From IMG/VR virus record IMGVR_UViG_3300047469_000094: a stretch of DNA of 64,000 bases; one strand, written 5' to 3'. This DNA is from a virus. Its lineage: Duplodnaviria; Heunggongvirae; Uroviricota; Caudoviricetes. The notes below the pieces were generated by a model. The model saw only the letters and a list, made by a program, of their open reading frames with translations. It was not told the origin of the DNA and made no database searches. The translations under genes were made by a program, and so were the position numbers. Below, in pieces: positions 1 to 64,000 of the stretch. The first letter of the stretch is position 1. The number at the start of each line of letters is the position of its first letter.

Positions 1-7982: not shown

Positions 7983-8095
7983 TTGGTTTCTTCCTTTTTC
8001 TGTTTAGAGCCGAGGTCTTGATAAAAACCCATGATACCGCGAATGAGGCAAGCGAAGATAACCAAGCTGCCGATGATTCCTGCAAGTGCAGACAT
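7979..8095 (-). CDS. small membrane protein (38 aa) translationally coupled to SPFH gene
   Basis: Hand-translated MSALAGIIGSLVIFACLIRGIMGFYQDLGSKQKKEETN; stop overlaps ATG of downstream gene; below ORF-track size cutoff. Confidence 0.3.
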   Translation of the reverse strand: MSALAGIIGSLVIFACLIRGIMGFYQDLGSKQKKEETN

Positions 8096-8162
8096 GTGAA
8101 ATTCCCCTATGCTAAAGAGATAGTGCCGGAGTGTCTGAACAACGACACCCTTAGGCACTACT

Positions 8163-8170
8163 GTTATACC
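8163..8170 (-). promoter_or_regulatory. -10-like promoter element (minus strand GGTATAAC + AGTAGTGCC box)
   Basis: Same 16-nt motif (GGTATAACAGTAGTGC) as at 24373 and 58306. Confidence 0.3.
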
Positions 8171-8203
8171 TTTTAACTGTGTTTAGATTGAATACGTCTA
8201 GTA

Positions 8204-8542
8204 CTAGGACCTCATAGCACCCCCGTCAAATCGACACTTCCCCCCTAAGTTGAAAACAATCAGGTTTTTACGACCCAACCGCTTTGACGGAGATTTATGA
8301 ACACCGTCTATCAGTATGGAGCTGGCGTTTTCAGAGATATGCCACGATACCCGGATCTTACCTCTTATGCCTTCTTTGTAGAAGGTCACCATGCCACTTC
8401 CAAATCTCTCAATCGTCCAAACACCTTTACCGATGTTCATATCATCAAGAATTCGTTCGAACTTCATGCTCTCCAAGTCATCCTTACTAGGCTTCTTGCG
8501 ACTAAGCCTGCGAAGAAACTCGTTAAGGTGAACCGACTTCAT
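8204..8542 (-). CDS. hypothetical protein with N-terminal EFLRRL motif (member of small-protein family)
   Basis: 112-aa ORF starting MKSVHLNEFLRRL. Confidence 0.55.
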   Translation of the reverse strand: MKSVHLNEFLRRLSRKKPSKDDLESMKFERILDDMNIGKGVWTIERFGSGMVTFYKEGIRGKIRVSWHISENASSILIDGVHKSPSKRLGRKNLIVFNLGGKCRFDGGAMRS

Positions 8543-8652
8543 ACCTGCCTCCTACACAAGTCTCCGGAAAAGCTGAGCCACGTTTTCCGCATCGCTCAAC
8601 GCCCGATGATGCTGACCTAAGAACGTAAGGGTCAACGCAAGGAATAGACGTT

Positions 8653-8844
8653 TCATTTAAAGGTTCCAAATTCAGTTGGTGAGTAGTAACCACGAGGTTC
8701 GAACGTGGCAGGTGTTCGGTGAGTAACGGTTTGTGTAGCAGGAGTAGTCTGAGTGCCCATCTGGGCTGCTACTCTAAGCTCATACTCGCTGAAGTCAAGG
8801 CGAGCGAATTCTTTATTAAACGAGTTTTGGGATTGGAAGTTCAT
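8653..8844 (-). CDS. hypothetical small protein
   Basis: 63-aa ORF. Confidence 0.4.
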   Translation of the reverse strand: MNFQSQNSFNKEFARLDFSEYELRVAAQMGTQTTPATQTVTHRTPATFEPRGYYSPTEFGTFK

Positions 8845-9232
8845 TCAGCCAGTTCTCCGCAGCAGTTTTGAATTCAGCACAGGTATCAGGATCACTAATG
8901 CCGCCAGAGATCCACGGGGCAAGGGTCTTCTCGGCAGGGGTCATCACCGATTCGTAGTTACGAACGAAGCTCTTATCCTGGACGAAACGTTCCAGAGTCT
9001 GCGACCAGTACTTTCCTTCTGCGTAGTAGCACACAGTTACTGGATAGCTATCCTTTTTCGTAGCGTGTTCGTTGGTAAGGAGAATGGTGGTGTACTCCGT
9101 ACCGTTTTCATGAATCCAAACTTGGTCATCCGATACTTTACGCATACGGATTTCCATCGTCTGCTGTCGCTTCATTGCAGCCCGTACTTCGGGGTTCATC
9201 TTCACTGAAGCTGCTTTCCTTGGTGCTTTCAT
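8816..9232 (-). CDS. hypothetical protein
   Basis: 138-aa ORF. Confidence 0.55.
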   Translation of the reverse strand: MKAPRKAASVKMNPEVRAAMKRQQTMEIRMRKVSDDQVWIHENGTEYTTILLTNEHATKKDSYPVTVCYYAEGKYWSQTLERFVQDKSFVRNYESVMTPAEKTLAPWISGGISDPDTCAEFKTAAENWLNELPIPKLV

Positions 9233-9543
9233 TGAGTCGTTTCCTTTTCTCGATAAAGAACGTTTTTGAATTCTTTGGCCACTACTTCACCGGTAGCCTT
9301 GTCGGTACAACGAACTGTTGATAGGTCGTTACTTGATTGCTGGACGGGTCGGTACACAAAACCTACCTCCACCTTGAGCACATCACTGTTAGAACGTTCA
9401 CAGATGCTTTCACCACGAAGCTCCGTGGCCGTGCGGTTTGTTTTTGAGGTCTCCTTGTTCTTGTAATGGACCGCCACCACAACAATTGCCGTTAACACTA
9501 ACAGAAGGAATAAGAAAGTTAAGCCGTGCCTATCCTTTGGCAT
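9229..9543 (-). CDS. hypothetical membrane-anchored protein
   Basis: 104-aa ORF with N-terminal hydrophobic segment. Confidence 0.55.
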   Translation of the reverse strand: MPKDRHGLTFLFLLLVLTAIVVVAVHYKNKETSKTNRTATELRGESICERSNSDVLKVEVGFVYRPVQQSSNDLSTVRCTDKATGEVVAKEFKNVLYREKETTQ

Positions 9544-9716
9544 CAGAACCCCCTGAGCTTCGCTTTGAGGCGGTCGAGGTACTCAGGCTGCCCATCGTAA
9601 GCCATTGCCAAGAAAAGTTCCTTAGCAGTCCTGTACTGAGCGTCAGTGACGTCACACAGCCGCTTGCCAGTTTCCTGGGCAGCCATCATACGGATGTATC
9701 GTTCTTTGCCACTCAT
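9543..9716 (-). CDS. hypothetical small protein (57 aa)
   Basis: Hand-translated MSGKERYIRMMAAQETGKRL...; stop overlaps next start; below ORF-track cutoff. Confidence 0.3.
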   Translation of the reverse strand: MSGKERYIRMMAAQETGKRLCDVTDAQYRTAKELFLAMAYDGQPEYLDRLKAKLRGF

Positions 9717-9760
9717 ACCTTTCCCCAGAAATAAGTAGGGGCCCGAAGAGCCCCTGTTTG

Positions 9761-11560
9761 TTACGCTGCTTTCGGCAGACTTTCAGTCAGATTCGTACGA
9801 ACCGACACCAACGTTGCTTTGGATAGAACTTGGCTGTTCCGGTACGCACAGTTGAGAACACCGTAATAACCAACGGGTTTCCCTTCGACAGGGATGTACT
9901 CACCAGCCTCATCAAACTCTACGGCCAGCCAGCCTTTGGCAGAGTGCTTACCGGTGTCTGTTTTCGGTGCCTTGTAGACATCGATTTTCAGACCGTTGAC
10001 TTCCCCGTAAGTCAGCTTCATAGCAAAGCCCAGAGAGTCACGGGTGATGTGCTGGATGCTGTAGCTACCGACACCGACCACGATATTCTCTGCGGAGAAG
10101 CCCATTTCCATCAGACGCTGCAAGATAGCTTCGAAGCGTTGGATAGTAATGGAGTCACCGTAGATCAGGCGGATCTTCGGATTCAGCACTTTGTAGCCTT
10201 TGCTGTTCACGGTGCCGCCGAACAGTTCCCACAGCCACTGGATGCTGCCTTTCTCTTCCACGGTCAGGGTAGTAGGTTCGAACTTCGAAACCTTCTTGCC
10301 GTCCATGTAGTAGAACTGCTTGTCACGACGGTTCCACTCGATGTCCACGGTGTAGCGGTACAACTCACCGTTCCAGCGGGCAACGCCAGAAACTTCGGAA
10401 CGGCCAGGTTCGCCGTGTGCGGTTTCATCGTAGACCATCTCGGTTACATAGTCCTTGATCCAGCCTTTGGCATGGTCTTCGGTTTCAGCTTCGGAGCCGA
10501 TTTCGAAGACTTCAACCGTGCCGCAGATGATGTCCTTAGGGACGCCGCTGTCAGGCCGAACTACGAACGGACCCCCTTCACGAGCCAGGATCTTGTCTTT
10601 GAGCAGTGGCAGGCCGTGCTCCAACATACCGAAGTAGTCATAGCTGTCCATCACATAGCTGATAGGACCGACGTTGTCCAAGTAGTCAGAGAGGAAGCTT
10701 ACCTCTGCTTCGAACAAGGAGCAGCCACGCATCACAGCACGCATCTGAATGTTCAGAGTTGTCAGACTGTGTTCGGTAGCCATGATGGAACCGAAGTCAG
10801 CCTTGGTTGCGCCGTATTCGTGCATCGCAGCCAAGCAACCCGGGATGTTATCGGTGCCGGTAAACGCAGACAGCATCGAAGGACCAGTTTTGTAGCCCGC
10901 CCACATGCCAAACAGACCGCGAAGACTGAAGTCGTGGCACTGATACGTTACGTAGCCGTTATCGTCAGCCGTCAGTGCTGCGTACTTCTCTGCAACAATT
11001 CGGTACTCACGAGCAATAGTTGCTACGGTGCAGGCAGGCCACAGTTCGTTACTGAAGTGGTCTTCGGTGTAGCTTGCCAGCCATGCGAAGTCCTCATGGG
11101 TGTTGTCCACCAAGATGATCGGAGTACCCGCCCGTACTACGCGGCCTTCTTCGACTGCGTGAACCTGGATAGGCAGATAACCCAGTTTGTGCAGATCGGA
11201 GTAGATGGTGAGATCTGCGTTCGGAGTAGTTGCTTCTATCAGAGGGCGGATCACGCTCTCAACTTCTTCCCACGAAGCTTCAAAGAATTGGTTCCAGGCA
11301 TGGTTGATGGCATTCAGACCTTGGAGAACCCCCGCGACAACGATCTTACCGTCGTACTTAGAACTGCCTTGGAAGTGCTTGGTGCTACGTGGGGTGAAGT
11401 TACCCTGACCCTTCGTATAGCCTTTCGGGAACAGACCTGGGTGACAAAACTTGTACGCGTCACAGAGGATGGCTGCGTACATCGGAGCCGGAGGGGTTTG
11501 CATACGGGTGATTGCAGGGTATGCGGTGGAGCTTACTGGCGTAGGGATCTGCACTTGCAT
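9761..11560 (-). CDS. nadV: nicotinamide phosphoribosyltransferase (NAMPT/NadV family; could alternatively be a Namat-type enzyme of an NAD reconstitution pathway)
   Basis: 599-aa ORF with NAPRTase-family architecture (AILCDAYKF..., central catalytic region); AAGGAAG RBS. Confidence 0.88.
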   Translation of the reverse strand: MQVQIPTPVSSTAYPAITRMQTPPAPMYAAILCDAYKFCHPGLFPKGYTKGQGNFTPRSTKHFQGSSKYDGKIVVAGVLQGLNAINHAWNQFFEASWEEVESVIRPLIEATTPNADLTIYSDLHKLGYLPIQVHAVEEGRVVRAGTPIILVDNTHEDFAWLASYTEDHFSNELWPACTVATIAREYRIVAEKYAALTADDNGYVTYQCHDFSLRGLFGMWAGYKTGPSMLSAFTGTDNIPGCLAAMHEYGATKADFGSIMATEHSLTTLNIQMRAVMRGCSLFEAEVSFLSDYLDNVGPISYVMDSYDYFGMLEHGLPLLKDKILAREGGPFVVRPDSGVPKDIICGTVEVFEIGSEAETEDHAKGWIKDYVTEMVYDETAHGEPGRSEVSGVARWNGELYRYTVDIEWNRRDKQFYYMDGKKVSKFEPTTLTVEEKGSIQWLWELFGGTVNSKGYKVLNPKIRLIYGDSITIQRFEAILQRLMEMGFSAENIVVGVGSYSIQHITRDSLGFAMKLTYGEVNGLKIDVYKAPKTDTGKHSAKGWLAVEFDEAGEYIPVEGKPVGYYGVLNCAYRNSQVLSKATLVSVRTNLTESLPKAA

Positions 11561-11570
11561 GGATACTTCC

Positions 11571-12410
11571 TTAGTTGGTTTCGCGGGTTACGTTGAGTAC
11601 TTCCAGATTACCTGTGCCCTTGAGATGGCGAATGTAACTGTTAGTGGTGAAAACTTGGTCGTAGATATCGGAAACCACCGGAATCCCCTTTGAGAAAAGA
11701 CCGTGGGTCACTGCAAGGCTTACCGACGTTGCACCTTGGCTTTTCAGGGAGTGAAGCAATGGAACGAAAGTCCCGCAACCATCACCGATATCATCCAGAA
11801 CCAGAAGGGTACGACCTTCGACAGTATCGTTTACACGAGTACCCGAGATAATACCCGTTTCGAGGTCCCGTACTTTGGTGCAGTGAATTACCCCAGCCGC
11901 ACCTACACGTTTAGCGAACATTTCCGCCTTCTTCGCAGCACCGCCATCCGGGGCCGCAATGTAGACTTCTCGCCACGACGAATAGATGTCTTTGAAGATG
12001 TCGTACTGGTTGACAACTTCGAGGCGGTTGAACAGGGCCGGGGTCACTTCACTGTGAGGATCGAGGATCTTCACGTTGACGAAGTTGCAGGCGTTGATCA
12101 GTCGTGCAACGACGGCAATACTCAGAGGCTCACCTGGATTGCATACCCGATCCTGCCGAGCGTACGGCATGTACGGGATAAACGCGGAGATCGCTGCTCG
12201 GGGATACACACGACTAACAGCATCGTGGATCATGATCAGGTTCAGCAGATCACCCTGCGTTGTCAGCCTGGCCACGATCTCTACTTCCATCACTTTTTCA
12301 GGGTAGAGGTTGCCTGTCTGAATCTGTGGCACCACTTCCCCGCCTGGGAAATTGATGTAGCTGACTTCTTCAGTTACGTTGCCGAAACGCAGGTAGATAT
12401 TCTCTTTCAT
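11571..12410 (-). CDS. prs: ribose-phosphate pyrophosphokinase (PRPP synthetase, Prs) or Prs-like ADP-ribose pyrophosphokinase
   Basis: 279-aa ORF; PRPP-binding PRTase motif LLVLDDIGDGCGT and Prs N-terminal fold. Confidence 0.88.
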   Translation of the reverse strand: MKENIYLRFGNVTEEVSYINFPGGEVVPQIQTGNLYPEKVMEVEIVARLTTQGDLLNLIMIHDAVSRVYPRAAISAFIPYMPYARQDRVCNPGEPLSIAVVARLINACNFVNVKILDPHSEVTPALFNRLEVVNQYDIFKDIYSSWREVYIAAPDGGAAKKAEMFAKRVGAAGVIHCTKVRDLETGIISGTRVNDTVEGRTLLVLDDIGDGCGTFVPLLHSLKSQGATSVSLAVTHGLFSKGIPVVSDIYDQVFTTNSYIRHLKGTGNLEVLNVTRETN

Positions 12411-12640
12411 TTCTGTTGACTCCGCTGGACGTTGTGGATGTTCAGTTTGATGAACTCAAGGGTGGAAGGGTCTACACAGGTAACCTGTGTTTTCGTGAGG
12501 AAATACTCAACGTTTTCAAGGACTAAGCGTCGTTTAATACACGCCGTCTTTGCATTGTCGCCGGTGGCAACCTTGTCGATCTTGCTCGTTAAATCGCAGC
12601 CGGACAGAGCAAGAGCCATTACGATCAAAAGGTACTTCAC
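12407..12640 (-). CDS. small lipoprotein
   Basis: 77 aa with signal MKYLLIVMALALSGC (lipobox LSGC). Confidence 0.6.
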   Translation of the reverse strand: MKYLLIVMALALSGCDLTSKIDKVATGDNAKTACIKRRLVLENVEYFLTKTQVTCVDPSTLEFIKLNIHNVQRSQQK

Positions 12641-13353
12641 TTCGTTTTCCCCTTTCTGAAACTGTGCTTATCGAAGCCGTGTGCTTGGATCAGTTCTTGG
12701 TCCGAGGCAACGTGCTTCATTTGGTTTGCCGTTGCCAGTGTACCTGAGATAAACGAAGAAATCTCTTGGAAGACAGTGACGCCATCCTTGAACTTCGTCA
12801 AACCCCATTCTTTGAGGTTTGGATTCTTTACCAGTGTGTTATCGAAAACAATGAACATCGGAATACCGAGTTCGGTAAATACCTCAACGTTCTCACGAGA
12901 AGTTGGGACTTCGAAGTCTTCGAAGAGAGTTCGCTCAGTTCTCCAGTTGCGGTGCTTACCTTCCCACTCCTGAGGCATCTCATGCTTGGAGAATGCGGTT
13001 CGATAAGTCTCGGTATCGAAAAATGAGCTGTTGTATTTAACGCTGGACTCGGTTTGCTTTCTTTCACGGTAAACAACTACCCGGTGAAGAACCCCGCAGA
13101 AGCCGAACACGCCAACAGTGTATGGGTCACGTCGGCTCACAGTGTCCGCGAATTCTCCAGTCAATGCCCGGCCCCACCCATCACACGCTGCGAGGAGGTT
13201 TTTGTACGTCTGGTCTACCTCATCTTTTCGAGAGGCCCGGTAGTACGGAAGCATCCTGACCTTTTCCTCCTCTCGGTTGTACCGGACAGACGTGTCCACG
13301 CCATAACCCGCACAGTTATCGTAAAAATCACGGAACTTAGAATTAATTAGCAT
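12637..13353 (-). CDS. hypothetical protein
   Basis: 238-aa ORF immediately upstream (operon) of prs/nadV; no motif recognised. Confidence 0.6.
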   Translation of the reverse strand: MLINSKFRDFYDNCAGYGVDTSVRYNREEEKVRMLPYYRASRKDEVDQTYKNLLAACDGWGRALTGEFADTVSRRDPYTVGVFGFCGVLHRVVVYRERKQTESSVKYNSSFFDTETYRTAFSKHEMPQEWEGKHRNWRTERTLFEDFEVPTSRENVEVFTELGIPMFIVFDNTLVKNPNLKEWGLTKFKDGVTVFQEISSFISGTLATANQMKHVASDQELIQAHGFDKHSFRKGKTK

Positions 13354-13377
13354 TGTGTATTCTCCTTTGCTATCTTG

Positions 13378-13386
13378 CTTATACCA
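13378..13386 (-). promoter_or_regulatory. extended -10-like promoter element (minus strand TGGTATAAG)
   Basis: Motif family member ~25 nt upstream of start of 12637..13353 operon. Confidence 0.35.
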
Positions 13387-13441
13387 GGAAACTCTGGCCA
13401 GCCTTAAAATGGAAGTATCCTACCCTACCGAGGTGCTGTCT

Positions 13442-14200
13442 ATGTCGAGCTATAAGAAGCCTGAAACACGTCAAGCTAGTCGGAACAAGAAGAATGCTGG
13501 GAAATTCCCGGAACTCATTAACGCTCAGAAAGACGTAGAAGCTCATTTAGAATACGAAGTGAACCGAGTTCGCTTCGGGGCGTTCCAGCCTAGAAATCGG
13601 ATGCAGGGAGCATACGCAGAAGCTATCGAAAACCAACGAATTGTTTTCGGTCTAGGACCTGCTGGGGTAGGTAAGACTTTCGTGGCGACCTCTATCGCTT
13701 GTGAGATGCTAGAGGCAAAAGAAATTGAGAAAATCGTTATTACTCGGCCTATGGTCGGTTGTGACGAAGAGATGGGTTTTCTACCCGGCTCGGAGCAGGA
13801 CAAGTTTTTGCCGTGGCTTGGCCCTTTCATCGACGTGATCGAAGGTAAGCTTGGACGTAAGAAGATGGAGTCCTACCTTGAGTACGGGAAGATCGTAGCC
13901 ATGCCCTTGATGATGATGCGTGGATCTACCTTCCGCAACGCATTGGTTATCCTGGACGAAGCCCAGAACACCACCCCTAAGCAGATGAAGATGTTCCTGA
14001 CTCGTCTTGGCGAAGGCTCTCGGGTAATCATTGACGGAGACCTGGAGCAATCTGATATACCACCTGGAAAAGGCAATGGTCTAGAAGATTCTCTGTACAA
14101 ACTACAGGACTCTCACTCAGTCGCCATCGTGAAGTTCACTGAGGATGACATCACACGAGACCCTTTAGTCAGGGAAATTGTGATGGCCTACCGCAGATAA
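13442..14200 (+). CDS. phoH: PhoH-like ATPase
   Basis: Walker A GPAGVGKT, ...LDEAQNTTPKQMKMFLTRLGEGSRVIIDGDLEQSD; start chosen at ATG 13442 (GAGGTG RBS) inside longer ORF 13355..14200. Confidence 0.88.
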   Translation: MSSYKKPETRQASRNKKNAGKFPELINAQKDVEAHLEYEVNRVRFGAFQPRNRMQGAYAEAIENQRIVFGLGPAGVGKTFVATSIACEMLEAKEIEKIVITRPMVGCDEEMGFLPGSEQDKFLPWLGPFIDVIEGKLGRKKMESYLEYGKIVAMPLMMMRGSTFRNALVILDEAQNTTPKQMKMFLTRLGEGSRVIIDGDLEQSDIPPGKGNGLEDSLYKLQDSHSVAIVKFTEDDITRDPLVREIVMAYRR

Positions 14201-14211
14201 CAAGTAACTAA

Positions 14212-14236
14212 CAAAGACCGCCCTTAGCTGGGCGGT
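14212..14236 (+). terminator. rho-independent terminator
   Basis: ACCGCCC-TTAGCT-GGGCGGT hairpin + TTTTACT right after phoH stop. Confidence 0.5.
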
Positions 14237-14256
14237 TTTACTATCAGGAGTCCTAA

Positions 14257-14889
14257 ATGGATTACATCAAAGCAATACTACAGTGGACCTTTCTACTGTT
14301 GGCAAACCTAGTCACTGACGTTCTTGGACTATTCGTAGTTCTGGTGGCACTGGCCTTCCGAGTTGATGGCGTCTCTCTGAGCGACGGTCGCCCTATCAAG
14401 AACCTGCCTAAATGGGTTTGGATGTTCGGCAACGACTATGACGGGGTCCTTGGCGATAAACGTATGTGGTGGAATGAACATGCCGACGCTGAAGTTTGGT
14501 TCGGTCTACGTCCACTGATTCGCAAGATCTTCCCAAGCCTTAAGGTAGTTGACGCCTCCGCCTGGCAATCTATGTACTGGTGGACCGCAGTTCGTAACCC
14601 AGTTAACAACATGCGTCTGATGAAGATGTTCCAAGCACCCGTTACTGGTAGCACCATTACCTACAAGGGTGACTTCTACGTTCGTGACGATAAGGATAGC
14701 GCTGGCTGGCAGTTCGTTACTACTGAGAATGGCGGGAAGAAGTGGTACGGATTCTACTTTGTTCATCTCTGGTCTGATACCCACGCTTTTGTTATTCGTA
14801 TGGGCTTCAAGGTAAACCCTACTGATGCAGGTACGGTGCAAGAACCTGAAGGTATGACGACTAAGATCAATCCATATAAAGCCATCTGA
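14257..14889 (+). CDS. hypothetical membrane protein
   Basis: 210-aa ORF with N-terminal TM helix. Confidence 0.6.
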   Translation: MDYIKAILQWTFLLLANLVTDVLGLFVVLVALAFRVDGVSLSDGRPIKNLPKWVWMFGNDYDGVLGDKRMWWNEHADAEVWFGLRPLIRKIFPSLKVVDASAWQSMYWWTAVRNPVNNMRLMKMFQAPVTGSTITYKGDFYVRDDKDSAGWQFVTTENGGKKWYGFYFVHLWSDTHAFVIRMGFKVNPTDAGTVQEPEGMTTKINPYKAI

Positions 14890-14899
14890 GTAATTAACT

Positions 14900-16372
14900 G
14901 TGAACCCGTACCTCATCAAAATCGCCAAGGCTGAGCCTAAGAAAAAGAAAAGTAACAGCCCTCATCATGACGAAGTCCTCGGTCTACTTGAGAAAGGTGA
15001 AGGGGTACTGGCTCAACACTCTATGGGCAGTGGTAAAACCCTGCTCGCCTTGAGGGCTGCTGCCAGAGCCCAGAAGCAACATCCTAACAAAGACGTTGTA
15101 ATCTCTGCTCCTGCATCCGTGATCAAGCAATTCCCAGACGAAGCTAAGAAATTCGGGATCAAACTCGATCCTAAGCGCACCAAATACTACTCTCACGAAG
15201 AGCTAGTCAATCGTGCAAAAGATATTTCCAAGAATAAAAACTCCCTTCTGATCATCGATGAAGCCCATCGTCTTCGGAACCGAGATACTGCAAAGAATAA
15301 GGCACACGCTCTAGTCCGGGACTCTTCGGATAAAGCTCTTATTTTGAGCGGTACGGCTATGTATAATAAACCGCACGACATAGCGGCCCTTGTTAACCTT
15401 GCTGCTGGCTACAAAAAACTTCCAGACACTGAAGCCGAGTTCAAAAAAGAGTTCGTGGCCACCGATCACGTCGAACCCGGGAGCTTTGCTTCTTTCTTCG
15501 GGGCAACCGCAGGTGAGACTGAGCGCCTTACGAATAAGGGTCGTCTTAAGAAATTGATCGGTGACACCGTTCATAACTACGATGCTCAGAAAGAGATGCC
15601 GGAAGAGTTCGCCAAGACCACCGAGAAGATCCATAACGTAGAGATGTCCAAAGACCAGTACAAGTTCTATCGTTTCGCAGAGAACAACATACCTTGGCCT
15701 ATCCGTATGAAGATCCGTGCGGGTCTGCCGCTATCTAAAAAAGAGAATGCCTCTCTGAATGCTTTCTCTTCTGGTGTTCGCCAAATAGCCAACAGCTACG
15801 CTTCCTATACGACCAAACCAGAGCAAGTCGAGGCCTCCCCTAAGTTCCAGGCCATGATAAAAGATCAGGATGCTCTGCGTAAGAGTCTCGGTAAGAAGTA
15901 TCGTGGGGTTGTCTACTCTAACTACTTGGGCAGCGGCCTGGCACACCTAAGCAGAGAGCTGGAAGCCAAGAAGATCTCCCACGGAGTCTATACCGGTGAG
16001 CTTTCCAAAGCTGAAAAGAAACGAATGGTCGATGAGTTCAACGACGGCAAGTTCGATACGTTACTCCTCTCGTCCTCTGGTGCAGAAGGTATCAACCTAA
16101 AAGGTGTTCGTCACATGCAAGTGATGGAGCCTCACTGGAATGATTCCAAGATCCGTCAGGTAGTTGCTCGGGCAGTCCGAAGAGGAAGCCATGCCCATCT
16201 GCAGGAAAATGATCGTCACGTACAAGTTGATAAGTACCACTCAAGTCTCCCGCGAGGGTTCTTCGGTAAGCCCGCAGGCAAGTCCATTGATGAATACCTC
16301 CACGCCATGAGCCAGGATAAGGAACACATCAAGAAAGATATCAATAAACTGATTGACGCTAACTCTAAGTAA
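14900..16372 (+). CDS. SNF2/DEAD-like superfamily-2 helicase
   Basis: GSGKT Walker A, DEAH-like LIIDEAHR, helicase-C motifs (SSSGAEGINL, QVVARAVRRG); GTG start in ORF track. Confidence 0.8.
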   Translation: MNPYLIKIAKAEPKKKKSNSPHHDEVLGLLEKGEGVLAQHSMGSGKTLLALRAAARAQKQHPNKDVVISAPASVIKQFPDEAKKFGIKLDPKRTKYYSHEELVNRAKDISKNKNSLLIIDEAHRLRNRDTAKNKAHALVRDSSDKALILSGTAMYNKPHDIAALVNLAAGYKKLPDTEAEFKKEFVATDHVEPGSFASFFGATAGETERLTNKGRLKKLIGDTVHNYDAQKEMPEEFAKTTEKIHNVEMSKDQYKFYRFAENNIPWPIRMKIRAGLPLSKKENASLNAFSSGVRQIANSYASYTTKPEQVEASPKFQAMIKDQDALRKSLGKKYRGVVYSNYLGSGLAHLSRELEAKKISHGVYTGELSKAEKKRMVDEFNDGKFDTLLLSSSGAEGINLKGVRHMQVMEPHWNDSKIRQVVARAVRRGSHAHLQENDRHVQVDKYHSSLPRGFFGKPAGKSIDEYLHAMSQDKEHIKKDINKLIDANSK

Positions 16373-16384
16373 TAGGATCTAACC

Positions 16385-17008
16385 ATGTTTTACTTCGGCA
16401 ATATCACCGCTCACGGTGCCGTTTACCTGTATCCAGAGAAGCCCCCTCAAGATTTAATGTGGGTCGATCCAAAAGGCCATACAAATTTCTGGTGCTCAGT
16501 TCTTGGTGATTTATCTGGATCTAGTTCAAGTCCTCGTACTGAGACTCGTGAAACTCTCCCTCGCTCTGGAGAACCCTACAACTGGGTGGCCGGTGAGGCA
16601 GTACATACCCTGACTGGCAAGGTTCGTCTAGAACTGATTCCAAGTTCTGGAAAAGTAATCGTAGGTCAAATCCATGCGTATAAAGCTTCAAACCCATTCC
16701 TGATGGTTACTTGGTGGAATGGGGTTGCCCGAATCGATTTTCGAGAAGTACCTAATGGCCTGACCACTAAGGCTCTTTCAGTGCCGTGCCCTCTAGGAGA
16801 GTCGTTCGAGTACAAGATAGAGATAGATAAGTCAGGGATGCTGACCGTTACGATAAATGGACTTGGTTTTCAAACTCAAGTAAGCCCATTGTGGACTGCG
16901 TTCCCGTTCTACTTTAAAGCCGGTGCATATGTGATAGACAATTCTGGTCCGGAAACAGAAGGCGGCTGGGTAGTCTATGAAAACTTTGAAGTCTCTCACT
17001 TAAGCTAA
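16385..17008 (+). CDS. polysaccharide lyase family 7 (alginate lyase-like) protein
   Basis: PL7 signature blocks RTETRE (RxExR), QIHAY (QIH), YFKAGAYVID (YFKAGxY) in 207-aa ORF. Confidence 0.65.
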   Translation: MFYFGNITAHGAVYLYPEKPPQDLMWVDPKGHTNFWCSVLGDLSGSSSSPRTETRETLPRSGEPYNWVAGEAVHTLTGKVRLELIPSSGKVIVGQIHAYKASNPFLMVTWWNGVARIDFREVPNGLTTKALSVPCPLGESFEYKIEIDKSGMLTVTINGLGFQTQVSPLWTAFPFYFKAGAYVIDNSGPETEGGWVVYENFEVSHLS

Positions 17009-17035
17009 AAGAGGCCCTCGGGCCTCTTCTTATTT
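17009..17035. terminator. bidirectional rho-independent terminator
   Basis: GAGGCCC-TCG-GGCCTC hairpin with T-runs on both strands, sits between convergent genes. Confidence 0.55.
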
Positions 17036-17326
17036 TGTCTGTATCTTCAACAACAATTTCACGGGTCGATAGTACTTACTTGTAATTGCTCTTTCACGGA
17101 CAACCCTTTCTATTTCAAATTCATACGCCTTATCGTGCAGGAAGCTTCCGGTAGCGTCGTAGACGTTTTGCCCATCATCGTTATGCACCCTCAAAACGTC
17201 GTCGTTAAACGATAGTATCGAACGAATACCTTCGTCGTTTCTAGCATTTATCGTGTACGACAGCTTGGTTACATTCCCACCCGCCGCAACGAACCGAGTT
17301 AAGAACTCGTACATAGTAAATCTCAT
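17030..17326 (-). CDS. small protein, family with N-terminal (E/D)FLxR..GG motif (array 1)
   Basis: MRFTMYEFLTRFVAAGGNV...; tandem paralog. Confidence 0.55.
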   Translation of the reverse strand: MRFTMYEFLTRFVAAGGNVTKLSYTINARNDEGIRSILSFNDDVLRVHNDDGQNVYDATGSFLHDKAYEFEIERVVRERAITSKYYRPVKLLLKIQTK

Positions 17327-17649
17327 CGGTCGCCCCTATCGTATAGGCTAATAAGTACGGCTGCCTGGCGTATGAGCCTACGAGAGCCACCAAGAGGGTA
17401 GCTATCTATTGATACGTCGTATTGCATCCCGGAGAATGACCTGTCAGGGGTAATGGACCGGTTATCTCTCAGTACTACTGCTTTCAGGGTTCCATATTTA
17501 CGATGGTACGAAGTAATTTGTCTAACACCCGTCCCACCATTACTATTTGGAAACACGTAAAAAACGTTTGTTACATCACCACCTTTATCCAAAAACCTAT
17601 TCAAGAATTTCTGCATTGAAAACCTAGTTTCAATTGCGCGGTACTTCAT
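17323..17649 (-). CDS. small protein, same family (array 1)
   Basis: ...MQKFLNRFLDKGGDV...; probable true start at internal ATG about 17616. Confidence 0.55.
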   Translation of the reverse strand: MKYRAIETRFSMQKFLNRFLDKGGDVTNVFYVFPNSNGGTGVRQITSYHRKYGTLKAVVLRDNRSITPDRSFSGMQYDVSIDSYPLGGSRRLIRQAAVLISLYDRGDR

Positions 17650-17996
17650 TGGAATCTCCTCAAGGTTACAACGACGCTTCTGCCGCGAAAAACCCCCTCA
17701 CCACATACGTCACCCTTCAGAACAGCCTCTACTCCCGCCAAAGCGAAGTTCCTACCTCCGTCTTCCAACCGATTTCCACCGGCAGGGTTCCATGAAAAGA
17801 TAGCACGACTTGTTTGGTAGTAGGATTTCGGCGCACTAGGGGAGGTTATCTTAAAAGTTTGCAATCGATTACGCATAGTCAGAAACTGATCAATTCGGTA
17901 AGAGTGCATTAAGTCAGGGCCCTGGAAAATGATGTTCTGTATCTTCCCCCCTTCCTTAGTAATCCTGTCCAGAAATTCATGGAATAGAATTGTCAT
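17646..17996 (-). CDS. small protein, same family (array 1)
   Basis: MTILFHEFLDRITKEGGKI... Confidence 0.55.
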   Translation of the reverse strand: MTILFHEFLDRITKEGGKIQNIIFQGPDLMHSYRIDQFLTMRNRLQTFKITSPSAPKSYYQTSRAIFSWNPAGGNRLEDGGRNFALAGVEAVLKGDVCGEGVFRGRSVVVTLRRFQ

Positions 17997-18280
17997 ATCC
18001 TCACCATTGATATAAGAGTCCCTTTCCCCACCATGCCCTTATACCGACGTACGGAGAGTACTTCAAATCGTAAAATGGAATACTCGTCCCAGAACAATAG
18101 CTGACTGTCCCTCAGCCTCTCCGCTACTAACGTATCTTGTGATGTCTTGGCGTTAAAGCTCAGAATTTTCTTAGGTTCTGGGAAAGCCTCTGTGCTGTAG
18201 TAGAGGGGATCATTATCAACCGCCTCATACTTGCCACCGGTAAGTCTTTCGAGAAAATCTCCGAATAGAATCATTATCAC
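17993..18280 (-). CDS. small protein, same family (array 1)
   Basis: MIMILFGDFLERLTGGKY... Confidence 0.55.
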   Translation of the reverse strand: MIMILFGDFLERLTGGKYEAVDNDPLYYSTEAFPEPKKILSFNAKTSQDTLVAERLRDSQLLFWDEYSILRFEVLSVRRYKGMVGKGTLISMVRI

Positions 18281-18283
18281 ACC

Positions 18284-18616
18284 TCAGAGTATATCGAATT
18301 CCGGACGACCAAGACCTACCGACACTTGGTCCCTGCGAAGAGTGAGCTTCTTCCTAACACTCAACACCGAAAGGTCTCCGATGTAAGAGCCCTTATCGAA
18401 TCCAAACCGACGAGCACCAGAGTAATGGGTCCCTGGGTATTCCTCCCTCTTTCTGGCAAACTCTTCGATCAGAAACTTGGTATGACTAACGGTTTCGTCA
18501 CTCAGACCCGGATCTGCTGACTCGATCCAGATACTCCCAATGTCTGCACCTCGACTAAACAAGGCCTCCATGAAATCGTAAAACTGCATAAATTTCTCCC
18601 AAAAGAAAACCCGCAC
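18284..18616 (-). CDS. small protein, same family (array 1)
   Basis: ...MQFYDFMEALFSRGADIG...; ORF-track start is GTG 18616, likelier ATG 18589 (GGGAGA RBS). Confidence 0.55.
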   Translation of the reverse strand: MRVFFWEKFMQFYDFMEALFSRGADIGSIWIESADPGLSDETVSHTKFLIEEFARKREEYPGTHYSGARRFGFDKGSYIGDLSVLSVRKKLTLRRDQVSVGLGRPEFDIL

Positions 18617-18632
18617 TAGGCGGGTTCATTTA
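18611..18632 (-). terminator. rho-independent terminator hairpin
   Basis: AACCCGC-ACTA-GCGGGTT hairpin flanked by T/A runs. Confidence 0.45.
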
Positions 18633-18762
18633 CCTGGGAGTGGTCCCAGACTCTTCCAAACTTGTTGTTCTTTACAAAGACGTCTACTCGTATTTTCTTC
18701 TTACCGTACCTGCGAGTAGTTCGACAATCACCGTAAGTTCTCTTAGAACCATAGGGCAGCAT
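18616..18762 (-). CDS. hypothetical small basic protein (~48 aa)
   Basis: Hand-translated MLPYGSKRTYGDCRTTRRYGKKKIRVDVFVKNNKF...; GAGGTG RBS; below ORF-track cutoff. Confidence 0.25.
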   Translation of the reverse strand: MLPYGSKRTYGDCRTTRRYGKKKIRVDVFVKNNKFGRVWDHSQVNEPA

Positions 18763-18770
18763 GGCACACC

Positions 18771-19148
18771 TCAAATCAGTTTACCGAAACTAAGTACCCA
18801 TCTACTGCCCTCCTCGATAGGAGTAACGTAGTGGTACGAATCATCAGCACGGAACAGGAACATCTTCCTCCAAGACCAGATCGTCTTATTGCATACGAAC
18901 TGTCCACCCTTCTTAGCCGAGACCAGTTCTATGTTGAACCGGTACAGCTTCTTGCCTTTAGAAGGGTCTTTGTGTTTGGGGATATACGATCCAGTCTTGT
19001 AGTGGAACAGATAACAATCAAAGCCCAGTCGCTTACTAAAAGCTAGGGTGAAGATTCGATATCCAGTGTCGTGGACATCGCTACCCCAGCGCCATAAACG
19101 AAGTGTGGGCTTGGTGAGCTTGCGGGTCTATACGGATTTAGGATGCAT
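18771..19148 (-). pseudogene. 2OG-Fe(II) oxygenase-like gene interrupted by in-frame amber codon at codon 7 (pseudogene or read-through)
   Basis: ATG 19148 with GGAGA RBS gives MHPKSV-TAG-TRKL..HYKTGSYIPKHKD..SYHYV..RWVLSF..; HxD, H and RxS motifs retained; no alternative start after the TAG. Confidence 0.35.
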
Positions 19149-19245
19149 GGTATTTCTCCTGGGTTGGAACTGGTGGATCTACCCGGACACGATCCGGGAG
19201 CCGTGTCTTTTAGAGGGACTGGCCGACCATCTAGATCCGAAAGAG

Positions 19246-19650
19246 TTACTTGACCAAACGTAGACCTGGTCGTTGCTTAGGTTCTTCAGGTTCTACTACT
19301 CCACCCTCAACCGGCTCCGGTGCCGCAGGGACCGCCTGTGCTACTTCGAACACGACCCCTTGACCTGTCTGCCGGGAGTAGATACCTGCGATAGACCCCA
19401 TAGGGACCCAGAGGTCGTGCAGAACACCCTTGAAGGCGGCAGTGAAGGAGATCTTCTCATTATCCATGACCAGTTCCCGGGTTGCACCCATGGAAATGTT
19501 CAGAACAATCTGCCCGTCGGTATCCTTTTCTTCTGGGACAACTACCCCAGGATAATTCGTATGCACGAGAATGTGTACGTCGTGGTCGTTATCTGCGATC
19601 CACTCGTAGATGCCACGGAGTAGGTACGGACGGCTATCGGTCATGCTCAT
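19246..19650 (-). CDS. sspB: SspB-like ClpXP specificity-enhancing adaptor
   Basis: RPYLLRGIYEWIADN, GQIVLNIS and C-terminal ClpX-binding tail RPGLRLVK, closely paralleling E. coli SspB (RPYLLRAFYEW...GQIVLNI...RPALRVVK). Confidence 0.85.
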   Translation of the reverse strand: MSMTDSRPYLLRGIYEWIADNDHDVHILVHTNYPGVVVPEEKDTDGQIVLNISMGATRELVMDNEKISFTAAFKGVLHDLWVPMGSIAGIYSRQTGQGVVFEVAQAVPAAPEPVEGGVVEPEEPKQRPGLRLVK

Positions 19651-19673
19651 GGATATTATCCTTGTATCAAAAG

Positions 19674-19761
19674 TGGAGGCGGGTCAGGGATTCAAACCCT
19701 GGGGGCCGTTAGACCCGGCTGATTTCAAGTCAGCTACAATCGTTCACTCTGTCAACCCGCC
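19674..19761 (-). tRNA. tRNA-Ser (anticodon TGA), class II with long variable arm, CCA encoded
   Basis: Acceptor GGCGGGT/ACCCGCC, anticodon stem GCTGA/TCAGC loop CTTGAAA, 15-nt variable arm, T-arm CAGGG-TTTGAAT-CCCTG, T+CCA. Confidence 0.85.
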
Positions 19762-19932
19762 GAAAAAGTGACGTTATTTCAAACGTCGAGAGAACATAGT
19801 TGATCAAACTACCGGAGAGGGTCTGCAACAACAGGACTCTGAACCGCCTGCCTGGTAGTACCCGACTTACCGTTGTTCTAACTAGGGACACCGTTTCCGC
19901 AATCGCAGATAAACAACGGTATCATCACTGCT

Positions 19933-20151
19933 TTAGTCGAAGTCTATGATGTCACCGATCACATCAAAGATCCCTTCGACAATCTCACCGAAGTTAGTAG
20001 ACGTCATTACTCGTCTGCTCTCTAACCGCTGTCTTCCTGCTTCTACCTCCGCAGGAGACATCTGAGTTATATCCCATATTAACTTACATTCCTTACAATC
20101 CGCAGTTGGAGCCTGCGTTGCCTCGTAAGTAGGGTGTTTAGAGCACTTCAT
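19933..20151 (-). CDS. hypothetical small Cys-containing protein
   Basis: 72-aa ORF. Confidence 0.45.
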   Translation of the reverse strand: MKCSKHPTYEATQAPTADCKECKLIWDITQMSPAEVEAGRQRLESRRVMTSTNFGEIVEGIFDVIGDIIDFD

Positions 20152-20248
20152 GTGAGTACCTTGATTGGTGGGCCGTAGGTGAATTGAACACCTATCCGAG
20201 ACTTATGAGGTCCACGCATTGAACCACTATGCTAACGGCCCGTAAAGC

Positions 20249-20461
20249 TTAGGCGTTGCCAGTACGACAGGCATCGATCTTCAAATTCTCAACAACGCCA
20301 ATACCTTGGCCGAAGGTCAGACTGCCACAGGTGTTACCGCGAGAATAAACTACGGTGATTACTGATTTAGGATCGTAGCCTACCTGAGATAGGATCATCT
20401 CGTAGGTAAGCTTTTCACCTTCTTCGAATTCATAGTCCTTACAGTTGATCAAAACTTTCAT
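20249..20461 (-). CDS. hypothetical small protein
   Basis: 70-aa ORF. Confidence 0.45.
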   Translation of the reverse strand: MKVLINCKDYEFEEGEKLTYEMILSQVGYDPKSVITVVYSRGNTCGSLTFGQGIGVVENLKIDACRTGNA

Positions 20462-20488
20462 TGCGAGTACCCGTTGAGGATTAGTCCG

Positions 20489-20785
20489 TCAACTGTAATT
20501 CACATGATAGTCATAGTCAATACTCAGCAAGTAATCTTTGTCATTGCCGGTGATGTACTTGAACAGTACCGGTACGTGCGCCTCGATAAGCCGCATCCAC
20601 TTCGAGTCGAATGCAATGCACTCAAGGTCTATGAGTTTGATCCCGACGTGGAAATACCCATCCATGTCTTCCTTCATATCTGCCAAGGCTTGTTCATCAG
20701 TGATGCTTGGTGAGTTGGTGAACACGATCTTAATCGTCTGACCTTCTCCTTGGCCGGAGTAGTCGTATACTAGAACTGATTTCAT
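20489..20785 (-). CDS. hypothetical protein
   Basis: 98-aa ORF. Confidence 0.5.
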   Translation of the reverse strand: MKSVLVYDYSGQGEGQTIKIVFTNSPSITDEQALADMKEDMDGYFHVGIKLIDLECIAFDSKWMRLIEAHVPVLFKYITGNDKDYLLSIDYDYHVNYS

Positions 20786-20985
20786 TCAATGTCCTTTGGC
20801 AAGTATGCCCAGTGACTGTAACAAATACGGTAATCAAGAAGGTGTTCGAGGGTCACAATAGACCATCTTTTTCTGCCCTTTTCCCAAACTACTAAATTAC
20901 CCCAGCGGTCACAGTCCTGCAACCGAGGTAACTCTTCGTCAATCGATGCGGCTATCGGAACTATCTGCATCTTTCCTCCAAACAT
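20782..20985 (-). CDS. hypothetical small protein
   Basis: 67-aa ORF. Confidence 0.4.
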   Translation of the reverse strand: MFGGKMQIVPIAASIDEELPRLQDCDRWGNLVVWEKGRKRWSIVTLEHLLDYRICYSHWAYLPKDIE

Positions 20986-21190
20986 AACTACGATGACGAC
21001 TACGTCCTTTAGCCACGCTGGCTTGTTTGCGTTCCCGTTTACAGCTCTTTGGTGGAACTACGTGTACCCATTCCTTAGGAATCTCCACAATCTTTCCACG
21101 GCGCTTACGGTACGTCTTTCCCTCCACTTTTAGAAACATAGACAAGTCCTTGTTTTGATAGGCAAATAGAAAGGGCCCCGAAGGGCCCAA
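20939..21190 (-). CDS. hypothetical basic protein
   Basis: 83-aa ORF; 5' end overlaps terminator hairpin, true start may be internal. Confidence 0.35.
   Translation of the reverse strand: MGPSGPFLFAYQNKDLSMFLKVEGKTYRKRRGKIVEIPKEWVHVVPPKSCKRERKQASVAKGRSRHRSYVWRKDADSSDSRID
21173..21188 (-). terminator. rho-independent terminator (GGGCCC-UUCG-GGGCCC then UUUCUAUUU on minus strand)
   Basis: Perfect 6-7-bp GC hairpin with UUCG-type loop immediately 3' of tRNA-like element. Confidence 0.5.
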
Positions 21191-21253
21191 TGGCAGGATT
21201 CGAACCTGCGACTCACCAAAGTTGGTGTGCTCTACCAGTTGAGCTACATTCCT
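21186..21253 (-). tRNA. tRNA-like element, non-canonical (clear D-arm and T-arm; aberrant acceptor pairing and 6-bp/short-loop anticodon-like hairpin with TTT); possible pseudo-tRNA
   Basis: Minus strand AGGAATG-TA-GCTCAACTGGTAGAGC-A-CACCAACTTTGGTG..-GCAGGTTCGAATCCTGC-CATTGGG; own promoter (21265) and terminator (21173). Confidence 0.4.
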
Positions 21254-21264
21254 TCTACACAGTC

Positions 21265-21273
21265 CTTATACCA
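21265..21273 (-). promoter_or_regulatory. extended -10-like promoter element (minus strand TGGTATAAG)
   Basis: Located ~12 nt upstream of the 5' end of tRNA-like element. Confidence 0.4.
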
Positions 21274-21829
21274 GGACTTTGTCCCGTACAGGAATACCTG
21301 CGTTGACGTAGATCTCCATGACTTCTTCGACCGTATCGCAGAGCGACTCTTCGAATGTCATAGTGAAGCTCGGGGCCTTGGCAATAAGCTCAGGTCGAGG
21401 GTAATACTTACGGCTCTTCGTATACGGGAACTCGATGTAGCAGGTAGTCTGCTTACCGCCACCCGTGTACGTCCAGCCATCAGGATCAACACCGATATAA
21501 CCTTCGATGTCGTAGGCCTTACCTTCGTCGTCTTTGAACACCGCAGAGTATCGCTTGTTTTGCCACATGGCGGGACCTACTTCACTCCACTCAGAGTCTT
21601 CGCCAGTAAGAGGGGTAAGGTTCTCTTGCAGAGCACACTTCCTAACCAGGTTAAGGAAAGGACCAATACTTCCACCAGAGTGGCCTTGCTCTGAAATGAC
21701 CTGGACGACCTGAAGAACATCTCGGGTCATCATCTTCTGCCATTCTAGGTCAGAAGGGTCTTCAGCTTGTTTTTCAAGAAGCTCAAGCTCGATACGAGCG
21801 AGGCGAACGGAGTTGCTTTCAGTTGACAT
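21266..21829 (-). CDS. hypothetical protein
   Basis: 187-aa ORF. Confidence 0.55.
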   Translation of the reverse strand: MSTESNSVRLARIELELLEKQAEDPSDLEWQKMMTRDVLQVVQVISEQGHSGGSIGPFLNLVRKCALQENLTPLTGEDSEWSEVGPAMWQNKRYSAVFKDDEGKAYDIEGYIGVDPDGWTYTGGGKQTTCYIEFPYTKSRKYYPRPELIAKAPSFTMTFEESLCDTVEEVMEIYVNAGIPVRDKVLV

Positions 21830-22038
21830 ATGAATGCCCTAACTTTTCCATCGGGGGTACAGCGAAACCCGACCCACCACCAATCAGTTCTTACGAACAG
21901 ACGACCTTCGTTAAGGCCAATGGCAATGGGTCGGAACATACGGTTGTTTTGATCCATAGGGATCATTGTGAGTTTCATTGTTCTAACTCGTAGGCTCGTT
22001 GGAAGTCCTTCACAAGAAGAGAAACAAAACCTCTGCAC
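21745..22038 (-). CDS. hypothetical protein
   Basis: 97-aa ORF overlapping neighbours; uncertain. Confidence 0.35.
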   Translation of the reverse strand: MQRFCFSSCEGLPTSLRVRTMKLTMIPMDQNNRMFRPIAIGLNEGRLFVRTDWWWVGFRCTPDGKVRAFICQLKATPFASLVSSLSFLKNKLKTLLT

Positions 22039-22229
22039 TGATCTTGGTACTCAAGGTTGTCAGTGTACAAGTCTACCGATTCCAAGTAAGCGTACTCTTC
22101 ACCGGTTGCTTCTTTTAGTGCGTCCTGCAAAGCTCCGAAGATACTGTCTCCGTCTTTTACTCTGCAGGTACCGAGGTAGCGGTCAGAACTACTCGATATT
22201 GCGTTAAAAGCAAATACTATTTCAGTCAT
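21975..22229 (-). CDS. hypothetical small protein
   Basis: 84-aa ORF. Confidence 0.5.
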   Translation of the reverse strand: MTEIVFAFNAISSSSDRYLGTCRVKDGDSIFGALQDALKEATGEEYAYLESVDLYTDNLEYQDQCRGFVSLLVKDFQRAYELEQ

Positions 22230-22249
22230 GTACTGTGCTCTTAGTTAAA

Positions 22250-22335
22250 TGGCTCCGGGAGCTGGGGTCGAACCAGCAGTGTAATTAAACGCTTGGTTAA
22301 CAGCCAAGTGGGGTTGCCAATTTGCCTATCCCGGA
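22250..22335 (-). tRNA. tRNA-Asn (anticodon GTT)-like, CCA encoded, unusually long (14-nt) variable region and weak D-stem
   Basis: Acceptor TCCGGGA/TCCCGGA, anticodon stem CTTGG/CCAAG loop CTGTTAA, T-arm GCTGG-TTCGACC-CCAGC, G+CCA. Confidence 0.6.
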
Positions 22336-22340
22336 ATATA

Positions 22341-22422
22341 TGGTGGAGAGTAATGGAATCGAACCACTTCTACTTTCGAACAGCGTTTACAGCGCCGCGC
22401 ATTCCCAATCTGCCAACTCTCC
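22341..22422 (-). tRNA. tRNA-Tyr (anticodon GTA), class II, CCA encoded
   Basis: Acceptor GGAGAGT/ACTCTCC, anticodon stem CGGCG/CGCTG loop CTGTAAA, 12-nt variable arm, T-arm AGTGG-TTCGATT-CCATT, A+CCA. Confidence 0.8.
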
Positions 22423-22517
22423 GTAAAACAAAGCAAGAGAAACGTTCGTAGAGGTTTATATCTGTCTCCCTCTCGGATTTACTTCTCAGAGTCCGGCTTT
22501 CACTCTTGCCTTATAAC

Positions 22518-22602
22518 TGGTGCGGAAAGAGAGATTCAAACTCTCACGCCTTTCGGCAAAAGGACCTAAGCCTTTCGTGTCTGTCGATTCCACCATATCC
22601 GC
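22518..22602 (-). tRNA. tRNA-Leu (anticodon TAG), class II, CCA encoded
   Basis: Acceptor GCGGATA/TTTCCGC (one mismatch), anticodon stem AAAGG/CCTTT loop CTTAGGT, V-arm GCC-GAAA-GGC, T-arm GAGAG-TTTGAAT-CTCTC, A+CCA. Confidence 0.75.
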
Positions 22603-22735
22603 ATGGTCCTCCCCAGTAAACTACCGTCTCACCGAACTCTGAGTAAAACCACGTACTATCTCAGAGGGTACCCGTACGCTGCGGTAGTTCACTAGAGCGG
22701 GTGTGAGAGAATATTAACACGCGTTTTCAGTTTGT

Positions 22736-23158
22736 CTAGAAATAAATTCTCATATCGTCATTTTCTTTCTCGGAGTCTGCTGCGATACAAACTTCGGCCA
22801 TGTGGAGAGTCTCGAAGTACCCGACCCAGAACGCAGCGATGGCGAAATCAACTCCATCATCTTTCTCGATGACTACCGTATGCTGCCAAGCGTCTGGCCA
22901 GCTATCCGCATCAAGTGGGCCGTGATACCAGGACTTGTCTGAGATGTCCGAGAGCTCGAACGGTTCATTCTCTCGGTACCATGAAGAGGAGTTAGCCGAG
23001 TTACATTTCTTGTAAGCCGCATAGTGTTCCTGGATACAAACCAAGGCTTTCTTGGCTTGGTCCAAACTCTGCCAGTTCATTCCTACTTCGCGAAACTGTC
23101 GTTCAGAACCGAAGCTATCTCCAGTGGTGTAGTCGATGTTGATGCTATAGGTAGTCAT
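22736..23158 (-). CDS. hypothetical protein
   Basis: 140-aa ORF. Confidence 0.55.
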   Translation of the reverse strand: MTTYSINIDYTTGDSFGSERQFREVGMNWQSLDQAKKALVCIQEHYAAYKKCNSANSSSWYRENEPFELSDISDKSWYHGPLDADSWPDAWQHTVVIEKDDGVDFAIAAFWVGYFETLHMAEVCIAADSEKENDDMRIYF

Positions 23159-23185
23159 TGGATTTCTCCGATTGGGTAAAAGAAA

Positions 23186-23208
23186 ACCCCGGTAGTTAGC
23201 CGGGGTTT
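23186..23208 (-). terminator. rho-independent terminator
   Basis: AACCCCGG-TAGTTAG-CCGGGGTT hairpin with T-rich tail on minus strand. Confidence 0.45.
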
Positions 23209-23264
23209 GATTGTTGCTTAGATGTCTGGCATCTCGTCGAAGAGGCCTGAGTCGATTTCACGTT

Positions 23265-23408
23265 TCAAATCCACTCCTCCTCTCTACCTGCACCGGTGCC
23301 AATTTCTTCGCAGCCGATACCTTCGCCAACACCGGTGCCAATTTCTTGACTGCCGATACCTTCGCCAACACCGATTGGGCCAAAGCCCTCGTACTCTTCA
23401 CGTTTCAT
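23265..23408 (-). CDS. small Gly-rich repeat peptide (47 aa)
   Basis: AGGAGA RBS + ATG; MKREEYEGFGPIGVGEGIGSQEIGTGVGEGIGCEEIGTGAGREEEWI; encoded by a tandem ~35-bp DNA repeat; below ORF-track cutoff. Confidence 0.4.
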   Translation of the reverse strand: MKREEYEGFGPIGVGEGIGSQEIGTGVGEGIGCEEIGTGAGREEEWI

Positions 23409-23438
23409 GCATATCTCCTAATGGGTTGTTAGATGATA

Positions 23439-23696
23439 TTAACAGGTCTCTACGTAACGATCCATGAACAGATGAAGGGCAACCCGAGGACACTCCTCGT
23501 AGTACAACTCGGAGTCAACTACCTCCTTCATGTTGTTCAATAGAAATTGCCCCAACCGCTCGGTCGGGTTCTTGTTTTCGTAGTACTTGTTGATTAACTT
23601 CTGTGCTTCTTCGAGGCTAGCTTTCACAGGGGAACTCACTATCAGGCAGGGAGAACTGCTCACCCATATTTCGGAGTTGAATCGCCAATTCCCCAC
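23439..23696 (-). CDS. hypothetical protein
   Basis: 85-aa ORF. Confidence 0.45.
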   Translation of the reverse strand: MGNWRFNSEIWVSSSPCLIVSSPVKASLEEAQKLINKYYENKNPTERLGQFLLNNMKEVVDSELYYEECPRVALHLFMDRYVETC

Positions 23697-23964
23697 CCTG
23701 CCAACCTTTGTTAGTGTCGTAGGAGATCAACGGGACGTAACCAATCATGCTGATCCGTTCGAACAACCAGTCAGATGAGAACTTCTCGTAGTGACCCTTC
23801 ATCAGGTCACTTATCCTCGGCTGAGTAGTATGCAGGACGGTGGCCAGATCACTTTGGTTAACGTTGTTTGCACCTGCTAGGCCTAAAAGGATCTCACCAA
23901 GAGAACGTCTAAGCGTATCCCGGTGCTTCTCCCCAGTCAGTCTGTCGTACGTAATTATGCTCAT
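23617..23964 (-). CDS. XRE-family helix-turn-helix transcriptional regulator
   Basis: HTH NQSDLATVLHTTQPRISDLMKG; start placed at internal ATG (M12 of TTG-initiated ORF 23617..23997). Confidence 0.7.
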   Translation of the reverse strand: MSIITYDRLTGEKHRDTLRRSLGEILLGLAGANNVNQSDLATVLHTTQPRISDLMKGHYEKFSSDWLFERISMIGYVPLISYDTNKGWQGGELAIQLRNMGEQFSLPDSEFPCES

Positions 23965-24072
23965 TCGCTGTTTACTCGTCGCGGCGGCCCAAACCAACCT
24001 TCGGATTGGATAAGAAGCGGGCAGAGTAACTCCACCCTTTTACATTAATACTAAACAGCTTCTACAACGGTA

Positions 24073-24345
24073 CTACTTGGTTAACTCTTTGTACAAACTA
24101 TCGACCGACGTACCCAGAGCGTTGGCAAACCGACGAAGTACACCGTAGGAGATACGCCAATCACTCGGGGTTTCTACCTTGCGTGGGTTGCAAGTGATGC
24201 CATTGTGCTTAAGCCAGGTACCCACCGTGTAACCACGCAGATGTGGGAGGACCTTAACTTTGAGACGTGCGCTACCCAAAATGTTCAGGTGGAAATGGGG
24301 ATCGATCTTAGTCATTTTTCTATGTCTCAGGGAGTGGAAAAACAA
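24073..24345 (-). CDS. hypothetical protein (possible DNA-binding)
   Basis: 90-aa ORF next to XRE regulator. Confidence 0.45.
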   Translation of the reverse strand: MFFHSLRHRKMTKIDPHFHLNILGSARLKVKVLPHLRGYTVGTWLKHNGITCNPRKVETPSDWRISYGVLRRFANALGTSVDSLYKELTK

Positions 24346-24372
24346 ACGGAGCCGTATAGGCTCCGCACTACT

Positions 24373-24381
24373 GTTATACCA
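24373..24381 (-). promoter_or_regulatory. extended -10-like promoter element (minus strand TGGTATAAC + AGTAGTGCGG)
   Basis: 16-nt motif shared with 8163 and 58306; upstream of 24073..24345. Confidence 0.4.
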
Positions 24382-24401
24382 GTGTTATGAATCTTTGAGG
24401 A

Positions 24402-24749
24402 TCAGAGAACTTTTACAGTTGTATTGAAGTTGTGCCGTAGCAGCTCTGAGTTACTATCTGTGGTGATAGCCCCGTTATCAATCGCCCGCTGGATCAAGGA
24501 CTCCAACGTGGTCCCCAAAGAGTATCGGTTATGGACCCACTCGCCTTCCTCCGCCTTACCGATACCAACGGTCCCGGTGAAAGTCAGACAGAAGTCCAGG
24601 TAAGCAGGTGGAGCAGCCGGTTTCGCAGGTTCAGGGATAACCGACATAGTTGCTGCGATTTCATACTTATCACACAGCTCCCCTACGAAATCAAACATGT
24701 CCTTACCTGAGTCGTCATGGACGTCAGGGACATCAAGTACGATCTTCAT
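24402..24749 (-). CDS. hypothetical protein
   Basis: 115-aa ORF. Confidence 0.5.
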   Translation of the reverse strand: MKIVLDVPDVHDDSGKDMFDFVGELCDKYEIAATMSVIPEPAKPAAPPAYLDFCLTFTGTVGIGKAEEGEWVHNRYSLGTTLESLIQRAIDNGAITTDSNSELLRHNFNTTVKVL

Positions 24750-24868
24750 TCGTCTTCCTCCATGTGGGCAACAGCAACGATGCCCTCTTCGGCCAACGTC
24801 TCTTCAATCAGTTCTAGGAGCTCCTCCTCTTCCAGGCCATCATCCTGGATGTGCAGAACTACACGCAT
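24746..24868 (-). CDS. small highly acidic protein (40 aa)
   Basis: GGAGGTG RBS + ATG; MRVVLHIQDDGLEEEELLELIEETLAEEGIVAVAHMEEDE; stop overlaps next ATG; below ORF-track cutoff. Confidence 0.3.
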   Translation of the reverse strand: MRVVLHIQDDGLEEEELLELIEETLAEEGIVAVAHMEEDE

Positions 24869-25161
24869 TGGTCTACACCTCCGTTGAGAGTGGATACTTC
24901 ACCATTGCCTGGCTCCTTTTCAGAGGTACTCACTTCGCAGAAATACGCATCGAGCTTTATATCCTCGGGGAGGCTACCCCACCCTAACATATCTTCAAGA
25001 CCTTGCTTGACACCCTCTTTTACTTCTTCGTCAGATTTGACTTCGTCAGGAGCACTGTGATGCATGCTCACTTCTAACGAGATTTTGATCTTGGTAACAT
25101 GTGTCATTATCGAGTCCTCACGATTGCTGGGAGTGGAGTATCCACGTAGATCTTGCGGCAA
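24859..25161 (-). CDS. hypothetical protein
   Basis: 100-aa ORF. Confidence 0.45.
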   Translation of the reverse strand: MPQDLRGYSTPSNREDSIMTHVTKIKISLEVSMHHSAPDEVKSDEEVKEGVKQGLEDMLGWGSLPEDIKLDAYFCEVSTSEKEPGNGEVSTLNGGVDQCV

Positions 25162-25439
25162 GTGCAGTTGACGATAATGTCCCGGCCCATCCAGGCTTCC
25201 GGAACTACGAGAAGATCACGCCCTGACCGGTAGGTGATTACCAGGTTACGGTAACGCTCTTCCGGAGATAGCTTCTGCTTAAGCTTGGCGATAGCCGTGC
25301 TGTACTCAGACGCAACTTCGTTACGAGCCTGGACGTGAGACGAAACAGAATTGTTGAAGTACTGCTGCGACTTCTTATCTTTGTTCTTCTGCTTCTCTTT
25401 CTTGCCAAACTTGCCTGCCCACCAACTAGCCATACCCAT
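25107..25439 (-). CDS. hypothetical protein
   Basis: 110-aa ORF. Confidence 0.5.
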   Translation of the reverse strand: MGMASWWAGKFGKKEKQKNKDKKSQQYFNNSVSSHVQARNEVASEYSTAIAKLKQKLSPEERYRNLVITYRSGRDLLVVPEAWMGRDIIVNCTCRKIYVDTPLPAIVRTR

Positions 25440-26332
25440 TACCTAACCTCTATGTGCTTCATGAATTCGAAAGAGTCGTTAGTGCTCGACTCGCCTTTGT
25501 AACCGTACTGGTTGGTGACCACCCGCATATCCCCGATCATATAATCGACGTTCTGATGGGTGTGACCGTGAATCCAGGTAGAGCCCTTAGGCCAGATGTA
25601 GCCCGGACCACCGTCGTCAAGATAGTCGGTATTGAAGTAAGCTGCAACGATATCCCGCTGAGGGAAGTCTCGATGAGCACTACGACGTGACGGACCAAAG
25701 TGAGTAACGATGATCGGGATACGGCCCTTACTAAGAACGTCTCTCTCAAGCCAGGTCTCCAACGCAGACACTGCCTCCTGATTCATCTTGATGTGATCTT
25801 CAGCAGTCAACATGAATCCATTGACTCGGCTACGGTGGTAATCCCCGATGCACTTCTGGATCTCAGACTGAGGTACTTGGAAGACGTTACCGTCTGCGTC
25901 GTAATCTTCGTACTTAACGAGGTTGGTGAACCACGGAGACATGAAGATCGAGTAGTTGGTGTCGGGAATGTCCATGCCTTCGTTGTAAAGGAAGGTAACT
26001 CCCTCGACCTTTGCCAAGCCCTCCCGCATGTATTGGACTTGTTCGTCCATGTTCCAGTGATGCTTGACACCATCCCAGAACTCATGGTTGCCTGGTGTGT
26101 AGAAGACAGGAACACCGCTGTACTCACGAACTGCTTTGAGGAGTCCGGGTACGTGGAGGGTATGAGTCATGTCGCCCGCAAGGATCAGATAGTCGAAAGG
26201 AGCATCTTCCGGAATATAGTCCTTGGTCATAGCTGGGGCATATTGATTGCCAAAGCGCTCATAATGGAAATCTGAGCCGAAGAAAATCTTCTTAGGCGGT
26301 TTCAAAAGGGGCGGATCTAAGGCCTGGTCCAC
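25439..26332 (-). CDS. calcineurin-like metallophosphoesterase
   Basis: Motifs ILAGDMTH, GNHEFWDG, IIVTHFGP, GHTHQN in 297-aa ORF. Confidence 0.8.
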   Translation of the reverse strand: MDQALDPPLLKPPKKIFFGSDFHYERFGNQYAPAMTKDYIPEDAPFDYLILAGDMTHTLHVPGLLKAVREYSGVPVFYTPGNHEFWDGVKHHWNMDEQVQYMREGLAKVEGVTFLYNEGMDIPDTNYSIFMSPWFTNLVKYEDYDADGNVFQVPQSEIQKCIGDYHRSRVNGFMLTAEDHIKMNQEAVSALETWLERDVLSKGRIPIIVTHFGPSRRSAHRDFPQRDIVAAYFNTDYLDDGGPGYIWPKGSTWIHGHTHQNVDYMIGDMRVVTNQYGYKGESSTNDSFEFMKHIEVR

Positions 26333-26810
26333 TTCTTATTCCTATGGCTGCTAAACACGCAGCATCTGCTTCATGGTCAGTTTTGAACTTGTGACCGGTC
26401 AAGTGTAATGCCATTGCTTTGCTGAACTTCTTGTCCATCCGAGTACTTTCGTTGACAAAGCCTCTCTCCCGGAACTCCCTCTTAACCAAGGCAGTCTTCC
26501 AATCAAGCGCTCTGAAAAAGAATTGCTCAGCCATCCTCGTTCGGTCCATGGTAGCACCAAGAGCCATAAGGATGTACTCGGAATATTTGTTTGCTTTGCC
26601 AGCGTAGGAGACGTATCGCTCAAAAACGATAGTCTTAGGGGGGTACTGCTCCATGGGGATCTGGTCAAGAGACTTCGAAAACCCACCGACAGACAAGTCC
26701 ATTACCTTCGACCACATAACTTTATGATCTTGGTTCAGGATGGTGACTGTGTGAGTTCGCCAAGCGGGGTCACAGCCATAGTGGTACGTTTCAGTGGTCA
26801 CTTCCAACAT
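26292..26810 (-). CDS. RuvC-like Holliday junction resolvase
   Basis: N-terminal YHYGCDPA (GxDPG-like) and C-terminal HEADAACLAAIG matching the RuvC DAxDAlAiA catalytic motif. Confidence 0.6.
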   Translation of the reverse strand: MLEVTTETYHYGCDPAWRTHTVTILNQDHKVMWSKVMDLSVGGFSKSLDQIPMEQYPPKTIVFERYVSYAGKANKYSEYILMALGATMDRTRMAEQFFFRALDWKTALVKREFRERGFVNESTRMDKKFSKAMALHLTGHKFKTDHEADAACLAAIGIRSGPGLRSAPFETA

Positions 26811-27018
26811 CCTCGATGACTTGAGACTTCAACTGCACTTTTAGATAAGCACGGTCTTCGCCTTCATGATCACCAGAGGATATCACCTTGATCCACAGCC
26901 AGCTACCCTTACCACGTTCAGGATTCGATTCATCCGGGCATGACTCCCAGCCCTTCTCTGCCTGGTTGTGAAACCGGCAATTACCACAGTAGCAATATCT
27001 GGTCTTTTTCCAACTCAT
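26791..27018 (-). CDS. hypothetical Cys-rich small protein
   Basis: 75-aa ORF, CYCGNC...C motif. Confidence 0.45.
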   Translation of the reverse strand: MSWKKTRYCYCGNCRFHNQAEKGWESCPDESNPERGKGSWLWIKVISSGDHEGEDRAYLKVQLKSQVIEDVGSDH

Positions 27019-27056
27019 TCGCGGTTCTCCGTTGCGATTGGTTGGATATTAACTCG

Positions 27057-27353
27057 TTATAGCCCTGTGGCTAGCCATTTCACCGACTCTACCCACCAAC
27101 CAGTTGTTAATCGGAAACCGGACGGACTGATCTCAGACGTCTGCCCAGTAGACACGGTTACATTAAACGGCAATCCACCGAATACTACTGGGAAGGGTAT
27201 GTACTGGTCTCTTGGTGAGACCACTTCAACCGACCCCCACTGGGTGCGTATCCCGTTTATAAGATCGAAATTTCCAAATGGAAACTCCACGATGCGACGG
27301 ATCTTTCCATTCACCGTTTCGAGCGTATGCCCCTTAACCAATGACTTCCTCAT
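27057..27353 (-). CDS. hypothetical protein
   Basis: 98-aa ORF. Confidence 0.45.
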   Translation of the reverse strand: MRKSLVKGHTLETVNGKIRRIVEFPFGNFDLINGIRTQWGSVEVVSPRDQYIPFPVVFGGLPFNVTVSTGQTSEISPSGFRLTTGWWVESVKWLATGL

Positions 27354-27360
27354 ATCTCAC

Positions 27361-27777
27361 CTATTGCGTTGATACCACCCCGGACGGGACGGAAACGTAA
27401 GCACCTTCGGTAAGAATCTCAGAGATCATCTCTGGGATCAACTCCTTCAAGTTCTTGTCCATGCCGTACCAATGAGTGCAGTGAAGCAGTCGAAGACGGT
27501 TCAGAGTGTGCTTAGTGTCAACTGTGGATAACTTGAGGAAATCAACCGCCTCCGTTACCTCGCAAATACTGAAGAATGAACTGCGGAACATCTTGTCCAG
27601 CTTCATCTTCACTAGCGCAACGTCAAACGGGTCATGATCGTCGAGAAAAACTAAGCGGTCCACCGTGCTCTGCTTACGAGCAATAACTCGCGTACCGTAG
27701 GTAGAAACCTCTGTCTTAGGCTGTACAAACTTAGACAGAAAAGTCATCAAAGCACCCTTCTCTTGTAGCTCACTCAT
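27361..27777 (-). CDS. hypothetical protein (N-terminal MTFLSKF motif, family-like)
   Basis: 138-aa ORF. Confidence 0.5.
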   Translation of the reverse strand: MSELQEKGALMTFLSKFVQPKTEVSTYGTRVIARKQSTVDRLVFLDDHDPFDVALVKMKLDKMFRSSFFSICEVTEAVDFLKLSTVDTKHTLNRLRLLHCTHWYGMDKNLKELIPEMISEILTEGAYVSVPSGVVSTQ

Positions 27778-28304
27778 CTCATATTCCTCTTGTAATCACC
27801 ACGAACAGCGTCAACACCGTTGTACTCAACGAAGATCACTTCCTCGCCTTCCAGCTCTTCGTCGATGATTGCAGAAATGATCCGCCAGTCACCGCCAGCA
27901 CGAGCAGCTCCAATCGCAGGCACACCGAAGGACTTGCCTTGATTACCGTAGTCCGGCTTCAACTGCCTGAACACAGATCGCAACGCATCGTAGTCACAGA
28001 GAACACCCTTGCCGTACCAGTGGAACTGGGTATAGGCATTGATGATCGTACCTAAAAAGACTCCACGACGAACACCGTCTGAGTTTCGGAGATCCCGGTA
28101 GATATCTGCGTGGGTGTACGTCCCCAACTTCGTTTTGTCGAAACGAACCGTACGGCAATCCGCCTCGTAAGCTTCCGGGTATTTCTCCTTGATAGTCCTA
28201 GCAATGCCATCGCCCATGTTATTACCACAGTTACAACCGTGGACGATTACGTCGAAGTCACCTTCGCTGAAGCCTAGGATCAAATCGCCTTTAACGTGTT
28301 TCAT
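27774..28304 (-). CDS. macro-domain (ADP-ribose-binding/processing) protein
   Basis: IVHGCNCGNNMGDGIARTI and GVPAIGAARAGGDW blocks typical of MacroD/YmdB-type macro domains. Confidence 0.75.
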   Translation of the reverse strand: MKHVKGDLILGFSEGDFDVIVHGCNCGNNMGDGIARTIKEKYPEAYEADCRTVRFDKTKLGTYTHADIYRDLRNSDGVRRGVFLGTIINAYTQFHWYGKGVLCDYDALRSVFRQLKPDYGNQGKSFGVPAIGAARAGGDWRIISAIIDEELEGEEVIFVEYNGVDAVRGDYKRNMR

Positions 28305-28306
28305 GT

Positions 28307-28624
28307 TTAGAACTCCGTATTGTACCGATACTCACAAAAGAAATTCAAAGCACTCGCTTTAACCAGGCTTCGTCGAAATGACACTTTTTTAACGTGGCAG
28401 TTAGCTGAATAAGAAGGAGATGCTCTCCCCGTGTCTATTACTAAGCCCACTTCTAAAGCACGCCACTCTATCGTGTTATCCGAATCTATTTTGAGAACCT
28501 CCATAGTCTCCACGTACCCCGCAGGATTATCCCCATGTACGACGTCAAGCTGTAACAGAAGAGTTGTGGTAGGGCCTTGTATCCCTTCCTTACGCAATCT
28601 ACTTAGTACCTCGGTCATCCTCAT
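28307..28624 (-). CDS. hypothetical protein
   Basis: 105-aa ORF. Confidence 0.5.
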   Translation of the reverse strand: MRMTEVLSRLRKEGIQGPTTTLLLQLDVVHGDNPAGYVETMEVLKIDSDNTIEWRALEVGLVIDTGRASPSYSANCHVKKVSFRRSLVKASALNFFCEYRYNTEF

Positions 28625-28715
28625 AGCATTCTACCTAAACAATAGAGGTTCATTACTCCCCTTATACCCGTGTTTTTTAGGATACGTAAAAGAAAGGCCC
28701 TGACTGGGCCCGTTC

Positions 28716-29033
28716 TTATGTTTTGGAGATTAGTTCGATCCTTGCCTGCATGGCTCGGTCGATGAACTCCTCGTGGGTAAAGTCTGTGGTGAGAACGTGG
28801 AAGACCCAGTCCCAGTAGCCAGTGGTTGTATCTCCAGCCGCTACTGCCTCCGACCAAACCTTGCTGGTGATCACAGGATGCTCACTACGACCTAGGAGTT
28901 TGTACACACGAGAGATATTGCCCTCAGTACTATCCATGATCAGTAGTTGTTGCTGCAACTTCTTATCGTCTGGGACTAGAGCCAAGTCAGACAAGGCTAC
29001 GTACCGAAGAAGATCAATTACGTCTTTGCTCAT
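28716..29033 (-). CDS. hypothetical protein
   Basis: 105-aa ORF; preceded (minus sense) by terminator hairpin 28694-28712. Confidence 0.5.
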   Translation of the reverse strand: MSKDVIDLLRYVALSDLALVPDDKKLQQQLLIMDSTEGNISRVYKLLGRSEHPVITSKVWSEAVAAGDTTTGYWDWVFHVLTTDFTHEEFIDRAMQARIELISKT

Positions 29034-29035
29034 TA

Positions 29036-29290
29036 TCAGGCCTTTATTTGGAATAGTACTGTTCTACCAACCAAATGGCTACCATTCAGAAGGATACCTG
29101 TTATCTCGAAGATCCCTTTGTGGGCACGTATAGACAAATAGTCATCAGTCCTATCTGATAAACGATACGTCAATCGCTCTTCAGTTATTGAAGTGATTGG
29201 ATAATTTACGCTCATGTACCTGAAACTTATAGGAACGTCTAACGCCCTACCACCAAACCTATCCACCATCGTTGTTACGAAGTCCATCAA
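29036..29290 (-). CDS. small protein, paralog array 2 (7 tandem ~86-aa copies)
   Basis: MMDFVTTMVDRFGG...; paralogous to neighbours. Confidence 0.55.
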   Translation of the reverse strand: MMDFVTTMVDRFGGRALDVPISFRYMSVNYPITSITEERLTYRLSDRTDDYLSIRAHKGIFEITGILLNGSHLVGRTVLFQIKA

Positions 29291-29544
29291 CTGTTACCTC
29301 CGATATCAATCACGACACGTCGCTTAGATGGGAGGAAACGGCTACCCTCGGTGGTCACTGATCGAACTACGTAGTCAAATGTGCCAGAGGTTAACGACCC
29401 GGAGTCCCCATCGTCAGCCCTGTACTTAACCCGATCATCTTCAATTCCTATTACCCGATAGTACTTACGAGCATACTTGAAGTAAACACCACGAGGCATA
29501 CTCTGGTTCGAGAACAGTTTCACCATCATCGTTGCAAAGTACAT
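29287..29544 (-). CDS. small protein, paralog array 2
   Basis: C-terminal RRVVIDIGGNS shared with next copy. Confidence 0.55.
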   Translation of the reverse strand: MYFATMMVKLFSNQSMPRGVYFKYARKYYRVIGIEDDRVKYRADDGDSGSLTSGTFDYVVRSVTTEGSRFLPSKRRVVIDIGGNS

Positions 29545-29808
29545 TCATCCACTCCCTATATCTATAACGATTCTTCTTTTTCCATGGATCAAGCTGCTTC
29601 CACGGATGCGGACACCACGTATGTAGTACCTGTAGCTTGTCGCTTTTGCATACAACACTTCTACGTTGTAATCAGTCCGATACTTTATAAAGTCAGCACC
29701 TACTTCCTCTATGGGGTAACTCCTATCTCCATACTTGAAAGATAGCCCCTCAGGACTACCAAGGCCATCGAAAAGACGCACCAACGTGCTAACGAAGTCC
29801 ATACTCAT
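29545..29808 (-). CDS. small protein, paralog array 2
   Basis: MSMDFVSTLVRLFDGLG...RRIVIDIGSG. Confidence 0.55.
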   Translation of the reverse strand: MSMDFVSTLVRLFDGLGSPEGLSFKYGDRSYPIEEVGADFIKYRTDYNVEVLYAKATSYRYYIRGVRIRGSSLIHGKRRIVIDIGSG

Positions 29809-30065
29809 TTATACCTACAGTAGAGGTGGATGCGTCCACGTTCGAGAACTTTGTTAGAATTCTCTATCTTCACAGTTTGGATGTGCAGGTTCTTATAGGT
29901 GCCTTCATCCAAGACTCCTGTGCTGGAAGACCCAAGATGCCGGTACCGAATACCACCTGGAATTACCTCCGTGATTTGATAACTTACTCCGGCGAGGGAA
30001 AGCCAAAGATCGTTACCTACCGCCTTGCCAAGTAGGTGGCGCTTCAACGTTTCTATTAATCGCAT
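29805..30065 (-). CDS. small protein, paralog array 2
   Basis: ...RIHLYCRYK C-terminus. Confidence 0.55.
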   Translation of the reverse strand: MRLIETLKRHLLGKAVGNDLWLSLAGVSYQITEVIPGGIRYRHLGSSSTGVLDEGTYKNLHIQTVKIENSNKVLERGRIHLYCRYK

Positions 30066-30073
30066 AACACCTC

Positions 30074-30334
30074 CTAGCTATAGCGGCACTCAAAGTATAT
30101 ACGCGGTTTCTTTACTAACTTTTTAGCGGAAGAAATTTTGACCACCATAAGCCGCATGGAGGGGTTGCTCTCTACCGTTATGCACTCTTCCTGCATTCGT
30201 CCCCCTATCCGTAGATAGATCCCTTTGTCAGTAACCTTTGCTATTCGGTGGGTGCTACTACCCAGTGTCAGGAACGTATCTCGGGGAAGTACACGTCCAG
30301 AGAAACGCCGGATCATTTCACTTACAAACTGCAT
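30074..30334 (-). CDS. small protein, paralog array 2
   Basis: MQFVSEMIRRFSGR...RIYFECRYS. Confidence 0.55.
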   Translation of the reverse strand: MQFVSEMIRRFSGRVLPRDTFLTLGSSTHRIAKVTDKGIYLRIGGRMQEECITVESNPSMRLMVVKISSAKKLVKKPRIYFECRYS

Positions 30335-30346
30335 AACTCCCCCTAC

Positions 30347-30625
30347 TCAGTAATCAAACTGACAGTCGATGAAGTACTTAGGTGTGTTTACCAGCTTCCT
30401 CTCGGTCTCTACTGAGAAACCTTTAATATTCAGGTCGCTGTAGACATGAGGAGCCAGAAGGCTTCGACCTGTCTCATTAATATGCGTGTAATACACACCC
30501 TTGCTGTCTACGCCGACTATACGGTACGGCGTCTCTTTTATCCGGAGGTACAACTCCTTGGGAAGAGGTACACCTATTAGACGGTCAATCATTGTTTGAA
30601 CAAAGTTCATAACCCCTCCGCTCAT
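30347..30625 (-). CDS. small protein, paralog array 2
   Basis: ...NFVQTMIDRLIG...KYFIDCQFDY. Confidence 0.55.
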   Translation of the reverse strand: MSGGVMNFVQTMIDRLIGVPLPKELYLRIKETPYRIVGVDSKGVYYTHINETGRSLLAPHVYSDLNIKGFSVETERKLVNTPKYFIDCQFDY

Positions 30626-30891
30626 TCACTAGTAAACCGACAGTCAAAGACATATCGTTGTTTCTGGGTGACTTTCTTAGGCGGAGAGATGGTTACTCTC
30701 ACTATCGTTAGACTCCTTTCTTGACCCACCGTAAGGACGTTTACCGGAGACCCTTCTCGTTCCAAGGCATACCAGATACGATCCTTGCCTACTTGGAAAA
30801 TCCGATACGAGTTCTCATGAACCTTCATATAGGTTTCTTTGGGTAGCGGTACTAAATAGAAACGATCTACCAATGCCTGTACAAGTTGCAT
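30622..30891 (-). CDS. small protein, paralog array 2
   Basis: MQLVQALVDRFY...RYVFDCRFTSE. Confidence 0.55.
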   Translation of the reverse strand: MQLVQALVDRFYLVPLPKETYMKVHENSYRIFQVGKDRIWYALEREGSPVNVLTVGQERSLTIVRVTISPPKKVTQKQRYVFDCRFTSE

Positions 30892-30910
30892 CGTTCAATC
30901 CTCTTAAAAG

Positions 30911-30935
30911 AAAAAGGAGGCCTAAGCCTCCTCTT
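30911..30935 (-). terminator. rho-independent terminator
   Basis: GGAGGC-TTAG-GCCTCC hairpin + TTTTTC on minus strand right after DNA polymerase stop. Confidence 0.5.
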
Positions 30936-30937
30936 TG

Positions 30938-32602
30938 TTATGCAGCCATTGGGGCCCGTCCAAATTTGTCAACCATAAGTATTTCTACTTCTGGCTGAGT
31001 TATTCCTCGGTGGACGGTCGCCACTTGCTTCCAGTTGATACCAGCTTCAACGTCGATGCGGATAGGGAAATCCATCCACTCAAACGTTTCCACCAGCAAA
31101 TCCTCCATCACATAGAAAGCAGTGTTTATCGCCTCTGCCATCCGGTGATACGGGACCTCAATAGCCAGCGAGTCATACACCGTGGTAAGGACCTTTGCAC
31201 CCATTGGTTTAACGGCTTCGTTGAGCTTGGAGAAACCGTAAAGACCTGTAACGGCAGAGCTGCTCTGACAACGAACGTTCTGTGAGTTACGTAGGGCCGC
31301 GTTGTATACCGCAGTCTTGCGAAAGATATTCATTGCTCCGAATTCTTTCTTAGACTGACCGTACATATTCATGACGTAGTTATTAGCCTTCGCCATTGCG
31401 TGTGAATCGTTTACGTACACTTCGATCAACGGGAACTCTTTGAAGTACATCGCAATAAGGCGGGTAGCCTCTTGCTCAGTAATGTTCAGGGTATGAGCAA
31501 TGCCTCTGACGCTAGATCCGTAGAGGATTCCAAAAGTTAGAGATTTTGCCCCTTGACGCAGGGCTTTAAATCGTTTTTTAAGAGCCAGGATAGCGGGATC
31601 ACTACCCTCGTAGTTGACGTGGAAAACCATCTCATCGTAGTCCACCCCATGCATCTGAGATGCGGAGTACGAATGGAAATCCTTGCCTTCCGCAACCGCC
31701 CTTAACAATTTTGGATCTCGGCATAGGAATGCCAGCATAACTACTTCTGCACCTGACTGATCCAGGCACAGGAATAGATTCCCAGGATCTACGGTGTAGC
31801 ACTGCTTGATACTGTACCCTAACTTGTTTTCAGTCTGGGTGTTAGGAATCTGAGTCATATTCGGGAACTGACCAGACGGCCTGAACGACGAAGTACCAAA
31901 CAACGAATAGCTACTGTGAACCCTACCATCACTCTTGACGAAATCAGGGATATACGTCTTGAAAAAAGTATTGTACACAGAATTAACGTTGTTCCGTCGG
32001 GCTAAGACCTTCAACCAATCCAGGTTATGAGTCTCAGCTAAAGCACTTAACGCATCACCATCAACGCTCGGCTCGTTCTTCTTGGTGTAGCTAGGAGGCT
32101 CAAAACCAAGATCCCCATAGAGAATCTTTACCAGTTCTTTGCCACTATCCGGATTGAACTTCGACCCAAACAAGGTGAAGATCTCATCTTCAAGTCGTGG
32201 CAACTCCTCCTCAATCTGAGCACACTGCTTCCTATTAAGGTCGCAATCGTACTTAATCCCATTGATCTCCATGTCGATTAAGAACTCGTGAGCAGGCATT
32301 TCTACCTGCTCCATGAAGTCTAGGATGGCTGGGGCTGACCGAACTTCCTGAACCCCCTGCGTGTAGTACATATACGGTTTCCGCTCAACCACCTTGGGGA
32401 ATACTGCGTTCAGTACCCCCGTTGTCGCCAAGCAGTCAACACCAGCATACTGGTAGAGATCCTCCGGAGGGAAGTCCTCATACGTGTTGTATACCGGTGC
32501 TTCTTCTTTTACTGCGACAGACTTTCCCATCCGTTTGTCCTCGATGGCTCCCCTGAGGAGAACCCTATTTCTGTAAACTCTGCGTCGGGCGTAGTTATCC
32601 AC
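30938..32602 (-). CDS. family A DNA polymerase, polymerase-domain subunit (carries Exo III-like motif and pol motifs A, B, C)
   Basis: YAGVDCLAT (Exo III-like Yx3D), motif A DQSGAEVVMLAF, motif B RQGAKSLTFGILYGSS, motif C VYDSLAIEV. Confidence 0.88.
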   Translation of the reverse strand: MDNYARRRVYRNRVLLRGAIEDKRMGKSVAVKEEAPVYNTYEDFPPEDLYQYAGVDCLATTGVLNAVFPKVVERKPYMYYTQGVQEVRSAPAILDFMEQVEMPAHEFLIDMEINGIKYDCDLNRKQCAQIEEELPRLEDEIFTLFGSKFNPDSGKELVKILYGDLGFEPPSYTKKNEPSVDGDALSALAETHNLDWLKVLARRNNVNSVYNTFFKTYIPDFVKSDGRVHSSYSLFGTSSFRPSGQFPNMTQIPNTQTENKLGYSIKQCYTVDPGNLFLCLDQSGAEVVMLAFLCRDPKLLRAVAEGKDFHSYSASQMHGVDYDEMVFHVNYEGSDPAILALKKRFKALRQGAKSLTFGILYGSSVRGIAHTLNITEQEATRLIAMYFKEFPLIEVYVNDSHAMAKANNYVMNMYGQSKKEFGAMNIFRKTAVYNAALRNSQNVRCQSSSAVTGLYGFSKLNEAVKPMGAKVLTTVYDSLAIEVPYHRMAEAINTAFYVMEDLLVETFEWMDFPIRIDVEAGINWKQVATVHRGITQPEVEILMVDKFGRAPMAA

Positions 32603-32973
32603 CCACCGGAAGCGCTAGAGAATTCGACGTCTGCATCTACGTCCATGAACCGCAATTCGTCTGCAAGATCATGTTCAGAATCGACGGTTTTATAGTAGCA
32701 CGTCTTATTACGACGGATCAGAATTTCGAAACGGCCTGGTTGTGTTTTGTGTTTACGAATACGACCAAGAAACCAACGACCATCGTAGCCGGAGGTGTTA
32801 CCCATGACAAACGAACCCAACGTCTGTTCGGTGTTCAAGTTACGAACCATGAACATACCGTGGATAGGCTTGGCCATAGTCCGTACTGCCTTTAGGACAC
32901 CTGGATCACCTTTGACGCCTGAGAAGCAGTACTGAGGCATCGCGTGCAGCGGTTTGATATTTCCACCACTCAT
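32509..32973 (-). CDS. hypothetical protein
   Basis: 154-aa ORF between the two polymerase parts. Confidence 0.45.
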   Translation of the reverse strand: MSGGNIKPLHAMPQYCFSGVKGDPGVLKAVRTMAKPIHGMFMVRNLNTEQTLGSFVMGNTSGYDGRWFLGRIRKHKTQPGRFEILIRRNKTCYYKTVDSEHDLADELRFMDVDADVEFSSASGGWITTPDAEFTEIGFSSGEPSRTNGWESLSQ

Positions 32974-33533
32974 TCGTAGATACCTCCCGAGCCCATGCCA
33001 CCCATACCAAAGTAATCGTCCATGTCACCATCATCCATCTGAGAGTTGCCACCGAACAAAGAGTTATCCCCGAACAGCATCTCGAAACGAAGATCCTGAG
33101 GATGCTCTACAAACTTCTCCTGGAAAGGATGATCCAAGGATGCCTCCCAGTACTCGGAGAGACCGAACAGACTATCCGTCCCGTTTAGCTCCAAGCCCTT
33201 GAGGAGATTCATAATCTCGCTTGGGTGCTTGCAGAACGCAGTTGCGTCTCGGCTACCACCGTGGATGAACAGTTCGTGATACACACGGTTAGGATCTACT
33301 GCCGAAGGGCTTGGCTGAATCTGACCGATAAAGTACGAACCGGCGTGGTCACCTTCAAGGGTGAACGCAGATACGCTGCTCTCATCTTCACGCAGCTTCA
33401 CCAGGAAGTAACCATCATTGCGTACAGCACCAAGACGAAGTTCGTACAGATCCCGATCTCGGCTAAGACCCATAGCTTTGAAACAAGCGAGTGGAACATT
33501 GGTCAGCGGCTTTACATTCTTGTATTCGAACAT
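32970..33533 (-). CDS. hypothetical protein with Gly/Met-rich C-terminus
   Basis: Start placed at internal ATG (M46 of ORF 32970..33668) with GAGGAAG RBS; upstream gene 33544..33978 ends just before. Confidence 0.5.
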   Translation of the reverse strand: MFEYKNVKPLTNVPLACFKAMGLSRDRDLYELRLGAVRNDGYFLVKLREDESSVSAFTLEGDHAGSYFIGQIQPSPSAVDPNRVYHELFIHGGSRDATAFCKHPSEIMNLLKGLELNGTDSLFGLSEYWEASLDHPFQEKFVEHPQDLRFEMLFGDNSLFGGNSQMDDGDMDDYFGMGGMGSGGIYE

Positions 33534-33543
33534 GGTTACTTCC

Positions 33544-33978
33544 TCAGACAATATCAAAGCCGGTTTCGGCGAAAGTTTTGGATTCAGATACGTTCCACTT
33601 GGAAGGGTAGCGACTAATGTCTTCCCCTTTCTCCAAGGAGCGCAATGCCTCCGCAAGAGCATGGTCATCCATCGCTTCTACTTCGTAGACCGTACCCAAG
33701 GTTCCGGTCAGATAAAGAGAACGACGATAGACTTCAAGTTTGTAGTCCGTGTCCTTACTCGGAGTAAGACTGATCTTCCCCAACCGCCAAGACCCGGTAA
33801 ACCGAAGACCTGTAAGGGGGAAAGTGTCATTGATCATTATCTCCGACATGAACATGAAGAAACCATCTGCACGTCTCGTCTTCTTGCGCAAGGCGTGGAG
33901 CATCGAACTGTTATGGTCGTGCCCCGTCTTAAAAAACGCATTCATCGGGATGTCCACCAACGGTACTATCTTGGGCAT
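33544..33978 (-). CDS. hypothetical protein
   Basis: 144-aa ORF. Confidence 0.5.
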   Translation of the reverse strand: MPKIVPLVDIPMNAFFKTGHDHNSSMLHALRKKTRRADGFFMFMSEIMINDTFPLTGLRFTGSWRLGKISLTPSKDTDYKLEVYRRSLYLTGTLGTVYEVEAMDDHALAEALRSLEKGEDISRYPSKWNVSESKTFAETGFDIV

Positions 33979-34047
33979 CAGAGCCTCCTAAGCTATGGAT
34001 TGCACTTTGTTTATACCAAAGAAAAGGCCCCTTAATGGGGCCCTTGT

Positions 34048-35052
34048 TTACCAGCGTTGGTTACGAGGAACGGGTCCTCGGTTACGTTGGTTCTGTGGTA
34101 GGTGAGGCCGAATGTCGTCCGTACGGTAAGTCACAGTACTCGCAGATCGAGCAATCTCATCGTAGAACTGGGTATGAAGTTCTTCCCCAAACCGATTAAT
34201 ACGACGAGAGGCTTCGTTACGAGAATTCTGCCTTCCCAAAGTCAACTCTCTAACAATCTCTCGATCTATTTCATCGACAATAGTCAGTTCTTGTGCCCTC
34301 GTCATCTGACGAAGAAACCCATTACGACCCATGTTGTCATTAATTTGACGTGCGGCCATATCGGCTAATTCCGCCATGGCACCCTGCCGAACATTACGCC
34401 ATTCCGCAGTAACGTCACCATCAAAATCCGCAGCTCGGAAGGTATCGTGGGGCCCACCAATAGTTGTGGTCATAGCTCCTATCGGTCTTTCGTTAGCCCA
34501 TCTATCAAATGCGTGGACTCCATATACCCCACCTACACGATCTGTCATCCGCGACAAACGAGCCAGGTGAATATCACGGATAGTCTGGCTTTCGACTAGA
34601 GTACTATCGTCGGTAACATCTGGGAAAGACGAGGGGTATGACGGTCCCAGGTAAACCTCTTGACAGAGATTTGATTGGTATCTCCCTACCCCCAAAGGCT
34701 TCTCCGCCATAGACTTGAATCGACCCATAGCCTCAAGGTTTGCCTCGTAGACGTTAGAAGACTTCTTTACCGCCTCCTCCCCGTCAACGTAAAAACTACA
34801 CACCGACAATCGATCCGGATCATTGACTGAACCTTGAACGAACCGGGCCCCTTTGATTGCACGCAGTAGTTTCACCGGAGAGCCTAGAAGCAGGCTCACT
34901 ACGTTGGTTGCCAACTTCTCTGTACCAGGTCCACCCGGGTCATGCATGATCGATACTACCCTTTTTACAGGGTCGTTCGAAAAGAAGTCCTTGGGAGTCC
35001 TAAGAGAGAGCCTCGCTTCCGGAGGCAAACTAAACAAGACGTTTGAATACAT
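34048..35052 (-). CDS. hypothetical protein
   Basis: 334-aa ORF inside the split-polymerase interval; no endonuclease or intein motifs seen. Confidence 0.55.
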   Translation of the reverse strand: MYSNVLFSLPPEARLSLRTPKDFFSNDPVKRVVSIMHDPGGPGTEKLATNVVSLLLGSPVKLLRAIKGARFVQGSVNDPDRLSVCSFYVDGEEAVKKSSNVYEANLEAMGRFKSMAEKPLGVGRYQSNLCQEVYLGPSYPSSFPDVTDDSTLVESQTIRDIHLARLSRMTDRVGGVYGVHAFDRWANERPIGAMTTTIGGPHDTFRAADFDGDVTAEWRNVRQGAMAELADMAARQINDNMGRNGFLRQMTRAQELTIVDEIDREIVRELTLGRQNSRNEASRRINRFGEELHTQFYDEIARSASTVTYRTDDIRPHLPQNQRNRGPVPRNQRW

Positions 35053-35058
35053 CTCAGA

Positions 35059-35358
35059 TCACTCTGTGGTTAGTGGGAAGGGTTTGACCATTTCTCGGTA
35101 GTCGCTAAGAACTTGGGTACCGAACTTAATGCTGGCGGTGATGTCAACGTGGACTACTTCTCCCGGACACCTCTCAGGCTGAAAGAAGTGAACACCAAGG
35201 ACAGACCTACGAAGATCCATAGGACTGCCCATGACATACGAGAAGGCCGGTGCCAAGAACCCGCCATCAGCAGAGTAGACACTGGCCTCGATAATCGCAT
35301 CTTCTACATGTAGCCTTAACTCAAGAGGCTTACTCAGCCTCATCGTAGATATCATCAT
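35059..35358 (-). CDS. hypothetical protein
   Basis: 99-aa ORF. Confidence 0.4.
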   Translation of the reverse strand: MMISTMRLSKPLELRLHVEDAIIEASVYSADGGFLAPAFSYVMGSPMDLRRSVLGVHFFQPERCPGEVVHVDITASIKFGTQVLSDYREMVKPFPLTTE

Positions 35359-35990
35359 CGAAAGTTGGCCCGTTGGAGTATTTCACTAGGCCTAGACGAT
35401 ATCACAGCTAAGTAAAGTTCGGAAGAGGTTACTGAGCAACGGACGTGTTCAGGGTCATCTGGAACTGGCTGCATGTCGAATCTGATCCGAAGATCTGCCC
35501 CAGAAATCTCATGGGTAACCCCAAGCCCTTTCGCCTTTAAGTTAATAAAACGGACAAGCCTATTACGCAGCTCCCGTTCAAACGCAGCCGCATACTGAGT
35601 ATCACTCATCATCTCTGCGCTAACGATAGTGCTTATCCATTCCGCTTTGAGGTGGACAGGGCTAGGGGCACGGGGGAACCCCTTCGTAACCGTGGTTTCG
35701 AGGGTGTAATCAAAGCCATTCCCCGGGTCTTCAAAAAGAAGGTAGGGACCAAGAACACCCCTTAGCGCACGAGGATTGACGACAGTGTTAATCCGTACGA
35801 GCTGAACGTTGAAACCATCCACAGGCGTAACACTTATCGCACGTCGGTAGTAGTCTCCTCGGAAACTACCCAACCCCAGATACTTGATCGTCTCTCCAGG
35901 CTTTGGTTTTAGGAAGAGTTTCATCCCCGGTAGTTCTCCCGCGTGTAAGCGTTCTGTTCGAAGCCCCGGGAATTGGTGTCCTGAAGCCAA
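35355..35990 (-). CDS. hypothetical protein
   Basis: 211-aa ORF. Confidence 0.5.
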   Translation of the reverse strand: MASGHQFPGLRTERLHAGELPGMKLFLKPKPGETIKYLGLGSFRGDYYRRAISVTPVDGFNVQLVRINTVVNPRALRGVLGPYLLFEDPGNGFDYTLETTVTKGFPRAPSPVHLKAEWISTIVSAEMMSDTQYAAAFERELRNRLVRFINLKAKGLGVTHEISGADLRIRFDMQPVPDDPEHVRCSVTSSELYLAVISSRPSEILQRANFR

Positions 35991-36171
35991 CCGTCGTTAA
36001 AGAAATTGCCCTCGTAGCTGTTATCCACTAAGTGAACCCCGTGGACCAGAGAAAATCTGATCCTTGGATTCTTAACAATGATTCCTGAGTACTGATTCTG
36101 AATCTCTACCAGAGAGCCGTCGGCACTCGCCTTACGGATGTAGAAGTTACTCCTCTCGTATATCCTCAGCT

Positions 36172-37530
36172 TTATTCGTCGCATTCCCCCACCTCCTCTT
36201 CCTCGGACTCTTCTTCGCCTTCAACCACCTTCTTCCTCTTGGTCAGGGCAGGGAGCTTGTCTTCGTACCCGCCAAGACCACTCTCAGGTAAGAAGTCCCA
36301 GACAGCCTTCTTCAGACTGTAGTTGTTCTTCAACCCAGAGTTGATCGCGTGCAGTAACAGCAACGTATCGAACGCAGCGTTAACCACACGGACACCGGTA
36401 GTAACGAAGGTGTAAATGATATCGAACTTGATGTTGTGACCAACCTTAGGTCGTTGAGACAGAAGCAATTCTGCAATCAACGGCCAAGCTTCGTTTGAAT
36501 CGTAGAAGTTGTTGGCCCTGTGCCACAGAGGGAATACCAATGCCTTAATCACGCCATCCGCAGGGTCCGTGTATCCGAACTGAGCAGTGATGATCTTTGC
36601 GTTAGCCGCCCAGGCATCAAGGCTCGTCGTCTCCAAGTCGAAGCTGATGATCTTGTTCGCCGGAAGGTCGTTAAGGATCTTGATCATGGCTCTGACGTCA
36701 GTCATAGATCGAGCAATGGTGATCCGAGTTGAAGCTTCGGCCAGAGCATCGTCAAGACTTACTACCTTCAGGTCGCCACGAGCAATCCGTGCAGCCTTAG
36801 CGAAGTCACGATCAAGGACTTCGAAGTAGTCCGGACCCCATTCTTTACCTGAGGCATTCTGACGGATCATCGTCAAGGACTTAGGGTGGAGAGTGATCAC
36901 CGCAGTACCGTAGTCAGTCGTGTGGAATTCACCACGGTTAGACGAACAGGTGGCCTTGATACCCAGAGCACTGATCGAGTTCGTAGACATCACGATGATC
37001 GCCTTAGGCTTGATCCTGCGAAGTTCCTCGTGAAGGTAGGGAGTACATGGTTTGATCTTGGTGGTTGTCACGGTTTGACCCCGAAGGTCAGACGCTTGCG
37101 GCAAGCACTTAAGAGTACTGACTACGGCGTAGCTCAACCGTTGAAAATATTTCTGAGCCAGGAAGCCAATGATGTCCCGGTAGATACGCTCCATTTCATC
37201 AGAGGATTTGTACATCTGGGCTAAAGCGTTGTGGTCCTGAACTATGACGATATCGACCTGTTGAGTGGTCAAAGTCACTTGTTTAGGACGACGACTGGAT
37301 GGGCACAGACCACAGGCCGAGTTGCAGTACCGATCCTGGATCTTGGAGAAGTCTTCCTTCTCGATGATCTGCTTCCGGATCGAAGGCATCATCTTCCCGA
37401 TCTCGGCTGCCTTGGCGTACAGCTCGTCCAAGCTCAGCTCGTTCGTCTTCTTGGCTCTTGGTTTCTTAACTTTTCCGGATGGGGTGGCCGTATCTCCCAG
37501 GCCCCCGATCGGTTTGAAGTTAGTAGACAT
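36172..37530 (-). CDS. DNA polymerase N-terminal subunit: UDG-superfamily-like domain fused to 3'-5' exonuclease (Exo I and Exo II motifs)
   Basis: Exo I ISFDLETTSLD, Exo II HNIKFDIIY; upstream half has family-4-UDG-like blocks (KCLP, TLHPKS); acidic C-terminal tail; no Exo III in this ORF. Confidence 0.8.
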   Translation of the reverse strand: MSTNFKPIGGLGDTATPSGKVKKPRAKKTNELSLDELYAKAAEIGKMMPSIRKQIIEKEDFSKIQDRYCNSACGLCPSSRRPKQVTLTTQQVDIVIVQDHNALAQMYKSSDEMERIYRDIIGFLAQKYFQRLSYAVVSTLKCLPQASDLRGQTVTTTKIKPCTPYLHEELRRIKPKAIIVMSTNSISALGIKATCSSNRGEFHTTDYGTAVITLHPKSLTMIRQNASGKEWGPDYFEVLDRDFAKAARIARGDLKVVSLDDALAEASTRITIARSMTDVRAMIKILNDLPANKIISFDLETTSLDAWAANAKIITAQFGYTDPADGVIKALVFPLWHRANNFYDSNEAWPLIAELLLSQRPKVGHNIKFDIIYTFVTTGVRVVNAAFDTLLLLHAINSGLKNNYSLKKAVWDFLPESGLGGYEDKLPALTKRKKVVEGEEESEEEEVGECDE

Positions 37531-37578
37531 GGTGAAAACCTCTAAGTGTTATGGGGTGTTACATCATTGTTATACCAC

Positions 37579-37587
37579 ACATAGGTC
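37579..37587 (-). promoter_or_regulatory. extended -10-like promoter element (minus strand TGGTATAAC + AATGATG)
   Basis: ~45 nt upstream of start codon of 36172..37530. Confidence 0.4.
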
Positions 37588-37860
37588 GATGTGGGGAAGT
37601 CTGTTTTTTAGGAAACGATCTGTAAGGTCTCTTAGAGCCACGACTGGATCTAGGAGCTACCCTTGCCAGGGGTGAAGTTAGATCGTTGCTCAGATCGCAT
37701 CTCAGGAGCTCACAGTGCGTAGGAAGGGGTCTCAGGGTGATCGTAGGTATGGTCGTAGTAGAATACTGCGGCGAGGCCCTTCAAAGCACCTCTGAAACCA
37801 TTGATCTAGAGCCTGCGCGGAAAGAGGCCTTGATCTACGTGGCCTCCAGAGGCATGTCTA

Positions 37861-38520
37861 AGCCGTAGACAAACCATGTCTACGCTAAGAGGCCCGTGCT
37901 AGAGCCTTTAGACAAAATATTAGACATCTAGACAAAGTTTTGTCTAAGTCATGTCTACGGCTGCAGGCCGCGGCCCGTATGGCTTTGAGGGGTGCGCTAG
38001 ACATTTAGACATGAATTTTCTCCGCACAAGCACTAGGGCTCAGAAACCAGGAAATAAAAAACAAGAAATGGAGACAGTCATATACATACTATATATATTT
38101 ATATATTTATAACTATATATATGTACCCATGACATGGCTATGGCTGTTGTGTAAAGAATGTTGAACACGAGGTTGTAGAGTTGTTTTTTTATTTGTGTGT
38201 TTCCAAGCTCTGGGTGCTCGTGCGGAGAAAATTCATGTCTTTTTGTCTAAAAGAGGCTGAAAGCCACGGCCCGCCTGGGCTGCAGCCGTAGACATGACTT
38301 AGACATGAACTTTTGGAAATGTCTAAAACTTTGTCTAATCGCTCTAGGACGGGCCTCTCAGCGTAGACATGACTTTGTCTAGTTTTGTCTAAAAATGTCT
38401 AAAAGTAGAAAAGTCATGTCTTGATGTCTTAGATAATGAGAACGAATATCAACAAGTAGTCGTAACCCTGTTCGACATCTGACTCAGGGTGTTGAGAATA
38501 CTTTACACATTTAGACATGG
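37861..38520. repeat. iteron array (about 20 copies of TAGACAT / ATGTCTA-type 7-8-mers in both orientations) flanking an AT-rich core and a large imperfect palindrome; candidate origin of replication or centromere-like site
   Basis: ORF-poor 1.1-kb region; repeats gtagacaaaccatgtctac, tagacatctagacaaagttttgtctaagtcatgtctac and others; AT core atatacatactatatatatttatatatttataactatatatat; GC-rich inverted repeats at 37961-37983 and 38267-38291. Confidence 0.6.
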
Positions 38521-38638
38521 GCGGAGGGGATTGGATAGGATTGGACTATGACTGATCGTTGATCAATAGAAGATTGCTATTCTACTAGCTAAAAGAAAAG
38601 AGGACCGAAGTCCTCTCTCTTGACCCTGAGGTCAGTTC

Positions 38639-38836
38639 TTAACGAACGAATTCGCAGAACGAAGATTTTGCAATCTGAAGCATGTCGTTGTCAGAGTAGG
38701 AACGCTTGACTTGGCGAGCTTCCTCTCGGGTCAACATTGGGCCGAGGCGCACACGGAGTGTACCACGTTCAACCAGGAAGTACGAATTAACTCGTGGAGC
38801 AGGGGTAGTAACGGCGTTGGTACGAGGAGTAGTCAT
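38639..38836 (-). CDS. hypothetical small protein
   Basis: 65-aa ORF. Confidence 0.4.
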   Translation of the reverse strand: MTTPRTNAVTTPAPRVNSYFLVERGTLRVRLGPMLTREEARQVKRSYSDNDMLQIAKSSFCEFVR

Positions 38837-38902
38837 GTCTATAAACTCAAGAGGTCGTGGGGGATTCCACGCCTATGAGTCTATGGTAGTGACCGGGTTT
38901 TG

Positions 38903-39256
38903 TCAATACGGCTGAAGAGTATCGTACAGCACAGACCAACCTTCGCCTTTCGCAGTTACAACGTCAGCGGTGAGTAGACCGTTGTTGAAGTATGTCTTGA
39001 GAAGGATCGCTACCTCGCCATTGAACATACACGGCATGTCTTTACCGATAGGAGTTCTCTTCTCCACCACGTTGTCTTCATCCCTGGTCACAACTTCGTT
39101 CAAAGCACTGATCATGTATGCGTTCATGCTTTGACGACCCGCACGGGCCAGGACTGCGATACGATCCCGGAGACCGTCTTCGAGACGAACTACGAACTTG
39201 TCAGCAGTCCGAGACTGACCATTCATTACACGAGGAGTACGGGTTGGGTGAGTCAT
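38903..39256 (-). CDS. Arc/MetJ-type ribbon-helix-helix DNA-binding protein
   Basis: FVVRLEDGLRDRIAVLARAGRQSMNAYMISALNEVV matches the Arc-like RHH consensus (fnlRlp.elrerl...a...grSmNaei). Confidence 0.65.
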   Translation of the reverse strand: MTHPTRTPRVMNGQSRTADKFVVRLEDGLRDRIAVLARAGRQSMNAYMISALNEVVTRDEDNVVEKRTPIGKDMPCMFNGEVAILLKTYFNNGLLTADVVTAKGEGWSVLYDTLQPY

Positions 39257-39265
39257 GGTTATTCC

Positions 39266-39826
39266 TTAGAACTTAAAGGGTACGAGGGCAAGGGTCTCTT
39301 TAGCGGAGGCAAGTTCAGCACGAAGCTGACGAATGGTCTCCTCCTGATCCGACATGTGACTTAACGCCGCGTTAAGAGTAGTGTTTGCCACGTCATAGTC
39401 ACGACGCAGGACATACTTACCACTCTTGTCTTCGGTGACCTCCCCACGCTTGTTAATGCCGTAACGATCAGGGTAAGGAATTGCCCGGAGAGACTCTTTG
39501 CCACAATGCTTCAACCAGAACTCAGTCAACGCTTGACCGATGATCTCTCCTACTTGGTCCTGAAGTTTTTCAGGCTCTGGGAGATACGAGATGCGGCCCC
39601 AGCCGCGAACTCGCAGAAAAGCTTCAACGCCTGTCTCTTCAACAGCGTCTTCAACGTGGTTGTCAGCAACCATCGTGCTAGTAGAATCATTTAGGTACCC
39701 ATACTTGTTAAACGTGAATGGAGGGGTGTACAGGTCCAACGCTCGCTGGAATACAGTTTGCTCGCTCATACTCGTTGTACCTTGATCTAGTGATGTCTGG
39801 TGGAGTGAAGAACGCACGGTCCTCAT
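39266..39826 (-). CDS. hypothetical protein
   Basis: 186-aa ORF. Confidence 0.5.
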   Translation of the reverse strand: MRTVRSSLHQTSLDQGTTSMSEQTVFQRALDLYTPPFTFNKYGYLNDSTSTMVADNHVEDAVEETGVEAFLRVRGWGRISYLPEPEKLQDQVGEIIGQALTEFWLKHCGKESLRAIPYPDRYGINKRGEVTEDKSGKYVLRRDYDVANTTLNAALSHMSDQEETIRQLRAELASAKETLALVPFKF

Positions 39827-40556
39827 CCCATTTGTAATAGGTGATACGGTGAGAGACCGTACTCTTGCAGATGTCTAGTTTGAAGTGCTTGAGGATATCC
39901 GGAATAAACCCAGTGAAGCCCCGGACAGTAAGCTTACCCTTCTTCTCTTTAAAGGCGTCTTCAGCAGACATACCTGCACGGATAAGTCTACGAATTGTCT
40001 CTACCGCTAACGGTGGTTTGAACTGGGCATGGAGCTTAGCCAGGTTATCCGTTACTCCATTGACCGTGTAGACTTTGTAGCGACCGATTTTTTGATGAGC
40101 TGCACGAGTATGGGGTTGTGCCGGGGAGAAAGCCTCATCCACCGATATCCCCCGTTTGATTCGCTTGAATGCAGTATCCCGGGAGATGCTCAGGTTGAAG
40201 TGACGGATTATCTGAGTAGTGGTACCTCGGAAACCTTTATAAGTGAATCTCTCACCCACAGGAGGTACGAAGAAAACTTCTTCCAGAGACTGACCCTTTT
40301 CCATGCGCCAGTGTACCGTTGAGGTACACATATCGAGTTTGAAGTGTCTCAAGATCTCCTCGATAGTTCCCTTGAAGCCACGTACTTCGAAGACAGATCC
40401 ATGGCGGAAGCGAACATCCCCCAAGGCTTCCAGCATGTACTTCAAAGTGTTCCGGTTGACACCAAGGGCCTCCTGAATTTCTTTCTTTGAACGACCCTCG
40501 GCAGCCATAGCTCGGATCGTCTTCTCTACATCACACTGGAAGGCCTCTACTGCCAT
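39708..40556 (-). CDS. putative DNA-binding protein with N-terminal HTH and three tandem ~50-aa repeats
   Basis: Repeats VRGFKGTIEEILRHFKLDMCTST / YKGFRGTTTQIIRHFNLSISRDT / VRGFTGFIPDILKHFKLDICKST. Confidence 0.55.
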   Translation of the reverse strand: MAVEAFQCDVEKTIRAMAAEGRSKKEIQEALGVNRNTLKYMLEALGDVRFRHGSVFEVRGFKGTIEEILRHFKLDMCTSTVHWRMEKGQSLEEVFFVPPVGERFTYKGFRGTTTQIIRHFNLSISRDTAFKRIKRGISVDEAFSPAQPHTRAAHQKIGRYKVYTVNGVTDNLAKLHAQFKPPLAVETIRRLIRAGMSAEDAFKEKKGKLTVRGFTGFIPDILKHFKLDICKSTVSHRITYYKWDEDRAFFTPPDITRSRYNEYERANCIPASVGPVHPSIHV

Positions 40557-40561
40557 TTTGT

Positions 40562-40945
40562 TTACTCCTTGCAGCTTTTGTACAGAATAGCCATCAGGCG
40601 AACGATGATTACGCTCACGACAATGGCAACGATTTTCTCTGCTACATGACCGTAGTAGATCACTGTTGCGGACAGGAGGATGCCCATGAGGCCGTCGATC
40701 ATAGCCTCGCGGTAATCACGAATATCTTCAGGCTTCGGCCTACGAAAACCTTCGCTGTCCTCACGCTCCTTGCGCCGAAGGTGGATAGTAAGGAGAAGGA
40801 CTCCGATGGGAAATGCCGCGAGGAGCAGGATAGGGAGAAGACTTGTCTTGCCACCATCCAGGATAGCGGAGGTGATAAGCACACCAGTCAGGATGATGCT
40901 GAACCAGGTGGTGAACTTGAATTTGCTGAATAAAAAGTCTTTCAT
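40562..40945 (-). CDS. hypothetical membrane protein
   Basis: 127-aa ORF, 3-4 hydrophobic segments. Confidence 0.55.
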   Translation of the reverse strand: MKDFLFSKFKFTTWFSIILTGVLITSAILDGGKTSLLPILLLAAFPIGVLLLTIHLRRKEREDSEGFRRPKPEDIRDYREAMIDGLMGILLSATVIYYGHVAEKIVAIVVSVIIVRLMAILYKSCKE

Positions 40946-41565
40946 TGTGGGAAGGCCTCAATTGGAGAGTTTTTGAAAGTGTGTCGGATGAAGTCAAGCG
41001 CAGTTAACTCACCGGTTTCACCCTTGACGTAAGCGATGGTAGCAGTACGCTCTCTCCGTACGTGGGGCAGAGTCATATCCTCTACAGTCACGGTAACTCC
41101 GTACGAAGTTGCCGCCACGATGAACTTCTTAAGGTCATTAGGATTGGTGATAGCGATTGCTCGTTGAAGCTTTTTAATAGCCTCTACATCGCCACGAACC
41201 GCATACGTGTAACTGTGCCCCGGAACTGTCAACGTTACAGAGGGGAACTCCCCGTCAGTCACGACCATATCGTAACCTTCGTTTACCTTAGGCATATGCT
41301 GGACAAGGCCAGTAGTGATGTCCGTTGGAACCAGTGGCATATCCAAGATCGCACCCTGGATACAGGCCACGATATGAGCATAGTCCCAACCTGGATTGGC
41401 TTGGATATCAGTAGCCGCCTCCAACGCTAACTTCAGTGCCTGTGCTTGTTTTTCTACGTTACGCATCGTTGCCTCCCCAAGTTGCAGCCGAGGCCTCCTT
41501 AGGTGTAAGTCTGATTGGAATGTCGATCTCGACGCCGTCGCCGAAGACCTCGAAGTCTTTGTCAC
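40942..41565 (-). CDS. hypothetical protein
   Basis: 207-aa ORF. Confidence 0.55.
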   Translation of the reverse strand: MTKTSRSSATASRSTFQSDLHLRRPRLQLGEATMRNVEKQAQALKLALEAATDIQANPGWDYAHIVACIQGAILDMPLVPTDITTGLVQHMPKVNEGYDMVVTDGEFPSVTLTVPGHSYTYAVRGDVEAIKKLQRAIAITNPNDLKKFIVAATSYGVTVTVEDMTLPHVRRERTATIAYVKGETGELTALDFIRHTFKNSPIEAFPQ

Positions 41566-41662
41566 AAGAGCACACCGTTGGTTCTAACGAATGTGCTCCA
41601 CAAAATACACAGTTTTCCACTTTGATCCTCCCGGATTGAATTATTGTTCTAGCTACAAATGC

Positions 41663-41671
41663 CTTATACCA
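41663..41671 (-). promoter_or_regulatory. extended -10-like promoter element (minus strand TGGTATAAG)
   Basis: ~95 nt upstream of 40942..41565. Confidence 0.35.
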
Positions 41672-41699
41672 GTACCTACCAGTTCTATTGCACGACGCG

Positions 41700-42053
41700 T
41701 CATTGCTTTGTACTCAGTTGTTTTTCTAGTAGTGCTACTCGGAGTTCGAGTTCGCAGATATGTTTATATGCTTTGACCCTTTCCACGGGCATATCCGGAC
41801 GGTCGATCAAGATCCTAGTCTTAGCAACCTGACAGTCATGGTTGTTTTTCCAGTGAAGTTCCCCTGCGGTTGGAGCACGTTTGTTCCAGGTTTCTAACGC
41901 CTTTACTTCCAAGTAGAAATGCTCAGAAGTAACTTCGCAGATAGGGCAGTACACGTAGTAGAAAGAGTCATCATCTTGAATGACCATCGGTCGATCAAAG
42001 TTTTTATGAGGACCGCAGAATGGACAATCCTCAATCGTCGGTCTCTGAGTCAT
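41700..42053 (-). CDS. hypothetical zinc-finger protein
   Basis: 117-aa ORF; CPFCGP...CPIC motifs. Confidence 0.5.
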   Translation of the reverse strand: MTQRPTIEDCPFCGPHKNFDRPMVIQDDDSFYYVYCPICEVTSEHFYLEVKALETWNKRAPTAGELHWKNNHDCQVAKTRILIDRPDMPVERVKAYKHICELELRVALLEKQLSTKQ

Positions 42054-42454
42054 CCGCCCTTCTCCTCTTCATGAACAAAGGTCAGTCCGTGTTCCTTGAA
42101 GTAGTCTTCGATTGGGTAACGACCGTCTTTGTTCAGGGTGTGAGTGCAGTATGCATCGTTGAGCAACTGCTCTGCTCGGGCCAGCCTCTTGCTGAGAGAA
42201 AAATCATCAGAGCTAAGACTGTTCTCCAGAAGAACCTTGTTCCCAGAATCGGACACATCGTTGCAGATACTGGCTACTCCCAGATTACTGGTCGAAGAAT
42301 GCTGATACTGCATAGCTTTTCTTCCTGCCAAGTTCATCTCGGTAGCCAGCCCTTGGATGTACTCCGCCAGTGCCTGGTACTTCTCAAGCAAAGACTTAGT
42401 CATAGACCGCTCCCAGATACTTGAAGAATGAATCCAGCATCTGAAACTCTTCAT
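42050..42454 (-). CDS. hypothetical protein
   Basis: 134-aa ORF. Confidence 0.5.
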   Translation of the reverse strand: MKSFRCWIHSSSIWERSMTKSLLEKYQALAEYIQGLATEMNLAGRKAMQYQHSSTSNLGVASICNDVSDSGNKVLLENSLSSDDFSLSKRLARAEQLLNDAYCTHTLNKDGRYPIEDYFKEHGLTFVHEEEKGG

Positions 42455-43418
42455 CAGTGGCAGGTTCGATGGTGTAGGAAAGGCTACCGGTCATACAGAG
42501 ACGGAAGCACGCGTTGGCCTTAACCAACTTCCACCACATAGGCCACTTATGTTTCATATGCATGGTTCTCGACACTGCATTGACGAATTGGTAGAGCACC
42601 GACAGATTCTTGTCTTGAGCGTCACCGCCATCAACGATGATCTCGGAAATCCGTACTTCGTCCCCTTCTTCTACGACCAATCGAAGTTTCTTGGTGAGAG
42701 GGGAGGTGCGAACGATCTCTGCCTTCCAAGGGGAGGAGAGGTTCTCCGCACCTTCTGGCACCGCCCAACCTTCTGGAGCCTCTCCCCGAGAAACTTTGAG
42801 TACTTCTACTTCCGGGACAGAGGCCTCTCGTTCCCGTTGCTTACGTACACTATCAAGACGACGATTTAGCATCTCTATTTGTCGCTCCATCTTCTGGAAT
42901 GCACCCATGGTGTATCCTGGATAGCACACAGCAACGCCTTGTTCCAGACGACGTTGTAGATTTGCAGGACCGTAGCCGTCTTCGTCGCAGTGATCGTCCC
43001 AGTGTTCGTGGATCTCTTCTGCGGCAGCAATCATGACTTGACGAAGTTCAATGCATTCGTTTTGAAGAGAACGCATAGCCTCGGCAGGGGATTTAGTCTC
43101 ACTGGCCTGAGGAACGTAGTCACTACGAGCCTTGAACATATCGTCGATATGTTTAGGTCGTAGACACAAGCCTTTCTCCAGATCAAGGATGTAGCCACGC
43201 ATCTGGTTGTACGAACCGATGCAGTAGCCACTAATCCACTTGGCTTCATCCGCTTCGATGGCATCGAGGATTTCTTTTTTATCAGATCCAAGACGATGCA
43301 TCTCTTCGCCGCAGGCAGTGAGCATGTGTTTCCGGCGAAGGATCTCTTTGCCGTCCTTCATGAGCATATCGATCAGTTGTTCCCGAGTGTACTTCTCGAA
43401 GATTGCATTGACGTCCAT
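42396..43418 (-). CDS. hypothetical protein
   Basis: 340-aa ORF. Confidence 0.55.
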   Translation of the reverse strand: MDVNAIFEKYTREQLIDMLMKDGKEILRRKHMLTACGEEMHRLGSDKKEILDAIEADEAKWISGYCIGSYNQMRGYILDLEKGLCLRPKHIDDMFKARSDYVPQASETKSPAEAMRSLQNECIELRQVMIAAAEEIHEHWDDHCDEDGYGPANLQRRLEQGVAVCYPGYTMGAFQKMERQIEMLNRRLDSVRKQREREASVPEVEVLKVSRGEAPEGWAVPEGAENLSSPWKAEIVRTSPLTKKLRLVVEEGDEVRISEIIVDGGDAQDKNLSVLYQFVNAVSRTMHMKHKWPMWWKLVKANACFRLCMTGSLSYTIEPATDEEFQMLDSFFKYLGAVYD

Positions 43419-43490
43419 AGTTACTTCCTACTGAAGAATACAAAGCTCCCACAGTGGGAGCAACCTAGCCGCCAGACGGCAGCCTTGTGG

Positions 43491-43814
43491 TCATACTTTT
43501 TTTTGAGTTCCGTTGGCTGAAGGCACCGGAAGCACATCCAAGGAGATTCCGTCATCATCAATCATCCCAAGAGCGTAGAACAAACGTTGTGAGGTAACTA
43601 CGTTACGATCTGCGAAAGAGTAATACACGGAGTTACCAATGTCCTCCGCACCGTTTAACTGAGGCAACTGGCCTGCCACCTGAAGCTTTGCAACCTCGTG
43701 AAGCATGGTAACTAAAGTAAGTTCATCCTCCGGGTTACGATGGGCGACCATATCACCGAGTTCATTCAGGGCTTCCCATGTAGCGGCAATACGTTGGTGA
43801 ACATCTTCGGTCAT
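43491..43814 (-). CDS. hypothetical protein
   Basis: 107-aa ORF; promoter-like CCTTATACCA at 43836-43845. Confidence 0.5.
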   Translation of the reverse strand: MTEDVHQRIAATWEALNELGDMVAHRNPEDELTLVTMLHEVAKLQVAGQLPQLNGAEDIGNSVYYSFADRNVVTSQRLFYALGMIDDDGISLDVLPVPSANGTQKKV

Positions 43815-43848
43815 CTAATAATTCCTTTCTACTTACCTTATACCAGTC

Positions 43849-44139
43849 TTAGGAGTCTAATGACGTCAGGTAATCGTCCATCAGAGTAATCTCCCTACGG
43901 AGGACTCTGGCAGAGGAGCCTTCGCCAACACTATCTAAGTGGTAGCACTCTGCTTCAGAAATAGCTAGGAGTCCTCGGACTTTCTCACGAAGCTCTACGT
44001 CAATAGAGGATTTCATACGGCTCCACGCCAAGCACCACGTAGGCCAGGCAGTGGAGTCTAGTAGCTGCCGAGTGGATTCGTTCAAAGACTCGTACATCGT
44101 TGCCTTTTCGAACTGTTCGCGGATAGTCTTAGTAGTCAT
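43849..44139 (-). CDS. hypothetical protein
   Basis: 96-aa ORF. Confidence 0.5.
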   Translation of the reverse strand: MTTKTIREQFEKATMYESLNESTRQLLDSTAWPTWCLAWSRMKSSIDVELREKVRGLLAISEAECYHLDSVGEGSSARVLRREITLMDDYLTSLDS

Positions 44140-44324
44140 AGCACATCCAAGCCTGCATAGGCGTTAGCAATGATCGTATCAAGGCCTTCTTTGAAGTCAT
44201 CAGGGATTCGATTGCAGGACTGCAATTGGGCGAGAAGATCAATAGCAGTACGAACATCATACTTGCAGTCATCTTTAGTGTCCTTGACCAAACGAATCAG
44301 GTCATTGTTAGTAGCGTGGCTCAT
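44136..44324 (-). CDS. hypothetical small protein
   Basis: 62-aa ORF, coupled starts/stops. Confidence 0.4.
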   Translation of the reverse strand: MSHATNNDLIRLVKDTKDDCKYDVRTAIDLLAQLQSCNRIPDDFKEGLDTIIANAYAGLDVL

Positions 44325-44512
44325 ATCTCATTCACTGCCCTGAGGGTTTCAGAAACGATCCGGTTTACTTCCTTGATCCGAGCAACGTCCGTAACTCCGG
44401 CCAATAGCATCTGACCTAAAAGCTGAGTGTTCTCTCGGGCCTTGTTCCTCTGCGTCACTGAGACACGCGGGGTAAGGGTTGGTCCGGGTTGAATATCTAA
44501 GTCGTATCGCAT
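44321..44512 (-). CDS. hypothetical small protein
   Basis: 63-aa ORF. Confidence 0.4.
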   Translation of the reverse strand: MRYDLDIQPGPTLTPRVSVTQRNKARENTQLLGQMLLAGVTDVARIKEVNRIVSETLRAVNEI

Positions 44513-44839
44513 TTACGCACTCCCAACTCTGGTTGCAGTGATTAATGTTTTAATGCCACCATCATACCGCTTACGGGAGACGTTGACTACCTCCCAGTAA
44601 TTCCGTTGTATCGGCCACTTCTTAACATTATCATCCATGCCCAGGACAGTGTAGTAGTAGGTGTTGTCAAGGTTCCGGTCTTTACGGAAAAGCTCCCGTG
44701 GCCGCAGCTCGTTCCCGGTGTGGATAAGCTGCACCACGATCCCCTCAAGCCTCTTCTTGCGACCCATACTCCAAAGGTCTGTATCTAGAGAGAAGAGATA
44801 CTCTCTTAGATCAATCATCTTCATAGATGCTCTCCACAT
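44513..44839 (-). CDS. hypothetical protein
   Basis: 108-aa ORF. Confidence 0.5.
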   Translation of the reverse strand: MWRASMKMIDLREYLFSLDTDLWSMGRKKRLEGIVVQLIHTGNELRPRELFRKDRNLDNTYYYTVLGMDDNVKKWPIQRNYWEVVNVSRKRYDGGIKTLITATRVGSA

Positions 44840-45164
44840 TTACCAGTATTTCATGACCGTTTGGGGAGTAGAACGGATCGTAGGGGTGAACCAGGTTGAA
44901 CATCTTCGACACGTTCGTCACTGAGAGGTTATCGTTCTCCTCCCTTTTGAAACACCAACAATTTGGCTCACCCTGTTCACCCCTGGCAGGGTAGAACACA
45001 TAGCTGAAAGTAGAGTCGCCAAGATACTTGAGAACCCTGATGCTTGCACCTTGGTTGAATCTAATGAAGAGGGTACGTACCGGGTCACCCGCTTCCAAGC
45101 CCAAGCGGTTGATAAGAGTAGTGAAGTAATTCTCGTTATCTACAAATCCACTAGGATTAGACAT
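44811..45164 (-). CDS. small protein, paralog array 3 (N-terminal ...TLINRLGL motif)
   Basis: 117-aa ORF; shares motif with next copies. Confidence 0.5.
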   Translation of the reverse strand: MSNPSGFVDNENYFTTLINRLGLEAGDPVRTLFIRFNQGASIRVLKYLGDSTFSYVFYPARGEQGEPNCWCFKREENDNLSVTNVSKMFNLVHPYDPFYSPNGHEILVNVESIYEDD

Positions 45165-45469
45165 CAGCCATCCTCCAGATTTATGTGTAGACTGCCACGG
45201 CCTCCTAGAACTCCAGGCGTCTCCTTTTTACGCCTAATACTTGCAACTCTGTAACGACGAGTACTACCTCCGTTGGAGTACCACTTATTTACCCTGTCAC
45301 CATGGACAGGGATGAATCGGTACTCAAACTGCTCATTCCCCAGGAACTTGAGAAGTTGTATTACAGTATCGCCATTGAACTGTACAAAGACCTTTTCGAT
45401 CTTTGGGTCCTCGGCAAGTCCAAGCTTATCAACTAGGCGACGGAAAAACTCCTGAACGTTGATACTCAT
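45164..45469 (-). CDS. small protein, paralog array 3
   Basis: MSINVQEFFRRLVDKLGL... Confidence 0.55.
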   Translation of the reverse strand: MSINVQEFFRRLVDKLGLAEDPKIEKVFVQFNGDTVIQLLKFLGNEQFEYRFIPVHGDRVNKWYSNGGSTRRYRVASIRRKKETPGVLGGRGSLHINLEDG

Positions 45470-45798
45470 AGTTCCTCCACAATTTTCTCGACGTAGATCA
45501 CTGCCTTGTTAATAGGACGTACGAGGCTGGACATCGGCTTTATATGGCTCTTGTTAACTCGTTGTTCTTCGATCCGGGATATCACGTACTTAGCCCCCAC
45601 CATTGTGTGAGGTGTCCATGATTTTGATGGGCCTTTTGTACCTGACCCATACGCGTATAGGATACGTCCGTCGTCACCAACTTCGCGTATGTTTATCTCC
45701 GTACCATTGGACTTAAACACAACTTTGATAAGACTAATGTTTGAGGGGCTTGTTATCTTCTTAGTAAGACGACGAAGGAACTCGGTTATATCAATCAC
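45466..45798 (-). CDS. small protein, paralog array 3
   Basis: MIDITEFLRRLTKK... Confidence 0.55.
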   Translation of the reverse strand: MIDITEFLRRLTKKITSPSNISLIKVVFKSNGTEINIREVGDDGRILYAYGSGTKGPSKSWTPHTMVGAKYVISRIEEQRVNKSHIKPMSSLVRPINKAVIYVEKIVEEL

Positions 45799-45811
45799 AG
45801 CTTTTTACTCC

Positions 45812-46120
45812 TTACTTCCGAAAGACTTTTGAAGTGTGTATCCGAACTCCTCCAGGTCGATAACCCAGTATGCTGGTATCTTGGTTTAGAGTTACTTCGG
45901 ATACCCGGTCAATCCTATAGCGGTAGTAGGAAGCTCCTCCAGGGTGCCATGCATAGGTAGTTGTACCTGTGCTAAACCGGTAATCGATGGAGTTACCGTT
46001 TAGTTTGGTAACAATCAAATCATATGCGCCTTCATCTAGCTCCAGGTGTATCCTGCCAAACTCCTTGTAGTCAGGGAACTTTTTGACTAACTGTTCTAGA
46101 AACGTCATTAACTCGATCAT
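45812..46120 (-). CDS. small protein, paralog array 3
   Basis: MIELMTFLEQLVKKFPDYKEFGRIHLEL... Confidence 0.55.
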   Translation of the reverse strand: MIELMTFLEQLVKKFPDYKEFGRIHLELDEGAYDLIVTKLNGNSIDYRFSTGTTTYAWHPGGASYYRYRIDRVSEVTLNQDTSILGYRPGGVRIHTSKVFRK

Positions 46121-46440
46121 GATATTCCCGTATACTTACCGAAGTGTTTAGAGGTGCTTACTCGTACGCCTTGACGTTGTACGCCTAGTAGCGGTGTGTC
46201 CTTGCTAAGAAATACCTGAGAGACGTCGTTTACCATGTACCGAAAGAAGCTCATTTTTCTAGGGCGGAATTCGAAAAGAGTCTTAGCTCCATGAAAGTGA
46301 TAGTAGATGACATCGTCCTTGATACTGTCCAAGATCAGCGCATAAGAGTTGTTGTCTAGTTCTAGTTGTATCCGGTTGAACTCCTTGTAGTCCGGGAATC
46401 GTTTCATTAGTTGTTCTAGAAATGCTATTAACTCGATCAT
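46117..46440 (-). CDS. small protein, paralog array 3 (recent duplicate of previous)
   Basis: MIELIAFLEQLMKRFPDYKEFNRIQLEL... nearly identical N-terminus to 45812..46120. Confidence 0.55.
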   Translation of the reverse strand: MIELIAFLEQLMKRFPDYKEFNRIQLELDNNSYALILDSIKDDVIYYHFHGAKTLFEFRPRKMSFFRYMVNDVSQVFLSKDTPLLGVQRQGVRVSTSKHFGKYTGIS

Positions 46441-46503
46441 AATGTGACTACCCCATAAACTAAAAAGTCAGGGGATACCTGACTTTGTCTTTGTTGCACT
46501 TTG

Positions 46504-46512
46504 CTTATACCA
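46504..46512 (-). promoter_or_regulatory. extended -10-like promoter element (minus strand TGGTATAAG)
   Basis: ~65 nt upstream of array 3. Confidence 0.4.
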
Positions 46513-46514
46513 GG

Positions 46515-46748
46515 TTATTCCTGTTTGGTTACTGCAAGCTCAGTGATCTCGAATACGGCTTCGAACGGGCTATCACAAACAAGGTCCAACCCGAGCTTCT
46601 CCATTTCCTTCACCCACGGTCGAATCTCTTCCCCACCGATTGGTGTATGCAGAAGATTTTCCGGAAGAGAGACCAGTACTCGTTCACCGATCTTTCCTTC
46701 TACTACCAGAGATCCGTCTCCGTACACATCAATGATTACTCTATTCAT
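46515..46748 (-). CDS. hypothetical small protein
   Basis: 77-aa ORF. Confidence 0.45.
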   Translation of the reverse strand: MNRVIIDVYGDGSLVVEGKIGERVLVSLPENLLHTPIGGEEIRPWVKEMEKLGLDLVCDSPFEAVFEITELAVTKQE

Positions 46749-46984
46749 TACTTGAACCTCCGTTTCCGTTTATATAACAGGTCAATCACTAGACCCATTC
46801 TTTTCAAGTTTGCAGCATCCTGCTTCACCGTTCTAACGCGGTTAACCCAGTTACGAGTTGTGTCCGTCATTTCCTTACTGGGGATTTCAGCAATGAGCCT
46901 CAGGGCATTACCTAAGGCTTGTTCTGCTATCTTCAGTTGATCAGAGATCTCCTGGGACATTTCAAATCCTCGTACGGTAATCAT
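46748..46984 (-). CDS. hypothetical small protein
   Basis: 78-aa ORF. Confidence 0.45.
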   Translation of the reverse strand: MITVRGFEMSQEISDQLKIAEQALGNALRLIAEIPSKEMTDTTRNWVNRVRTVKQDAANLKRMGLVIDLLYKRKRRFK

Positions 46985-47255
46985 GGAAAGAGTCTTCGAT
47001 CCAGACTTTGTAAGTAGCCTTTAGCTCCTCAGTGCCTTGATCTTGGTCGTCCACCCGGGTAAGGAAGTACCTTTCCATATCGAAGGTTTCATCGTACATA
47101 GACCGTCTTGCTCTCCGCTTTTTGTGCCGTAGTTCCTCGACAAACTCAATGCAAGACTTGAACAAGATAGAACACAGCACAGTTACTGTGATCAACCCAA
47201 TTAGTGCAAGGATGGTGACTAGTGGAGACCCCTCCAACCATAGATTATTGAGCAT
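46962..47255 (-). CDS. hypothetical membrane protein
   Basis: 97-aa ORF with TM helix. Confidence 0.5.
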   Translation of the reverse strand: MLNNLWLEGSPLVTILALIGLITVTVLCSILFKSCIEFVEELRHKKRRARRSMYDETFDMERYFLTRVDDQDQGTEELKATYKVWIEDSFHDYRTRI

Positions 47256-47904
47256 CGGTAGCCTCCTCCCGCATCTGTTCTTTGAACAAGGTTTTCAACC
47301 GCTCACTGAGAAGATACACCTTGCCAGTACGGTTGAACCGACCACCGTGGAAAATGTCCTCAATGAAGACGTCACCATCCTCGTTTTTAAGAGTGTACTT
47401 GTAGCCAAGACCGACTACAGTTACTTCCTTGAACGCAGGAGGCTCGGTGGAAACTTCAAAACCTGCGACGAAGTCATCACGAAGCAAATGTTTAAGCCTG
47501 GCCACTTCTGCTTCTAGCTCCTTGATACGAGCACGACCTTCATCGATCATCTTCTCCATAGGCGTAGTCAGCATGACGATGCCGTCAGAGATCTTCGACT
47601 GGAATACTGCCGCGTCTACTTCCAGAGCGTTGTAGCCACCAGCACCCAAGACACAAGCAGTGTTTCGAAGTACGTCATGAGCTGCGGCCAGTTCCTTGAC
47701 AATAACTTTTATCGGGCCATGTGGAGGGTTGGTCCACGAAGCCTTAAGCTCTCCCCATTCATGGGCTGCGGATTGATACGTCCGTGAAGCTGTTTCACTG
47801 GTAGCACCCAGGCCACATTCCATGCAGACAACTGAGTAACCGTATCCAGCCTTGGATATCAAACGAGGTGGTCTACCGCAGCATTGCGTCAAGTCAGTTG
47901 ACAT
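47245..47904 (-). CDS. hypothetical protein with N-terminal Cys4 zinc-ribbon
   Basis: 219-aa ORF. Confidence 0.55.
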   Translation of the reverse strand: MSTDLTQCCGRPPRLISKAGYGYSVVCMECGLGATSETASRTYQSAAHEWGELKASWTNPPHGPIKVIVKELAAAHDVLRNTACVLGAGGYNALEVDAAVFQSKISDGIVMLTTPMEKMIDEGRARIKELEAEVARLKHLLRDDFVAGFEVSTEPPAFKEVTVVGLGYKYTLKNEDGDVFIEDIFHGGRFNRTGKVYLLSERLKTLFKEQMREEATDAQ

Positions 47905-47907
47905 AGT

Positions 47908-48258
47908 TCAATCCCAGTTTATTTGTGGTTGTGGAACATGTTTTGCAACGATCCTGACTAAGCGCTTACTGCCCGCCTTGCAGGGGGGATGCACGCTGAC
48001 AACTTCATAGTCTCCGTACAGGGCCCCTCCAGAGGAGTAGTGTTTGGTAAGATCAGGGTTGATGTACGCATACCCGTTTTGCTGAGAGATTACCGCAAGA
48101 TGTCGTCCATACTTAATGTAGTACGTCATATCGCTTTCCTCAGGTCTAAGGAAATCAACCACTGCAAGAGGAACCAACGATGGACCCTTGCTCATACCAC
48201 GGATCAATCCCTTCTCTTTTGCAAGTCGTTGCAGGAACTTCTGAAGACATACGTACAT
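47908..48258 (-). CDS. small protein, N-terminal KFLQRL motif (family member)
   Basis: 116-aa ORF. Confidence 0.5.
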   Translation of the reverse strand: MYVCLQKFLQRLAKEKGLIRGMSKGPSLVPLAVVDFLRPEESDMTYYIKYGRHLAVISQQNGYAYINPDLTKHYSSGGALYGDYEVVSVHPPCKAGSKRLVRIVAKHVPQPQINWD

Positions 48259-48261
48259 TGT

Positions 48262-48534
48262 TTACATTCTCTTAGGAGCGATTTGCCCTCGTTTTACCGC
48301 TTCTTGAACCAGACTTCGGCGAGCAGTAATCCACTTTACGATATCCGTTCGTGTCTTGAATCCTTTGTAGTCGGAGTCATTCCATAGGCAGTCTAGCAGA
48401 GTATCAATGACGATATCTGCGTGCTGTTCTGGGGCCATTTCTAGGACTTCATCCGTGCGGAAGATATAGGCGATACCAATGATTAGCGCCAGTACTCCAC
48501 ATACAACACCAAAGACTATGCATACGTTAATCAT
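48262..48534 (-). CDS. hypothetical membrane protein
   Basis: 90-aa ORF, N-terminal TM helix. Confidence 0.5.
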   Translation of the reverse strand: MINVCIVFGVVCGVLALIIGIAYIFRTDEVLEMAPEQHADIVIDTLLDCLWNDSDYKGFKTRTDIVKWITARRSLVQEAVKRGQIAPKRM

Positions 48535-48537
48535 CTT

Positions 48538-48834
48538 TCAATACCTTTTATTTACGTGAATATAGGTCTTCTGTTTCCCCAGAGATCCTCTCTGAGCAAT
48601 CTTGTAGACATTCAACCTTCCCTTTTCTAAGTACCAGGTAGACCAGTACTCATTCTTATCATCCTCAGTAACACTTGCCTGCATGAAGTACTTCTCAGTA
48701 CGCTGGTTATCATTGATTCTGATGCGGTACGCGATGCCTGATACATGATCAAACGTCACAATCACTTCTTCGGAGTGCTTCGCAAAAAATCTCCTGAAGA
48801 ACTCAACGGCTTCAATCATTTCGCCACTCATCAT
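48538..48834 (-). CDS. small protein, family-like (EFFRRFF)
   Basis: 98-aa ORF. Confidence 0.5.
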   Translation of the reverse strand: MMSGEMIEAVEFFRRFFAKHSEEVIVTFDHVSGIAYRIRINDNQRTEKYFMQASVTEDDKNEYWSTWYLEKGRLNVYKIAQRGSLGKQKTYIHVNKRY

Positions 48835-49234
48835 CGACGTTTATATCGAGGTTCTCTGCGCCCTCCTCTTCCTCCTCGTCTACGTCATCTCTCATGCGCT
48901 CATAGACCTCCTGGTTCCAGTCGCTGAGTAGAAGAGTTATGTCCTTTTTAACCAAGATGCCGCCGAAGCAGATTTTGTCTACGACTAGTCCTCGTTCCTC
49001 CAAGTACCAAGTCCCATACTGTGGAAGGGCGTACCCAGGGGTGTTAGGTATCGCCTGACATTCAAAAGGATAGCGAACAGACGGTATTGCGACTTTCAGC
49101 CTGGCGTACATTGCATGGCTGTACAGCTCACCGATTTGTCTAACTTCGTGTGGAGTGTTCCTGAACTTAACGATTACCCGAGTTTTAGTATCGGTAAGTA
49201 ACCGGTCTAAGAGTATACGAGCATCGATTTTCAT
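48812..49234 (-). CDS. small protein, family-like (ILLDRLL) with acidic C-terminus
   Basis: 140-aa ORF. Confidence 0.5.
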   Translation of the reverse strand: MKIDARILLDRLLTDTKTRVIVKFRNTPHEVRQIGELYSHAMYARLKVAIPSVRYPFECQAIPNTPGYALPQYGTWYLEERGLVVDKICFGGILVKKDITLLLSDWNQEVYERMRDDVDEEEEEGAENLDINVDDEWRND

Positions 49235-49497
49235 TTAAGCCTCTTGTCTTTAAATTCCTTGAAGTAAGTAGCGGTTATGGTCGCCAACCATTCCTTGGTT
49301 ACATCTTTTGGATACCCGTTAGGGTTCTTCCAATTGGAATCCATCATTACCCCTACGAACAGAAGCCAGTCCATAAGATCTTTCTTGCATTGCGCAATAC
49401 GACGTTCCCGACGTTTGTGCTGTATCTCCTTTACAACGCTGTAGATAACGAGGAGTGCGAAAAGCGGCAAAAACCAGTAGAAGATCATGTAATCCAT
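49231..49497 (-). CDS. hypothetical membrane protein
   Basis: 88-aa ORF. Confidence 0.5.
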   Translation of the reverse strand: MDYMIFYWFLPLFALLVIYSVVKEIQHKRRERRIAQCKKDLMDWLLFVGVMMDSNWKNPNGYPKDVTKEWLATITATYFKEFKDKRLK

Positions 49498-49752
49498 TTA
49501 CTTCACCGCCAGACTCATGTTACTACGAAGTGCAGCACGGGCTTCATCCCAGTTCAGAACTACGGGATTGTTGTAGGCCAGAGTAGCTGCCTTCTCCTTT
49601 GCAGCGTCTTTGTCCTGGTAGACAAACACGTCACTCAGCTTGTTGGACCAGAAGCTTTTACTCTGCTTACTGCGATCAACCATGAAGAGGATTACGCCGG
49701 GATGGGCAGGATCATCAGAGGCAACAACGTAGCCAGTTCGTTCTTCAATCAT
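49498..49752 (-). CDS. hypothetical protein
   Basis: 84-aa ORF. Confidence 0.5.
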   Translation of the reverse strand: MIEERTGYVVASDDPAHPGVILFMVDRSKQSKSFWSNKLSDVFVYQDKDAAKEKAATLAYNNPVVLNWDEARAALRSNMSLAVK

Positions 49753-49774
49753 TTCTCGTACTCCATAATAATAA

Positions 49775-49799
49775 GAAAAAAGGGGCCAGACCTCGGCCC
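49775..49799 (-). terminator. rho-independent terminator
   Basis: GGGGCC-AGACCTC-GGCCCC hairpin + TTTTTT on minus strand after 49806..50006. Confidence 0.5.
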
Positions 49800-49805
49800 C
49801 CGGTA

Positions 49806-50006
49806 TTACTGCGTACTACGACGCTCATTGATATGAGGCATGCAGTACACGTTCGAAACACTACCATCGTAGTTAGTAGCTTGACGCCATGGCAGACCAA
49901 CGTTTTCACATTTCATTGCTTCTGCGATTACCATGTCGTTAGACATGCGCTGTACACAACCGGTCAGGGACGCGGCTACGACCATCAGTACCAGTAATGC
50001 TTTCAT
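49806..50006 (-). CDS. small lipoprotein
   Basis: MKALLVLMVVAASLTGC signal/lipobox. Confidence 0.5.
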   Translation of the reverse strand: MKALLVLMVVAASLTGCVQRMSNDMVIAEAMKCENVGLPWRQATNYDGSVSNVYCMPHINERRSTQ

Positions 50007-50060
50007 GAGGTGCTTTCCTTTTGCATTAGTTAGTTAGCAGAGATCTTTTCTCTACCTTAC

Positions 50061-50336
50061 TTATACCCGTTTGTATACGCTTTCGAAGAATGAAACAAGA
50101 TCTTCCAAACTATTGAGAGGAGTGTCTACCGCTGCAACAATCGTTCGATTAGGTCCGAACATTACAGGGAATCCGATCCCCCTTTCTGACACTGAAATGA
50201 AGTCGTTGAGAAGACTCCGAGGTTCACTCGGCTCAGCCCCATCATTCAGTACCACTTGTAACATATAGCCACCTTCGTCATCAGAGATTACACGAAGGTT
50301 TTTAACGTCTTTCAGGTGATAGAATTTACGAGACAT
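50061..50336 (-). CDS. hypothetical protein
   Basis: 91-aa ORF; duplicated promoter-bearing 23-bp repeat upstream (50366-50388; second copy at 50051-50073). Confidence 0.5.
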   Translation of the reverse strand: MSRKFYHLKDVKNLRVISDDEGGYMLQVVLNDGAEPSEPRSLLNDFISVSERGIGFPVMFGPNRTIVAAVDTPLNSLEDLVSFFESVYKRV

Positions 50337-50374
50337 GAGAAGCTCCTTAGTAAGTGTTATATTCTCTACCTTAC

Positions 50375-50581
50375 TTATACCCGTTTATCAGTCCCTAATA
50401 TGAGAAATACTACTCCAGTAATTGCCAAGGACGGAGAGAAGGTTACGCCCGCTGCTGCTATAGAGAAGTAGCTCCAAGGCATTGGGTGCATGTACTCCAT
50501 CAATTGATACGAGATGACTGCAAACAGGACTGCTAGTATCAACGATACGAAGCCTAATCCAAGGTTCACCTTCTTATCCAT
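50375..50581 (-). CDS. hypothetical small membrane protein
   Basis: 68-aa ORF, two TM segments. Confidence 0.45.
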   Translation of the reverse strand: MDKKVNLGLGFVSLILAVLFAVISYQLMEYMHPMPWSYFSIAAAGVTFSPSLAITGVVFLILGTDKRV

Positions 50582-50679
50582 ACAAATATTCCATATAAGT
50601 AGTAGTTGTTGTTCACTACATTCCTTATACCACTTTGCGAACCCTAAAAAGAAAGCCCCGGAGTTAACGGGGCTTGATC

Positions 50680-50970
50680 TTATTTACGGTCGTCGGTGGT
50701 GAACCACTTTATAAGACCTCTCAGAACATCTCCTACCCCAAGCACTTCGCATAGGTATGCCATGGCACCACATAAGGCAATACCCAGACACACTATCGAG
50801 TACGTCAAAGTTGCCACTGCGCATACCGCCCATAGCCCTGCGAGTATCTGAAGAGAAGTCGGTGCTACCATCAATGGTATTCCCACATACAGAAACAAGT
50901 AGTAAGCAAGTACTTCCAGTATTGCTGTTGCGATAAGAACCTTTTCGAGGGATTGCAGTTTGATCTTCAC
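50680..50970 (-). CDS. hypothetical membrane protein
   Basis: 96-aa ORF, multiple TM segments; terminator hairpin 50647-50668 downstream. Confidence 0.5.
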   Translation of the reverse strand: MKIKLQSLEKVLIATAILEVLAYYLFLYVGIPLMVAPTSLQILAGLWAVCAVATLTYSIVCLGIALCGAMAYLCEVLGVGDVLRGLIKWFTTDDRK

Positions 50971-51007
50971 TTAAGTCTCCGAATAAGAATGGTTTGTTCG
51001 GTACTTT

Positions 51008-51016
51008 ACTTATACC
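51008..51016 (-). promoter_or_regulatory. extended -10-like promoter element (minus strand TGGTATAAG)
   Basis: ~40 nt upstream of 50680..50970. Confidence 0.35.
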
Positions 51017-51085
51017 AAAACTTACAGACGATCATCGGTTTTTACCCACTCCAAAGAAAAAGGCCTCCGAAGAGGCCCTTAAGCA

Positions 51086-51355
51086 TTACCGATAACGTCG
51101 GTGACGATACTTGTGCAGATGATCTGCTTGAGCCTTCGTCACTTCGACCGCTTCTGGTCCGAAGGTCAGGTTGAGACGAACTGCCCCGGTGTCGTATGCA
51201 CGACGGCAGGCATGGAATTCGTTCTCAGCCATCAGAGTACCGAGCAGTGGTTTTTTACCCCACTTGTCTCTCCAGTAGTCTGGGTAGATTGCGAAGTAAC
51301 GGGATTCCCGTTCCGATTTTGGTTTCGATTTACGCTCTTCTTGCATTGTGGTCAC
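51086..51355 (-). CDS. hypothetical basic protein
   Basis: 89-aa ORF; terminator hairpin GGCCTC-CGAA-GAGGCC at 51063-51078. Confidence 0.45.
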   Translation of the reverse strand: MTTMQEERKSKPKSERESRYFAIYPDYWRDKWGKKPLLGTLMAENEFHACRRAYDTGAVRLNLTFGPEAVEVTKAQADHLHKYRHRRYR

Positions 51356-54173
51356 CGAGCACCCTGATGTATTCAGGGGCAGTATTGATGTCGAACTTTA
51401 GAACCCGACGCTGCACGCCATCTGCCATTACCGCTCTAGGTTGTACCCCAGAAGAGTCGGCGGAGACGCACCATGGTTCCTCCTTAAGGAGCTCAATGAT
51501 TGCTTTCTTAGAGAACTCCTCACGGGCAGAGTTTACCAGTTCTTTTTCAACAATGCGAAATACTTCTGCAATCCAAACATATAAATTGTCACCATCGACA
51601 CTTACATGGACTCCAGAGATTTTCGGGTGACCTTCTCCAGCCTGCAAGCCCTCTACAACTTGGAAGAACTGAGCCAAGACGTTTTCATCTTCCTGGTCAG
51701 CCTCATCCTCTGCCGAAGCTTGACGGATGTACTCTTTCAGATCGAAACCTGGGAAGTACTTCTCTGCCAAACCTTGACCGAACTCAGCAATCATCGCCCA
51801 GTTAAGGGAAACACGTTGATGGACGCCACGGTCACGCAGTTCAGTCGTGAAGACTTGCATACGTTCTACCATCTCACTCCAGTTGGCTTGAGACGCTTCG
51901 AGAATCCACTCCAGACCAATGGCGGAGAGATCCATTCTGCGACCTTCGATCCAACGGAAGGTGTTCTCCAATTCCCGATCTGCGATTGGGATTCGGATAG
52001 GGATGCAACGTTGACGCAATGCACTATCACTGAACTGATCCTGGCCAGCAAAGATAAACGTAGACAGAACCTTCTGCTCACGAATACCGAACTCTTCCTT
52101 AGTACCCAAGGTACGACCGGAGCGTTGATACCAAGAACGGAACGTGCCGTACATCTCTACAGTATCTTTGTCCGCACGGATCTCATCGATGACAACCGGC
52201 AAGCTTGCGTAGTAGGCCAACTTCCGGAAGAAGCCAACGCTACGTTTCATGCCAGAGATAGTAGTGTAGCCACTGTCACCGGTACCGTAGAGACTTGCCA
52301 ACCACTTAGCGATGTACGTCTTTCCGCGACCATGACGACCCCAAAGGAATAGGAACGGGAAGTCACGACGCCAGTCAAAGATCCGATCTGAGTAAGCATT
52401 GGACTTTGCCCAGGCTAAAGCAGTGAGTGCAACGCCGATATCCCCCAAGTTCTCCGCCAGCTTCTGAACGAAGTCACGTTCAAGCTCTGCACGAGAATCG
52501 CGGTCAAGGTCAATAACCATGTCAGGGATATCTGACTCGGAGCCGCCATGATCGTCGCTGAGAGGCACCGGCTTGATACCTGAGGAAGCGGACCCGCCAA
52601 CCCAGATCACACCGTCATCGCCACGCTTGGAGACGTCACCGGCATCACTCACGAAGCAGTCCCGGAACAACCAGCCATGAAACTCACGCAGGTGACCAAC
52701 CGTGCTTGGCAGGTAGACTTCTTTCTCACTTACGCCTTGATAGACGAAGTCCCAGAGCAGAGCAAGGTCATCTTCCCGGCCATAGAACGAACCGTCGAGG
52801 GCGTTAGCCACCAAGGATTTGAACGACTTAAGGGATACTTTCATGTCCGAGGACACCTTGGTTGGGCGGCTGTGCTTACCGTCTTCACGAACCAATACTA
52901 CTTCTCGTTCACGACGGTCAGACTGGATGTAGATGTTCTTCAACCGGATGACGAAGTTGGTCAGCTTGGACTTGACCGGAACACCTTCTTTGTAGCGGAT
53001 ACGGTAGTAAGCGTTGCCCGCTTCTACGATAGTACCGTTGGCCGAATCACCTTCGGAAGTAGCCACTGCAACGGTAGAACCTGCGATCTCCATCAAGCCT
53101 TGTTGACCAGGAGCCATATCGGCACGAGAGTACTTGGCAATGATTTCCTGGAGATCCTGGCCTGATCGAAGAAGATCGTCGATATCTTCTGCTTTCTTCT
53201 CAGGGTTATCCGAGCGAGGAAGCATCACCTGACTCAGGGACTTGAAGCGCATCTTGGCCTTGAGTACCTTCTCACGGTACTTATCTCCACCATCATCCGG
53301 ATCGAAGATCGTGATGACTTGCTTATCGTGGCAGTTCTCTACGAGCCACTCAACTTGAGCACCAGAGATCTGACCGATACATGCAATGACTGCCCAACCT
53401 TCAGGCAATTGTGCAAGCACAGATAGACGGTCGTTCTCGCCTTCTACCACTACAATAGTGCTAGCCGCTTTTACGGTGTTCTGACCGTAGAAGATCCATT
53501 GCTGGTGCTTGAACTTGTTAGCGACTTGATATTCAAGCTGCTTGGTCGGGTCCTTGAATGTGAAGTGACCAACCTGTCCACCAACCATGTGAGGGTAGAT
53601 GAACGCCTTGCGTGGGAGGAAATCACCCTTGCCAGATTTTGCTACCAGGCCTGTACTTGCCAGCAGCTCGTCTTCGAACCCGACGCTCCGCAAGTAGTCA
53701 ACCAGGCCACCGTCTGACCATCCAATGGCTGCTTGCTCAATGATGTCATCCGAATGACCACGCACCTGGCGTTGGTACTCCGCAGGACTTTTACCCCCAA
53801 GGACCGCATAAGGGTTGGTATCGTCGATGAAGCATTGTCGATAATAGTCCGCTGCAAGTTTGGTAACCTCCCGTATTGCGTTGTAGTTCGAAGGTAACTC
53901 GATGCCGTACTCTTTGGCCAGAGCCCGAGCTGCATCTACCGCAGATACATCGTGTGCCTTTGCGACGAACTCAATTACGTCACCGCCCTCGTCACACGAG
54001 AAGCAGTGCCAGCGTTCACCGCCAGGAGCCACCTTAAAGCAGTCCATGTGCTTACAGAAAGGGCAGGTCTTATCCTCTGGCTCAGACCATTCCCCGGCTT
54101 CGATGAGCGTAATACTGGCTACATCTAGCAGTACCTTGCTCAGCGGAACCTGTGCTTTGATTGTTTCAAACAT
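51330..54173 (-). CDS. DNA primase-helicase (DnaG-type zinc-binding + TOPRIM primase fused to P-loop helicase domain)
   Basis: CHC2 zinc finger CPFCKH..HCFSC, TOPRIM VVVEGENDRLS...DPDDGGD, Walker A GRHGRGKTY in C-terminal half. Confidence 0.85.
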   Translation of the reverse strand: MFETIKAQVPLSKVLLDVASITLIEAGEWSEPEDKTCPFCKHMDCFKVAPGGERWHCFSCDEGGDVIEFVAKAHDVSAVDAARALAKEYGIELPSNYNAIREVTKLAADYYRQCFIDDTNPYAVLGGKSPAEYQRQVRGHSDDIIEQAAIGWSDGGLVDYLRSVGFEDELLASTGLVAKSGKGDFLPRKAFIYPHMVGGQVGHFTFKDPTKQLEYQVANKFKHQQWIFYGQNTVKAASTIVVVEGENDRLSVLAQLPEGWAVIACIGQISGAQVEWLVENCHDKQVITIFDPDDGGDKYREKVLKAKMRFKSLSQVMLPRSDNPEKKAEDIDDLLRSGQDLQEIIAKYSRADMAPGQQGLMEIAGSTVAVATSEGDSANGTIVEAGNAYYRIRYKEGVPVKSKLTNFVIRLKNIYIQSDRREREVVLVREDGKHSRPTKVSSDMKVSLKSFKSLVANALDGSFYGREDDLALLWDFVYQGVSEKEVYLPSTVGHLREFHGWLFRDCFVSDAGDVSKRGDDGVIWVGGSASSGIKPVPLSDDHGGSESDIPDMVIDLDRDSRAELERDFVQKLAENLGDIGVALTALAWAKSNAYSDRIFDWRRDFPFLFLWGRHGRGKTYIAKWLASLYGTGDSGYTTISGMKRSVGFFRKLAYYASLPVVIDEIRADKDTVEMYGTFRSWYQRSGRTLGTKEEFGIREQKVLSTFIFAGQDQFSDSALRQRCIPIRIPIADRELENTFRWIEGRRMDLSAIGLEWILEASQANWSEMVERMQVFTTELRDRGVHQRVSLNWAMIAEFGQGLAEKYFPGFDLKEYIRQASAEDEADQEDENVLAQFFQVVEGLQAGEGHPKISGVHVSVDGDNLYVWIAEVFRIVEKELVNSAREEFSKKAIIELLKEEPWCVSADSSGVQPRAVMADGVQRRVLKFDINTAPEYIRVLGDHNARRA

Positions 54174-54233
54174 TGTGCCGGTATCCTGTTTAACTGAGGT
54201 CAGATAGACCTCGTGGCGTCCTGGATGTTACTC

Positions 54234-54566
54234 TTAAATTCTTACCCTATCAACTGGATCTATGACGCGTAGAACTGTGTACGTTGGAATCTTGCGGACC
54301 AAAGACCTCACTCCTACGTTGGGGAAGAAGTCATTGCCGAACATTCGATAACATCCGTCAATCTCGAAATCAAGTACCGGATGACTAGTTACTAGGCGGA
54401 TCGAAGAGCTCTTAAAGGATGCATTGACAGTAATGCTCAAGGCGTCAACCCCCTCCAGAAATACGCCATCTCTCCAAGCACCACTCCAACTAGGTGCGAC
54501 TATTTTCACCTCTTTCGGATTGCCGCCCCTCTTAACCAATTCCTGTAGGAACTCAAGTATTTTCAT
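54234..54566 (-). CDS. small protein, paralog array 4 (N-terminal EFLQELVKRGG)
   Basis: 110-aa ORF. Confidence 0.55.
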   Translation of the reverse strand: MKILEFLQELVKRGGNPKEVKIVAPSWSGAWRDGVFLEGVDALSITVNASFKSSSIRLVTSHPVLDFEIDGCYRMFGNDFFPNVGVRSLVRKIPTYTVLRVIDPVDRVRI

Positions 54567-54835
54567 CAGACACCTCCAGGCACAATGACTAGGTGAAGAA
54601 CAAACCCCTCGCTTTCGATCAGGGCCGTGCCTTTACCCGGAGACACCTTCGTTACCATCCAGCGCTTTTTAGTAAGTCGATCCTGAAAGCCATTGGCTCT
54701 TTTAAGCCACAGACGTAGACCAGAATCGTGGTGCTCTAGTATCAACTGTTTACACTCGTTGATGACTACGTGGTTACCTAAAAGGTCAATCCCCTTGTCA
54801 TTCAGTCGTTTTTCGAAGTCCGATAAAAGAATCAT
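54566..54835 (-). CDS. small protein, paralog array 4
   Basis: MILLSDFEKRLNDKG... Confidence 0.5.
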   Translation of the reverse strand: MILLSDFEKRLNDKGIDLLGNHVVINECKQLILEHHDSGLRLWLKRANGFQDRLTKKRWMVTKVSPGKGTALIESEGFVLHLVIVPGGV

Positions 54836-54838
54836 GCG

Positions 54839-55075
54839 TCACTCCACCATCAGTATTTTCTGGCCATTCATCTTCTGGTAGCAACGAAGCAGTCGCCAGC
54901 TAGTCACTCTTAAAAGGTGATTGCTGCCACGGGATTCGGAAATCACCTCTAAAGAACCCTTGGAGTTATCGTATACTACCTTAAGAAGATCCCCATCGAA
55001 CTCCAGGTACCAACCAGTTAGAGTATGTCCCTTTAGTTGGAGTTTTTGATAAAACTTACTCAACTGGAATTTCAT
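54839..55075 (-). CDS. small protein, paralog array 4
   Basis: MKFQLSKFYQKLQLKG... Confidence 0.5.
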   Translation of the reverse strand: MKFQLSKFYQKLQLKGHTLTGWYLEFDGDLLKVVYDNSKGSLEVISESRGSNHLLRVTSWRLLRCYQKMNGQKILMVE

Positions 55076-55305
55076 TTCATCACCCAGGCAAACCCACGAA
55101 CCATGTCATATCGCACTGCGATAATATTCCAGTTGTTCATGGTGATCACGATGTCCTGATCTTGGTATCGAATCGTCATATTTTTCTTATGATTCGCTAG
55201 ATCTACGCCGATCACCTTATAGGAATCTTTATCATGGGTCAGATTGGACCCGTTAAGAGAAGCGCCTCTTTCCTGCATCTTCTTCTCGAACTTAAGCAAA
55301 TTCAT
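55072..55305 (-). CDS. small protein, paralog array 4
   Basis: MNLLKFEKKMQERG... Confidence 0.5.
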   Translation of the reverse strand: MNLLKFEKKMQERGASLNGSNLTHDKDSYKVIGVDLANHKKNMTIRYQDQDIVITMNNWNIIAVRYDMVRGFAWVMK

Positions 55306-55368
55306 AGAGCCTCCTATTAGTCTCTACTACTCTTTTACCAATGACTGCCTAAAAGATTGGTAATTGGT

Positions 55369-55659
55369 CTATCGTACTAAAAACCGTATCATCATATGGC
55401 TGTTGTGGACCAGCTTGCTACTTGTAGCAATGGAAATAGAATCCACTATTAAGTTATCTATCATCTTTGCTATGTGAGAAGAGCCACCAGTCTTCACCTC
55501 GACCCTGGTATATCCGGTTCTAGAAGTGATTAGCCTGACGAACTCGTGAGGAGATCGTTGGTCCTGGCTAGTAAGTAGACATCCGCTTAAGTCCCCTCCA
55601 GCCGCCTGAACCCTGCTGAGGAAATCTGCTAGTATTATTCGACTCATTTGAACCTCCAA
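55369..55659 (-). CDS. small protein, family-like (ADFLSRVQAAGG)
   Basis: 96-aa ORF. Confidence 0.5.
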   Translation of the reverse strand: MEVQMSRIILADFLSRVQAAGGDLSGCLLTSQDQRSPHEFVRLITSRTGYTRVEVKTGGSSHIAKMIDNLIVDSISIATSSKLVHNSHMMIRFLVR

Positions 55660-55685
55660 AAGAAAAGCCCCTTTCGGGGCTTCGT

Positions 55686-56654
55686 TTAATCGACCTGTGT
55701 TACCGGAATAAACAACTTCTCGGTATCCTTCTCTAGCTGTCTGAAGGCTAGATGCTGCGGATCGGCCTTATCTTTGCACATCACTCGGTAGTCACACCAC
55801 TTACAGTGGCCACCTGCTTTGTGTTTGAAGAAGCCCAGTTCTTTGACGTTTTCGATGGCGCTATCTACGTTGTACTCCACCATATGGCGAAGACGACCTT
55901 CGATTTGCTCCTTCGTGTGGTAGTCATCGAACTTCACTTCGCCATCAGCGATGAAGTGAATACCAGACTGAGCACCGTTCAGAGGAATGAGACCATGGTG
56001 AATCAGAGGCTTGTAAACCTCCAACTGTTCCTTGAAGTTTTTAACGCTAAGGAAGCCGTTACTGTTCAGAACAGATTTATGGTCAATGATCAGACCGTCG
56101 CCATTCTCCATCTGAATAACTAAGTCCACTACCCCACGGTAGTAAACGTCGTTACCAAAGAAGTCTGCCGGTTCCCAGTTCTTCGTGACGCCCATGCGGA
56201 TTTCACAGAGGAATCGTTTGATAGGGAACTTACGTTCGAAATCATCCAGGCGTTGACGGAAAGCAACGATGTTGTACTCGTTACCGATTACGTACTGATC
56301 CCAGAACTCCTGACCGATTGCATCGAAGTGCTTGCGGTGAGTGATCTTGTAAGCATCGGTAATACTCTTGCCGACAGTTACGTGCTCAAGGATCAAGTGG
56401 AGAGCAGACCCGATATCAGTAACGGGCAGTGACCCATCGACGATACGAGGAACCTTCCACTTAATGATGTAGTTCAGGAAGAACTTAAACGGGCACTGCT
56501 GGAGAAGCTTTTTTTTAGAATAGGACCAGGGGCCTAATCCCTCGCTAGAAATGATTGTATCGGGCCATTCGGCGTTCATTGATTCATCCAAGGGTATCTC
56601 AGGTACCCGCTCAGTTGTCTTAGCCTTTTTCGGGGGCATTTTTATTGCTCCCAA
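55686..56654 (-). CDS. PD-(D/E)XK nuclease, Cas4/RecB-like with C-terminal Cys cluster
   Basis: RGVVDLV...LIIDHKS (D...D-x-K), QLEVYKP (QhxxY), Cys ligands CPFKFF + CKWCDYRVMC; terminator hairpin at 55669-55684. Confidence 0.75.
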   Translation of the reverse strand: MGAIKMPPKKAKTTERVPEIPLDESMNAEWPDTIISSEGLGPWSYSKKKLLQQCPFKFFLNYIIKWKVPRIVDGSLPVTDIGSALHLILEHVTVGKSITDAYKITHRKHFDAIGQEFWDQYVIGNEYNIVAFRQRLDDFERKFPIKRFLCEIRMGVTKNWEPADFFGNDVYYRGVVDLVIQMENGDGLIIDHKSVLNSNGFLSVKNFKEQLEVYKPLIHHGLIPLNGAQSGIHFIADGEVKFDDYHTKEQIEGRLRHMVEYNVDSAIENVKELGFFKHKAGGHCKWCDYRVMCKDKADPQHLAFRQLEKDTEKLFIPVTQVD

Positions 56655-57171
56655 AGTGTAGCGCTACGACATTGCTTGAGCAAGTCTTTTCCTCGTCAGT
56701 CACCAATTCCGAGTGGTACTCTCGGGCGATACGTTCCATCTTTTGACGCAGTTTATCCTGATCACCAGTATTGTAGGTCACGGCATAATCGTAAGCCCCG
56801 GCGTCAAGAACCCCAACACCATCAAACGCCTCCATGAAGAAAGGATCGATGTGCTTGATGTATTCCAGGAAGACTTCTGGGATAGCCAGTTCTTCCTCTT
56901 TCATGGCCGAGATGAGCGCACCGATATACCGGCAGTAGGCATACGTCGAGTCAGTGTAATCGTTGCACTCCTGCTTAGCCTGGACACAACCCAAGTTCAG
57001 CTCAGTAGGGTCAGTCGAGGTAAAAAGACCGCGAATATCGTAGCGGCCTTCGCTGCTGATAAATGCAGAGTTACACGCCCCATGTAGAACAACCCACGGT
57101 GAACCTTTGTCTTCACTAGGGAAACCAACATAGATAGCCCCGGTTGTCATCTTGAACTGATACGGCTTCAT
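56620..57171 (-). CDS. hypothetical protein
   Basis: 183-aa ORF. Confidence 0.5.
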   Translation of the reverse strand: MKPYQFKMTTGAIYVGFPSEDKGSPWVVLHGACNSAFISSEGRYDIRGLFTSTDPTELNLGCVQAKQECNDYTDSTYAYCRYIGALISAMKEEELAIPEVFLEYIKHIDPFFMEAFDGVGVLDAGAYDYAVTYNTGDQDKLRQKMERIAREYHSELVTDEEKTCSSNVVALHFGSNKNAPEKG

Positions 57172-57239
57172 AGAGTAATCCTCGTAGTGGTTAAAAAGAA
57201 AAGCCCCGAATTAACGAGGCTTTTCAAGTACTTCAATTG

Positions 57240-58091
57240 TTACAAGGTGTACTTCTGAGCTTGATCAGATTGCTCCGAGGAAGCGGTTTCCGCAGTAGCT
57301 TCGATCAGACCCTGAGGCGATTCTTCTTCAGCAGGACCGCTCAAGCGTGCTTGTTCGGCACGAGTCGAAGCGATTACTTTGAAGTCGTTCAGGTGAGCCT
57401 TGCGGTCATCGCTGATCTGGTTGAACAGTGCTTCCAGGAACGGACGCAGTTCAGGAGCTACGTTGCCATCTGGCAGGGACACTGGAGTTGCCACCAGAGC
57501 CTCGACGTTCTTGACCTTCTTCGACGATTCAGTCGCCAAAGTGTACTGACGACGGTGGGTAGCAACACCCGCTTTCTTCAGCAGACCTTGGAATTCTACC
57601 CCTTGAGAGTAGTTACTCTTAGAGAAGTTCACCTGGAACAGGTGACGCAGATCAGAAGAGATTACCAGGAACGTTTTGTTCTTTGTACATGCCACTTTGT
57701 TTTCGACAGTGTCGAATACTTGGTGCGGGCAGGTGCGGCAGGCTTGGCCTGTCATGCCCAAGGTTGCATCCGGAGACCAGCACAGGATGCGGTTGTCATC
57801 CTTATCCGGGGACCACATTTGACGGCTATCCCACAGGCGAAGTGGAATGATGGTAAAAGGAGCTTCCATCTTTTCATCGCCGATGACCATGTCGCCAATG
57901 GTGGTACCCTTAGGCAGGGCGCTGCGATCAGTAGTTGCTTGCACAACTTTCATGATCGGTGGCTTCCAGGAGATATCTTCGTCACCAACACCTTCGATCA
58001 CACTCCCCATTTTCTCAAGGAGTTCGAGTGCGTTGTGTGCCAAAGCTTCTGGAAGAGCTTCTGCCAGGGGAATCAGGTTAGTTACATCCAT
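57240..58091 (-). CDS. hypothetical protein (Cys-containing, possibly DNA-metabolism associated)
   Basis: 283-aa ORF; CRTCPH...C motif; lies in replication module. Confidence 0.55.
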   Translation of the reverse strand: MDVTNLIPLAEALPEALAHNALELLEKMGSVIEGVGDEDISWKPPIMKVVQATTDRSALPKGTTIGDMVIGDEKMEAPFTIIPLRLWDSRQMWSPDKDDNRILCWSPDATLGMTGQACRTCPHQVFDTVENKVACTKNKTFLVISSDLRHLFQVNFSKSNYSQGVEFQGLLKKAGVATHRRQYTLATESSKKVKNVEALVATPVSLPDGNVAPELRPFLEALFNQISDDRKAHLNDFKVIASTRAEQARLSGPAEEESPQGLIEATAETASSEQSDQAQKYTL

Positions 58092-58305
58092 TGGTATAGA
58101 CCTTTAAGTTCGTTATTTTTCGTTGTTTGTATCGGTGTGTGTATCTTTGTTTGTAGCCAACTGCATGCACTCCTCAGGGGTTAGGTCCCCCCAGTTGCGC
58201 TTTACTCTCTCTGGCACTACACCAGAGAGTATGAGGGACTCCTCTTCGGAGGTCAACTCGAAACTACCGTTCTTCTCAAGCATCTAAAAGATCTCTTGCA
58301 CTACT

Positions 58306-58314
58306 GTTATACCA
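58306..58314 (-). promoter_or_regulatory. extended -10-like promoter element (minus strand TGGTATAAC + AGTAGTGCAAG)
   Basis: Third copy of 16-nt GGTATAACAGTAGTGC motif. Confidence 0.4.
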
Positions 58315-58318
58315 ACGA

Positions 58319-58519
58319 TCAGGTCTTTTGATTAACGGGTGCGGGAACGTCTACTCGGAGTTTCTTCGAATCCAAGTAAGCGATACGTGCGCCTTTGATC
58401 TGGCTCAATGCACGGTACACCTGATCAAGCTGCCCAACTTCCGAATCCAGTTTTACTGCAAATCCCAGACAGACCTTGGTGTCATCGGTGTCTGGAAGAA
58501 CTACTGTGTTTACGGCCAT
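58319..58519 (-). CDS. hypothetical small protein
   Basis: 66-aa ORF. Confidence 0.4.
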   Translation of the reverse strand: MAVNTVVLPDTDDTKVCLGFAVKLDSEVGQLDQVYRALSQIKGARIAYLDSKKLRVDVPAPVNQKT

Positions 58520-58528
58520 ATAAACCTC

Positions 58529-58557
58529 TTGACATAGTGGCTATTAATTAGTAACTT
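58529..58557 (+). promoter_or_regulatory. candidate sigma70-type promoter (TTGACA - 17 nt - TAACTT) for sigma-factor gene
   Basis: Perfect -35 hexamer, weak -10; A/T-rich TATTAAT within spacer. Confidence 0.3.
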
Positions 58558-58583
58558 CCCGAGTATATCAAGAGAACATCTCA

Positions 58584-59351
58584 ATGTCTACCAGCCTCTA
58601 CTACGACCTTATCAACCGAACGCCGCTTCTTACAAAAGAAGAGGAGAAGGCTCTCCTCGTTACCTTCAAGTCTGAATCGTCTACCGCTCTACAAAAGAAA
58701 CGCGCTCGTGATCGTCTGATCGAGGCCAATCTTCGCTTCGTGTTCAAGACCGCGAAGAAGTATGCACGCCGTTACCCAGCTTCGTTTGAGGATCTTCTCA
58801 GCAGCGGTAACGAAGGTCTTATGGTTGGCGTCGATAAGTATAGCATCGAATCTGGCAATCGCCTTCTGACCTATGCGGGCTGGTGGATTCTCCAGCGCAT
58901 CCTGAAAGAAATGTCCAAGCTTCGTCTTGTCGCCCTGCCTATTTGGAAACAACAACTGGCTGCGAAGATAGCAAGGCTAAAAGAAGGAGATGAAGATATC
59001 ACCTTTGAGCAGATCCTAGCCGCATGCCCAGGACATCCAGAGAAGGACGTCCGGGAGCTTTCAGAGACTGCGTTCCTCACTTGCTTTATCGAAGACTTGT
59101 CGGACACCGAACTGGTGGACATAGAGTTTCAGGTAGAAGATGAAATCGATGATCAGCGCCTCCATCAGCGCATTTCAGAACTCAGCGATATTCACCGCCA
59201 AGTGTTGATGATGTCTCTAGGTTTTGACGATGGTCTGGAGAAGTCTATTAAAGAGATCTCCAAGACCACCGGTCTTACCCGAGATGAAGTCAATGCTCAC
59301 AAACGAGAAGCGTTGGAGACTCTGCGTTCAGGTTATGGCGTAGAGCTATAG
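58584..59351 (+). CDS. RNA polymerase sigma-70-family factor (phage-encoded)
   Basis: Region-2-like DLI..GNEGLMVGVDKY and region-4-like HTH (LS..HRQVLMMSLG...SIKEISKTTGLTRDEV). Confidence 0.8.
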   Translation: MSTSLYYDLINRTPLLTKEEEKALLVTFKSESSTALQKKRARDRLIEANLRFVFKTAKKYARRYPASFEDLLSSGNEGLMVGVDKYSIESGNRLLTYAGWWILQRILKEMSKLRLVALPIWKQQLAAKIARLKEGDEDITFEQILAACPGHPEKDVRELSETAFLTCFIEDLSDTELVDIEFQVEDEIDDQRLHQRISELSDIHRQVLMMSLGFDDGLEKSIKEISKTTGLTRDEVNAHKREALETLRSGYGVEL

Positions 59352-59756
59352 CTCAACTCGTGCCATGAAGGCGAGTCTTCCAAGAGCCTCGCCCTTCCTG
59401 GTTGGCGAACCAATTTTCATAGCAGTAACGAACTCTTCAAGAGCTGCCTTGATGACTCCTGTTGGGGTTTCGATTTGCTGAAACGACCCCTTCTCAACAA
59501 AGGTTGAACGATGAGTTGAGTCGTAGAAGTCCCCCGATGGTGAGGTAATACTTTCAATCCTCGCTGCGTGCATCTCCGCAATCCAGGAAGTGCCGCACGA
59601 ACGACACACGTAGGTTTCTTTAGTCAGCTCTTCGGTACTTCCAGGAAGACAAGAAACCGTAATGCTGTCCGATGTACAGCACTCGTTGATACACACTAAG
59701 TCCGCATAGTAGAGTGATTTCCGTGTACTACTAATTGTTACCTTGAACTCGCTCAT
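59346..59756 (-). CDS. hypothetical Cys-rich protein
   Basis: 136-aa ORF. Confidence 0.5.
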   Translation of the reverse strand: MSEFKVTISSTRKSLYYADLVCINECCTSDSITVSCLPGSTEELTKETYVCRSCGTSWIAEMHAARIESITSPSGDFYDSTHRSTFVEKGSFQQIETPTGVIKAALEEFVTAMKIGSPTRKGEALGRLAFMARVEL

Positions 59757-59962
59757 CCCCGCCTCTCAGTCAACTCCTTGCATGGGACACAAAGTTTGAA
59801 GCCATAAGCACGCCGTGGTTCAGGCATCTCGGCTCCACACTCACATTCTTCAGGACCGTAACCCTCGTCCTCTGGGGCATACTTATGCTGACCGTATTTT
59901 CGGTCGTTAGCGATCAAGTATTCTTGTTCCTGGAGAACTTCCAGGTAAGCGTCTGCGTTCAA
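59753..59962 (-). CDS. TraR/DksA-like C4 zinc-finger small protein
   Basis: CECGAEMPEPRRAYGFKLCVPC (Cx2Cx17Cx2C). Confidence 0.5.
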   Translation of the reverse strand: MNADAYLEVLQEQEYLIANDRKYGQHKYAPEDEGYGPEECECGAEMPEPRRAYGFKLCVPCKELTERRG

Positions 59963-60178
59963 ATTACTGCTCCTAACATCGTTTAGATTATAAATTTAGG
60001 CGATTATTTTAGTCCTAAACGACTCCCTCACACCAGCTAAACGTTAGACCAGTTTGGTCCCCAATACACGTTCTCACCAACTTTAGTTGGTAGGAAACGA
60101 ATCCCAATCCCAGTCTACGGACATATGAACCTTACCTAACGAAAAATGAAAAGCCTAAATAGGCCGGGTTACACTACT

Positions 60179-60187
60179 CTTATACCT
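60179..60187 (-). promoter_or_regulatory. -10-like promoter element (minus strand AGGTATAAG)
   Basis: Motif family member upstream of 59753..59962 operon. Confidence 0.3.
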
Positions 60188-60212
60188 GGGTAGGTAACCC
60201 GGAATTGAACTA

Positions 60213-60857
60213 CTAGACCTTTTCAGTACCAGTAGAGAACTCAACCATCATACGGACGGTTCCATCTTTGTTGTTTGAGAACTGGTGCTGTCGAAGATTC
60301 CACAGCGAGCTGTGAATTCCCGACGAAAAGACCATATGTTGAATGTCACCGACGGTCTTGGCGCTAAACATCGTAGCCAAGCTTGGGGCAGGCACGACAT
60401 CACTCGTACCAAACATAAGCTTCAGATACTTGTCCATGCCCTTCTCGATACGGGCTAAGAAGATATCATCACCTTCCAGAAGCTCTGCCAGACCTTCAGT
60501 ACGTTCCTCCTCATCTTTCTTCGAGAGACAACGGGTACGCTCGATCTCCAAAAGCTTCAGCATGATATCGCTGCGAGCCTTTCGAAGTTCTGCCTCGGGT
60601 ACTTTCACGGGTGGAGTCGAGGTACTACTCACAGTGGTGCTCTCCGTGTAGAAAGGCTTCTTCGTGTTAAACACACTGTCGTACCGGAACGGGTCAATAT
60701 GAGCAGCACTTGCCGTACTAGCAGATATCCTCCGAGAATCCGTAGTTCCGAAATCATTCGGTAGAATAGGCGCTCTCTGTCGAGTAGAGTTGAAGAGCTC
60801 TATCATCTCCTGAGTTATGCTGCCATTGTTTCCAGTATTTGCCATCGTTAAATCCAA
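60213..60857 (-). CDS. hypothetical protein
   Basis: 214-aa ORF. Confidence 0.55.
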   Translation of the reverse strand: MDLTMANTGNNGSITQEMIELFNSTRQRAPILPNDFGTTDSRRISASTASAAHIDPFRYDSVFNTKKPFYTESTTVSSTSTPPVKVPEAELRKARSDIMLKLLEIERTRCLSKKDEEERTEGLAELLEGDDIFLARIEKGMDKYLKLMFGTSDVVPAPSLATMFSAKTVGDIQHMVFSSGIHSSLWNLRQHQFSNNKDGTVRMMVEFSTGTEKV

Positions 60858-60880
60858 GGGCCCCGAAGGACCCGGTTCGG

Positions 60881-61156
60881 TTAGAATTTACCGATCAAGC
60901 CTTGTACGACCTGAGCGGCGTTCAACGACACCGAAGCTTTCTTCGGTTTACGTTTTGGTTTGCCTTCGTTAGCTTTGGACTGCTTCACGGCATTGACAAG
61001 GAGCAGACCTGCGAGGGCAGCGATGAGACCTTTGCTGCTATCGAGGTCGAGAGACTTGCCGAGAACCATGCCGCTGTGACGGCCAGTAACGCGGGCGTAA
61101 GGACGTTTGGTATCTTGGGACATACCAAGGGTGAGGCTGAGACCTGGGGTTTTCAT
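60881..61156 (-). CDS. hypothetical basic protein
   Basis: 91-aa ORF, Lys-rich segment KPKRKPKK. Confidence 0.45.
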   Translation of the reverse strand: MKTPGLSLTLGMSQDTKRPYARVTGRHSGMVLGKSLDLDSSKGLIAALAGLLLVNAVKQSKANEGKPKRKPKKASVSLNAAQVVQGLIGKF

Positions 61157-61176
61157 TTTTGAGCTCTCCGGTGAAA

Positions 61177-61195
61177 TAACAACGGCCCGAAATGG
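61177..61195 (-). terminator. rho-independent terminator
   Basis: CGGCCC-GAAAT-GGGCCG hairpin with T-rich tails. Confidence 0.45.
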
Positions 61196-61206
61196 GCCGT
61201 GTTTTG

Positions 61207-61476
61207 TTACGATGAAAAGAAAATGTACGACGAGTACAACGCATTCCCTAGAAATGCCATTATGAGGTAGAACCTGAAATCATTGTCCACTCTATCTACG
61301 TCGAACAGAAGAGAACCGTCTTCGCAGATAGAGAGGGCGATCAAAAAGGCATATGCAGTACAGATTCCGTAAGTCATCCCATGATGGCGGGCCATGATTA
61401 ATGCGGGGACTAGCAAAAAGAATCGCGTTGAAATGTTGTACGTCACACCTTTTATAACATCCAACGTAGACATCAC
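61207..61476 (-). CDS. hypothetical membrane protein
   Basis: 89-aa ORF, hydrophobic. Confidence 0.45.
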   Translation of the reverse strand: MMSTLDVIKGVTYNISTRFFLLVPALIMARHHGMTYGICTAYAFLIALSICEDGSLLFDVDRVDNDFRFYLIMAFLGNALYSSYIFFSS

Positions 61477-63080
61477 TTCTCCTTAATAGAATCCAACATC
61501 CACCTAGGGAACTTCGACTTATTCTTACGGATGAACTTAGGGAAACGATCATCCATCAGAACGGTTACTCCGAAGTCTTTTTCACTGCGGTTGATACGAC
61601 CCGTCTGCTGACCGAATGTGATCATTGCTTGATAGTTATACCAGGGAAAGTCCTTTTTCATCTTCATGCTGATGAACTCGTCCCCGGCGTTCATGTACGG
61701 AATACGAAGGATTACCTGGAATCTAGCACGGTCGAACTTGAAGTCCACCCCTTCCTGACACGTCGGTGAAACATAGACCGCGTTGTCTGTCCGAGCATAG
61801 AACTCTGCAAGCCTCTGTGCCGAGTCCTCAGGCGAGTGAGTCATCAGTCTTGGGTCACGCATGGCTTGCATGAGATCGAAGGCTGCACGATACGAGGGAG
61901 CGTGGATGAGGCCTTTAACGTCAGAGAAGATGGCCATGACAGCCTTGAGCTTCTCAACCAGTTCAGGAAGGTTATCAACCCAACCTTTGTGACTGGTATC
62001 GACCATGTACTGCGGCTTCATGATGATCGGACGACTCTCTACCGGGAACGTAGAACCGATGCGGATGAAGTACGTAGTTTCCGGATTGATGCCCCGATCA
62101 CGGCAGAACATGTTCTTGTCGTAGATCGTACCGGACATAATGACGTTGATCTCACCACCGTCGTACAGAAGCTTCTGTGGAAGACCACCCAATTTCTCAG
62201 GCGTCAGCTCGAACTTGGTAGCTCCGAGGTTCCCATACTCTTCTGCCTGGACCGAGAAGTTGCTCCACATCTGAGGGAAATCATTCGTCATGGTCTCCAG
62301 CTTCATGATGCGGTCTGCGTACTTCTTCTGCTCTTCTTCGTCTTTCGGAACGAAGCGGTCTTCAGTGAAGTAGCTCAGCCAATCACTGATATCCTCGAAG
62401 TTCTCCCACCTTGCACGTTCTTGGTCGGAGCCCAGCATACCCGGGACAGTAACCGAGAACTTAGCGAAGTCACGAAGGATACCTTCGATGCGGTGACCTT
62501 CGTCAATGATCATCATCTTGCGTTGACCGAACCGACCACCGAAGTGAGTCTGGTAGATGTACGAATGCAAGTTATGAATGATGATATCGTTATTGGAAGC
62601 AGTCTCGATTGCCACGGTGTACGGGCAAGGAGTAGTCTCAGTCTCGCCATCGAAGCCTGTGCATTTCTCGTAGTTCTCCTTGGAGTCTTTGCACGGACCT
62701 TGGCCGCAGTTACGAGTAGTACGCTCAACGTGGATCAACTCACCCTTGGCGATGGTCTGGCGAATAGCCTTGGCATCAGCAGGGGTTTCGTAGAACACGC
62801 ATGGGTAAGACGACCGGCCTTTCATTAGGACTGCGTACATGTTGAAGTCATCGTGATACTGGTTCTGCAACGACTTCATAGGGGTAAGGATGTGAGCGGA
62901 CTTCGACCACCGTGCGAGGGCTAAAGCAATGCCTGATTTACCAGAACCAACAGGAGCCTCGATCAGGATAGTTTTGTATCCAGCCTTGATCGCAGCTTCT
63001 GCTTCATTGATTACGGAGACCTGTCCACCGCGAGGTGAATCCAACGGCGGTGAAGGGAAGTAACTGAGAATGTCTGACAC
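61473..63080 (-). CDS. DinG/Rad3 (XPD)-family Fe-S helicase
   Basis: Walker A APVGSGKS, DEAH-type IDEGHR, four-Cys cluster between motifs I and II (C..C..C..C). Confidence 0.8.
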   Translation of the reverse strand: MSDILSYFPSPPLDSPRGGQVSVINEAEAAIKAGYKTILIEAPVGSGKSGIALALARWSKSAHILTPMKSLQNQYHDDFNMYAVLMKGRSSYPCVFYETPADAKAIRQTIAKGELIHVERTTRNCGQGPCKDSKENYEKCTGFDGETETTPCPYTVAIETASNNDIIIHNLHSYIYQTHFGGRFGQRKMMIIDEGHRIEGILRDFAKFSVTVPGMLGSDQERARWENFEDISDWLSYFTEDRFVPKDEEEQKKYADRIMKLETMTNDFPQMWSNFSVQAEEYGNLGATKFELTPEKLGGLPQKLLYDGGEINVIMSGTIYDKNMFCRDRGINPETTYFIRIGSTFPVESRPIIMKPQYMVDTSHKGWVDNLPELVEKLKAVMAIFSDVKGLIHAPSYRAAFDLMQAMRDPRLMTHSPEDSAQRLAEFYARTDNAVYVSPTCQEGVDFKFDRARFQVILRIPYMNAGDEFISMKMKKDFPWYNYQAMITFGQQTGRINRSEKDFGVTVLMDDRFPKFIRKNKSKFPRWMLDSIKEK

Positions 63081-63258
63081 TCTGTGCTCCTTTTCTCAGG
63101 TGGACTAAAGCTGAAGCCCCGCTTTTGGCGAGGCTGGAGCAGTGTTTGTTTAGTACAGTCCAGACGTGCATTAATTCTGCACCAATCTACCTTTATTGTT
63201 CAAAGGTCAAAGGTCTGAGTTGTACTGGGTATTGCGAGGAGGAGATAGTATGCATCTC

Positions 63259-63267
63259 CTACGTAGT
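63259..63267 (-). promoter_or_regulatory. extended -10-like promoter element (minus strand TGGTATAAG)
   Basis: Upstream of helicase operon start (63080). Confidence 0.35.
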
Positions 63268-63286
63268 TCTTATACCAAAACTACGC

Positions 63287-63505
63287 CTAGTGAATGACCT
63301 CCCACGACTCGGCAGTGAAGTCTTCCACTTTGACGTGGACCTCACGACCCTGAATCGGGGACAGCTCAAGAAGAGAATCGTTGCGACCCATAACCCAAAA
63401 AGACTGGCCAGTGTTCTTGTTCTTTACTACCTTAGCTTTCATGCCAATACTTTGAACAACGGTATGCTTTACACCGTTGGAGCTAACTACATTGAGTCCC
63501 ATCAA
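63287..63505 (-). CDS. hypothetical small protein
   Basis: 72-aa ORF. Confidence 0.45.
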   Translation of the reverse strand: MMGLNVVSSNGVKHTVVQSIGMKAKVVKNKNTGQSFWVMGRNDSLLELSPIQGREVHVKVEDFTAESWEVIH

Positions 63506-63564
63506 TCACCTATAAGTCACAGAAAGAAAGGCCCAGTTTCCCGGGCGTTTTAGTCTTCACATTA

Positions 63565-63573
63565 CTTATACCA
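63565..63573 (-). promoter_or_regulatory. extended -10-like promoter element (minus strand TGGTATAAG)
   Basis: Immediately upstream of 63287..63505. Confidence 0.35.
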
Positions 63574-63952
63574 AGAAGCTGTGTTTCAATGAACGCAACA
63601 TTGCCTCAGGATCACCGTCTACGTTCTGTACTTCAACCTCGTAGATGTCGAAACCTTCCAGAGCGTTCTCGCTTACATGACCGGAGGTAGAGTCATCTTC
63701 CACCTCCCGAACGATCTTCACGCAGTCGAACTGGACTTCGTCATCGAAGTTACTATCCATGGAGTATTCCAGCAAAGCGGAGTATTCATGGGGGAAACGC
63801 ATATCAGGAATGCAGTAGTCCGTATCGCGGTTAGCGTCCAGGAATGCAACAAGCTTATCCGACCAGTACGTAGGGCCATTCTTTACTTGGCGGTACTCAG
63901 TGCCCCAGATTTGGAGAATCTTGCGAGGGGAGTTAGGGGAGGTATCGTCCAT
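63566..63952 (-). CDS. hypothetical acidic protein
   Basis: 128-aa ORF. Confidence 0.5.
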   Translation of the reverse strand: MDDTSPNSPRKILQIWGTEYRQVKNGPTYWSDKLVAFLDANRDTDYCIPDMRFPHEYSALLEYSMDSNFDDEVQFDCVKIVREVEDDSTSGHVSENALEGFDIYEVEVQNVDGDPEAMLRSLKHSFLV

Positions 63953-64000
63953 GCCAAGATCCTGACAGGTCTGGATGAAGTCAACGTCCTGACACTTGGA

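Follow-up and report, generated by a model that had tools for sequence, protein, structure and literature searches.

A probable NARP1 module with a long-form Namat-like protein in an uncultivated large phage

The window analyzed here, a 64-kb stretch from an uncultivated phage (IMGVR_UViG_3300047469_000094), carries four consecutive ORFs on the minus strand. In the direction of transcription they encode a 238-aa protein (12637-13353; phrog_4243), a 77-aa predicted lipoprotein (12407-12640), a 279-aa protein of the PRPS fold (11571-12410) and a 599-aa protein of the NAMPT fold (9761-11560). The lipoprotein gene starts with GTG and the other three with ATG. The 599-aa protein matched phrog_448 "nicotinamide phosphoribosyl transferase" (E = 2.7e-141) and Pfam NAPRTase (E = 6.9e-27), and the 279-aa protein matched phrog_619 "ribose-phosphate pyrophosphokinase" (E = 8.2e-80), Pfam Pribosyltran_N and TIGR01251. 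A first-pass annotation had placed a NAMPT-family gene and a Prs homolog of these lengths side by side, and the coordinates together with family matches far beyond chance agree with it.

The four genes are tightly packed. The lipoprotein gene appears translationally coupled on both sides, with 4-nt overlaps at its junctions with the 238-aa gene (GTGA) and the Prs-like gene (ATGA), and 10 nt separate the Prs-like stop from the NAMPT-like start on the same strand. One Shine-Dalgarno-like sequence was found 5′ of each of the four genes (AAAGGAG, AAGGGG, GGAG and AAGGAAG), in accordance with the earlier statement that each gene of the Prs-like/NAMPT-like pair has its own ribosome-binding site. A candidate sigma-70-like promoter (13414-13442, minus strand; TAGACA-17-GATACT, 9/12 consensus matches) lies in the 88 nt that separate the 238-aa gene, which opens the transcription unit, from the divergent phoH, whose start was called at 13442. 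It is the sole sigma-70-like minus-strand site upstream of the 238-aa gene; three weak matches inside genes on the same strand were disregarded. Directly 3′ of the NAMPT-like gene, a hairpin resembling an intrinsic terminator (9727-9755, minus strand; AGGGGCTCTTCGGGCCCCT then ACTTATTTCT; 8 pairs, 6 of them GC) closes the unit with the hairpin proper at 9755-9737 and a T-rich tail, and this was the only good terminator on the minus strand. The overlaps, the upstream promoter candidate and the terminal hairpin support a single predicted operon that includes the 238-aa and lipoprotein genes, as the annotation had proposed.

These two upstream genes are regarded as neighbors rather than parts of a pathway. 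A related phage (locus L105) retains the 238-aa gene, while its equivalent of the Prs-like/NAMPT-like pair is cut down to a deletion scar; therefore the 238-aa gene is a backbone gene, co-transcribed with the pair yet not tied to its pathway. The 77-aa product begins with MKYLLIVMALALSGC, in which a lipobox (L-S-G-C) was recognized by inspection; it had no match in Pfam or PHROG and no homolog in the related locus. The extra operon genes had no Pfam match, only weak ATP-grasp-like fold matches, and BFVD matches to uncharacterized phage proteins. No Macro-domain Pfam match was found among the 238-, 77-, 57-, 104- and 138-aa neighbors, nor a Macro-like fold match for the structure model of the 238-aa protein.

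For the function of the pair, the first-pass annotation had offered two readings, classical salvage by Prs and NadV or NAD+ reconstitution by Adps and Namat, and had named the phylogeny of the Prs-like protein as a test. In a neighbor-joining (NJ) tree of 45 sequences, phage Prs-like proteins were separated from cellular Prs, including those of E. coli, B. subtilis and human, in 300/300 bootstraps; a phage-specific clade set apart in this way is how Osterman et al. define Adps. The 279-aa protein fell inside a clade bracketed by the assayed Adps of ICP1 and SPbetaL1 and the genetically validated one of FADO. It thus groups with Adps and is set apart, at 100% support, from the housekeeping Prs, whereas firm clustering with the latter, together with no activity on ADPR, was the outcome that the annotation had held to count against reconstitution. 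Profile comparisons gave the same picture, with 219.7 bits for Adps against 81.8 bits for Prs, and 154.7 bits for an Adps profile built from the three validated sequences alone. Pairwise, the protein showed 38% identity (135 bits) to ICP1 Adps and 26-29% (62-86 bits) to Prs. It scored below every NCBIfam Prs equivalog cutoff (54-108 bits versus 296-536, e.g. 102 versus 297), and the sole Prs model that it passed was the broad TIGR01251 subfamily (135 versus 113). Since the equivalog cutoffs were missed and the tree excludes the protein from cellular Prs, identity as a housekeeping class I Prs was rejected.

The 279-aa protein shares the two-domain PRPS fold with class I Prs (E. coli, B. subtilis 1DKR, human PRPS1 8DBC), along with the DD motif and the conserved Phe, Arg, His, Asp and Lys residues through which ribose and phosphate are handled. 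Three elements of these enzymes are missing from it: the N-terminal beta-alpha element, the basic allosteric residues of the RF loop and the C-terminal alpha11-alpha12 filament module. It is accordingly shorter (279 aa versus 315-318 aa), and its alignment stops short of LAEAIRR...SxxF, a segment that every sampled Prs has. Loss of alpha11-alpha12 has been called the "defining evolutionary signature" of Adps (PMC13586617). The RF loop, beta-hairpin and PP loop are of the Adps type, and the motifs DPHSEVTPAL, APDGGA and KVRDLETGI are common to the protein and Adps, with the hairpin KVRDLETGII carrying the Adps-type TGxI. In the PP loop/donor-site segment (DDIGDGCGTFVP, residues 206-217; 11760-11795, minus strand), G211 and F215, as well as I188 outside it (ICP1 Ile194), are as in all sampled Adps and unlike all sampled Prs. 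The G211 position is Thr in every sampled Prs, and F215, the counterpart of the adenine-capping Phe221 of ICP1, is Ile/Leu in Prs. ICP1 Phe92 and Phe223 are replaced by Cys90 and Pro217, positions not conserved in other Adps either. Overall, class-specific columns were 26 in the Adps state, 6 in the Prs state and 23 in other states. The acceptor and catalytic residues R85, H119, D155, K179, D206, D207 and D210 are all present, corresponding to Arg87, His121, Asp161, Lys185, Asp212, Asp213 and Asp216 of ICP1 Adps, with roles as described in PMC13586617. These residues also occur in Prs and therefore point to a competent enzyme, not to its specificity.

The 599-aa protein was likewise placed with Namat. 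In an NJ tree of 21 sequences, proteins in Namat context and Nampt were split in 500/500 bootstraps, and the protein was on the Namat side. Its profile scores were 421.8 bits for Namat and 267.4 bits for Nampt, and its class-specific columns comprised 21 in the Namat state, 5 in the Nampt state and 10 others. The best sequence matches in the PDB were the SPbetaL1 Namat entries 9W5W/9W5X (267 bits; human NAMPT, 154), and Namat chains of the same entries were the best Foldseek matches of its AF2 model (pLDDT 93). The protein formed a long branch, and its score on the Namat profile is below the approximately 600 bits of pf16 and POP17. With SPbetaL1 Namat (Arg306, catalytic His, RPDSG) as reference, its catalytic core is intact (R335, H264 within ATEHS, D237, RPDSG at 335-339 and DFSLRG), and it does not carry the KVP40-type Nampt states GMGGGLLQ, QGD and DFG.

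Namat enzymes carry a clamp helix with the signature GSX(T/S)X(Q/N)X(N/V)TRD, whose aromatics at positions 3 and 7 stack on adenine (PMC12774641). The corresponding motif here is GSYSIQHITRD (residues 498-508; 10037-10069, minus strand), which keeps the frame of Gly-Ser, Tyr500 at position 3, Ser501, Gln503 and TRD; the sampled Nampt have GGGLLQxxxRD or a close variant at these positions. It departs from the consensus at position 5 (Ile502 instead of Tyr) and position 7 (His504 instead of Tyr/Phe). Ile at position 5 was seen in 8 and His at position 7 in 15 of 61 aligned sequences, the window protein included, and the latter also occurs in a NARP1-context protein of mycobacteriophage Silverleaf. 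Position 7 is occupied in SPbetaL1 Namat by Tyr396, which stacks on adenine, and His504 could do the same. The clamp loop (TPRSTKHFQGSSKYDGK, residues 56-72; 11345-11395, minus strand), with K61-H62-F63, was compared with a published rule (PMC12774641), which asks for Arg, Lys or Tyr as the third residue and, where Lys is found there, assigns the stacking on adenine to the residue after it, as in Bas63. At the sequence level TPRSTK61-H62-F63 fits this rule; at position 61, 41 of the 61 relatives have Lys and 10 have Arg, and at position 62, 21 have His and 19 have Tyr.

The Namat-like protein also carries an 89-residue insertion (residues 348-436; 10253-10519, minus strand), which follows RPDSGxPxDIICG. 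The linker at this site measures 97 aa, compared with 18-19 aa in SPbetaL1, FADO, ICP1 and Staph K. The insertion is predicted to form a discrete subdomain of one helix and a three-stranded sheet (E351-353, H361-379, E389-396, E399-410 and E418-429) with pLDDT of about 84-94 in blocks spanning 341-440, and its HGxxG, WNRxD and Y motifs are near-invariant across 61 long-form relatives. The homolog in HY02, a Felixounavirus like Bas63, has an insertion at the same site that is not homologous to this one. The alignments suggest that the 599-aa protein belongs to a large, uncharacterized "long-form" Namat subfamily with the conserved insertion and a His/Ile-type clamp.

Because the Prs-like protein lies in the validated-Adps clade and its partner with Namat, the pair is very probably a NARP1 module (NAD+ reconstitution pathway 1) of this uncultivated large phage. 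Of the two readings offered, reconstitution by Adps and Namat is thus upheld by the trees, the profiles and both clade placements, and classical Prs and NadV salvage is not. By analogy with characterized NARP1, we infer two reactions and an anti-defense phenotype. [quoted passage not shown] The 599-aa Namat would then let nicotinamide displace the pyrophosphate of ADPR-PP to yield NAD+ and PPi. In this way NAD+ may be regenerated directly by Namat, with no need for PRPP, NMN or an adenylyltransferase.

The order of a Prs-like gene followed by a NAMPT-like gene also occurs in ICP1, HY02, pf16, SPbetaL1, FADO, Staphylococcus phage 676Z, Listeria phage P100, mycobacteriophage Silverleaf and Pseudomonas phage ZGC, and a Namat homolog adjoins 97% of Adps-clade genes (Osterman et al., bioRxiv 10.1101/2024.02.11.579819). 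Compared with the reference NARP1 of SPbetaL1, FADO, Bas63 and ICP1 (the same study; structures in PMC12774641 and PMC13586617), the window pair has the same two-gene order, tight adjacency and membership of both clades (100% at each split). The truncated PRPS without alpha11-alpha12, the catalytic Lys/His/Asp set, DPHS(D/E)VTPAL, APDxGA and the PP-loop Gly/Phe states of NARP1 Adps recur in the 279-aa protein, and the GS-aromatic clamp-helix frame, Lys-type clamp loop and catalytic core of NARP1 Namat recur in the 599-aa protein. However, identity to validated members is just 34-38% for Adps and 36-37% for Namat, Ile and His stand at clamp positions 5 and 7, where the references have Tyr at both, and the 89-residue insertion is absent from SPbetaL1, FADO and ICP1. 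Unlike the reference modules, the pair of this metagenomic phage sits behind the 238-aa and lipoprotein genes in one transcription unit. NARP1-AP, in which NARP1 is joined by the Macro-domain ADPR-1′′-phosphate phosphatase Adpp (bioRxiv 10.64898/2026.01.28.702374), also has extra operon genes around a NARP1 core, but those of the window are not Macro domains. No Macro-domain phosphatase lies within two genes of the core, and membership in NARP1-AP was rejected.

The database names, with Pfam, PHROG and TIGR01251 matches that read Prs and NAMPT, fit a different picture, in which the 279-aa protein is a streamlined PRPP synthetase, the 599-aa protein a nicotinamide phosphoribosyltransferase, and host NadR/NadD-type enzymes turn the NMN into NAD+. 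The catalytic residues that Prs and Adps have in common agree with this picture as well, and Namat enzymes keep PRPP-to-NMN activity in vitro, so that some classical salvage flux is possible. Furthermore, the NadV of Haemophilus ducreyi (9KE8/9KEO), a bacterial protein employed in NMN production as a PRPP-dependent Nampt and able to work as Nampt in vivo, nests within the Namat clade with 86% support and matches the window protein at 256 bits, near the 267 of SPbetaL1 Namat. Membership of the Namat clade alone is therefore no proof of Namat function. H. ducreyi NadV is a solo gene, not known to have an Adps partner. Its clamp is degenerate (GAQTYQRNTRD, which lacks the Ser as well as aromatics at positions 3 and 7), whereas the window clamp retains GS-Tyr. 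The Prs-like partner argues against salvage, given its exclusion from cellular Prs, its equivalog scores and its Adps-type architecture; SPbetaL1 Adps of the same clade yielded no product from ribose-5-phosphate. Bas63 still overcame SIR2-HerA when both pncC and nadR were deleted from the host, and NMN salvage is therefore not the route in this homolog. Classical salvage, which would make the pair a metabolic boost and not a defense countermeasure, is very improbable. It is barely conceivable that the 599-aa protein is a PRPP-using Nampt served by a phage Nmnat encoded elsewhere, as in NARP2 of KVP40 (NadV Nampt and NatV/NadR-like Nmnat), a restorer of NAD+ with the same NAMPT fold and catalytic core. 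With a longest contig of 165 kb, the genome has at least that length; the inspected sequence amounts to about 84 kb, roughly half, and leaves room for a distant Nmnat gene. KVP40-type Nampt are PRPP-preferring, show GMGGGLLQ where Namat has the clamp helix and are partnered by Nmnat, not by a Prs-like gene. They form a separate clade with 100% support (KVP40, D491s, T4-like, Aeromonas, Citrobacter, Klebsiella, Xanthomonas, Caulobacter and Burkholderia phages), and the window protein has none of their characteristic states. Searches of the 64-kb window and of the approximately 84 kb turned up no gene for Nmnat, Nudix, PnuC or Macro: tblastn with KVP40 Nmnat and PnuC gave nothing significant in the window, and no called gene had a precomputed Pfam match to CTP_transf_like or Nudix. 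No phage with both NARP1 and NARP2 was reported by Osterman et al.

A further question is whether the pair, as NARP1, is equivalent to SPbetaL1 and Bas63. The Ile502/His504 clamp and the insertion might alter donor choice or control of the Namat-like protein, for example by admitting another ADPR-derived donor or by channeling labile ADPR-PP from Adps. Its long branch and lower profile score are compatible with such a variant, as is the conserved and confidently folded insertion; a word search of the structural paper on Namat turned up no description of an insertion. On the other hand, the catalytic core is intact, and His is a common residue at clamp position 7 and is also present in a mycobacteriophage protein of NARP1 context. 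HY02 has a large insert too, and NARP1 has in vivo validation in Bas63, which belongs to the same genus; a large insert therefore need not set a module apart from ordinary NARP1. A module of such altered specificity or control is therefore very improbable. That the insertion gives a new property of any kind, such as Adps docking with ADPR-PP channeling, gating of activity or a wider donor range of ADPR-derived immune products, is rather unlikely.

At a distance of 9 kb from the pair, the phage also encodes Tad3, an inhibitor of Thoeris (Pfam E = 6e-31), and thus already invests in countering NAD-based immunity.

As a NARP1 module, the Adps-like and Namat-like pair would be an ordinary new example of an anti-defense system that has already been described. 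If the insertion did give the Namat-like protein a new property, the module would be NARP1 in a functionally altered form rather than a simple copy.

The window encodes four adjacent genes on the minus strand: a gene without assigned function (12637-13353, 238 aa), a predicted lipoprotein gene (12407-12640, 77 aa; by inspection, the N-terminus MKYLLIVMALALSGC carries a lipobox), a Prs-like gene (11571-12410, 279 aa) and a NAMPT-like gene (9761-11560, 599 aa). Consecutive 4-nt overlaps, GTGA and then ATGA, link the first three genes, and the Prs-like and NAMPT-like genes are separated by a 10-nt spacer containing AAGGAAG. Upstream of the unit, a sigma-70-like site (13442-13414, minus strand) lies in an 88-nt divergent region shared with phoH. 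A terminator with an 8-bp stem (6 GC) and a T-rich tail (9755-9737, minus strand), the only convincing one on this strand, directly follows the NAMPT-like gene. The 279-aa protein matched phrog_619 (E = 8.2e-80) and Pfam Pribosyltran_N, and the 599-aa protein matched phrog_448 (E = 2.7e-141) and Pfam NAPRTase; both family assignments are unambiguous. The ORF positions, junctions, single promoter-like site, terminator and family matches thus confirm the gene pair and the operon described in the first-pass annotation.

Gene pairs annotated as Prs and Nampt in phages are known to be Adps and Namat (Osterman et al., bioRxiv 10.1101/2024.02.11.579819), the two enzymes of the NAD+ reconstitution pathway NARP1. 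Adps generates ADPR-PP from ADPR and ATP, and Namat generates NAD+ from ADPR-PP and nicotinamide. The Adps clade is phage-specific and apart from Prs, and Namat is encoded next door in 97% of its members. A separate Nampt clade, which includes KVP40 NadV, prefers PRPP and is accompanied by Nmnat (NARP2) (bioRxiv 10.1101/2024.02.11.579819).

We compared the Prs-like protein with three validated Adps (ICP1, SPbetaL1 and FADO), with Prs-like proteins in NARP1 context from HY02, pf16, POP17, 676Z, P100, Silverleaf and ZGC, and with metagenomic relatives. HY02, a Felixounavirus, was taken as a proxy for Bas63, which presumably belongs to the same genus; the HY02 locus was at least 80% covered by 214 of 254 matching records, most of the matching records being at least 90% identical. 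The nearest Adps relatives were from Pseudomonas phages. Cellular Prs were taken from E. coli and nine further gammaproteobacteria, together with those of B. subtilis and human. The contig scan with E. coli Prs yielded solely gammaproteobacterial sequences (at least 80% identity), and the B. subtilis and human sequences used were identical to PDB 1DKR and 8DBC.

The Prs-like protein was closer to ICP1 Adps (38% identity, 135 bits) and to the pf16 protein (49%) than to Prs (26-29%, 62-86 bits); the E. coli, B. subtilis and human Prs are mutually 47-51% identical. A neighbor-joining tree separated all phage sequences from all cellular Prs in 300 of 300 bootstraps, with the window protein inside the phage clade. 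Phylogeny had been proposed in the first-pass annotation as the check between Adps and Prs, and it placed the protein outside housekeeping Prs in every replicate. Profile scores were 219.7 bits for Adps (eight NARP1-context sequences, excluding the closest relatives of the window protein), 154.7 bits for the three validated Adps only and 81.8 bits for Prs. Among NCBIfam models, only the broad subfamily model TIGR01251 was passed, and all Prs equivalogs were missed by a wide margin.

In the alignment, two parts of Prs are missing from the protein: the beta-alpha element at the N-terminus and the LAEAIRR...SxxF helices at the C-terminus. Loss of the C-terminal alpha11-alpha12 module is a family signature according to the ICP1 Adps structures (PMC13586617). 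The motifs of the window protein are those of Adps, namely DPHSEVTPAL (DLHAxQIQGFF in Prs), APDGGA (SPDxGG) and the hairpin KVRDLETGII (KRRPRxN). Gly211 is in the Adps state (Thr in Prs), Phe215 corresponds to the adenine cap Phe221 of ICP1 (Ile/Leu in Prs), and R85, H119, D155, K179, D206, D207 and D210 are all kept. At class-specific columns, where validated Adps plus HY02 and cellular Prs have disjoint residue sets of low diversity, the protein matched Adps in 26 cases, Prs in six and neither class in 23.

The NAMPT-like protein had its best PDB sequence matches in the SPbetaL1 Namat structures 9W5W and 9W5X (267 bits), from which the selectivity clamp and its motif GSX(T/S)X(Q/N)X(N/V)TRD were defined (PMC12774641); Xanthomonas Nampt and human NAMPT scored 160 and 154 bits. 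In a 21-sequence tree, the window protein and the other NARP1-context sequences were split from Nampt in 500 of 500 bootstraps. The Nampt side comprised human NAMPT and nine phage Nampt that are NARP2-type or adjacent to Nmnat (KVP40, D491s, Aeromonas 25 and AS-gz, Ci1, KM3, CcrPW, BUDD and BcepSaruman). The human sequence used scored 1131.2 bits over residues 1-491, equal to wild-type entries such as 2GVG. Profile scores were 421.8 bits for Namat (eight sequences), 319.2 bits for the three validated Namat and 267.4 bits for Nampt, and class-specific columns were in the Namat state 21 times, in the Nampt state five times and in another state ten times. The AlphaFold2 model (pLDDT 93, pTM 0.89) retrieved Namat chains as the top Foldseek matches (E = 1e-43 to 1e-41; about 1e-37 for human NAMPT).

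The clamp helix (residues 498-508) reads GSYSIQHITRD, while every sampled Nampt has GGGLLQ or a close variant, and the clamp loop K61-H62-F63 agrees with the published Lys-type rule. The protein also has YGD and DFS where Nampt has QGD and DFG. Ile at clamp position 5 and His at position 7 are non-canonical minority states, found in 8 and 15 of 61 aligned sequences, respectively; the His recurs in mycobacteriophage Silverleaf. The protein forms a long branch and has a lower Namat profile score than pf16 and POP17.

The next-best PDB matches of the NAMPT-like protein, 9KE8 and 9KEO, were Haemophilus ducreyi NadV, which is employed as a PRPP-dependent Nampt for NMN production. In the tree, this enzyme fell inside the Namat clade beside Namats of Gram-positive phages (86% support). 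Therefore, clade membership of the second enzyme does not by itself prove the use of ADPR-PP, which leaves some room for the classical salvage by Prs and NadV. However, H. ducreyi NadV has a degenerate clamp (GAQTYQRNTRD), whereas the window protein keeps Gly-Ser-Tyr and has an Adps gene as its partner. H. ducreyi NadV seems to be derived from phage Namat, as a bacterial branch in which the use of PRPP was either regained or retained.

The other known NAD+ pathways were also considered. NARP2 pairs Nampt with Nmnat, and tblastn of KVP40 Nmnat and PnuC against the window gave nothing significant. Neither Pfam scans of the larger ORFs nor the precomputed Pfam matches of every called gene over about 84 kb, about half of the phage genome, revealed an adenylyltransferase or a Nudix, PnuC or Macro domain. 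NARP3 (PnuC and a NadR-like protein) was rejected, the window having no similarity to PnuC or NadR. These searches thus provide no support for NARP2, NARP3 or NARP1-AP, in which NARP1 is combined with a Macro-domain Adpp. The window encodes two calcineurin-like metallophosphoesterases (3244-3981 and 25439-26332, both minus strand), one of them NinI-like (phrog_246, E = 8e-60); neither is an Adpp phosphatase of the Macro-domain type. The first-pass annotation had left two options for the pair, and the trees, profiles and motifs of both proteins point to reconstitution by Adps and Namat rather than salvage by Prs and NadV. The analysis itself shows the operon, the clades in which both proteins fall, their signature motifs and, over the region covered, no alternative pathway, and the locus is very probably a NARP1 module with Adps followed by Namat.

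The Namat-like protein carries an 89-residue insertion (residues 348-436; window 10253-10519, minus strand), as seen in the alignment and the AlphaFold2 model. Between RPDSG and the KG..LW..FGG helix, there are 97 residues in the window protein and 18-19 in compact Namats. Pectobacterium phage POP17 has a homologous insertion (43% identity); same-site insertions of HY02, P100, ZGC and pf16 showed no detectable homology to that of the window protein. The insertion was modelled confidently as a helix and a three-stranded sheet (pLDDT about 84-94). Nearly all of the best 120 database relatives of the protein are 560-615 aa long, and in 61 of these 120 His382-Gly383, Gly386, Trp409-Asn410-Arg411 and Tyr417 of the insertion (motifs HGxxG, WNRxD and Tyr) are near-invariant. 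A keyword search of the Namat structure paper (PMC12774641) gave no description of the insertion.

The 238-aa protein had 26 homologs, every one on related phage contigs, and no homolog was found in nine other NARP1 loci. One related locus is on a 168.7-kb contig (NCBI GCA_019702715.1, JAAQVM011840904.1), which shares with the window a backbone of SNF2 helicase, DUF7338, PhoH, a 235-aa homolog of the 238-aa protein and Band_7. In this contig, an 82-aa ORF (8705-8953) occupies the place of the NARP1 genes. Its first 47 residues match the start of the Adps-like protein at 60% identity, and its last 38 or so match the Namat-like protein at 74% identity (residues 558-595). The ORF is a natural deletion scar; the pair was ancestral at this site and has been lost in that lineage. 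Since the contig with the scar keeps the 238-aa gene homolog and has no lipoprotein gene, both upstream genes are treated as co-transcribed neighbours, not pathway parts.

The window represents an early/replication region encoding DNA polymerase A, a primase, two helicases, a sigma factor, a PD-(D/E)XK nuclease and PhoH. The DNA polymerase A gene is closely followed downstream by a tandem array (29036-30891, minus strand) of seven diverged paralogs, each 83-92 aa long, with pairwise identities of 22-37%, BLASTP E-values down to 3e-14 and no Pfam match in precomputed calls. A record of the same phage that reaches past the low end of the window encodes, just beyond that end (10519-12018 of the record), a 499-aa Ro60/TROVE-vWA-like protein with a faint TROVE match. 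Metagenomic contigs as long as 165 kb, including JGI 3300046538 and Logan SRR26075501, encode an identical Prs-like protein. A nucleotide comparison with 50,697 phage records gave no match for the locus, and the best phage matches of the primase were Vibrio phage D69 (33% identity) and Salmonella phage Arash (29%). The source is thus an uncultivated large phage, only distantly related to sequenced phages. The phage also encodes a 207-aa alginate lyase family 2 protein (16385-17008, plus strand) and an SspB-like protein (19246-19650, minus strand); the alginate lyase hints that the host may be an alginate producer such as Pseudomonas.

The window also encodes the Thoeris inhibitor Tad3, at a distance of about 9 kb from the two NARP1 genes (21266-21829, minus strand). 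This 187-aa protein scored 107 bits (E = 6.2e-31) with Pfam PF25185 'Type I Thoeris inhibitor Tad3', for which the cutoff is 27.

JGI and PHROGs still label the pair as Prs and NAMPT, a wrong annotation that is now settled. Annotation by clade alone is risky, as the Namat clade also holds the working PRPP-dependent Nampt of H. ducreyi. Other workers may find use for the simple set of class-specific residues that distinguishes Adps from Prs, and Namat from Nampt, and for the insertion subdomain, which is conserved in many metagenomic Namat proteins. The understanding of the NARP1 pathway is unchanged, the main residual curiosity being the conserved insertion and the His/Ile clamp variant. By homology to validated enzymes at 34-38% identity, the two proteins would catalyze both reactions and exert the anti-defence effect. 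With Tad3 in addition to NARP1, the phage would have two independent ways of countering NAD-based immunity, and a large phage so equipped is predicted to resist NAD+-depleting defences.

Follow-up and report, generated by a model that had tools for sequence, protein, structure and literature searches.

An ordered array of five small paralogous genes in an uncultivated phage, and its relationship to further arrays nearby

In large phages much of the genome consists of small orphan genes, and very few of their families have been explained. Among other viruses, the MGF110/360/505 genes of ASFV and the poxvirus 'gene accordions' are multigene families that expand and contract by tandem duplication. 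Small paralogous proteins of the Sm/Lsm class can form ordered hetero-rings, as in the eukaryotic Sm/Lsm rings. In T-even phages the internal proteins are encoded by clustered small genes with a conserved N-terminus and a highly divergent remainder, and those of T4 are anti-restriction effectors (PMC3012670). Here we analyse array 1, five consecutive small genes on the minus strand (17030-18589) of a 64,000-nucleotide stretch of DNA (hereafter the window), itself part of a ~165 kb contig of an uncultivated phage. As a kind, a tandem small-protein family in a large phage is familiar; this particular family is new, without described relatives, and its fold is possibly new as well. We hold the structural and evolutionary description of array 1 given here to be very probably correct, and put forward the function of its proteins more tentatively.

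The genes follow one another in the order A-B-C-D-E and share an N-terminal xFLxR(L/F/I)...GG helix motif. The initial annotation had recognised five ORFs here, and these are borne out: all lie on the minus strand, and the peptides quoted for them are present verbatim, namely YEFLTRFVAAGG (17030-17326), QKFLNRFLDKGG (17323-17649), HEFLDRITKEGG (17646-17996), GDFLERLTGG (17993-18280) and DFMEALFSRGAD (18284-18616). Their stops and starts had been described as coupled. This holds for the B/C, C/D and D/E junctions, each an ATGA stop-start overlap, while genes A and B are separated by a 9-nt gap, or joined by a GTGA overlap if the GTG start of B is used. A GGAG-like ribosome-binding site precedes each of the five starts.

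Gene A (18284-18589, minus strand; 101 aa) opens the array with MQFYDFMEALFSRGAD and carries a subtype-specific RRFGFDKGSYIGDLSV loop. Its start is the one element of the ORF set that needs revision: ATG 18589 (MQFYDF..., 101 aa) is more likely than GTG 18616, because the GTG extension crosses a terminator hairpin (18627-18607) and the orthologs begin M(Q/T)LYDF. The ATG is preceded by the ribosome-binding site gggaga, and the JGI/Logan gene call also gives 101 aa. Orthologs of A (P0009, P0011, P0013 and P0019) are 34-52% identical, with a dN/dS of 0.27, and among the genes of the window it is A that carries the N-terminal motif most weakly. Gene B (17993-18280, minus strand) encodes 93 aa if it starts at ATG 18274 and 95 aa if at GTG 18280 (MILFGDFLERLTGG...); it has three counterparts in L001, a related 4.1-kb contig, in addition to orthologs P0016 and P0018 (dN/dS 0.30). 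Gene C (17646-17996, minus strand), which overlaps B by ATGA, encodes a basic protein (116 aa, +5.7; MTILFHEFLDRITKEGG...FQGPDLMHSYRI) of a consistently basic subtype, with orthologs at 30-74% identity in contigs L001, L087, L091 and L086 (dN/dS 0.37). Gene D (17323-17649, minus strand), overlapping C in the same way, is likewise basic (108 aa, +8.6; ...QKFLNRFLDKGGDVTNVFYVF...) and has orthologs P0004, P0012 and P0015 as well as two copies in L087 (dN/dS 0.12). The last gene, E (17030-17326, minus strand), encodes 98 aa from an ATG overlapping the stop of D, or 94 aa from ATG 17314 (MYEFLTRFVAAGGNVTKLSYTI...); its orthologs lie in L001, L091 and L087 (dN/dS 0.23).

Both ends of the array are marked by predicted hairpins, so that array 1 looks like one discrete transcription unit. 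Upstream, an intrinsic-terminator-like hairpin with a T-run (18607-18627, minus strand) lies immediately before the gggaga of gene A; the read-through peptide '...RVFFWEK' encoded at 18607-18627 is also found in L001, which indicates that the element is conserved there. Downstream, a GC-rich hairpin (17009-17028; 8-bp stem with 5 GC pairs) separates the array from convergent alginate-lyase and helicase genes on the plus strand. It lies 1 nt past each of the two stops that face it, those of gene E and of the alginate-lyase gene, and probably ends both converging transcripts. Beyond the upstream hairpin, a plus-strand ORF at 18831-19046 is judged not to be a gene (dN = dS = 0.04).

The five proteins are far diverged from one another, and plain BLASTP within the window links a single array-1 pair, E and D (1.7e-6). 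Profiles of the N-terminal ~24 residues were built with one subtype left out each time and compared with 1080 shuffled decoys. Left-out members scored above the best decoy in 5/6 cases for B, 4/4 for E, 3/5 for A and 1/6 for D; for C, one of five exceeded the top decoy (13.8 bits) and four of five the second (5.5 bits). The highest-scoring other ORFs of the window in this test were always members of arrays 3 and 4 (described below) or ORF 8204-8542. The motif codons have a dS of 0.82 with an omega of 0.16, placing the constraint on the protein and not on the nucleotides. The shared N-terminal motif claimed by the initial annotation is thus confirmed for most left-out members, at a level beyond what composition yields.

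How far the homology extends past the motif depends on the method. HMMs lacking the N-terminus failed when one subtype was left out, so that in plain sequence the C-terminal regions do differ, as the initial annotation had stated. Profile-profile comparison (hhalign) nevertheless detects residual C-terminal homology, for D with E (P 7e-7, spanning 68 columns) and for B with D (P 7e-4). B-C and A-B are marginal, and for subtypes A and C the C-terminal homology to other subtypes is marginal in general. The N-terminal ~24 residues hold nearly all of the cross-subtype similarity, while D-E and B-D retain C-terminal homology and one fold model spans the whole protein. Family members of array 1 also form one length class, with the same predicted order of secondary-structure elements.

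AlphaFold2 gave a confident model for subtype B alone (pLDDT 95.3 and pTM 0.86, from 20 mixed-subtype sequences); with D as target and 10 sequences the prediction was poor (pLDDT 57.6). The B model comprises a helix (4-12), strands at 15-17, 24-28, 35-41, 49-53 and 59-62, a short helix (64-67) and, at the C-terminus, a long hairpin (70-80 and 83-92). In this model the motif corresponds to the first helix (pLDDT ~96) with the succeeding GG turn, both lying within one compact domain, so that the shared N-terminus is predicted to be integral to the fold. Its position in the core helix and GG turn of the predicted domain would explain why this segment is the best conserved. Taken with the sequence profiles, the model suggests that the motif is most likely the structural core helix of a common fold and not a signal placed on unrelated bodies.

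Comparison of the B model by Foldseek returned nothing significant from the PDB (best E 0.6) or from the viral models of BFVD (best E 0.1). With no known counterpart in these two collections, the predicted fold is possibly new. The nearest folds compared were the C39-like or minimal papain-like fold (HlyB C39-like domain, 3zua) and helix-capped SH3/Tudor-like small barrels. A C39-like or papain-like assignment was rejected, since the structural similarity is below significance and the family alignments hold no conserved Cys or His column. Assignment to the Sm/Lsm/Hfq class was rejected too, the Sm fold being detected neither by structure nor by an LSM profile and the similarity being below significance. 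Sequence-based resources agree on the isolation of the family. Neither 27 family members nor representatives of arrays 2-4 had a significant match in Pfam, PHROGs or NCBIfam, and PDB sequence profiles gave no match for the family. PADLOC returned for the 27 members just two isolated matches at chance level (E 0.007 and 0.017), and for no member was there a match to a characterised protein of anti-defence or host takeover.

Relatives of array 1 are few. Searched exhaustively with HMMER, 1.84 billion cluster representatives gave 14 matches, of which one, a 1501-aa protein, is spurious and 13 are credible, all of 92-116 aa. A word-indexed search of 5.8 billion proteins gave 10, all of them from the window itself or from L001; re-searching that set with a broad 27-sequence profile lost sensitivity (6 matches). 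Every credible relative falls in one of the five subtypes A to E, and only a few metagenomic contigs carry them. No match was found among GenBank phages by megablast of the region or by tblastn of members of arrays 1-4 (50,697 records), nor any family member in HMM scans of the first 100 kb of Vibrio phage D69. With the neighbouring SspB gene as anchor, no locus was found in IMG/VR, and the 80 mostly bacterial SspB loci recovered from metagenomes held array genes in no case. As far as these searches reach, the family is confined to one phage lineage, represented by a handful of metagenomic contigs.

Within that lineage the array is ordered. The best matches of each member in the window are its positional counterparts on other contigs (30-78% identity), with paralogs scoring far lower, and the order in related contigs runs from an SspB homolog through A-B-C-D-E and, in some lineages, an alginate-lyase gene to an SNF2 helicase. 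Departures from this plan are local: L001 has three B copies, mutually 48-62% identical (omega 0.24-0.28); D-type genes occur twice in L087; in L091, C-D-E precedes the alginate lyase; and in L086, whose composition differs, a different gene adjoins C. The five subtypes and their order are thus kept across lineages diverged to 30-40% identity, from which we conclude that the cassette is old and that each paralog has been retained, as opposed to free birth-and-death diversification.

The array genes nevertheless change faster than their surroundings. Between the window and L087, L091 and L086, orthologs of the array share 33-42% identity, while SspB, alginate lyase and helicase reach 72-86%. 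Five orthologous pairs between the window and L001 have dN/dS values of 0.12-0.37 (dS 0.44-1.2), showing that the array-1 ORFs are translated and under purifying selection; in the same comparison omega is 0.04 for the SNF2 helicase and 0.11 for the SspB homolog, and array-1 dN is 5-13 times helicase dN. Overall, the rate of evolution in array 1 is three to four times that of the neighbouring genes. Gene number also varies between relatives (5, 7 or 6 in array 1; 7, 7 or 4 in array 2). Array 1 accordingly has the hallmarks of a tandem multigene family, namely tandem paralogs, copy-number differences and evolution faster than that of core genes. The initial annotation had called the family rapidly diversifying. 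The fast evolution and variable copy number agree with that description, while the omega values and the old, ordered cassette do not; gene-wide omega stays below 1, giving no arms-race signature at the gene-wide level for the few sequences compared.

Array 1 is one of four arrays in the window. At least 20 further ORFs of the window had been proposed to carry the motif, and at the profile level this is supported, with ~20 more members in arrays 2-4; together the arrays contain ~25 paralogs in ~7.5 kb, ~12% of the window. Arrays were compared by hhalign, with array 1 entered as an enriched 27-sequence profile and with column-permutation nulls; permuted controls peaked at 13-15, and scores of ~130 over 5-14 terminal columns were excluded as hhalign artefacts. 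Array 1 is closest to array 4 (probability 93.4%, P 2.4e-7, score 41.0, permutation maximum ~14), followed by array 3 (62.8%, P 7e-5, score 29.7, permutation maximum ~14) and array 2 (4.5%, P 9e-3, score 18.2, permutation maximum 13.1), and arrays 2 and 3 are linked to each other (58.9%, P 9e-5, score 28.8). Leaving out one array at a time with full-length HMMs gave scores that were marginal and close to those of decoys.

The first gene of array 4 (55369-55659, minus strand; …ILADFLSRVQAAGGDLSG…) is a sixth member found individually by the array-1 profile (E 1.5e-5 and 21.9 bits, the best decoy reaching 10.4 bits). The rest of array 4, four small paralogs at 54234-55305 (minus strand), shows its relationship to array 1 in the N-terminal ~35-55 columns. 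More distantly related is array 3, with six small paralogs at 44513-46440 (minus strand), one of which (45164-45469) can be aligned with the array-1 HMM along its entire length; two more paralogs of array-3 type (48538-49234, minus strand) align within array 3 and were recovered by the N-terminal profiles. The most distant branch is array 2, seven paralogs of ~86 aa at 29036-30891 (minus strand) directly downstream of the PolA gene; its internal BLASTP matches reach down to 1e-13, and it is confined to the same lineage as array 1. Taken together, the orthologs under purifying selection and the profile-level links to arrays 2-4 bear out the proposal of a genuine multigene family.

The neighbourhood is a replication module, comprising PolA, primase, nucleases and a sigma-70-like gene together with Macro-domain and Lar-like genes. 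The closest sequenced phages, Vibrio phage D69 and Salmonella phage Arash, are only distant relatives, with 33% and 29% identity in the primase. Array-1 genes have replication genes and tRNAs around them, not head genes, and arrays 2 and 4 follow the PolA and PD-(D/E)XK nuclease genes at a distance of 26-46 nt and in the same orientation, a position that suggests co-expression with replication genes. Members of the superfamily are mostly basic (pI 9-10), and subtypes C and D carry a net charge of +3.5 to +13.7 across orthologs, whereas A and B of the window are acidic or neutral.

How might such an array function? We tentatively favour a family of non-enzymatic binders, made from a coupled operon of five paralogs and serving host takeover or counter-defence. 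Array 1 would be one translationally coupled operon between two terminator hairpins, its five paralogs having diverged anciently. Each protein would form a single compact domain of 93-116 aa, in which an N-terminal amphipathic helix (h-x-x-F-L-x-R-h, with the GG turn) is followed by approximately seven beta-strands. No polar residue is conserved across subtypes, and for this reason we consider a binding scaffold without enzymatic activity the most likely role of the domain. All five paralogs would be produced jointly, probably alongside replication-phase genes, and each may bind a partner of its own, either host proteins or nucleic acids, the latter being possible because C and D are strongly basic. 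We postulate that diversification proceeded by duplication and fast surface drift, with the fold held under purifying selection. The B duplicates of L001, kept and yet diverged, fit such paralogs with distinct partners. The genomic context is suggestive of the role in host interaction or anti-defence that the initial annotation had proposed.

The main rival to independent binders is a single hetero-oligomer. The five paralogs would then be subunits of one ring or scaffold resembling those of Sm/Lsm proteins, with the helix as a common packing or oligomerisation element and translational coupling supplying the subunits in equal amounts. Five coupled subtypes in fixed order fit a stoichiometric hetero-complex at least as well as they fit five independent binders: the order has outlasted divergence to just 30-40% identity between orthologs, the ATGA junctions would link synthesis, the proteins are similar in size and predicted architecture, and their charges are complementary, A being near neutral or acidic and C and D, across orthologs, strongly basic. 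Duplications of single subunits in individual lineages (B threefold, D twofold) and the differing composition of L086 are awkward for a fixed stoichiometry, as are the ~20 further paralogs of variable copy number in other arrays, and we consider a hetero-oligomer rather unlikely on balance. A broader proposal, to which we give similarly little weight, joins both ideas: an undescribed fold with ~25 paralogs in four syntenic arrays, of which the array-1 cassette would be a hetero-oligomeric machine or a coordinated set of host-takeover binders, with the ClpXP/SspB proteolysis pathway, encoded next to array 1, as a conceivable target.

Somewhat less likely again is that the proteins are small basic binders of nucleic acid, acting on DNA or RNA of phage or host in the course of replication or transcription. 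They might serve as chaperones, remodel the nucleoid, or modulate transcription in concert with the sigma factor of the phage itself. The basic character of most members, most marked in C and D, and the embedding of the arrays in a replication and transcription module would be expected of such proteins; the acidic or neutral A and B of the window would not, and the structural similarities found are below significance.

That the proteins are internal to the virion and ejected, in the manner of T4 IPI-III, with an N-terminus that targets them to the capsid and is then cleaved off, appears very improbable. The resemblance lies in the clustering of small genes with a conserved N-terminus and a highly divergent remainder, as in the T-even phages (PMC3012670), and in a similarity that for most subtypes is limited to the first ~24 residues. 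Against this, no protease site is conserved, the residue after F-L being E, D, N, T or K and the motif ending in GG and not in (L/I)-x-E; the helix is confidently placed within one compact predicted domain; D-E and B-D share residual homology beyond it; and the genes lie away from head genes. A capsid-targeting N-terminus was rejected on the missing cleavage motif and on the integral place of the helix in the predicted fold. Finally, that the ORFs or the motif are a product of chance or composition, as the single significant BLASTP pair of array 1 and several between-array HMM scores close to decoy level might hint, is refuted by orthologs in at least five independent contigs with omega well below 1, by motif profiles that outscore the 1080 shuffled decoys, by profile-profile scores 2-3 times the permutation maxima and by a confident structure prediction.

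The family is well suited to study, occupying ~12% of a 64-kb region with a confident predicted fold and soluble-looking proteins of 93-116 aa. Survival of an ordered five-paralog cassette through deep divergence implies five non-redundant functions. Should its members prove to be modular binders, or a hetero-complex, directed against host systems, a new scaffold would join those of the phage proteins for takeover and counter-defence, and if the broader proposal of a novel-fold machine or binder set holds, the family would represent a new class of phage host-manipulation module. Otherwise a well-delimited new orphan family remains.

Among known systems, the Sm/Lsm/Hfq small beta-barrels resemble the predicted domain in general plan, with an N-terminal helix preceding a bent antiparallel sheet in ~70-100 aa. 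At the level of the locus the likeness is to the hyperplastic IPI/IPII/IPIII region of T-even phages, where clustered small phage genes also share a short conserved N-terminus and the set varies between relatives. There is no sequence similarity between the array-1 proteins and the T-even internal proteins, and the differences extend to organisation: the array-1 helix is predicted to be an integral part of the fold and lacks a conserved (L/I)-x-E site, the bodies of the proteins share architecture and residual homology, the array lies in the replication region, and its subtypes and their order are conserved and not freely exchanged. As in the multigene families of ASFV and poxviruses, diverged tandem paralogs occur at several sites, vary in copy number among close relatives, evolve faster than core genes and take up a large share of the coding capacity (for the array family, ~12% of the window). 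Unlike those families, the present one belongs to a bacteriophage, encodes much smaller proteins (~90-115 aa) and maintains an ordered cassette of five subtypes over deep divergence.

Upstream of array 1, the set of five coupled small paralogs, lies a non-coding stretch of ~350 nt (18790-19140, minus strand), placed between the stop of the SspB homolog (19246) and the array; the terminator ahead of the array lies downstream of this stretch. Its identity to L001, a related metagenomic contig carrying orthologs of array 1, is 94-100%, whereas flanking coding DNA matches the same contig at 60-85%. A plus-strand ORF (18831-19046) overlaps the stretch; with dN = dS = 0.04 it is not coding, and we therefore ruled it out as a gene. 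Folding of the minus-strand RNA gave a z-score of -4.2, and an equally good fold arose in 0 of 100 shuffles, compared with a z-score of -0.76 for the plus strand. The stretch has no match in Rfam, and an exact 25-mer search of IMG/VR found none either. At the equivalent position in the L087 lineage, the spacer is merely 187 nt long. We regard the stretch as a candidate for either a novel structured non-coding RNA or a recently exchanged DNA element. Directly upstream of array 3 is a gap of ~520 nt (46441-46961) that contains no minus-strand ORF, its sole ORF being on the plus strand (46485-46940); this gap might be a promoter region, or a non-coding element like that upstream of array 1.

Array 2 (29036-30891 in the window, and loci L093 and L094) lies directly downstream of PolA, with seven copies in the window, seven in the L001-type phage and four in the L091-type phage, and is followed by a conserved block that includes a Macro-domain gene. 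Two isolated small ORFs on the minus strand (8204-8542 and 28307-28624) have a similar N-terminus (…NEFLRRLSRKK… and …TEVLSRLRKEG…, respectively). Both repeatedly ranked right below the array members in motif searches, with scores no better than decoy level; they may be stray members of the array family.

Between array 1 and the SNF2 helicase, a plus-strand gene with an Alginate_lyase2 domain (16385-17008) is found in the window and in L091/L092, and is absent at this position from L001, L087 and L086. Its presence might point to a host that produces alginate. Among several auxiliary genes (9761-12410, 27774-28304, 47245-47904 and 58584-59351), Pfam identified a Macro domain, a factor of the sigma-70 family encoded on the opposite strand and, beside array 3, a Lar-like restriction-alleviation domain whose match was weak (E 5e-4) and fell short of Pfam's cut-off. 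ORFs 9761-11560 and 11571-12410 occupy the positions at which nicotinamide phosphoribosyltransferase and ribose-phosphate pyrophosphokinase are annotated in Vibrio phage D69, a distant relative. These auxiliary genes are suggestive of counter-defence or of manipulation of the host. Minus-strand tRNA genes (19674-22602 and 5999-6072; Ser, Met, Asn, Tyr, Leu and Gly types) are interspersed with small ORFs, and an additional tRNA-like match (21189-21250) was returned by Rfam only, with no ARAGORN call.

Adjoining array 1 is a phage-encoded SspB homolog (PF04386; 19246-19650, minus strand), and every related contig keeps this gene beside the array. In metagenomes, the proteins closest to it share 37-55% identity and come mostly from contigs of bacterial size. 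In E. coli, SspB carries a ClpX-binding tail (…RPALRVVK), which the C-terminus of the phage protein, RPGLRLVK, resembles. This suggests that ClpXP proteolysis is redirected by the phage.

Follow-up and report, generated by a model that had tools for sequence, protein, structure and literature searches.

The 134-amino-acid open reading frame at 19246..19650 (minus strand) of the window, by which we mean the whole 64,000-nucleotide stretch of DNA analysed, is a clear homologue of the ClpXP adaptor SspB with the full three-part layout: a substrate-binding domain (residues 1-101; 19348..19650, minus strand), a flexible linker (residues 102-126, EVAQAVPAAPEPVEGGVVEPEEPKQ; 19273..19347, minus strand) and a ClpX-binding (XB) tail, RPGLRLVK-COOH (residues 127-134; 19249..19272, minus strand). 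On balance we think it probable that this gene, here called sspB, codes for a functional adaptor of the SspB family, produced by the phage in the infected cell, since the predicted fold, the intact tail, a linker of natural length, purifying selection and synteny argue for it.

The coding sequence starts with the ATG at 19650-19648 and ends with a TAA at 19246-19248. The JGI gene call for an identical protein (P0001) starts at the second ATG and gives 132 amino acids; we favour the first ATG because of the placement of a Shine-Dalgarno sequence, AAGGA (19659..19663, minus strand), read from the sequence 8 nt before it, and an MSM(M)TDS start is retained in the orthologues of sspB. Directly upstream, 23 nt before the start of sspB, ARAGORN located a tRNA-Ser(UGA) gene (19674..19761, minus strand). 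An overlapping plus-strand ORF of 116 amino acids (19273..19623) was rejected as an antisense shadow of sspB. Scans for promoters and terminators rendered counts no higher than those of shuffled sequence, and an Rfam E-value scan of positions 18500-19300 gave no meaningful match.

An earlier note, made from the letters of the DNA without database searches, had claimed a close likeness to E. coli SspB, and formal searches bear this out with significant matches. These include Pfam PF04386 (SspB; E=8.3e-29, 101.1 bits against a gathering score of 27, residues 6-113), PHROG 8945 'stringent starvation protein SspB-like' (E=5.5e-19, residues 9-105), and PDB chains of H. influenzae and E. coli SspB (E=6e-27 to 8e-24, residues 3-106), as well as the structural matches found with Foldseek. 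The motifs that the note had singled out are all in place: RPYLLRGIYEW corresponds to RPYLLRAFYEW and GQIVLNIS to GQIVLNI of E. coli SspB, the reference sequence of which was checked residue for residue against PDB 8et3_Y, and the ClpX-docking tail RPGLRLVK, the counterpart of RPALRVVK in SspB, stands at the extreme C-terminus. Nine NCBIfam SspB models (NF008762-NF008770) match at E=1e-17 to 1e-42, but the score stays below the equivalog cut-off in all nine, the best being 142.6 against 191 (NF008764) and the closest 127.5 against 135 (NF008769). Judged by these scores, phage SspB is a member of the family and no equivalog of any curated bacterial subgroup. PHROG files the SspB-like family under 'moron, auxiliary metabolic gene and host takeover'.

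An AlphaFold2 model of phage SspB, obtained from a 43-sequence alignment, has a pLDDT of 82.5 overall and of 89-96 over residues 11-100. It contains a helix at residues 7-20 (19591-19632) followed by a beta-sandwich, with seven strands, and residues 102-134 are disordered in it. When the model was compared with the PDB by Foldseek, the top 13 matches were all gammaproteobacterial SspB chains, with target-normalised TM scores of 0.82-0.92, and the rmsd to 1ou9, 1ou8, 1ox9, 1yfn and 8et3 was 0.7-1.9 A; the more distant alphaproteobacterial SspB orthologues come next in the list. The N-terminal helix, which in solved structures of SspB makes up the dimer interface, is thus present in the predicted structure, and its conserved residues P8, Y9, L10, R12, W17, D20 and N21 are found in phage SspB.

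The linker has a pLDDT of 48-62 without secondary structure and contains 6 Glu and 5 Pro in 25 residues, in agreement with the acidic or Pro-rich flexible linker of the earlier note. Its length corresponds to the 21st percentile of 123 representative SspBs with an XB-like end (minimum 17, median 38). The tail, assigned by motif match and by identity among orthologues, fits the XB motif P-x-L-[KR]-[VLI]-[VI]-K-COOH, which is invariant or nearly so across the SspB alignment; the C-terminal motif L-[RK]-[VLI]-[VI]-K-COOH is found in 125 of 152 aligned SspBs and in all phage copies examined. Replacement of the last eight residues of Pseudomonas aeruginosa SspB by Ala weakened ClpX binding from 27 nM to 179 nM (PMC13251409).

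Related phage contigs carry the gene as well. Orthologues 81% (P0002, contig L011) and 70% identical (P0004, contigs L006 and L007) are located at the same locus, another (P0003) is 78% identical, and a 116-kb IMG/VR contig (L013) has a 48% identical copy, again at the same locus, next to a helicase (76% identical to that of the window) and an alginate lyase (87%). The tRNA-Ser(UGA) gene adjoins sspB upstream in L011 as in the window, and also stands upstream of it in L013, the order at 765..1905 of L013 being tRNA-Met, tRNA-Ser(tga), tRNA-Ser(gct), sspB and tRNA-Arg(tct). The dN/dS ratio (Nei-Gojobori) is 0.11 against P0002 and 0.16 against P0004, with dS above 1, so that sspB is under purifying selection and has been maintained at one locus in this phage lineage. 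Conservation is unevenly distributed along the protein: identity to P0002, P0003 and P0004 is 89, 83 and 75% in the domain and 44-48% (11-12 of 25 residues) in the linker, and the XB tail is identical in all three (8 of 8 residues). This combination, in which the leash varies while domain and tail are preserved, is the textbook SspB pattern and the one expected of a working SspB.

In the window sspB is found within a phage tRNA cluster (19674..22602, minus strand). This placement could mean co-transcription with a translation-support module, or the cluster could simply be a hot spot of gene insertion.

Phage loci of this kind appear to be rare in the collections searched. An alignment-based scan of 2.9 million IMG/VR contigs rendered only four SspB loci, one of them being that of Pseudomonas phage pf16 itself; a single-sequence pattern scan of IMG/VR found none. 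Several tblastn matches labelled as phage, including Acinetobacter 'phage' MD-2021a and Salmonella and Ralstonia YO records, turned out to be bacterial sspA-sspB loci or unannotated fragments, the Salmonella one being a Salmonella enterica genome record within the phage collection, and were left out of the count of phage carriage. In a neighbour-joining tree the window clade, two further phage-borne copies (P0005 and P0008) and pf16 group together with a bootstrap of 15/100, and with that support the idea of a common phage SspB clade was dropped. The nearest named bacterial SspB is that of Stutzerimonas (P0009), 49% identical.

That the copy is borne by a phage, as the earlier note had claimed, is confirmed by the gene content of the window, which is phage DNA: it includes genes for a nicotinamide phosphoribosyltransferase (NAMPT), a PRPP synthase, PhoH, a SNF2-type helicase, a primase, a second helicase and a PD-(D/E)XK nuclease, together with six tRNAs detected by ARAGORN and one more by Rfam. 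The latter is a tRNA-like match at 21189..21250 (minus strand; 42.6 bits, model positions 4-67) that is absent from the ARAGORN calls; a GC-rich, terminator-like hairpin (21188..21173) abuts it. JGI metagenome contigs of 97-165 kb carry the sequence too. The phage has no close cultured relative: a megablast of 6 kb around sspB against 50,697 phage records gave no match, and the identity of its polymerase and primase to those of Salmonella phage Arash and Vibrio phage D69 is only 29-42%. Its family-A DNA polymerase is encoded in two ORFs (30938..32602 and 36172..37530, minus strand) about 3.5 kb apart, and the four ORFs between them have no Pfam match; the match to Arash, the nearest relative, is likewise in two pieces.

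Some of the neighbouring genes may act against host defence. A Tad3 homologue of 187 amino acids (21266..21829, minus strand), located 1.6 kb upstream of sspB, matches PF25185 (type I Thoeris inhibitor; E=6.2e-31, 107 bits against a cut-off of 27). The genes for the 599-amino-acid nicotinamide phosphoribosyltransferase and a 279-amino-acid ribose-phosphate pyrophosphokinase are adjacent (9761..12410, minus strand), and we take this pair to be a phage NAD+ reconstitution pathway that counters NAD-depleting defence. A 176-amino-acid ORF (27774..28304, minus strand) has a borderline match to the Macro domain (22.1 bits against a cut-off of 22, E=1.5e-4) and could encode an ADP-ribose-processing enzyme; it is situated in a region rich in NAD-related counter-defence genes. 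A Tad2-like gene was also seen near the SspB of a T4-like contig (L008).

At 2.2 kb from sspB there is a gene for a PL7 alginate lyase (16385..17008, plus strand; PF08787, E=6.6e-34). Pseudomonas phages account for 11 of the 12 phage records containing its relatives, the best being phiK7A1 (70%), and these relatives point, at the level of sequence, to an alginate-producing Pseudomonas as the host. Because of these matches, and because the nearest named bacterial SspB comes from Stutzerimonas, the host is probably a Pseudomonas. In bacteria alginate is under the control of SspB by way of MucA/AlgU (PMC13251409); that the lyase gene is close to sspB could be either meaningful or not.

The stretch directly downstream of sspB contains a frame of 125 codons (18771..19148, minus strand) in which an ATG and a leader of five to six codons (MHPKSV) are followed by an in-frame TAG at 19128-19130 and then by 118 codons. 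This 118-codon body matches phrog_13746, of unknown function (E=4.5e-37), with weak hints of a cupin or 2OG-oxygenase. Leader, TAG and body are conserved in L011 and L013, and the block is missing from L006; 36 of the 44 substitutions relative to L013 fall at third codon positions of the minus-strand frame. After the TAG, a canonical start is not met before the last 30 codons; in the rest of the window TAG serves as a normal stop, and the window contains no suppressor tRNA. The arrangement of this interrupted frame suggests local readthrough, reinitiation or a non-canonical start. A 71-amino-acid ORF called by JGI on the other strand (18831..19046, plus strand) was rejected as probably wrong, given that stop codons interrupt it in L013 and that the substitutions fit the minus-strand frame.

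Compared with bacterial SspB (E. coli and H. influenzae; 1OX9, 1OU8, 1YFN, 8ET3), phage SspB has a domain 41-48% identical and shares the fold, the N-terminal helix, the disordered linker and an XB tail ending in L-R-x-V-K, whereas its linker has 25 residues versus 53 in E. coli. The genomic setting also differs: bacterial sspB directly follows sspA, which encodes a GST-like protein, near rplM-rpsI (loci L002 and L005), and the phage gene stands alone after tRNA-Ser, with no sspA upstream. The closest counterpart in length and layout is P. aeruginosa SspB, the MucA/AlgU adaptor, with 135 residues, disorder over residues 99-135 and a tail at R128-K135 (PMC13251409), almost equal to the 134 residues and the arrangement of phage SspB; the Pseudomonas-type tail is RPSLKVVK in place of RPGLRLVK. 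P. aeruginosa R70 (E. coli R75) corresponds to Ala in phage SspB, and R91/E92, the modelled contact with AlgU, to R93/Q94. The replacement of the AlgU-contact Glu by Gln in the window clade is a lead, bearing in mind that the contact comes from an AlphaFold3 model of which only the AlgU side was put to the test, where the effects were 2- to 4-fold (PMC13251409).

Phage SspB is already known as a kind, from PHROG 8945, pf16 gp18, Erwinia phage RAY gp039 and Ralstonia jumbo phages; what is newly seen here is an SspB in a previously undescribed phage lineage with distinctive substitutions. The gp18 protein of pf16 was described as SspB-like in 2017 (PMC5587285). It has 128 amino acids, a short linker, an intact tail (KPTLRVVK) and, as in the window copy, Ala at the position of R75 (F-T-A-A-F), with 54.6% identity over residues 2-98 (tblastn) or 54 of 101 domain residues in a global alignment; unlike the window copy, it keeps T27, P28, F45 and E97. 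The phage pf16 is T4-like and its replication module differs from that of the window phage, and a tmRNA was found in neither. RAY gp039, reported in 2023 as an SspB homologue that is cytoplasmic and lies outside the phage nucleus (bioRxiv 10.1101/2023.02.24.529968), and gp93 of Ralstonia jumbo phage FLC1-1B, an SspB homologue with the tail FLSVVK, 43% identity and a separate branch in the tree, are jumbo-phage proteins more distant from the window copy, and are probably independent acquisitions. The Ssp system of phosphorothioate modification also has an 'SspB', but only the name coincides and it was set aside as unrelated. A precedent is Gp53 of Bacillus phage SPO1, an adaptor-like modulator of ClpCP (PMC6873191), which, as proposed for phage SspB, takes over the choice of substrates by a host Clp protease at the adaptor level, but has no sequence relationship to it, acts on ClpC and not on ClpX, and is no homologue of a host adaptor. 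No functional study of a phage-borne SspB was found in the literature searched. More generally, T4 PinA and lambda CIII are phage proteins that inhibit or redirect host proteases.

If phage SspB is a working adaptor, it would dimerise, the tail of each subunit would dock on the N-terminal zinc-binding domain of host ClpX, and the folded domain would hold a short peptide tag of a cargo protein; cargo tethered in this way would be degraded by ClpXP more rapidly and at lower concentrations. As cargo, the incomplete host proteins carrying the ssrA (tmRNA) tag would be most likely; these should accumulate as a lytic phage disrupts host mRNA and translation, and clearing them faster would return amino acids for reuse and send the tagged proteins to ClpXP. 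The cytoplasmic anti-sigma fragment of the envelope-stress pathway (RseA in E. coli, MucA-AlgU in Pseudomonas), also among the cargo of bacterial SspB, would be a second candidate. Several observations count against an adaptor of this kind: the changed residues discussed below, the NCBIfam scores under the cut-offs, the lack in the window of a tmRNA (ARAGORN, Rfam) and, in a six-frame scan of the window, of ssrA-like (AAND-x-N-Y) or ...LAA-COOH degrons, and the fact that SspB in excess can hinder degradation instead of promoting it (PMC10659297).

The residues of the domain were compared with those of 148 non-redundant SspB representatives (clustered at 50%) plus E. coli SspB, 149 in all, and changes are cited in E. 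coli numbering. Phage SspB retains 24 of the 29 columns conserved at >=85% in this set, the five near-invariant ones that have changed being A16G, T27D, P28V, R75A and E97Q. Position 75 is Arg in 90-98% of bacterial sequences and Ala in none, and position 97 is Glu in 98-100% and Gln in none. In addition, phage SspB has Lys at position 45, where 128 of the 149 representatives have Tyr, Phe or His and only one has Lys. To locate ssrA-proximal and dimer-interface positions, engineered PDB constructs were used: 1twb, in which SspB is disulfide-linked to the ssrA tag, carries Y44C, equivalent to E. coli Y45, and 1zsz_B, a designed heterodimer, carries A15S, Y16L and V101A, equivalent to E. coli positions 16, 17 and 102, at which E. 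coli SspB has A16, F17 and T102 and phage SspB has G13, I14 and V99. A16 and residue 102 are placed in the dimer interface because they were redesigned in that heterodimer. T27, P28, R75 and E97 probably lie in the dimer interface or the ssrA groove, because only those two surfaces are strongly conserved in SspB (PMC9963277).

Since residues that are near-invariant in bacteria have been replaced, the cargo of phage SspB may differ from the canonical one, and as several of the replaced residues in the window clade are surface residues, the affinity for cargo or its choice has probably been retuned relative to the host adaptor. A stronger form of this idea is that phage SspB docks on ClpX and delivers, through its altered surface, a different cargo to ClpXP, candidates being a defence protein of the host, a regulator, or an early protein of the phage due for timed removal. 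We regard such retargeting as unlikely, though deserving of attention. It would account for the changes at five of 29 near-invariant columns and at the ssrA-proximal Y45 in the window clade, for the persistence of these substitutions under purifying selection, and for the recurrent loss of R75, which is missing from six of ten phage-borne copies (window, P0002, P0004, pf16 gp18, P0008 and L013), changed conservatively to Lys in one more (P0003), and missing from about 10% of the representative SspBs; the counter-defence neighbours, Tad3 and the NAMPT/PRPP synthase pair, are also consistent with it. However, at least five deviations are found in 8.7% of the representatives, by which measure phage SspB is divergent but not extreme, and it retains most of the columns of the groove and core (N54, A59, F72, A74, F76 and L53). 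Nor are the changes universal in phage copies, given that P0004 and P0005 keep Tyr or Phe at position 45 and that Arg is kept at position 75 in P0005, L014 and FLC1-1B gp93. A related and comparably improbable possibility is that of a lineage with a remodelled cargo surface (Y45K, R75A, E97Q, T27D/P28V), in which the ClpX leash has been kept and ssrA quality control given up, the protein either delivering a specific host protein, for instance a defence factor or regulator, or blocking the SspB-dependent release of AlgU/sigma-E and thereby alginate production in infected Pseudomonas.

It could also be that phage SspB is not an adaptor but a decoy, which we consider decidedly doubtful. Here, abundant phage protein would fill the ClpX N-domains with its tails, or sequester tags without handing them off, blocking host adaptors and substrates that depend on the N-domain; this could protect phage proteins from ClpXP, and in a variant of the idea the anti-sigma fragment could be spared and the sigma-E/AlgU envelope-stress (alginate) response held off. 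The perfect conservation of the tail while cargo-facing residues drift, with E97 changed to Gln in all four window-clade proteins, would fit such a role, as would the alginate lyase gene 2.2 kb away in the same phage; moreover, the inhibition of degradation by excess SspB was seen in vivo (PMC10659297) and competitive inhibition at RseA was proposed by the authors who described pf16 (PMC5587285). A pure blocker of ClpX would need the tail only, yet the whole folded domain is under purifying selection (89% identity to P0002), and the AlgU contact invoked by the variant is the modelled one mentioned above.

Finally, that sspB is an inert passenger, either a host gene recently captured without a role in infection or a piece of bacterial DNA, is highly improbable in spite of SspB being a bacterial family and of several 'phage' database matches being really bacterial sspA-sspB loci: the nearest bacterial homologues are about 50% identical, there is no sspA upstream, phage genes and tRNAs flank the gene, and the synteny of orthologues 48-81% identical, which occupy this locus in four phage contigs related to the window, together with a dN/dS of 0.11-0.16 indicative of purifying selection, effectively refutes it.

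The gene is complete and selectively maintained, and its natural variants, 48-81% identical, include some with and some without the unusual substitutions. Natural substitutions at otherwise invariant SspB positions could help to engineer orthogonal SspB/ssrA degron or optogenetic pairs. For phage biology, the set of sspB genes offers an entry point to two ways of using the host protease during takeover: the faster clearance of tmRNA-tagged proteins, as expected of a working adaptor, versus the re-aiming or jamming of ClpXP.

Follow-up and report, generated by a model that had tools for sequence, protein, structure and literature searches.

Seven consecutive open reading frames, c1 to c7, lie at positions 29036-30891 on the minus strand of a 64,000-nt stretch of DNA (the window) from an uncultivated large phage of ~165 kb. 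As an earlier note on this DNA had claimed, the frames are back to back: they are contiguous, share one strand, and fill the interval. Start codons were chosen from the positions of Shine–Dalgarno sequences and from orthologs, and the corrected products comprise, from c1 to c7, 89, 87, 86, 86, 85, 85, and 83 amino acids. Four genes encode what we term A-type proteins: c1 (30622..30891; C terminus YVFDCRFTSE; orthogroup 1), which has an AAGAGGA Shine–Dalgarno sequence, c2 (30347..30610; YFIDCQFDY), c3 (30074..30334; IYFECRYS), and c4 (29805..30065; IHLYCRYK). The remaining three encode B-type proteins: c5 (29545..29802; RRIVIDIGSG), c6 (29287..29544; RRVVIDIGGNS), and the divergent c7 (29036..29287; VLFQIKA). 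Three starts were revised, and the likely initiation codons are at 30610 for c2, 29802 for c5, and 29287 for c7. The c2 frame can be extended to 30625, and GGAGGGG precedes the ATG of its MNFV N terminus, the same start that gene callers pick in the related loci L001, L002, and L004. The start of c5 was set at ATG 29802 because L005 lacks the upstream ATG, and the ATG of c7 shares 1 nt with the stop codon of c6. Each of the seven genes has a Shine–Dalgarno sequence of its own, and the spacers within the array measure 0 to 12 nt, or the stop and start codons overlap.

The array is located inside the replication module, directly 3′ of PolA. It had been described as immediately downstream of the DNA polymerase gene, and this adjacency stands, with 46 nt separating the two; the spacer, however, carries a conserved hairpin resembling an intrinsic terminator. 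This element, T1 (30906..30936, minus strand), separates the stop codon of PolA (30938-30940) from the c1 start and consists of GGAGGC-ttag-GCCTCC followed by TTTTTCTTTT. Its RNA folds with -16.9 kcal/mol (z -2.5), and it hardly varies among L002, L005, L006, L010, and L012, in spite of an identity of just ~70% in the genes on either side. The gap between T1 and c1 is too short for a promoter. Downstream, the slot is anchored by a conserved, function-unassigned 105-aa gene (28716..29033, minus strand) that closes the unit in every related locus; it is 78 to 89% identical in seven loci (dN/dS 0.11-0.18), and its sole match is phrog_11556, itself a function-unassigned family. Directly after it lies a second terminator-like hairpin, T2 (28686..28711, minus strand; -14.3 kcal/mol, z -4.2), which is conserved and whose stem has changed in a compensatory manner in L006, L012, and L013. 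The array and the anchor gene are thus bracketed by two conserved terminator-like hairpins. Just past T2 is a 28-nt box, TACGTATCCTAAAAAACACGGGTATAAG (28661..28688, minus strand), that occurs once in the window and is strongly conserved in all related loci; it is probably a promoter-like element that starts the next unit, made up of a second 105-aa gene and then a macro-domain gene. An apparent internal promoter ahead of c5 (CGTATC-N13-GGTATAA, 29809-29834) was discarded, as it coincides with the CRYK/CRYN codons of c4.

The earlier note regarded the array as one diverging gene copied seven times, and formal alignment supports this view. An HMM scan finds exactly seven members in the interval. 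The shared N-terminal motif is real and reads MxFVxTMVxRF; nowhere in the family is conservation stronger than in the N-terminal ~12 residues. The C termini, also said to be related, are so, and they separate the A-type (D/E-C-R-F/Y) from the B-type (V-I-D-I-G). By alignment the copies fall into two subfamilies, c1-c4 and c5-c7. Pairwise similarity is significant, with BLASTP E values of 8e-13 (c1-c2), 4e-10 (c1-c3), and 6e-10 (c3-c4) within the A-type and of 1e-12 (c5-c6) and 5e-8 (c5-c7) within the B-type. The two subgroups are homologous to each other as well (hhalign profile–profile 99.2%, E 8e-20), and cross-subgroup HMM scores reach 23 to 53 bits versus 8.6 bits for the top of 3,200 shuffled sequences. 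Homology spans the whole protein, beyond the N-terminal segment. Protein identity between copies is 18 to 36%, and DNA repeats in the array are limited to 24-nt segments at the 5′ end of each of c5-c7, spaced by 257/258 nt and 79 to 83% identical. From this divergence we conclude that the tandem duplications are ancient and the copies old, the family having later divided into the A- and B-types.

All seven copies have intact positional orthologs in the diverged relative L005, for which the dN/dS analysis suggested by the earlier note gave 0.16 to 0.32 relative to the window; flanking genes gave 0.09 to 0.18. Identity to the L005 ortholog is 65% for c1 (76% for L006; dN/dS 0.15-0.16), 72% for c3 (0.17), 65% for c4 (0.27), 65% for c5 (0.24), 59% for c6 (80% for L002; 0.26-0.30), and 58% for c7 (59% for L002; 0.32-0.41), and only 39% for c2, the fastest-evolving copy. 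Judged by these ratios, every copy is maintained by purifying selection and is still a functional gene. Database annotations of the relatives of c1-c7 read only "hypothetical protein," one copy in L017 is devoid of its N-terminal part, and one in L003 was split by the gene caller, as might be expected of chance reading frames or decaying remnants of duplication. The L003 copy is nevertheless intact in sequence, the seven frames are open in four diverged lineages, where dN/dS stays far under 1, each copy has a ribosome-binding site, and the structure prediction described below is confident. The dN/dS values of the intact orthologs effectively refute the idea that these are not real genes.

Copy number was compared across related genomes, as had also been suggested. 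In related metagenomic phages, the interval between the PolA gene and the conserved 105-aa gene is a variable slot that holds three copies in L012, four in L006, five in L010, seven in the window, L001, and L003-L005, and eight in L002. A tree resolves about nine orthogroups in colinear order, A-types first, and orthogroups have been gained and lost one by one. L002 matches the window at ~100% identity outside three patches that have been replaced. One of these includes the 3′ half of c6 together with c7 and the 105-aa gene and brings one extra copy; the recombination breakpoint lies inside c6. The family thus has homologous copies, shared orthogroups, lineage-specific gains and losses, and purifying selection, the hallmarks of a tandem birth-and-death family. 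Comparison of these genomes indicates that the array evolves by birth and death together with cassette exchange between related phages, which is why the slot holds 3 to 8 copies.

Copy-number change of this kind recalls gene-amplification accordions, of which poxvirus K3L is an example from a virus–host arms race. Srikant et al. 2022 (PMC9391042) report amplification of T4 tifA against toxIN. Like these, the array studied here changes tandem copy number of a small accessory gene at one locus through recombination. Accordions, however, consist of recent, near-identical copies that collapse again, whereas c1-c7 have their own orthogroups and undergo slow birth and death. A recent accordion was rejected, as the array contains neither near-identical copies nor DNA-level repeats longer than 24 nt. 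Given the 18 to 36% identity and the dN/dS of the positional orthologs, we therefore regard c1-c7 as seven maintained genes rather than a recent amplification.

In each complete array examined, one or more A-type genes precede one or more B-type genes, in conserved order. That neither type is missing from these arrays is a hint of a complex, as opposed to binders acting independently. The proteins could then be subunits of one A/B hetero-oligomer, for example a ring or filament working with the polymerase, and the tight packing of the genes is compatible with coupled, stoichiometric synthesis. Such an assembly is very unlikely, as both copy number and the A:B ratio (1:2, 2:2, 3:2, 4:3, and 4:4) vary between close relatives, orthogroups come and go individually, and the structure search described below returned no Sm/Hfq-like or clamp-like match.

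The family is nearly absent from databases. Searches of c1-c7 against Pfam-A, PHROGs v4, NCBIfam, and PADLOC gave nothing better than E 0.036 and reached no curated cut-off, so that none of these profiles links the proteins to characterized anti-defence or host-takeover proteins; the best E from a profile search of PDB sequences was 0.67. Only ~26 true relatives were recovered from 1.84 billion cluster representatives. The long matches P0021, P0030, and P0035 (657-4422 aa) were set aside as repeat or compositional false positives, since they have weak hits to a wide range of unrelated Pfam families. The 50,697 GenBank phage records yielded no member, and a second search with a 41-sequence profile returned members only from loci identified before. 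Salmonella phage Arash and Vibrio phage D69, the isolates nearest by PolA, lack the family in a 14-kb region around this gene, and the paper on Arash offers nothing that bears on it. IMG/VR and GTDB genomes contain no relative of the anchor 105-aa gene, and a scan of JGI metagenomes added only two short contigs. On this distribution the family is lineage-specific and confined to the phage clade of the window.

An AlphaFold model of c1 (pLDDT 88.8; 91-92 for residues 1-20) has a helix at residues 3-11 and six strands. The model predicts single-domain proteins in which an N-terminal amphipathic helix packs on six β-strands. The conserved residues of the helix, at positions 3, 4, 7, 8, and 11, form its hydrophobic face, which we read as packing against the sheet. 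Across 45 members, conservation is limited to core hydrophobics, and no polar residue, basic ones included, is conserved. A search of the model against PDB and viral models found no neighbor; the best weak matches were SH3-like, Tudor (including the helix-capped Tudor of Sds3), and KOW domains, the PRC barrel of RimM, and PipX, and the model resembles such small β-barrel domains in size and strand-rich architecture. Seven paralogs also recall the heteroheptameric Sm rings. The Sm fold consists of an N-terminal helix and a strongly bent five-strand sheet. We rejected an Sm-like heteroheptamer because the structure search returned no such match and copy number is variable. The family is basic, with a median pI of 9.5 versus 8.1 for other small ORFs (p = 7e-4). 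We therefore also rejected DNA mimicry of the anti-restriction type (Ocr, ArdA, and Arn), which calls for a strongly acidic surface.

The basic charge and small β-rich fold fit a housekeeping role in nucleic-acid binding as well as they do the counter-defence role favored below. Members of the family could be β-barrel proteins of the replication/transcription module that coat, bend, or recognize DNA or RNA, for instance by binding the replication origin, ssDNA, or transcripts, with paralogs differing in sequence or structure preference. A pI above 9 in 78% of members, a net charge of +9.6 in c3, weak structural neighbors from domain families that often bind nucleic acids or RNA polymerase, and a position directly after PolA with probable cotranscription all agree with this. 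We nonetheless consider it doubtful, if a serious contender: no basic residue is conserved family-wide, two members are near neutral, c2 included, pI within the family falls as low as 5.3, and 3 to 8 rapidly diverging copies are unusual for core replication factors. The absence of the family near PolA of Arash and D69 and from the GenBank phage records argues in the same direction, as does L011, where the family occurs in a run of small genes and no polymerase gene is present on the stretch examined.

A second tandem array of six ORFs (44513..46440, minus strand; 101-117 aa) encodes proteins with a similar N-terminal helix and probably comprises distant homologs of c1-c7. A recurring N-terminal helix, conserved even at the DNA level among c5-c7, in small and mostly basic proteins invites comparison with the internal proteins of T4, which share only an N-terminal leader and occupy variable hot spots (PMC12373910). 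The helix would then be a capsid-targeting signal, and the diverging remainder a cargo that would be injected along with the DNA so as to act as soon as infection begins. Such packaging is scarcely probable. T4 Ip proteins share the leader only, whereas c1-c7 are homologous over the whole 85-aa domain, which sets them apart from the T4 type; the helix is an integral, high-confidence element of the predicted fold; no conserved protease-cleavage motif (e.g. L/I-x-E) follows it in the 45-member alignment; c1-c7 have no sequence or PHROG match to Ip; and the genes lie in the replication module, not beside head genes.

As a functional model for a phage that keeps many diverged small paralogs, T4 Ip1-Ip3 are by analogy the best we can offer. 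They block separate variants of a single host defence family, GmrSD, one variant per protein, and thereby show that one phage hot spot can encode several specific inhibitors (PMC12373910). As in T4, several small proteins with a common conserved N-terminal segment occupy a variable locus. The slot also resembles phage anti-defence islands, such as anti-CRISPR loci, NARP, and macro-domain or antitoxin-like genes, in being a variable accessory interval between conserved genes. Relatives additionally encode a stand-alone Xre/MbcA/ParS toxin-binding antitoxin domain (PF09722, 2.7e-11) in this slot. A gene for a DarG-like macro domain (PADLOC DarG 2.4e-10) follows two genes downstream, and NARP2-like NAD salvage genes are found elsewhere in the window. 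Unlike the genes of such islands, c1-c7 match no known anti-defence family in the profile collections searched.

Our preferred reading, tentative at a probability of about 40%, is an old tandem family of diversified, non-enzymatic binders for host interaction or counter-defence. The lack of a conserved polar residue, the compact helix-plus-sheet model, and the basic character of the family point to a binder rather than an enzyme; copy-number turnover and the counter-defence-like neighbors suggest the role. The proteins would be produced together with the anchor 105-aa protein, presumably by read-through of the terminator after the polymerase gene, in the early or middle replication phase. With the hydrophobic core kept and surfaces free to vary, the paralogs may each recognize their own variant of a target that belongs to the host or is associated with nucleic acids, and host takeover or counter-defence is the most plausible task. 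Against counter-defence, guilt by association involves two neighbors only and the link of c1-c7 to defence is positional; against an arms race, the stable orthogroups, purifying selection, and lack of near-identical recent duplicates point to settled functions. A broader version, which we regard as unlikely, unites both arrays (13 genes) in an unrecognized superfamily and fold of specific inhibitors, each paralog neutralizing its own variant of a polymorphic host-immunity protein, with A- and B-types as obligatory partners or directed at two different target classes.

If c1-c7 are specific inhibitors, surface changes on a single scaffold could directly reveal how target specificity has changed, and a 13-gene inhibitor superfamily would be a compact, evolvable "antidote library" that follows the logic of T4 Ip1-3 on one scaffold. 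If they bind nucleic acids, small phage DNA/RNA-binding proteins would gain a new class. In both cases the array adds incrementally to the patterns known from phage genome plasticity and introduces no new principle. Large phages carry many small orphan genes, few of which have a known function, and this orphan family, with its defined orthogroups, 3 to 8 copies in a fixed slot, cassette replacement between near-identical genomes, and confident orphan model, offers a natural experiment.

The minus strand of window positions 29036–30891 is wholly occupied by seven adjoining ORFs, as the earlier note had described. Starts picked by Shine–Dalgarno positions and orthologs give c1 (30622–30891, 89 aa), c2 (30347–30610, 87 aa), c3 (30074–30334, 86 aa), c4 (29805–30065, 86 aa), c5 (29545–29802, 85 aa), c6 (29287–29544, 85 aa), and c7 (29036–29287, 83 aa). 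Their spacers range from a 1-nt overlap to 12 nt, and a purine-rich ribosome-binding site precedes each, that of c5 being weak. The note had also held that the stretch is one gene copied seven times, directly downstream of the DNA polymerase gene. Pairwise BLASTP links copies within an A subgroup, c1–c4 (c1–c2, 8e-13; c1–c3, 4e-10; c3–c4, 6e-10), and within a B subgroup, c5–c7 (c5–c6, 1e-12; c5–c7, 5e-8). Profile–profile comparison of A with B gave 99.2% probability (E 8e-20), and HMM scores across the subgroups were 23–53 bits, whereas the top-scoring control among 3,200 shuffled sequences reached 8.6 bits; by sequence, the subgroups are clearly homologous to each other. When all window ORFs were scanned with the HMM, exactly these seven members were recovered, along with one weak match in a second array. 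The gene upstream, 46 nt from c1, encodes a family-A DNA polymerase (PolA; 30938–32602, minus strand; Pfam 9e-57). Given the BLASTP, profile, and HMM homology and the polymerase upstream, both the observation and its reading as one gene copied seven times are correct.

The second tandem family consists of six minus-strand ORFs (44513–46440, 101–117 aa), including two pairs linked by BLAST, and its homologs are likewise limited to this phage group. Comparison with c1–c7 using hhalign yielded 87% probability (E 3.9e-6, 88 columns), and its AlphaFold2 model (pLDDT 73) shows one N-terminal helix and six strands, in the order seen for c1. On the strength of this match and the common helix and strand order, the two arrays probably form one superfamily with 13 members in the window.

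No nucleotide match to the window was found among 50,697 GenBank phage records, nor did tblastn of c1 and c6 against those records give a match. Metagenome contigs from JGI and Logan, about 165 kb long, encode family proteins. By PolA, the orphan Salmonella phage Arash (42%) is the closest isolate, followed by Vibrio phages D69, D181, and D148 (38%); the 14 kb around PolA in Arash and D69 contains no family member. The window encodes a replication and nucleotide-metabolism module with a primase, helicases, PhoH, a PD-(D/E)XK nuclease, a UDG-like/exonuclease gene, adjacent NAPRTase-family and Prs-like genes, and six tRNA genes (Gly, Ser, Met, Asn, Tyr, Leu; 5999–6072, 19674–19761, 20166–20241, and 22250–22602, minus strand), three of them clustered at 22.25–22.6 kb. 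Its family-A polymerase is divided between two genes, one for the pol domain (30938–32602) and one for a UDG-like plus 3′-5′ exonuclease protein (36172–37530, minus strand), with about 3.5 kb and six ORFs between them; in Arash and D69 small ORFs interrupt the pol part itself. Upstream of the exonuclease gene, at the turn of the cumulative GC skew, lies an ORF-poor stretch of about 1.1 kb (37530–38640; core 37875–38520). TAGACAT/ATGTCTA motifs crowd it in either orientation, and it also contains two ACTATATATAT boxes and an inverted repeat of 95 nt that is 84% complementary; it is a candidate operator cluster or replication origin. The NAPRTase-family protein (599 aa) adjoins a ribose-phosphate pyrophosphokinase-like protein (279 aa; pair at 9761–12410, minus strand), and by domain hits the pair resembles the NARP2 NAD+ reconstitution pathway used by phages against NAD-depleting defences. 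All-against-all BLAST also paired two small adjoining paralogous ORFs (17030–17326 and 17323–17649, minus strand; 98 and 108 aa).

We fetched related metagenomic loci via their encoded proteins and compared copy number in the slot bounded by PolA and a 105-aa gene (28716–29033, minus strand; 78–89% identical across loci). The slot holds 3 to 8 copies: three in L012; four in L006 and L007; at least four in L013 and L014; five in L010; seven in the window, L001, L003, L004, and L005; and eight in L002, where the gene caller overlooked the eighth, which starts with GTG. In a neighbour-joining tree the copies fall into about nine orthogroups, found in the orders 1-2-3-4-5-6-7, 1-2-3-4-5-6-6'-7, 1-4'-8-9, 1'-1-4'-8-9, 2-6-6, and 1-2-2'-6. 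Order is colinear in all arrays, with A-type copies (C terminus D/E-C-R-F/Y) always before B-type copies (I-D-I-G-G or variant). Four HMM-positive members also lie in a run of small genes on L011, a contig from a more distant phage, where the 12 kb examined contains no polymerase gene. One copy on a short soil-metagenome contig (L017, 343–522) matches only HMM positions 25–83, without the N-terminal helix, which points either to decay of this copy or to an artefact of assembly or frameshift.

L005, whose PolA gene is about 70% identical to that of the window at the nucleotide level, has a positional ortholog for each of the seven copies (amino-acid identity for c1–c7 of 65, 39, 72, 65, 65, 59, and 58%). 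Nei–Gojobori dN/dS for these pairs, approximate because dS is near or above 1, was 0.16–0.32, compared with 0.09–0.18 for flanking genes; less diverged pairs agree (c1, c6, and c7 versus L002, 0.22–0.41). Together, the positional orthologs and these ratios indicate that the duplications predate the window–L005 divergence and that purifying selection maintains every copy, with evolution somewhat faster than in neighbour genes. That the ORFs are not genes at all is a reading to which we give almost no credence.

Over 12 kb, L002 matches the window at ~100% identity save for three sharply bounded patches of 57–90% identity. These cover window positions 32440–30938 (the PolA gene body), 29590–28800 (the c6 3′ half, c7, and the 105-aa gene, where L002 has an additional copy of 261 nt), and 27450–27030 (a small ORF near 27.1–27.4 kb). 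The patches indicate recent mosaic recombination with more distant relatives, and near-identity broken in this way shows, at the level of sequence comparison, that cassettes are exchanged via recombination between co-circulating relatives. Repetition at the DNA level within the array is limited to 24 nt at the 5′ end of each of c5, c6, and c7, spaced by 257/258 nt; these stretches could supply microhomology for unequal crossing-over.

The 46-nt spacer between the PolA stop codon and c1 contains a GC-rich hairpin followed by TTTTTCTTTT (−16.9 kcal/mol), almost invariant in five related loci despite diverged flanking genes. Another conserved, terminator-like hairpin (−14.3 kcal/mol), with compensatory changes, lies 3′ of the 105-aa gene. 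Directly after it stands a promoter-like 28-nt box, TACGTATCCTAAAAAACACGGGTATAAG (28661–28688, minus strand), unique in the window, much more strongly conserved than the genes around it, and present at the same position in L002, L005, L006, L010, L012, and L013; as a phage promoter, it may drive the next unit. Because conserved hairpins bracket the array and the 105-aa gene, and the first leaves too little room for a promoter before c1, these genes look like one unit that would be expressed via read-through from the polymerase transcript.

When 1.84 billion cluster representatives were searched exhaustively with the HMM, 29 matches reached E of 1e-3 or better; three of these, long repetitive proteins, were rejected as false positives. 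The remainder are 35–91 aa (one a 35-aa fragment), and those with retrieved contigs sit in such arrays. The family has no match in Pfam, PHROGs, NCBIfam, PADLOC, or PDB sequences. The AlphaFold2 model of c1, built from a 13-sequence alignment, is confident (pLDDT 88.8, pTM 0.77) and places a helix at residues 3–11 before six strands; Foldseek against viral models gave none at E of 1e-3 or better. The orphan family is new, and its small fold possibly so. Conservation among 45 members is confined to hydrophobic core positions, one Gly, and one Pro, and extends to no polar or catalytic residue. Members are basic (median pI 9.5, 78% above 9; median 8.1 for the window's other small ORFs, p = 7e-4). 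These features of sequence, model, and charge describe a nonenzymatic binding domain with a variable surface.

Since homology yields no function, the functional argument is indirect. Our tentative preference (probability about 0.4) is that c1–c7 are binders with an accessory host-interaction or counter-defence role, which would be consistent with turnover of copy number and exchange of cassettes within a fixed slot, confinement to one phage clade, and a conserved scaffold with a variable surface. The neighbours point the same way. In L012, L013, and L014, relatives with short arrays, a gene for a 63-aa stand-alone Xre/MbcA/ParS toxin-binding antitoxin domain, absent from the window, occupies the same slot, after the last copy and before the 105-aa gene (L012 1320–1511; L013 ~1082–1273; L014 1020–1211; PF09722 at 2.7e-11 in L012 and 3.8e-10 in L014). 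In the window, two genes downstream, is a DarG-like macro-domain protein (176 aa; 27774–28304, minus strand; PADLOC DarG model, 2.4e-10; phrog_335, 1e-47) that could reverse ADP-ribosylation, for example countering DarT-type defence. A precedent is T4 Ip1-3, three small proteins from variable loci, each inhibiting a different GmrSD variant (PMC12373910); that c1–c7 are themselves packaged Ip-like proteins seems improbable to us. Against a counter-defence role, the orthogroups are stable under purifying selection, without recent duplicates. The positive charge would suit nucleic-acid-binding accessory proteins just as well, although we regard that role as unlikely. Likewise, A and B types always occur together, which hints at cooperation and would fit an A/B hetero-oligomer, for which we see little chance.

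Judged from its sequences, c1–c7 behaves as a classical tandem multigene family that occupies a phage accessory slot and evolves by birth and death. This pattern is already known, so the finding, although real and with its original interpretation upheld, is of moderate interest; its value would rise if individual paralogs were tied to specific targets.
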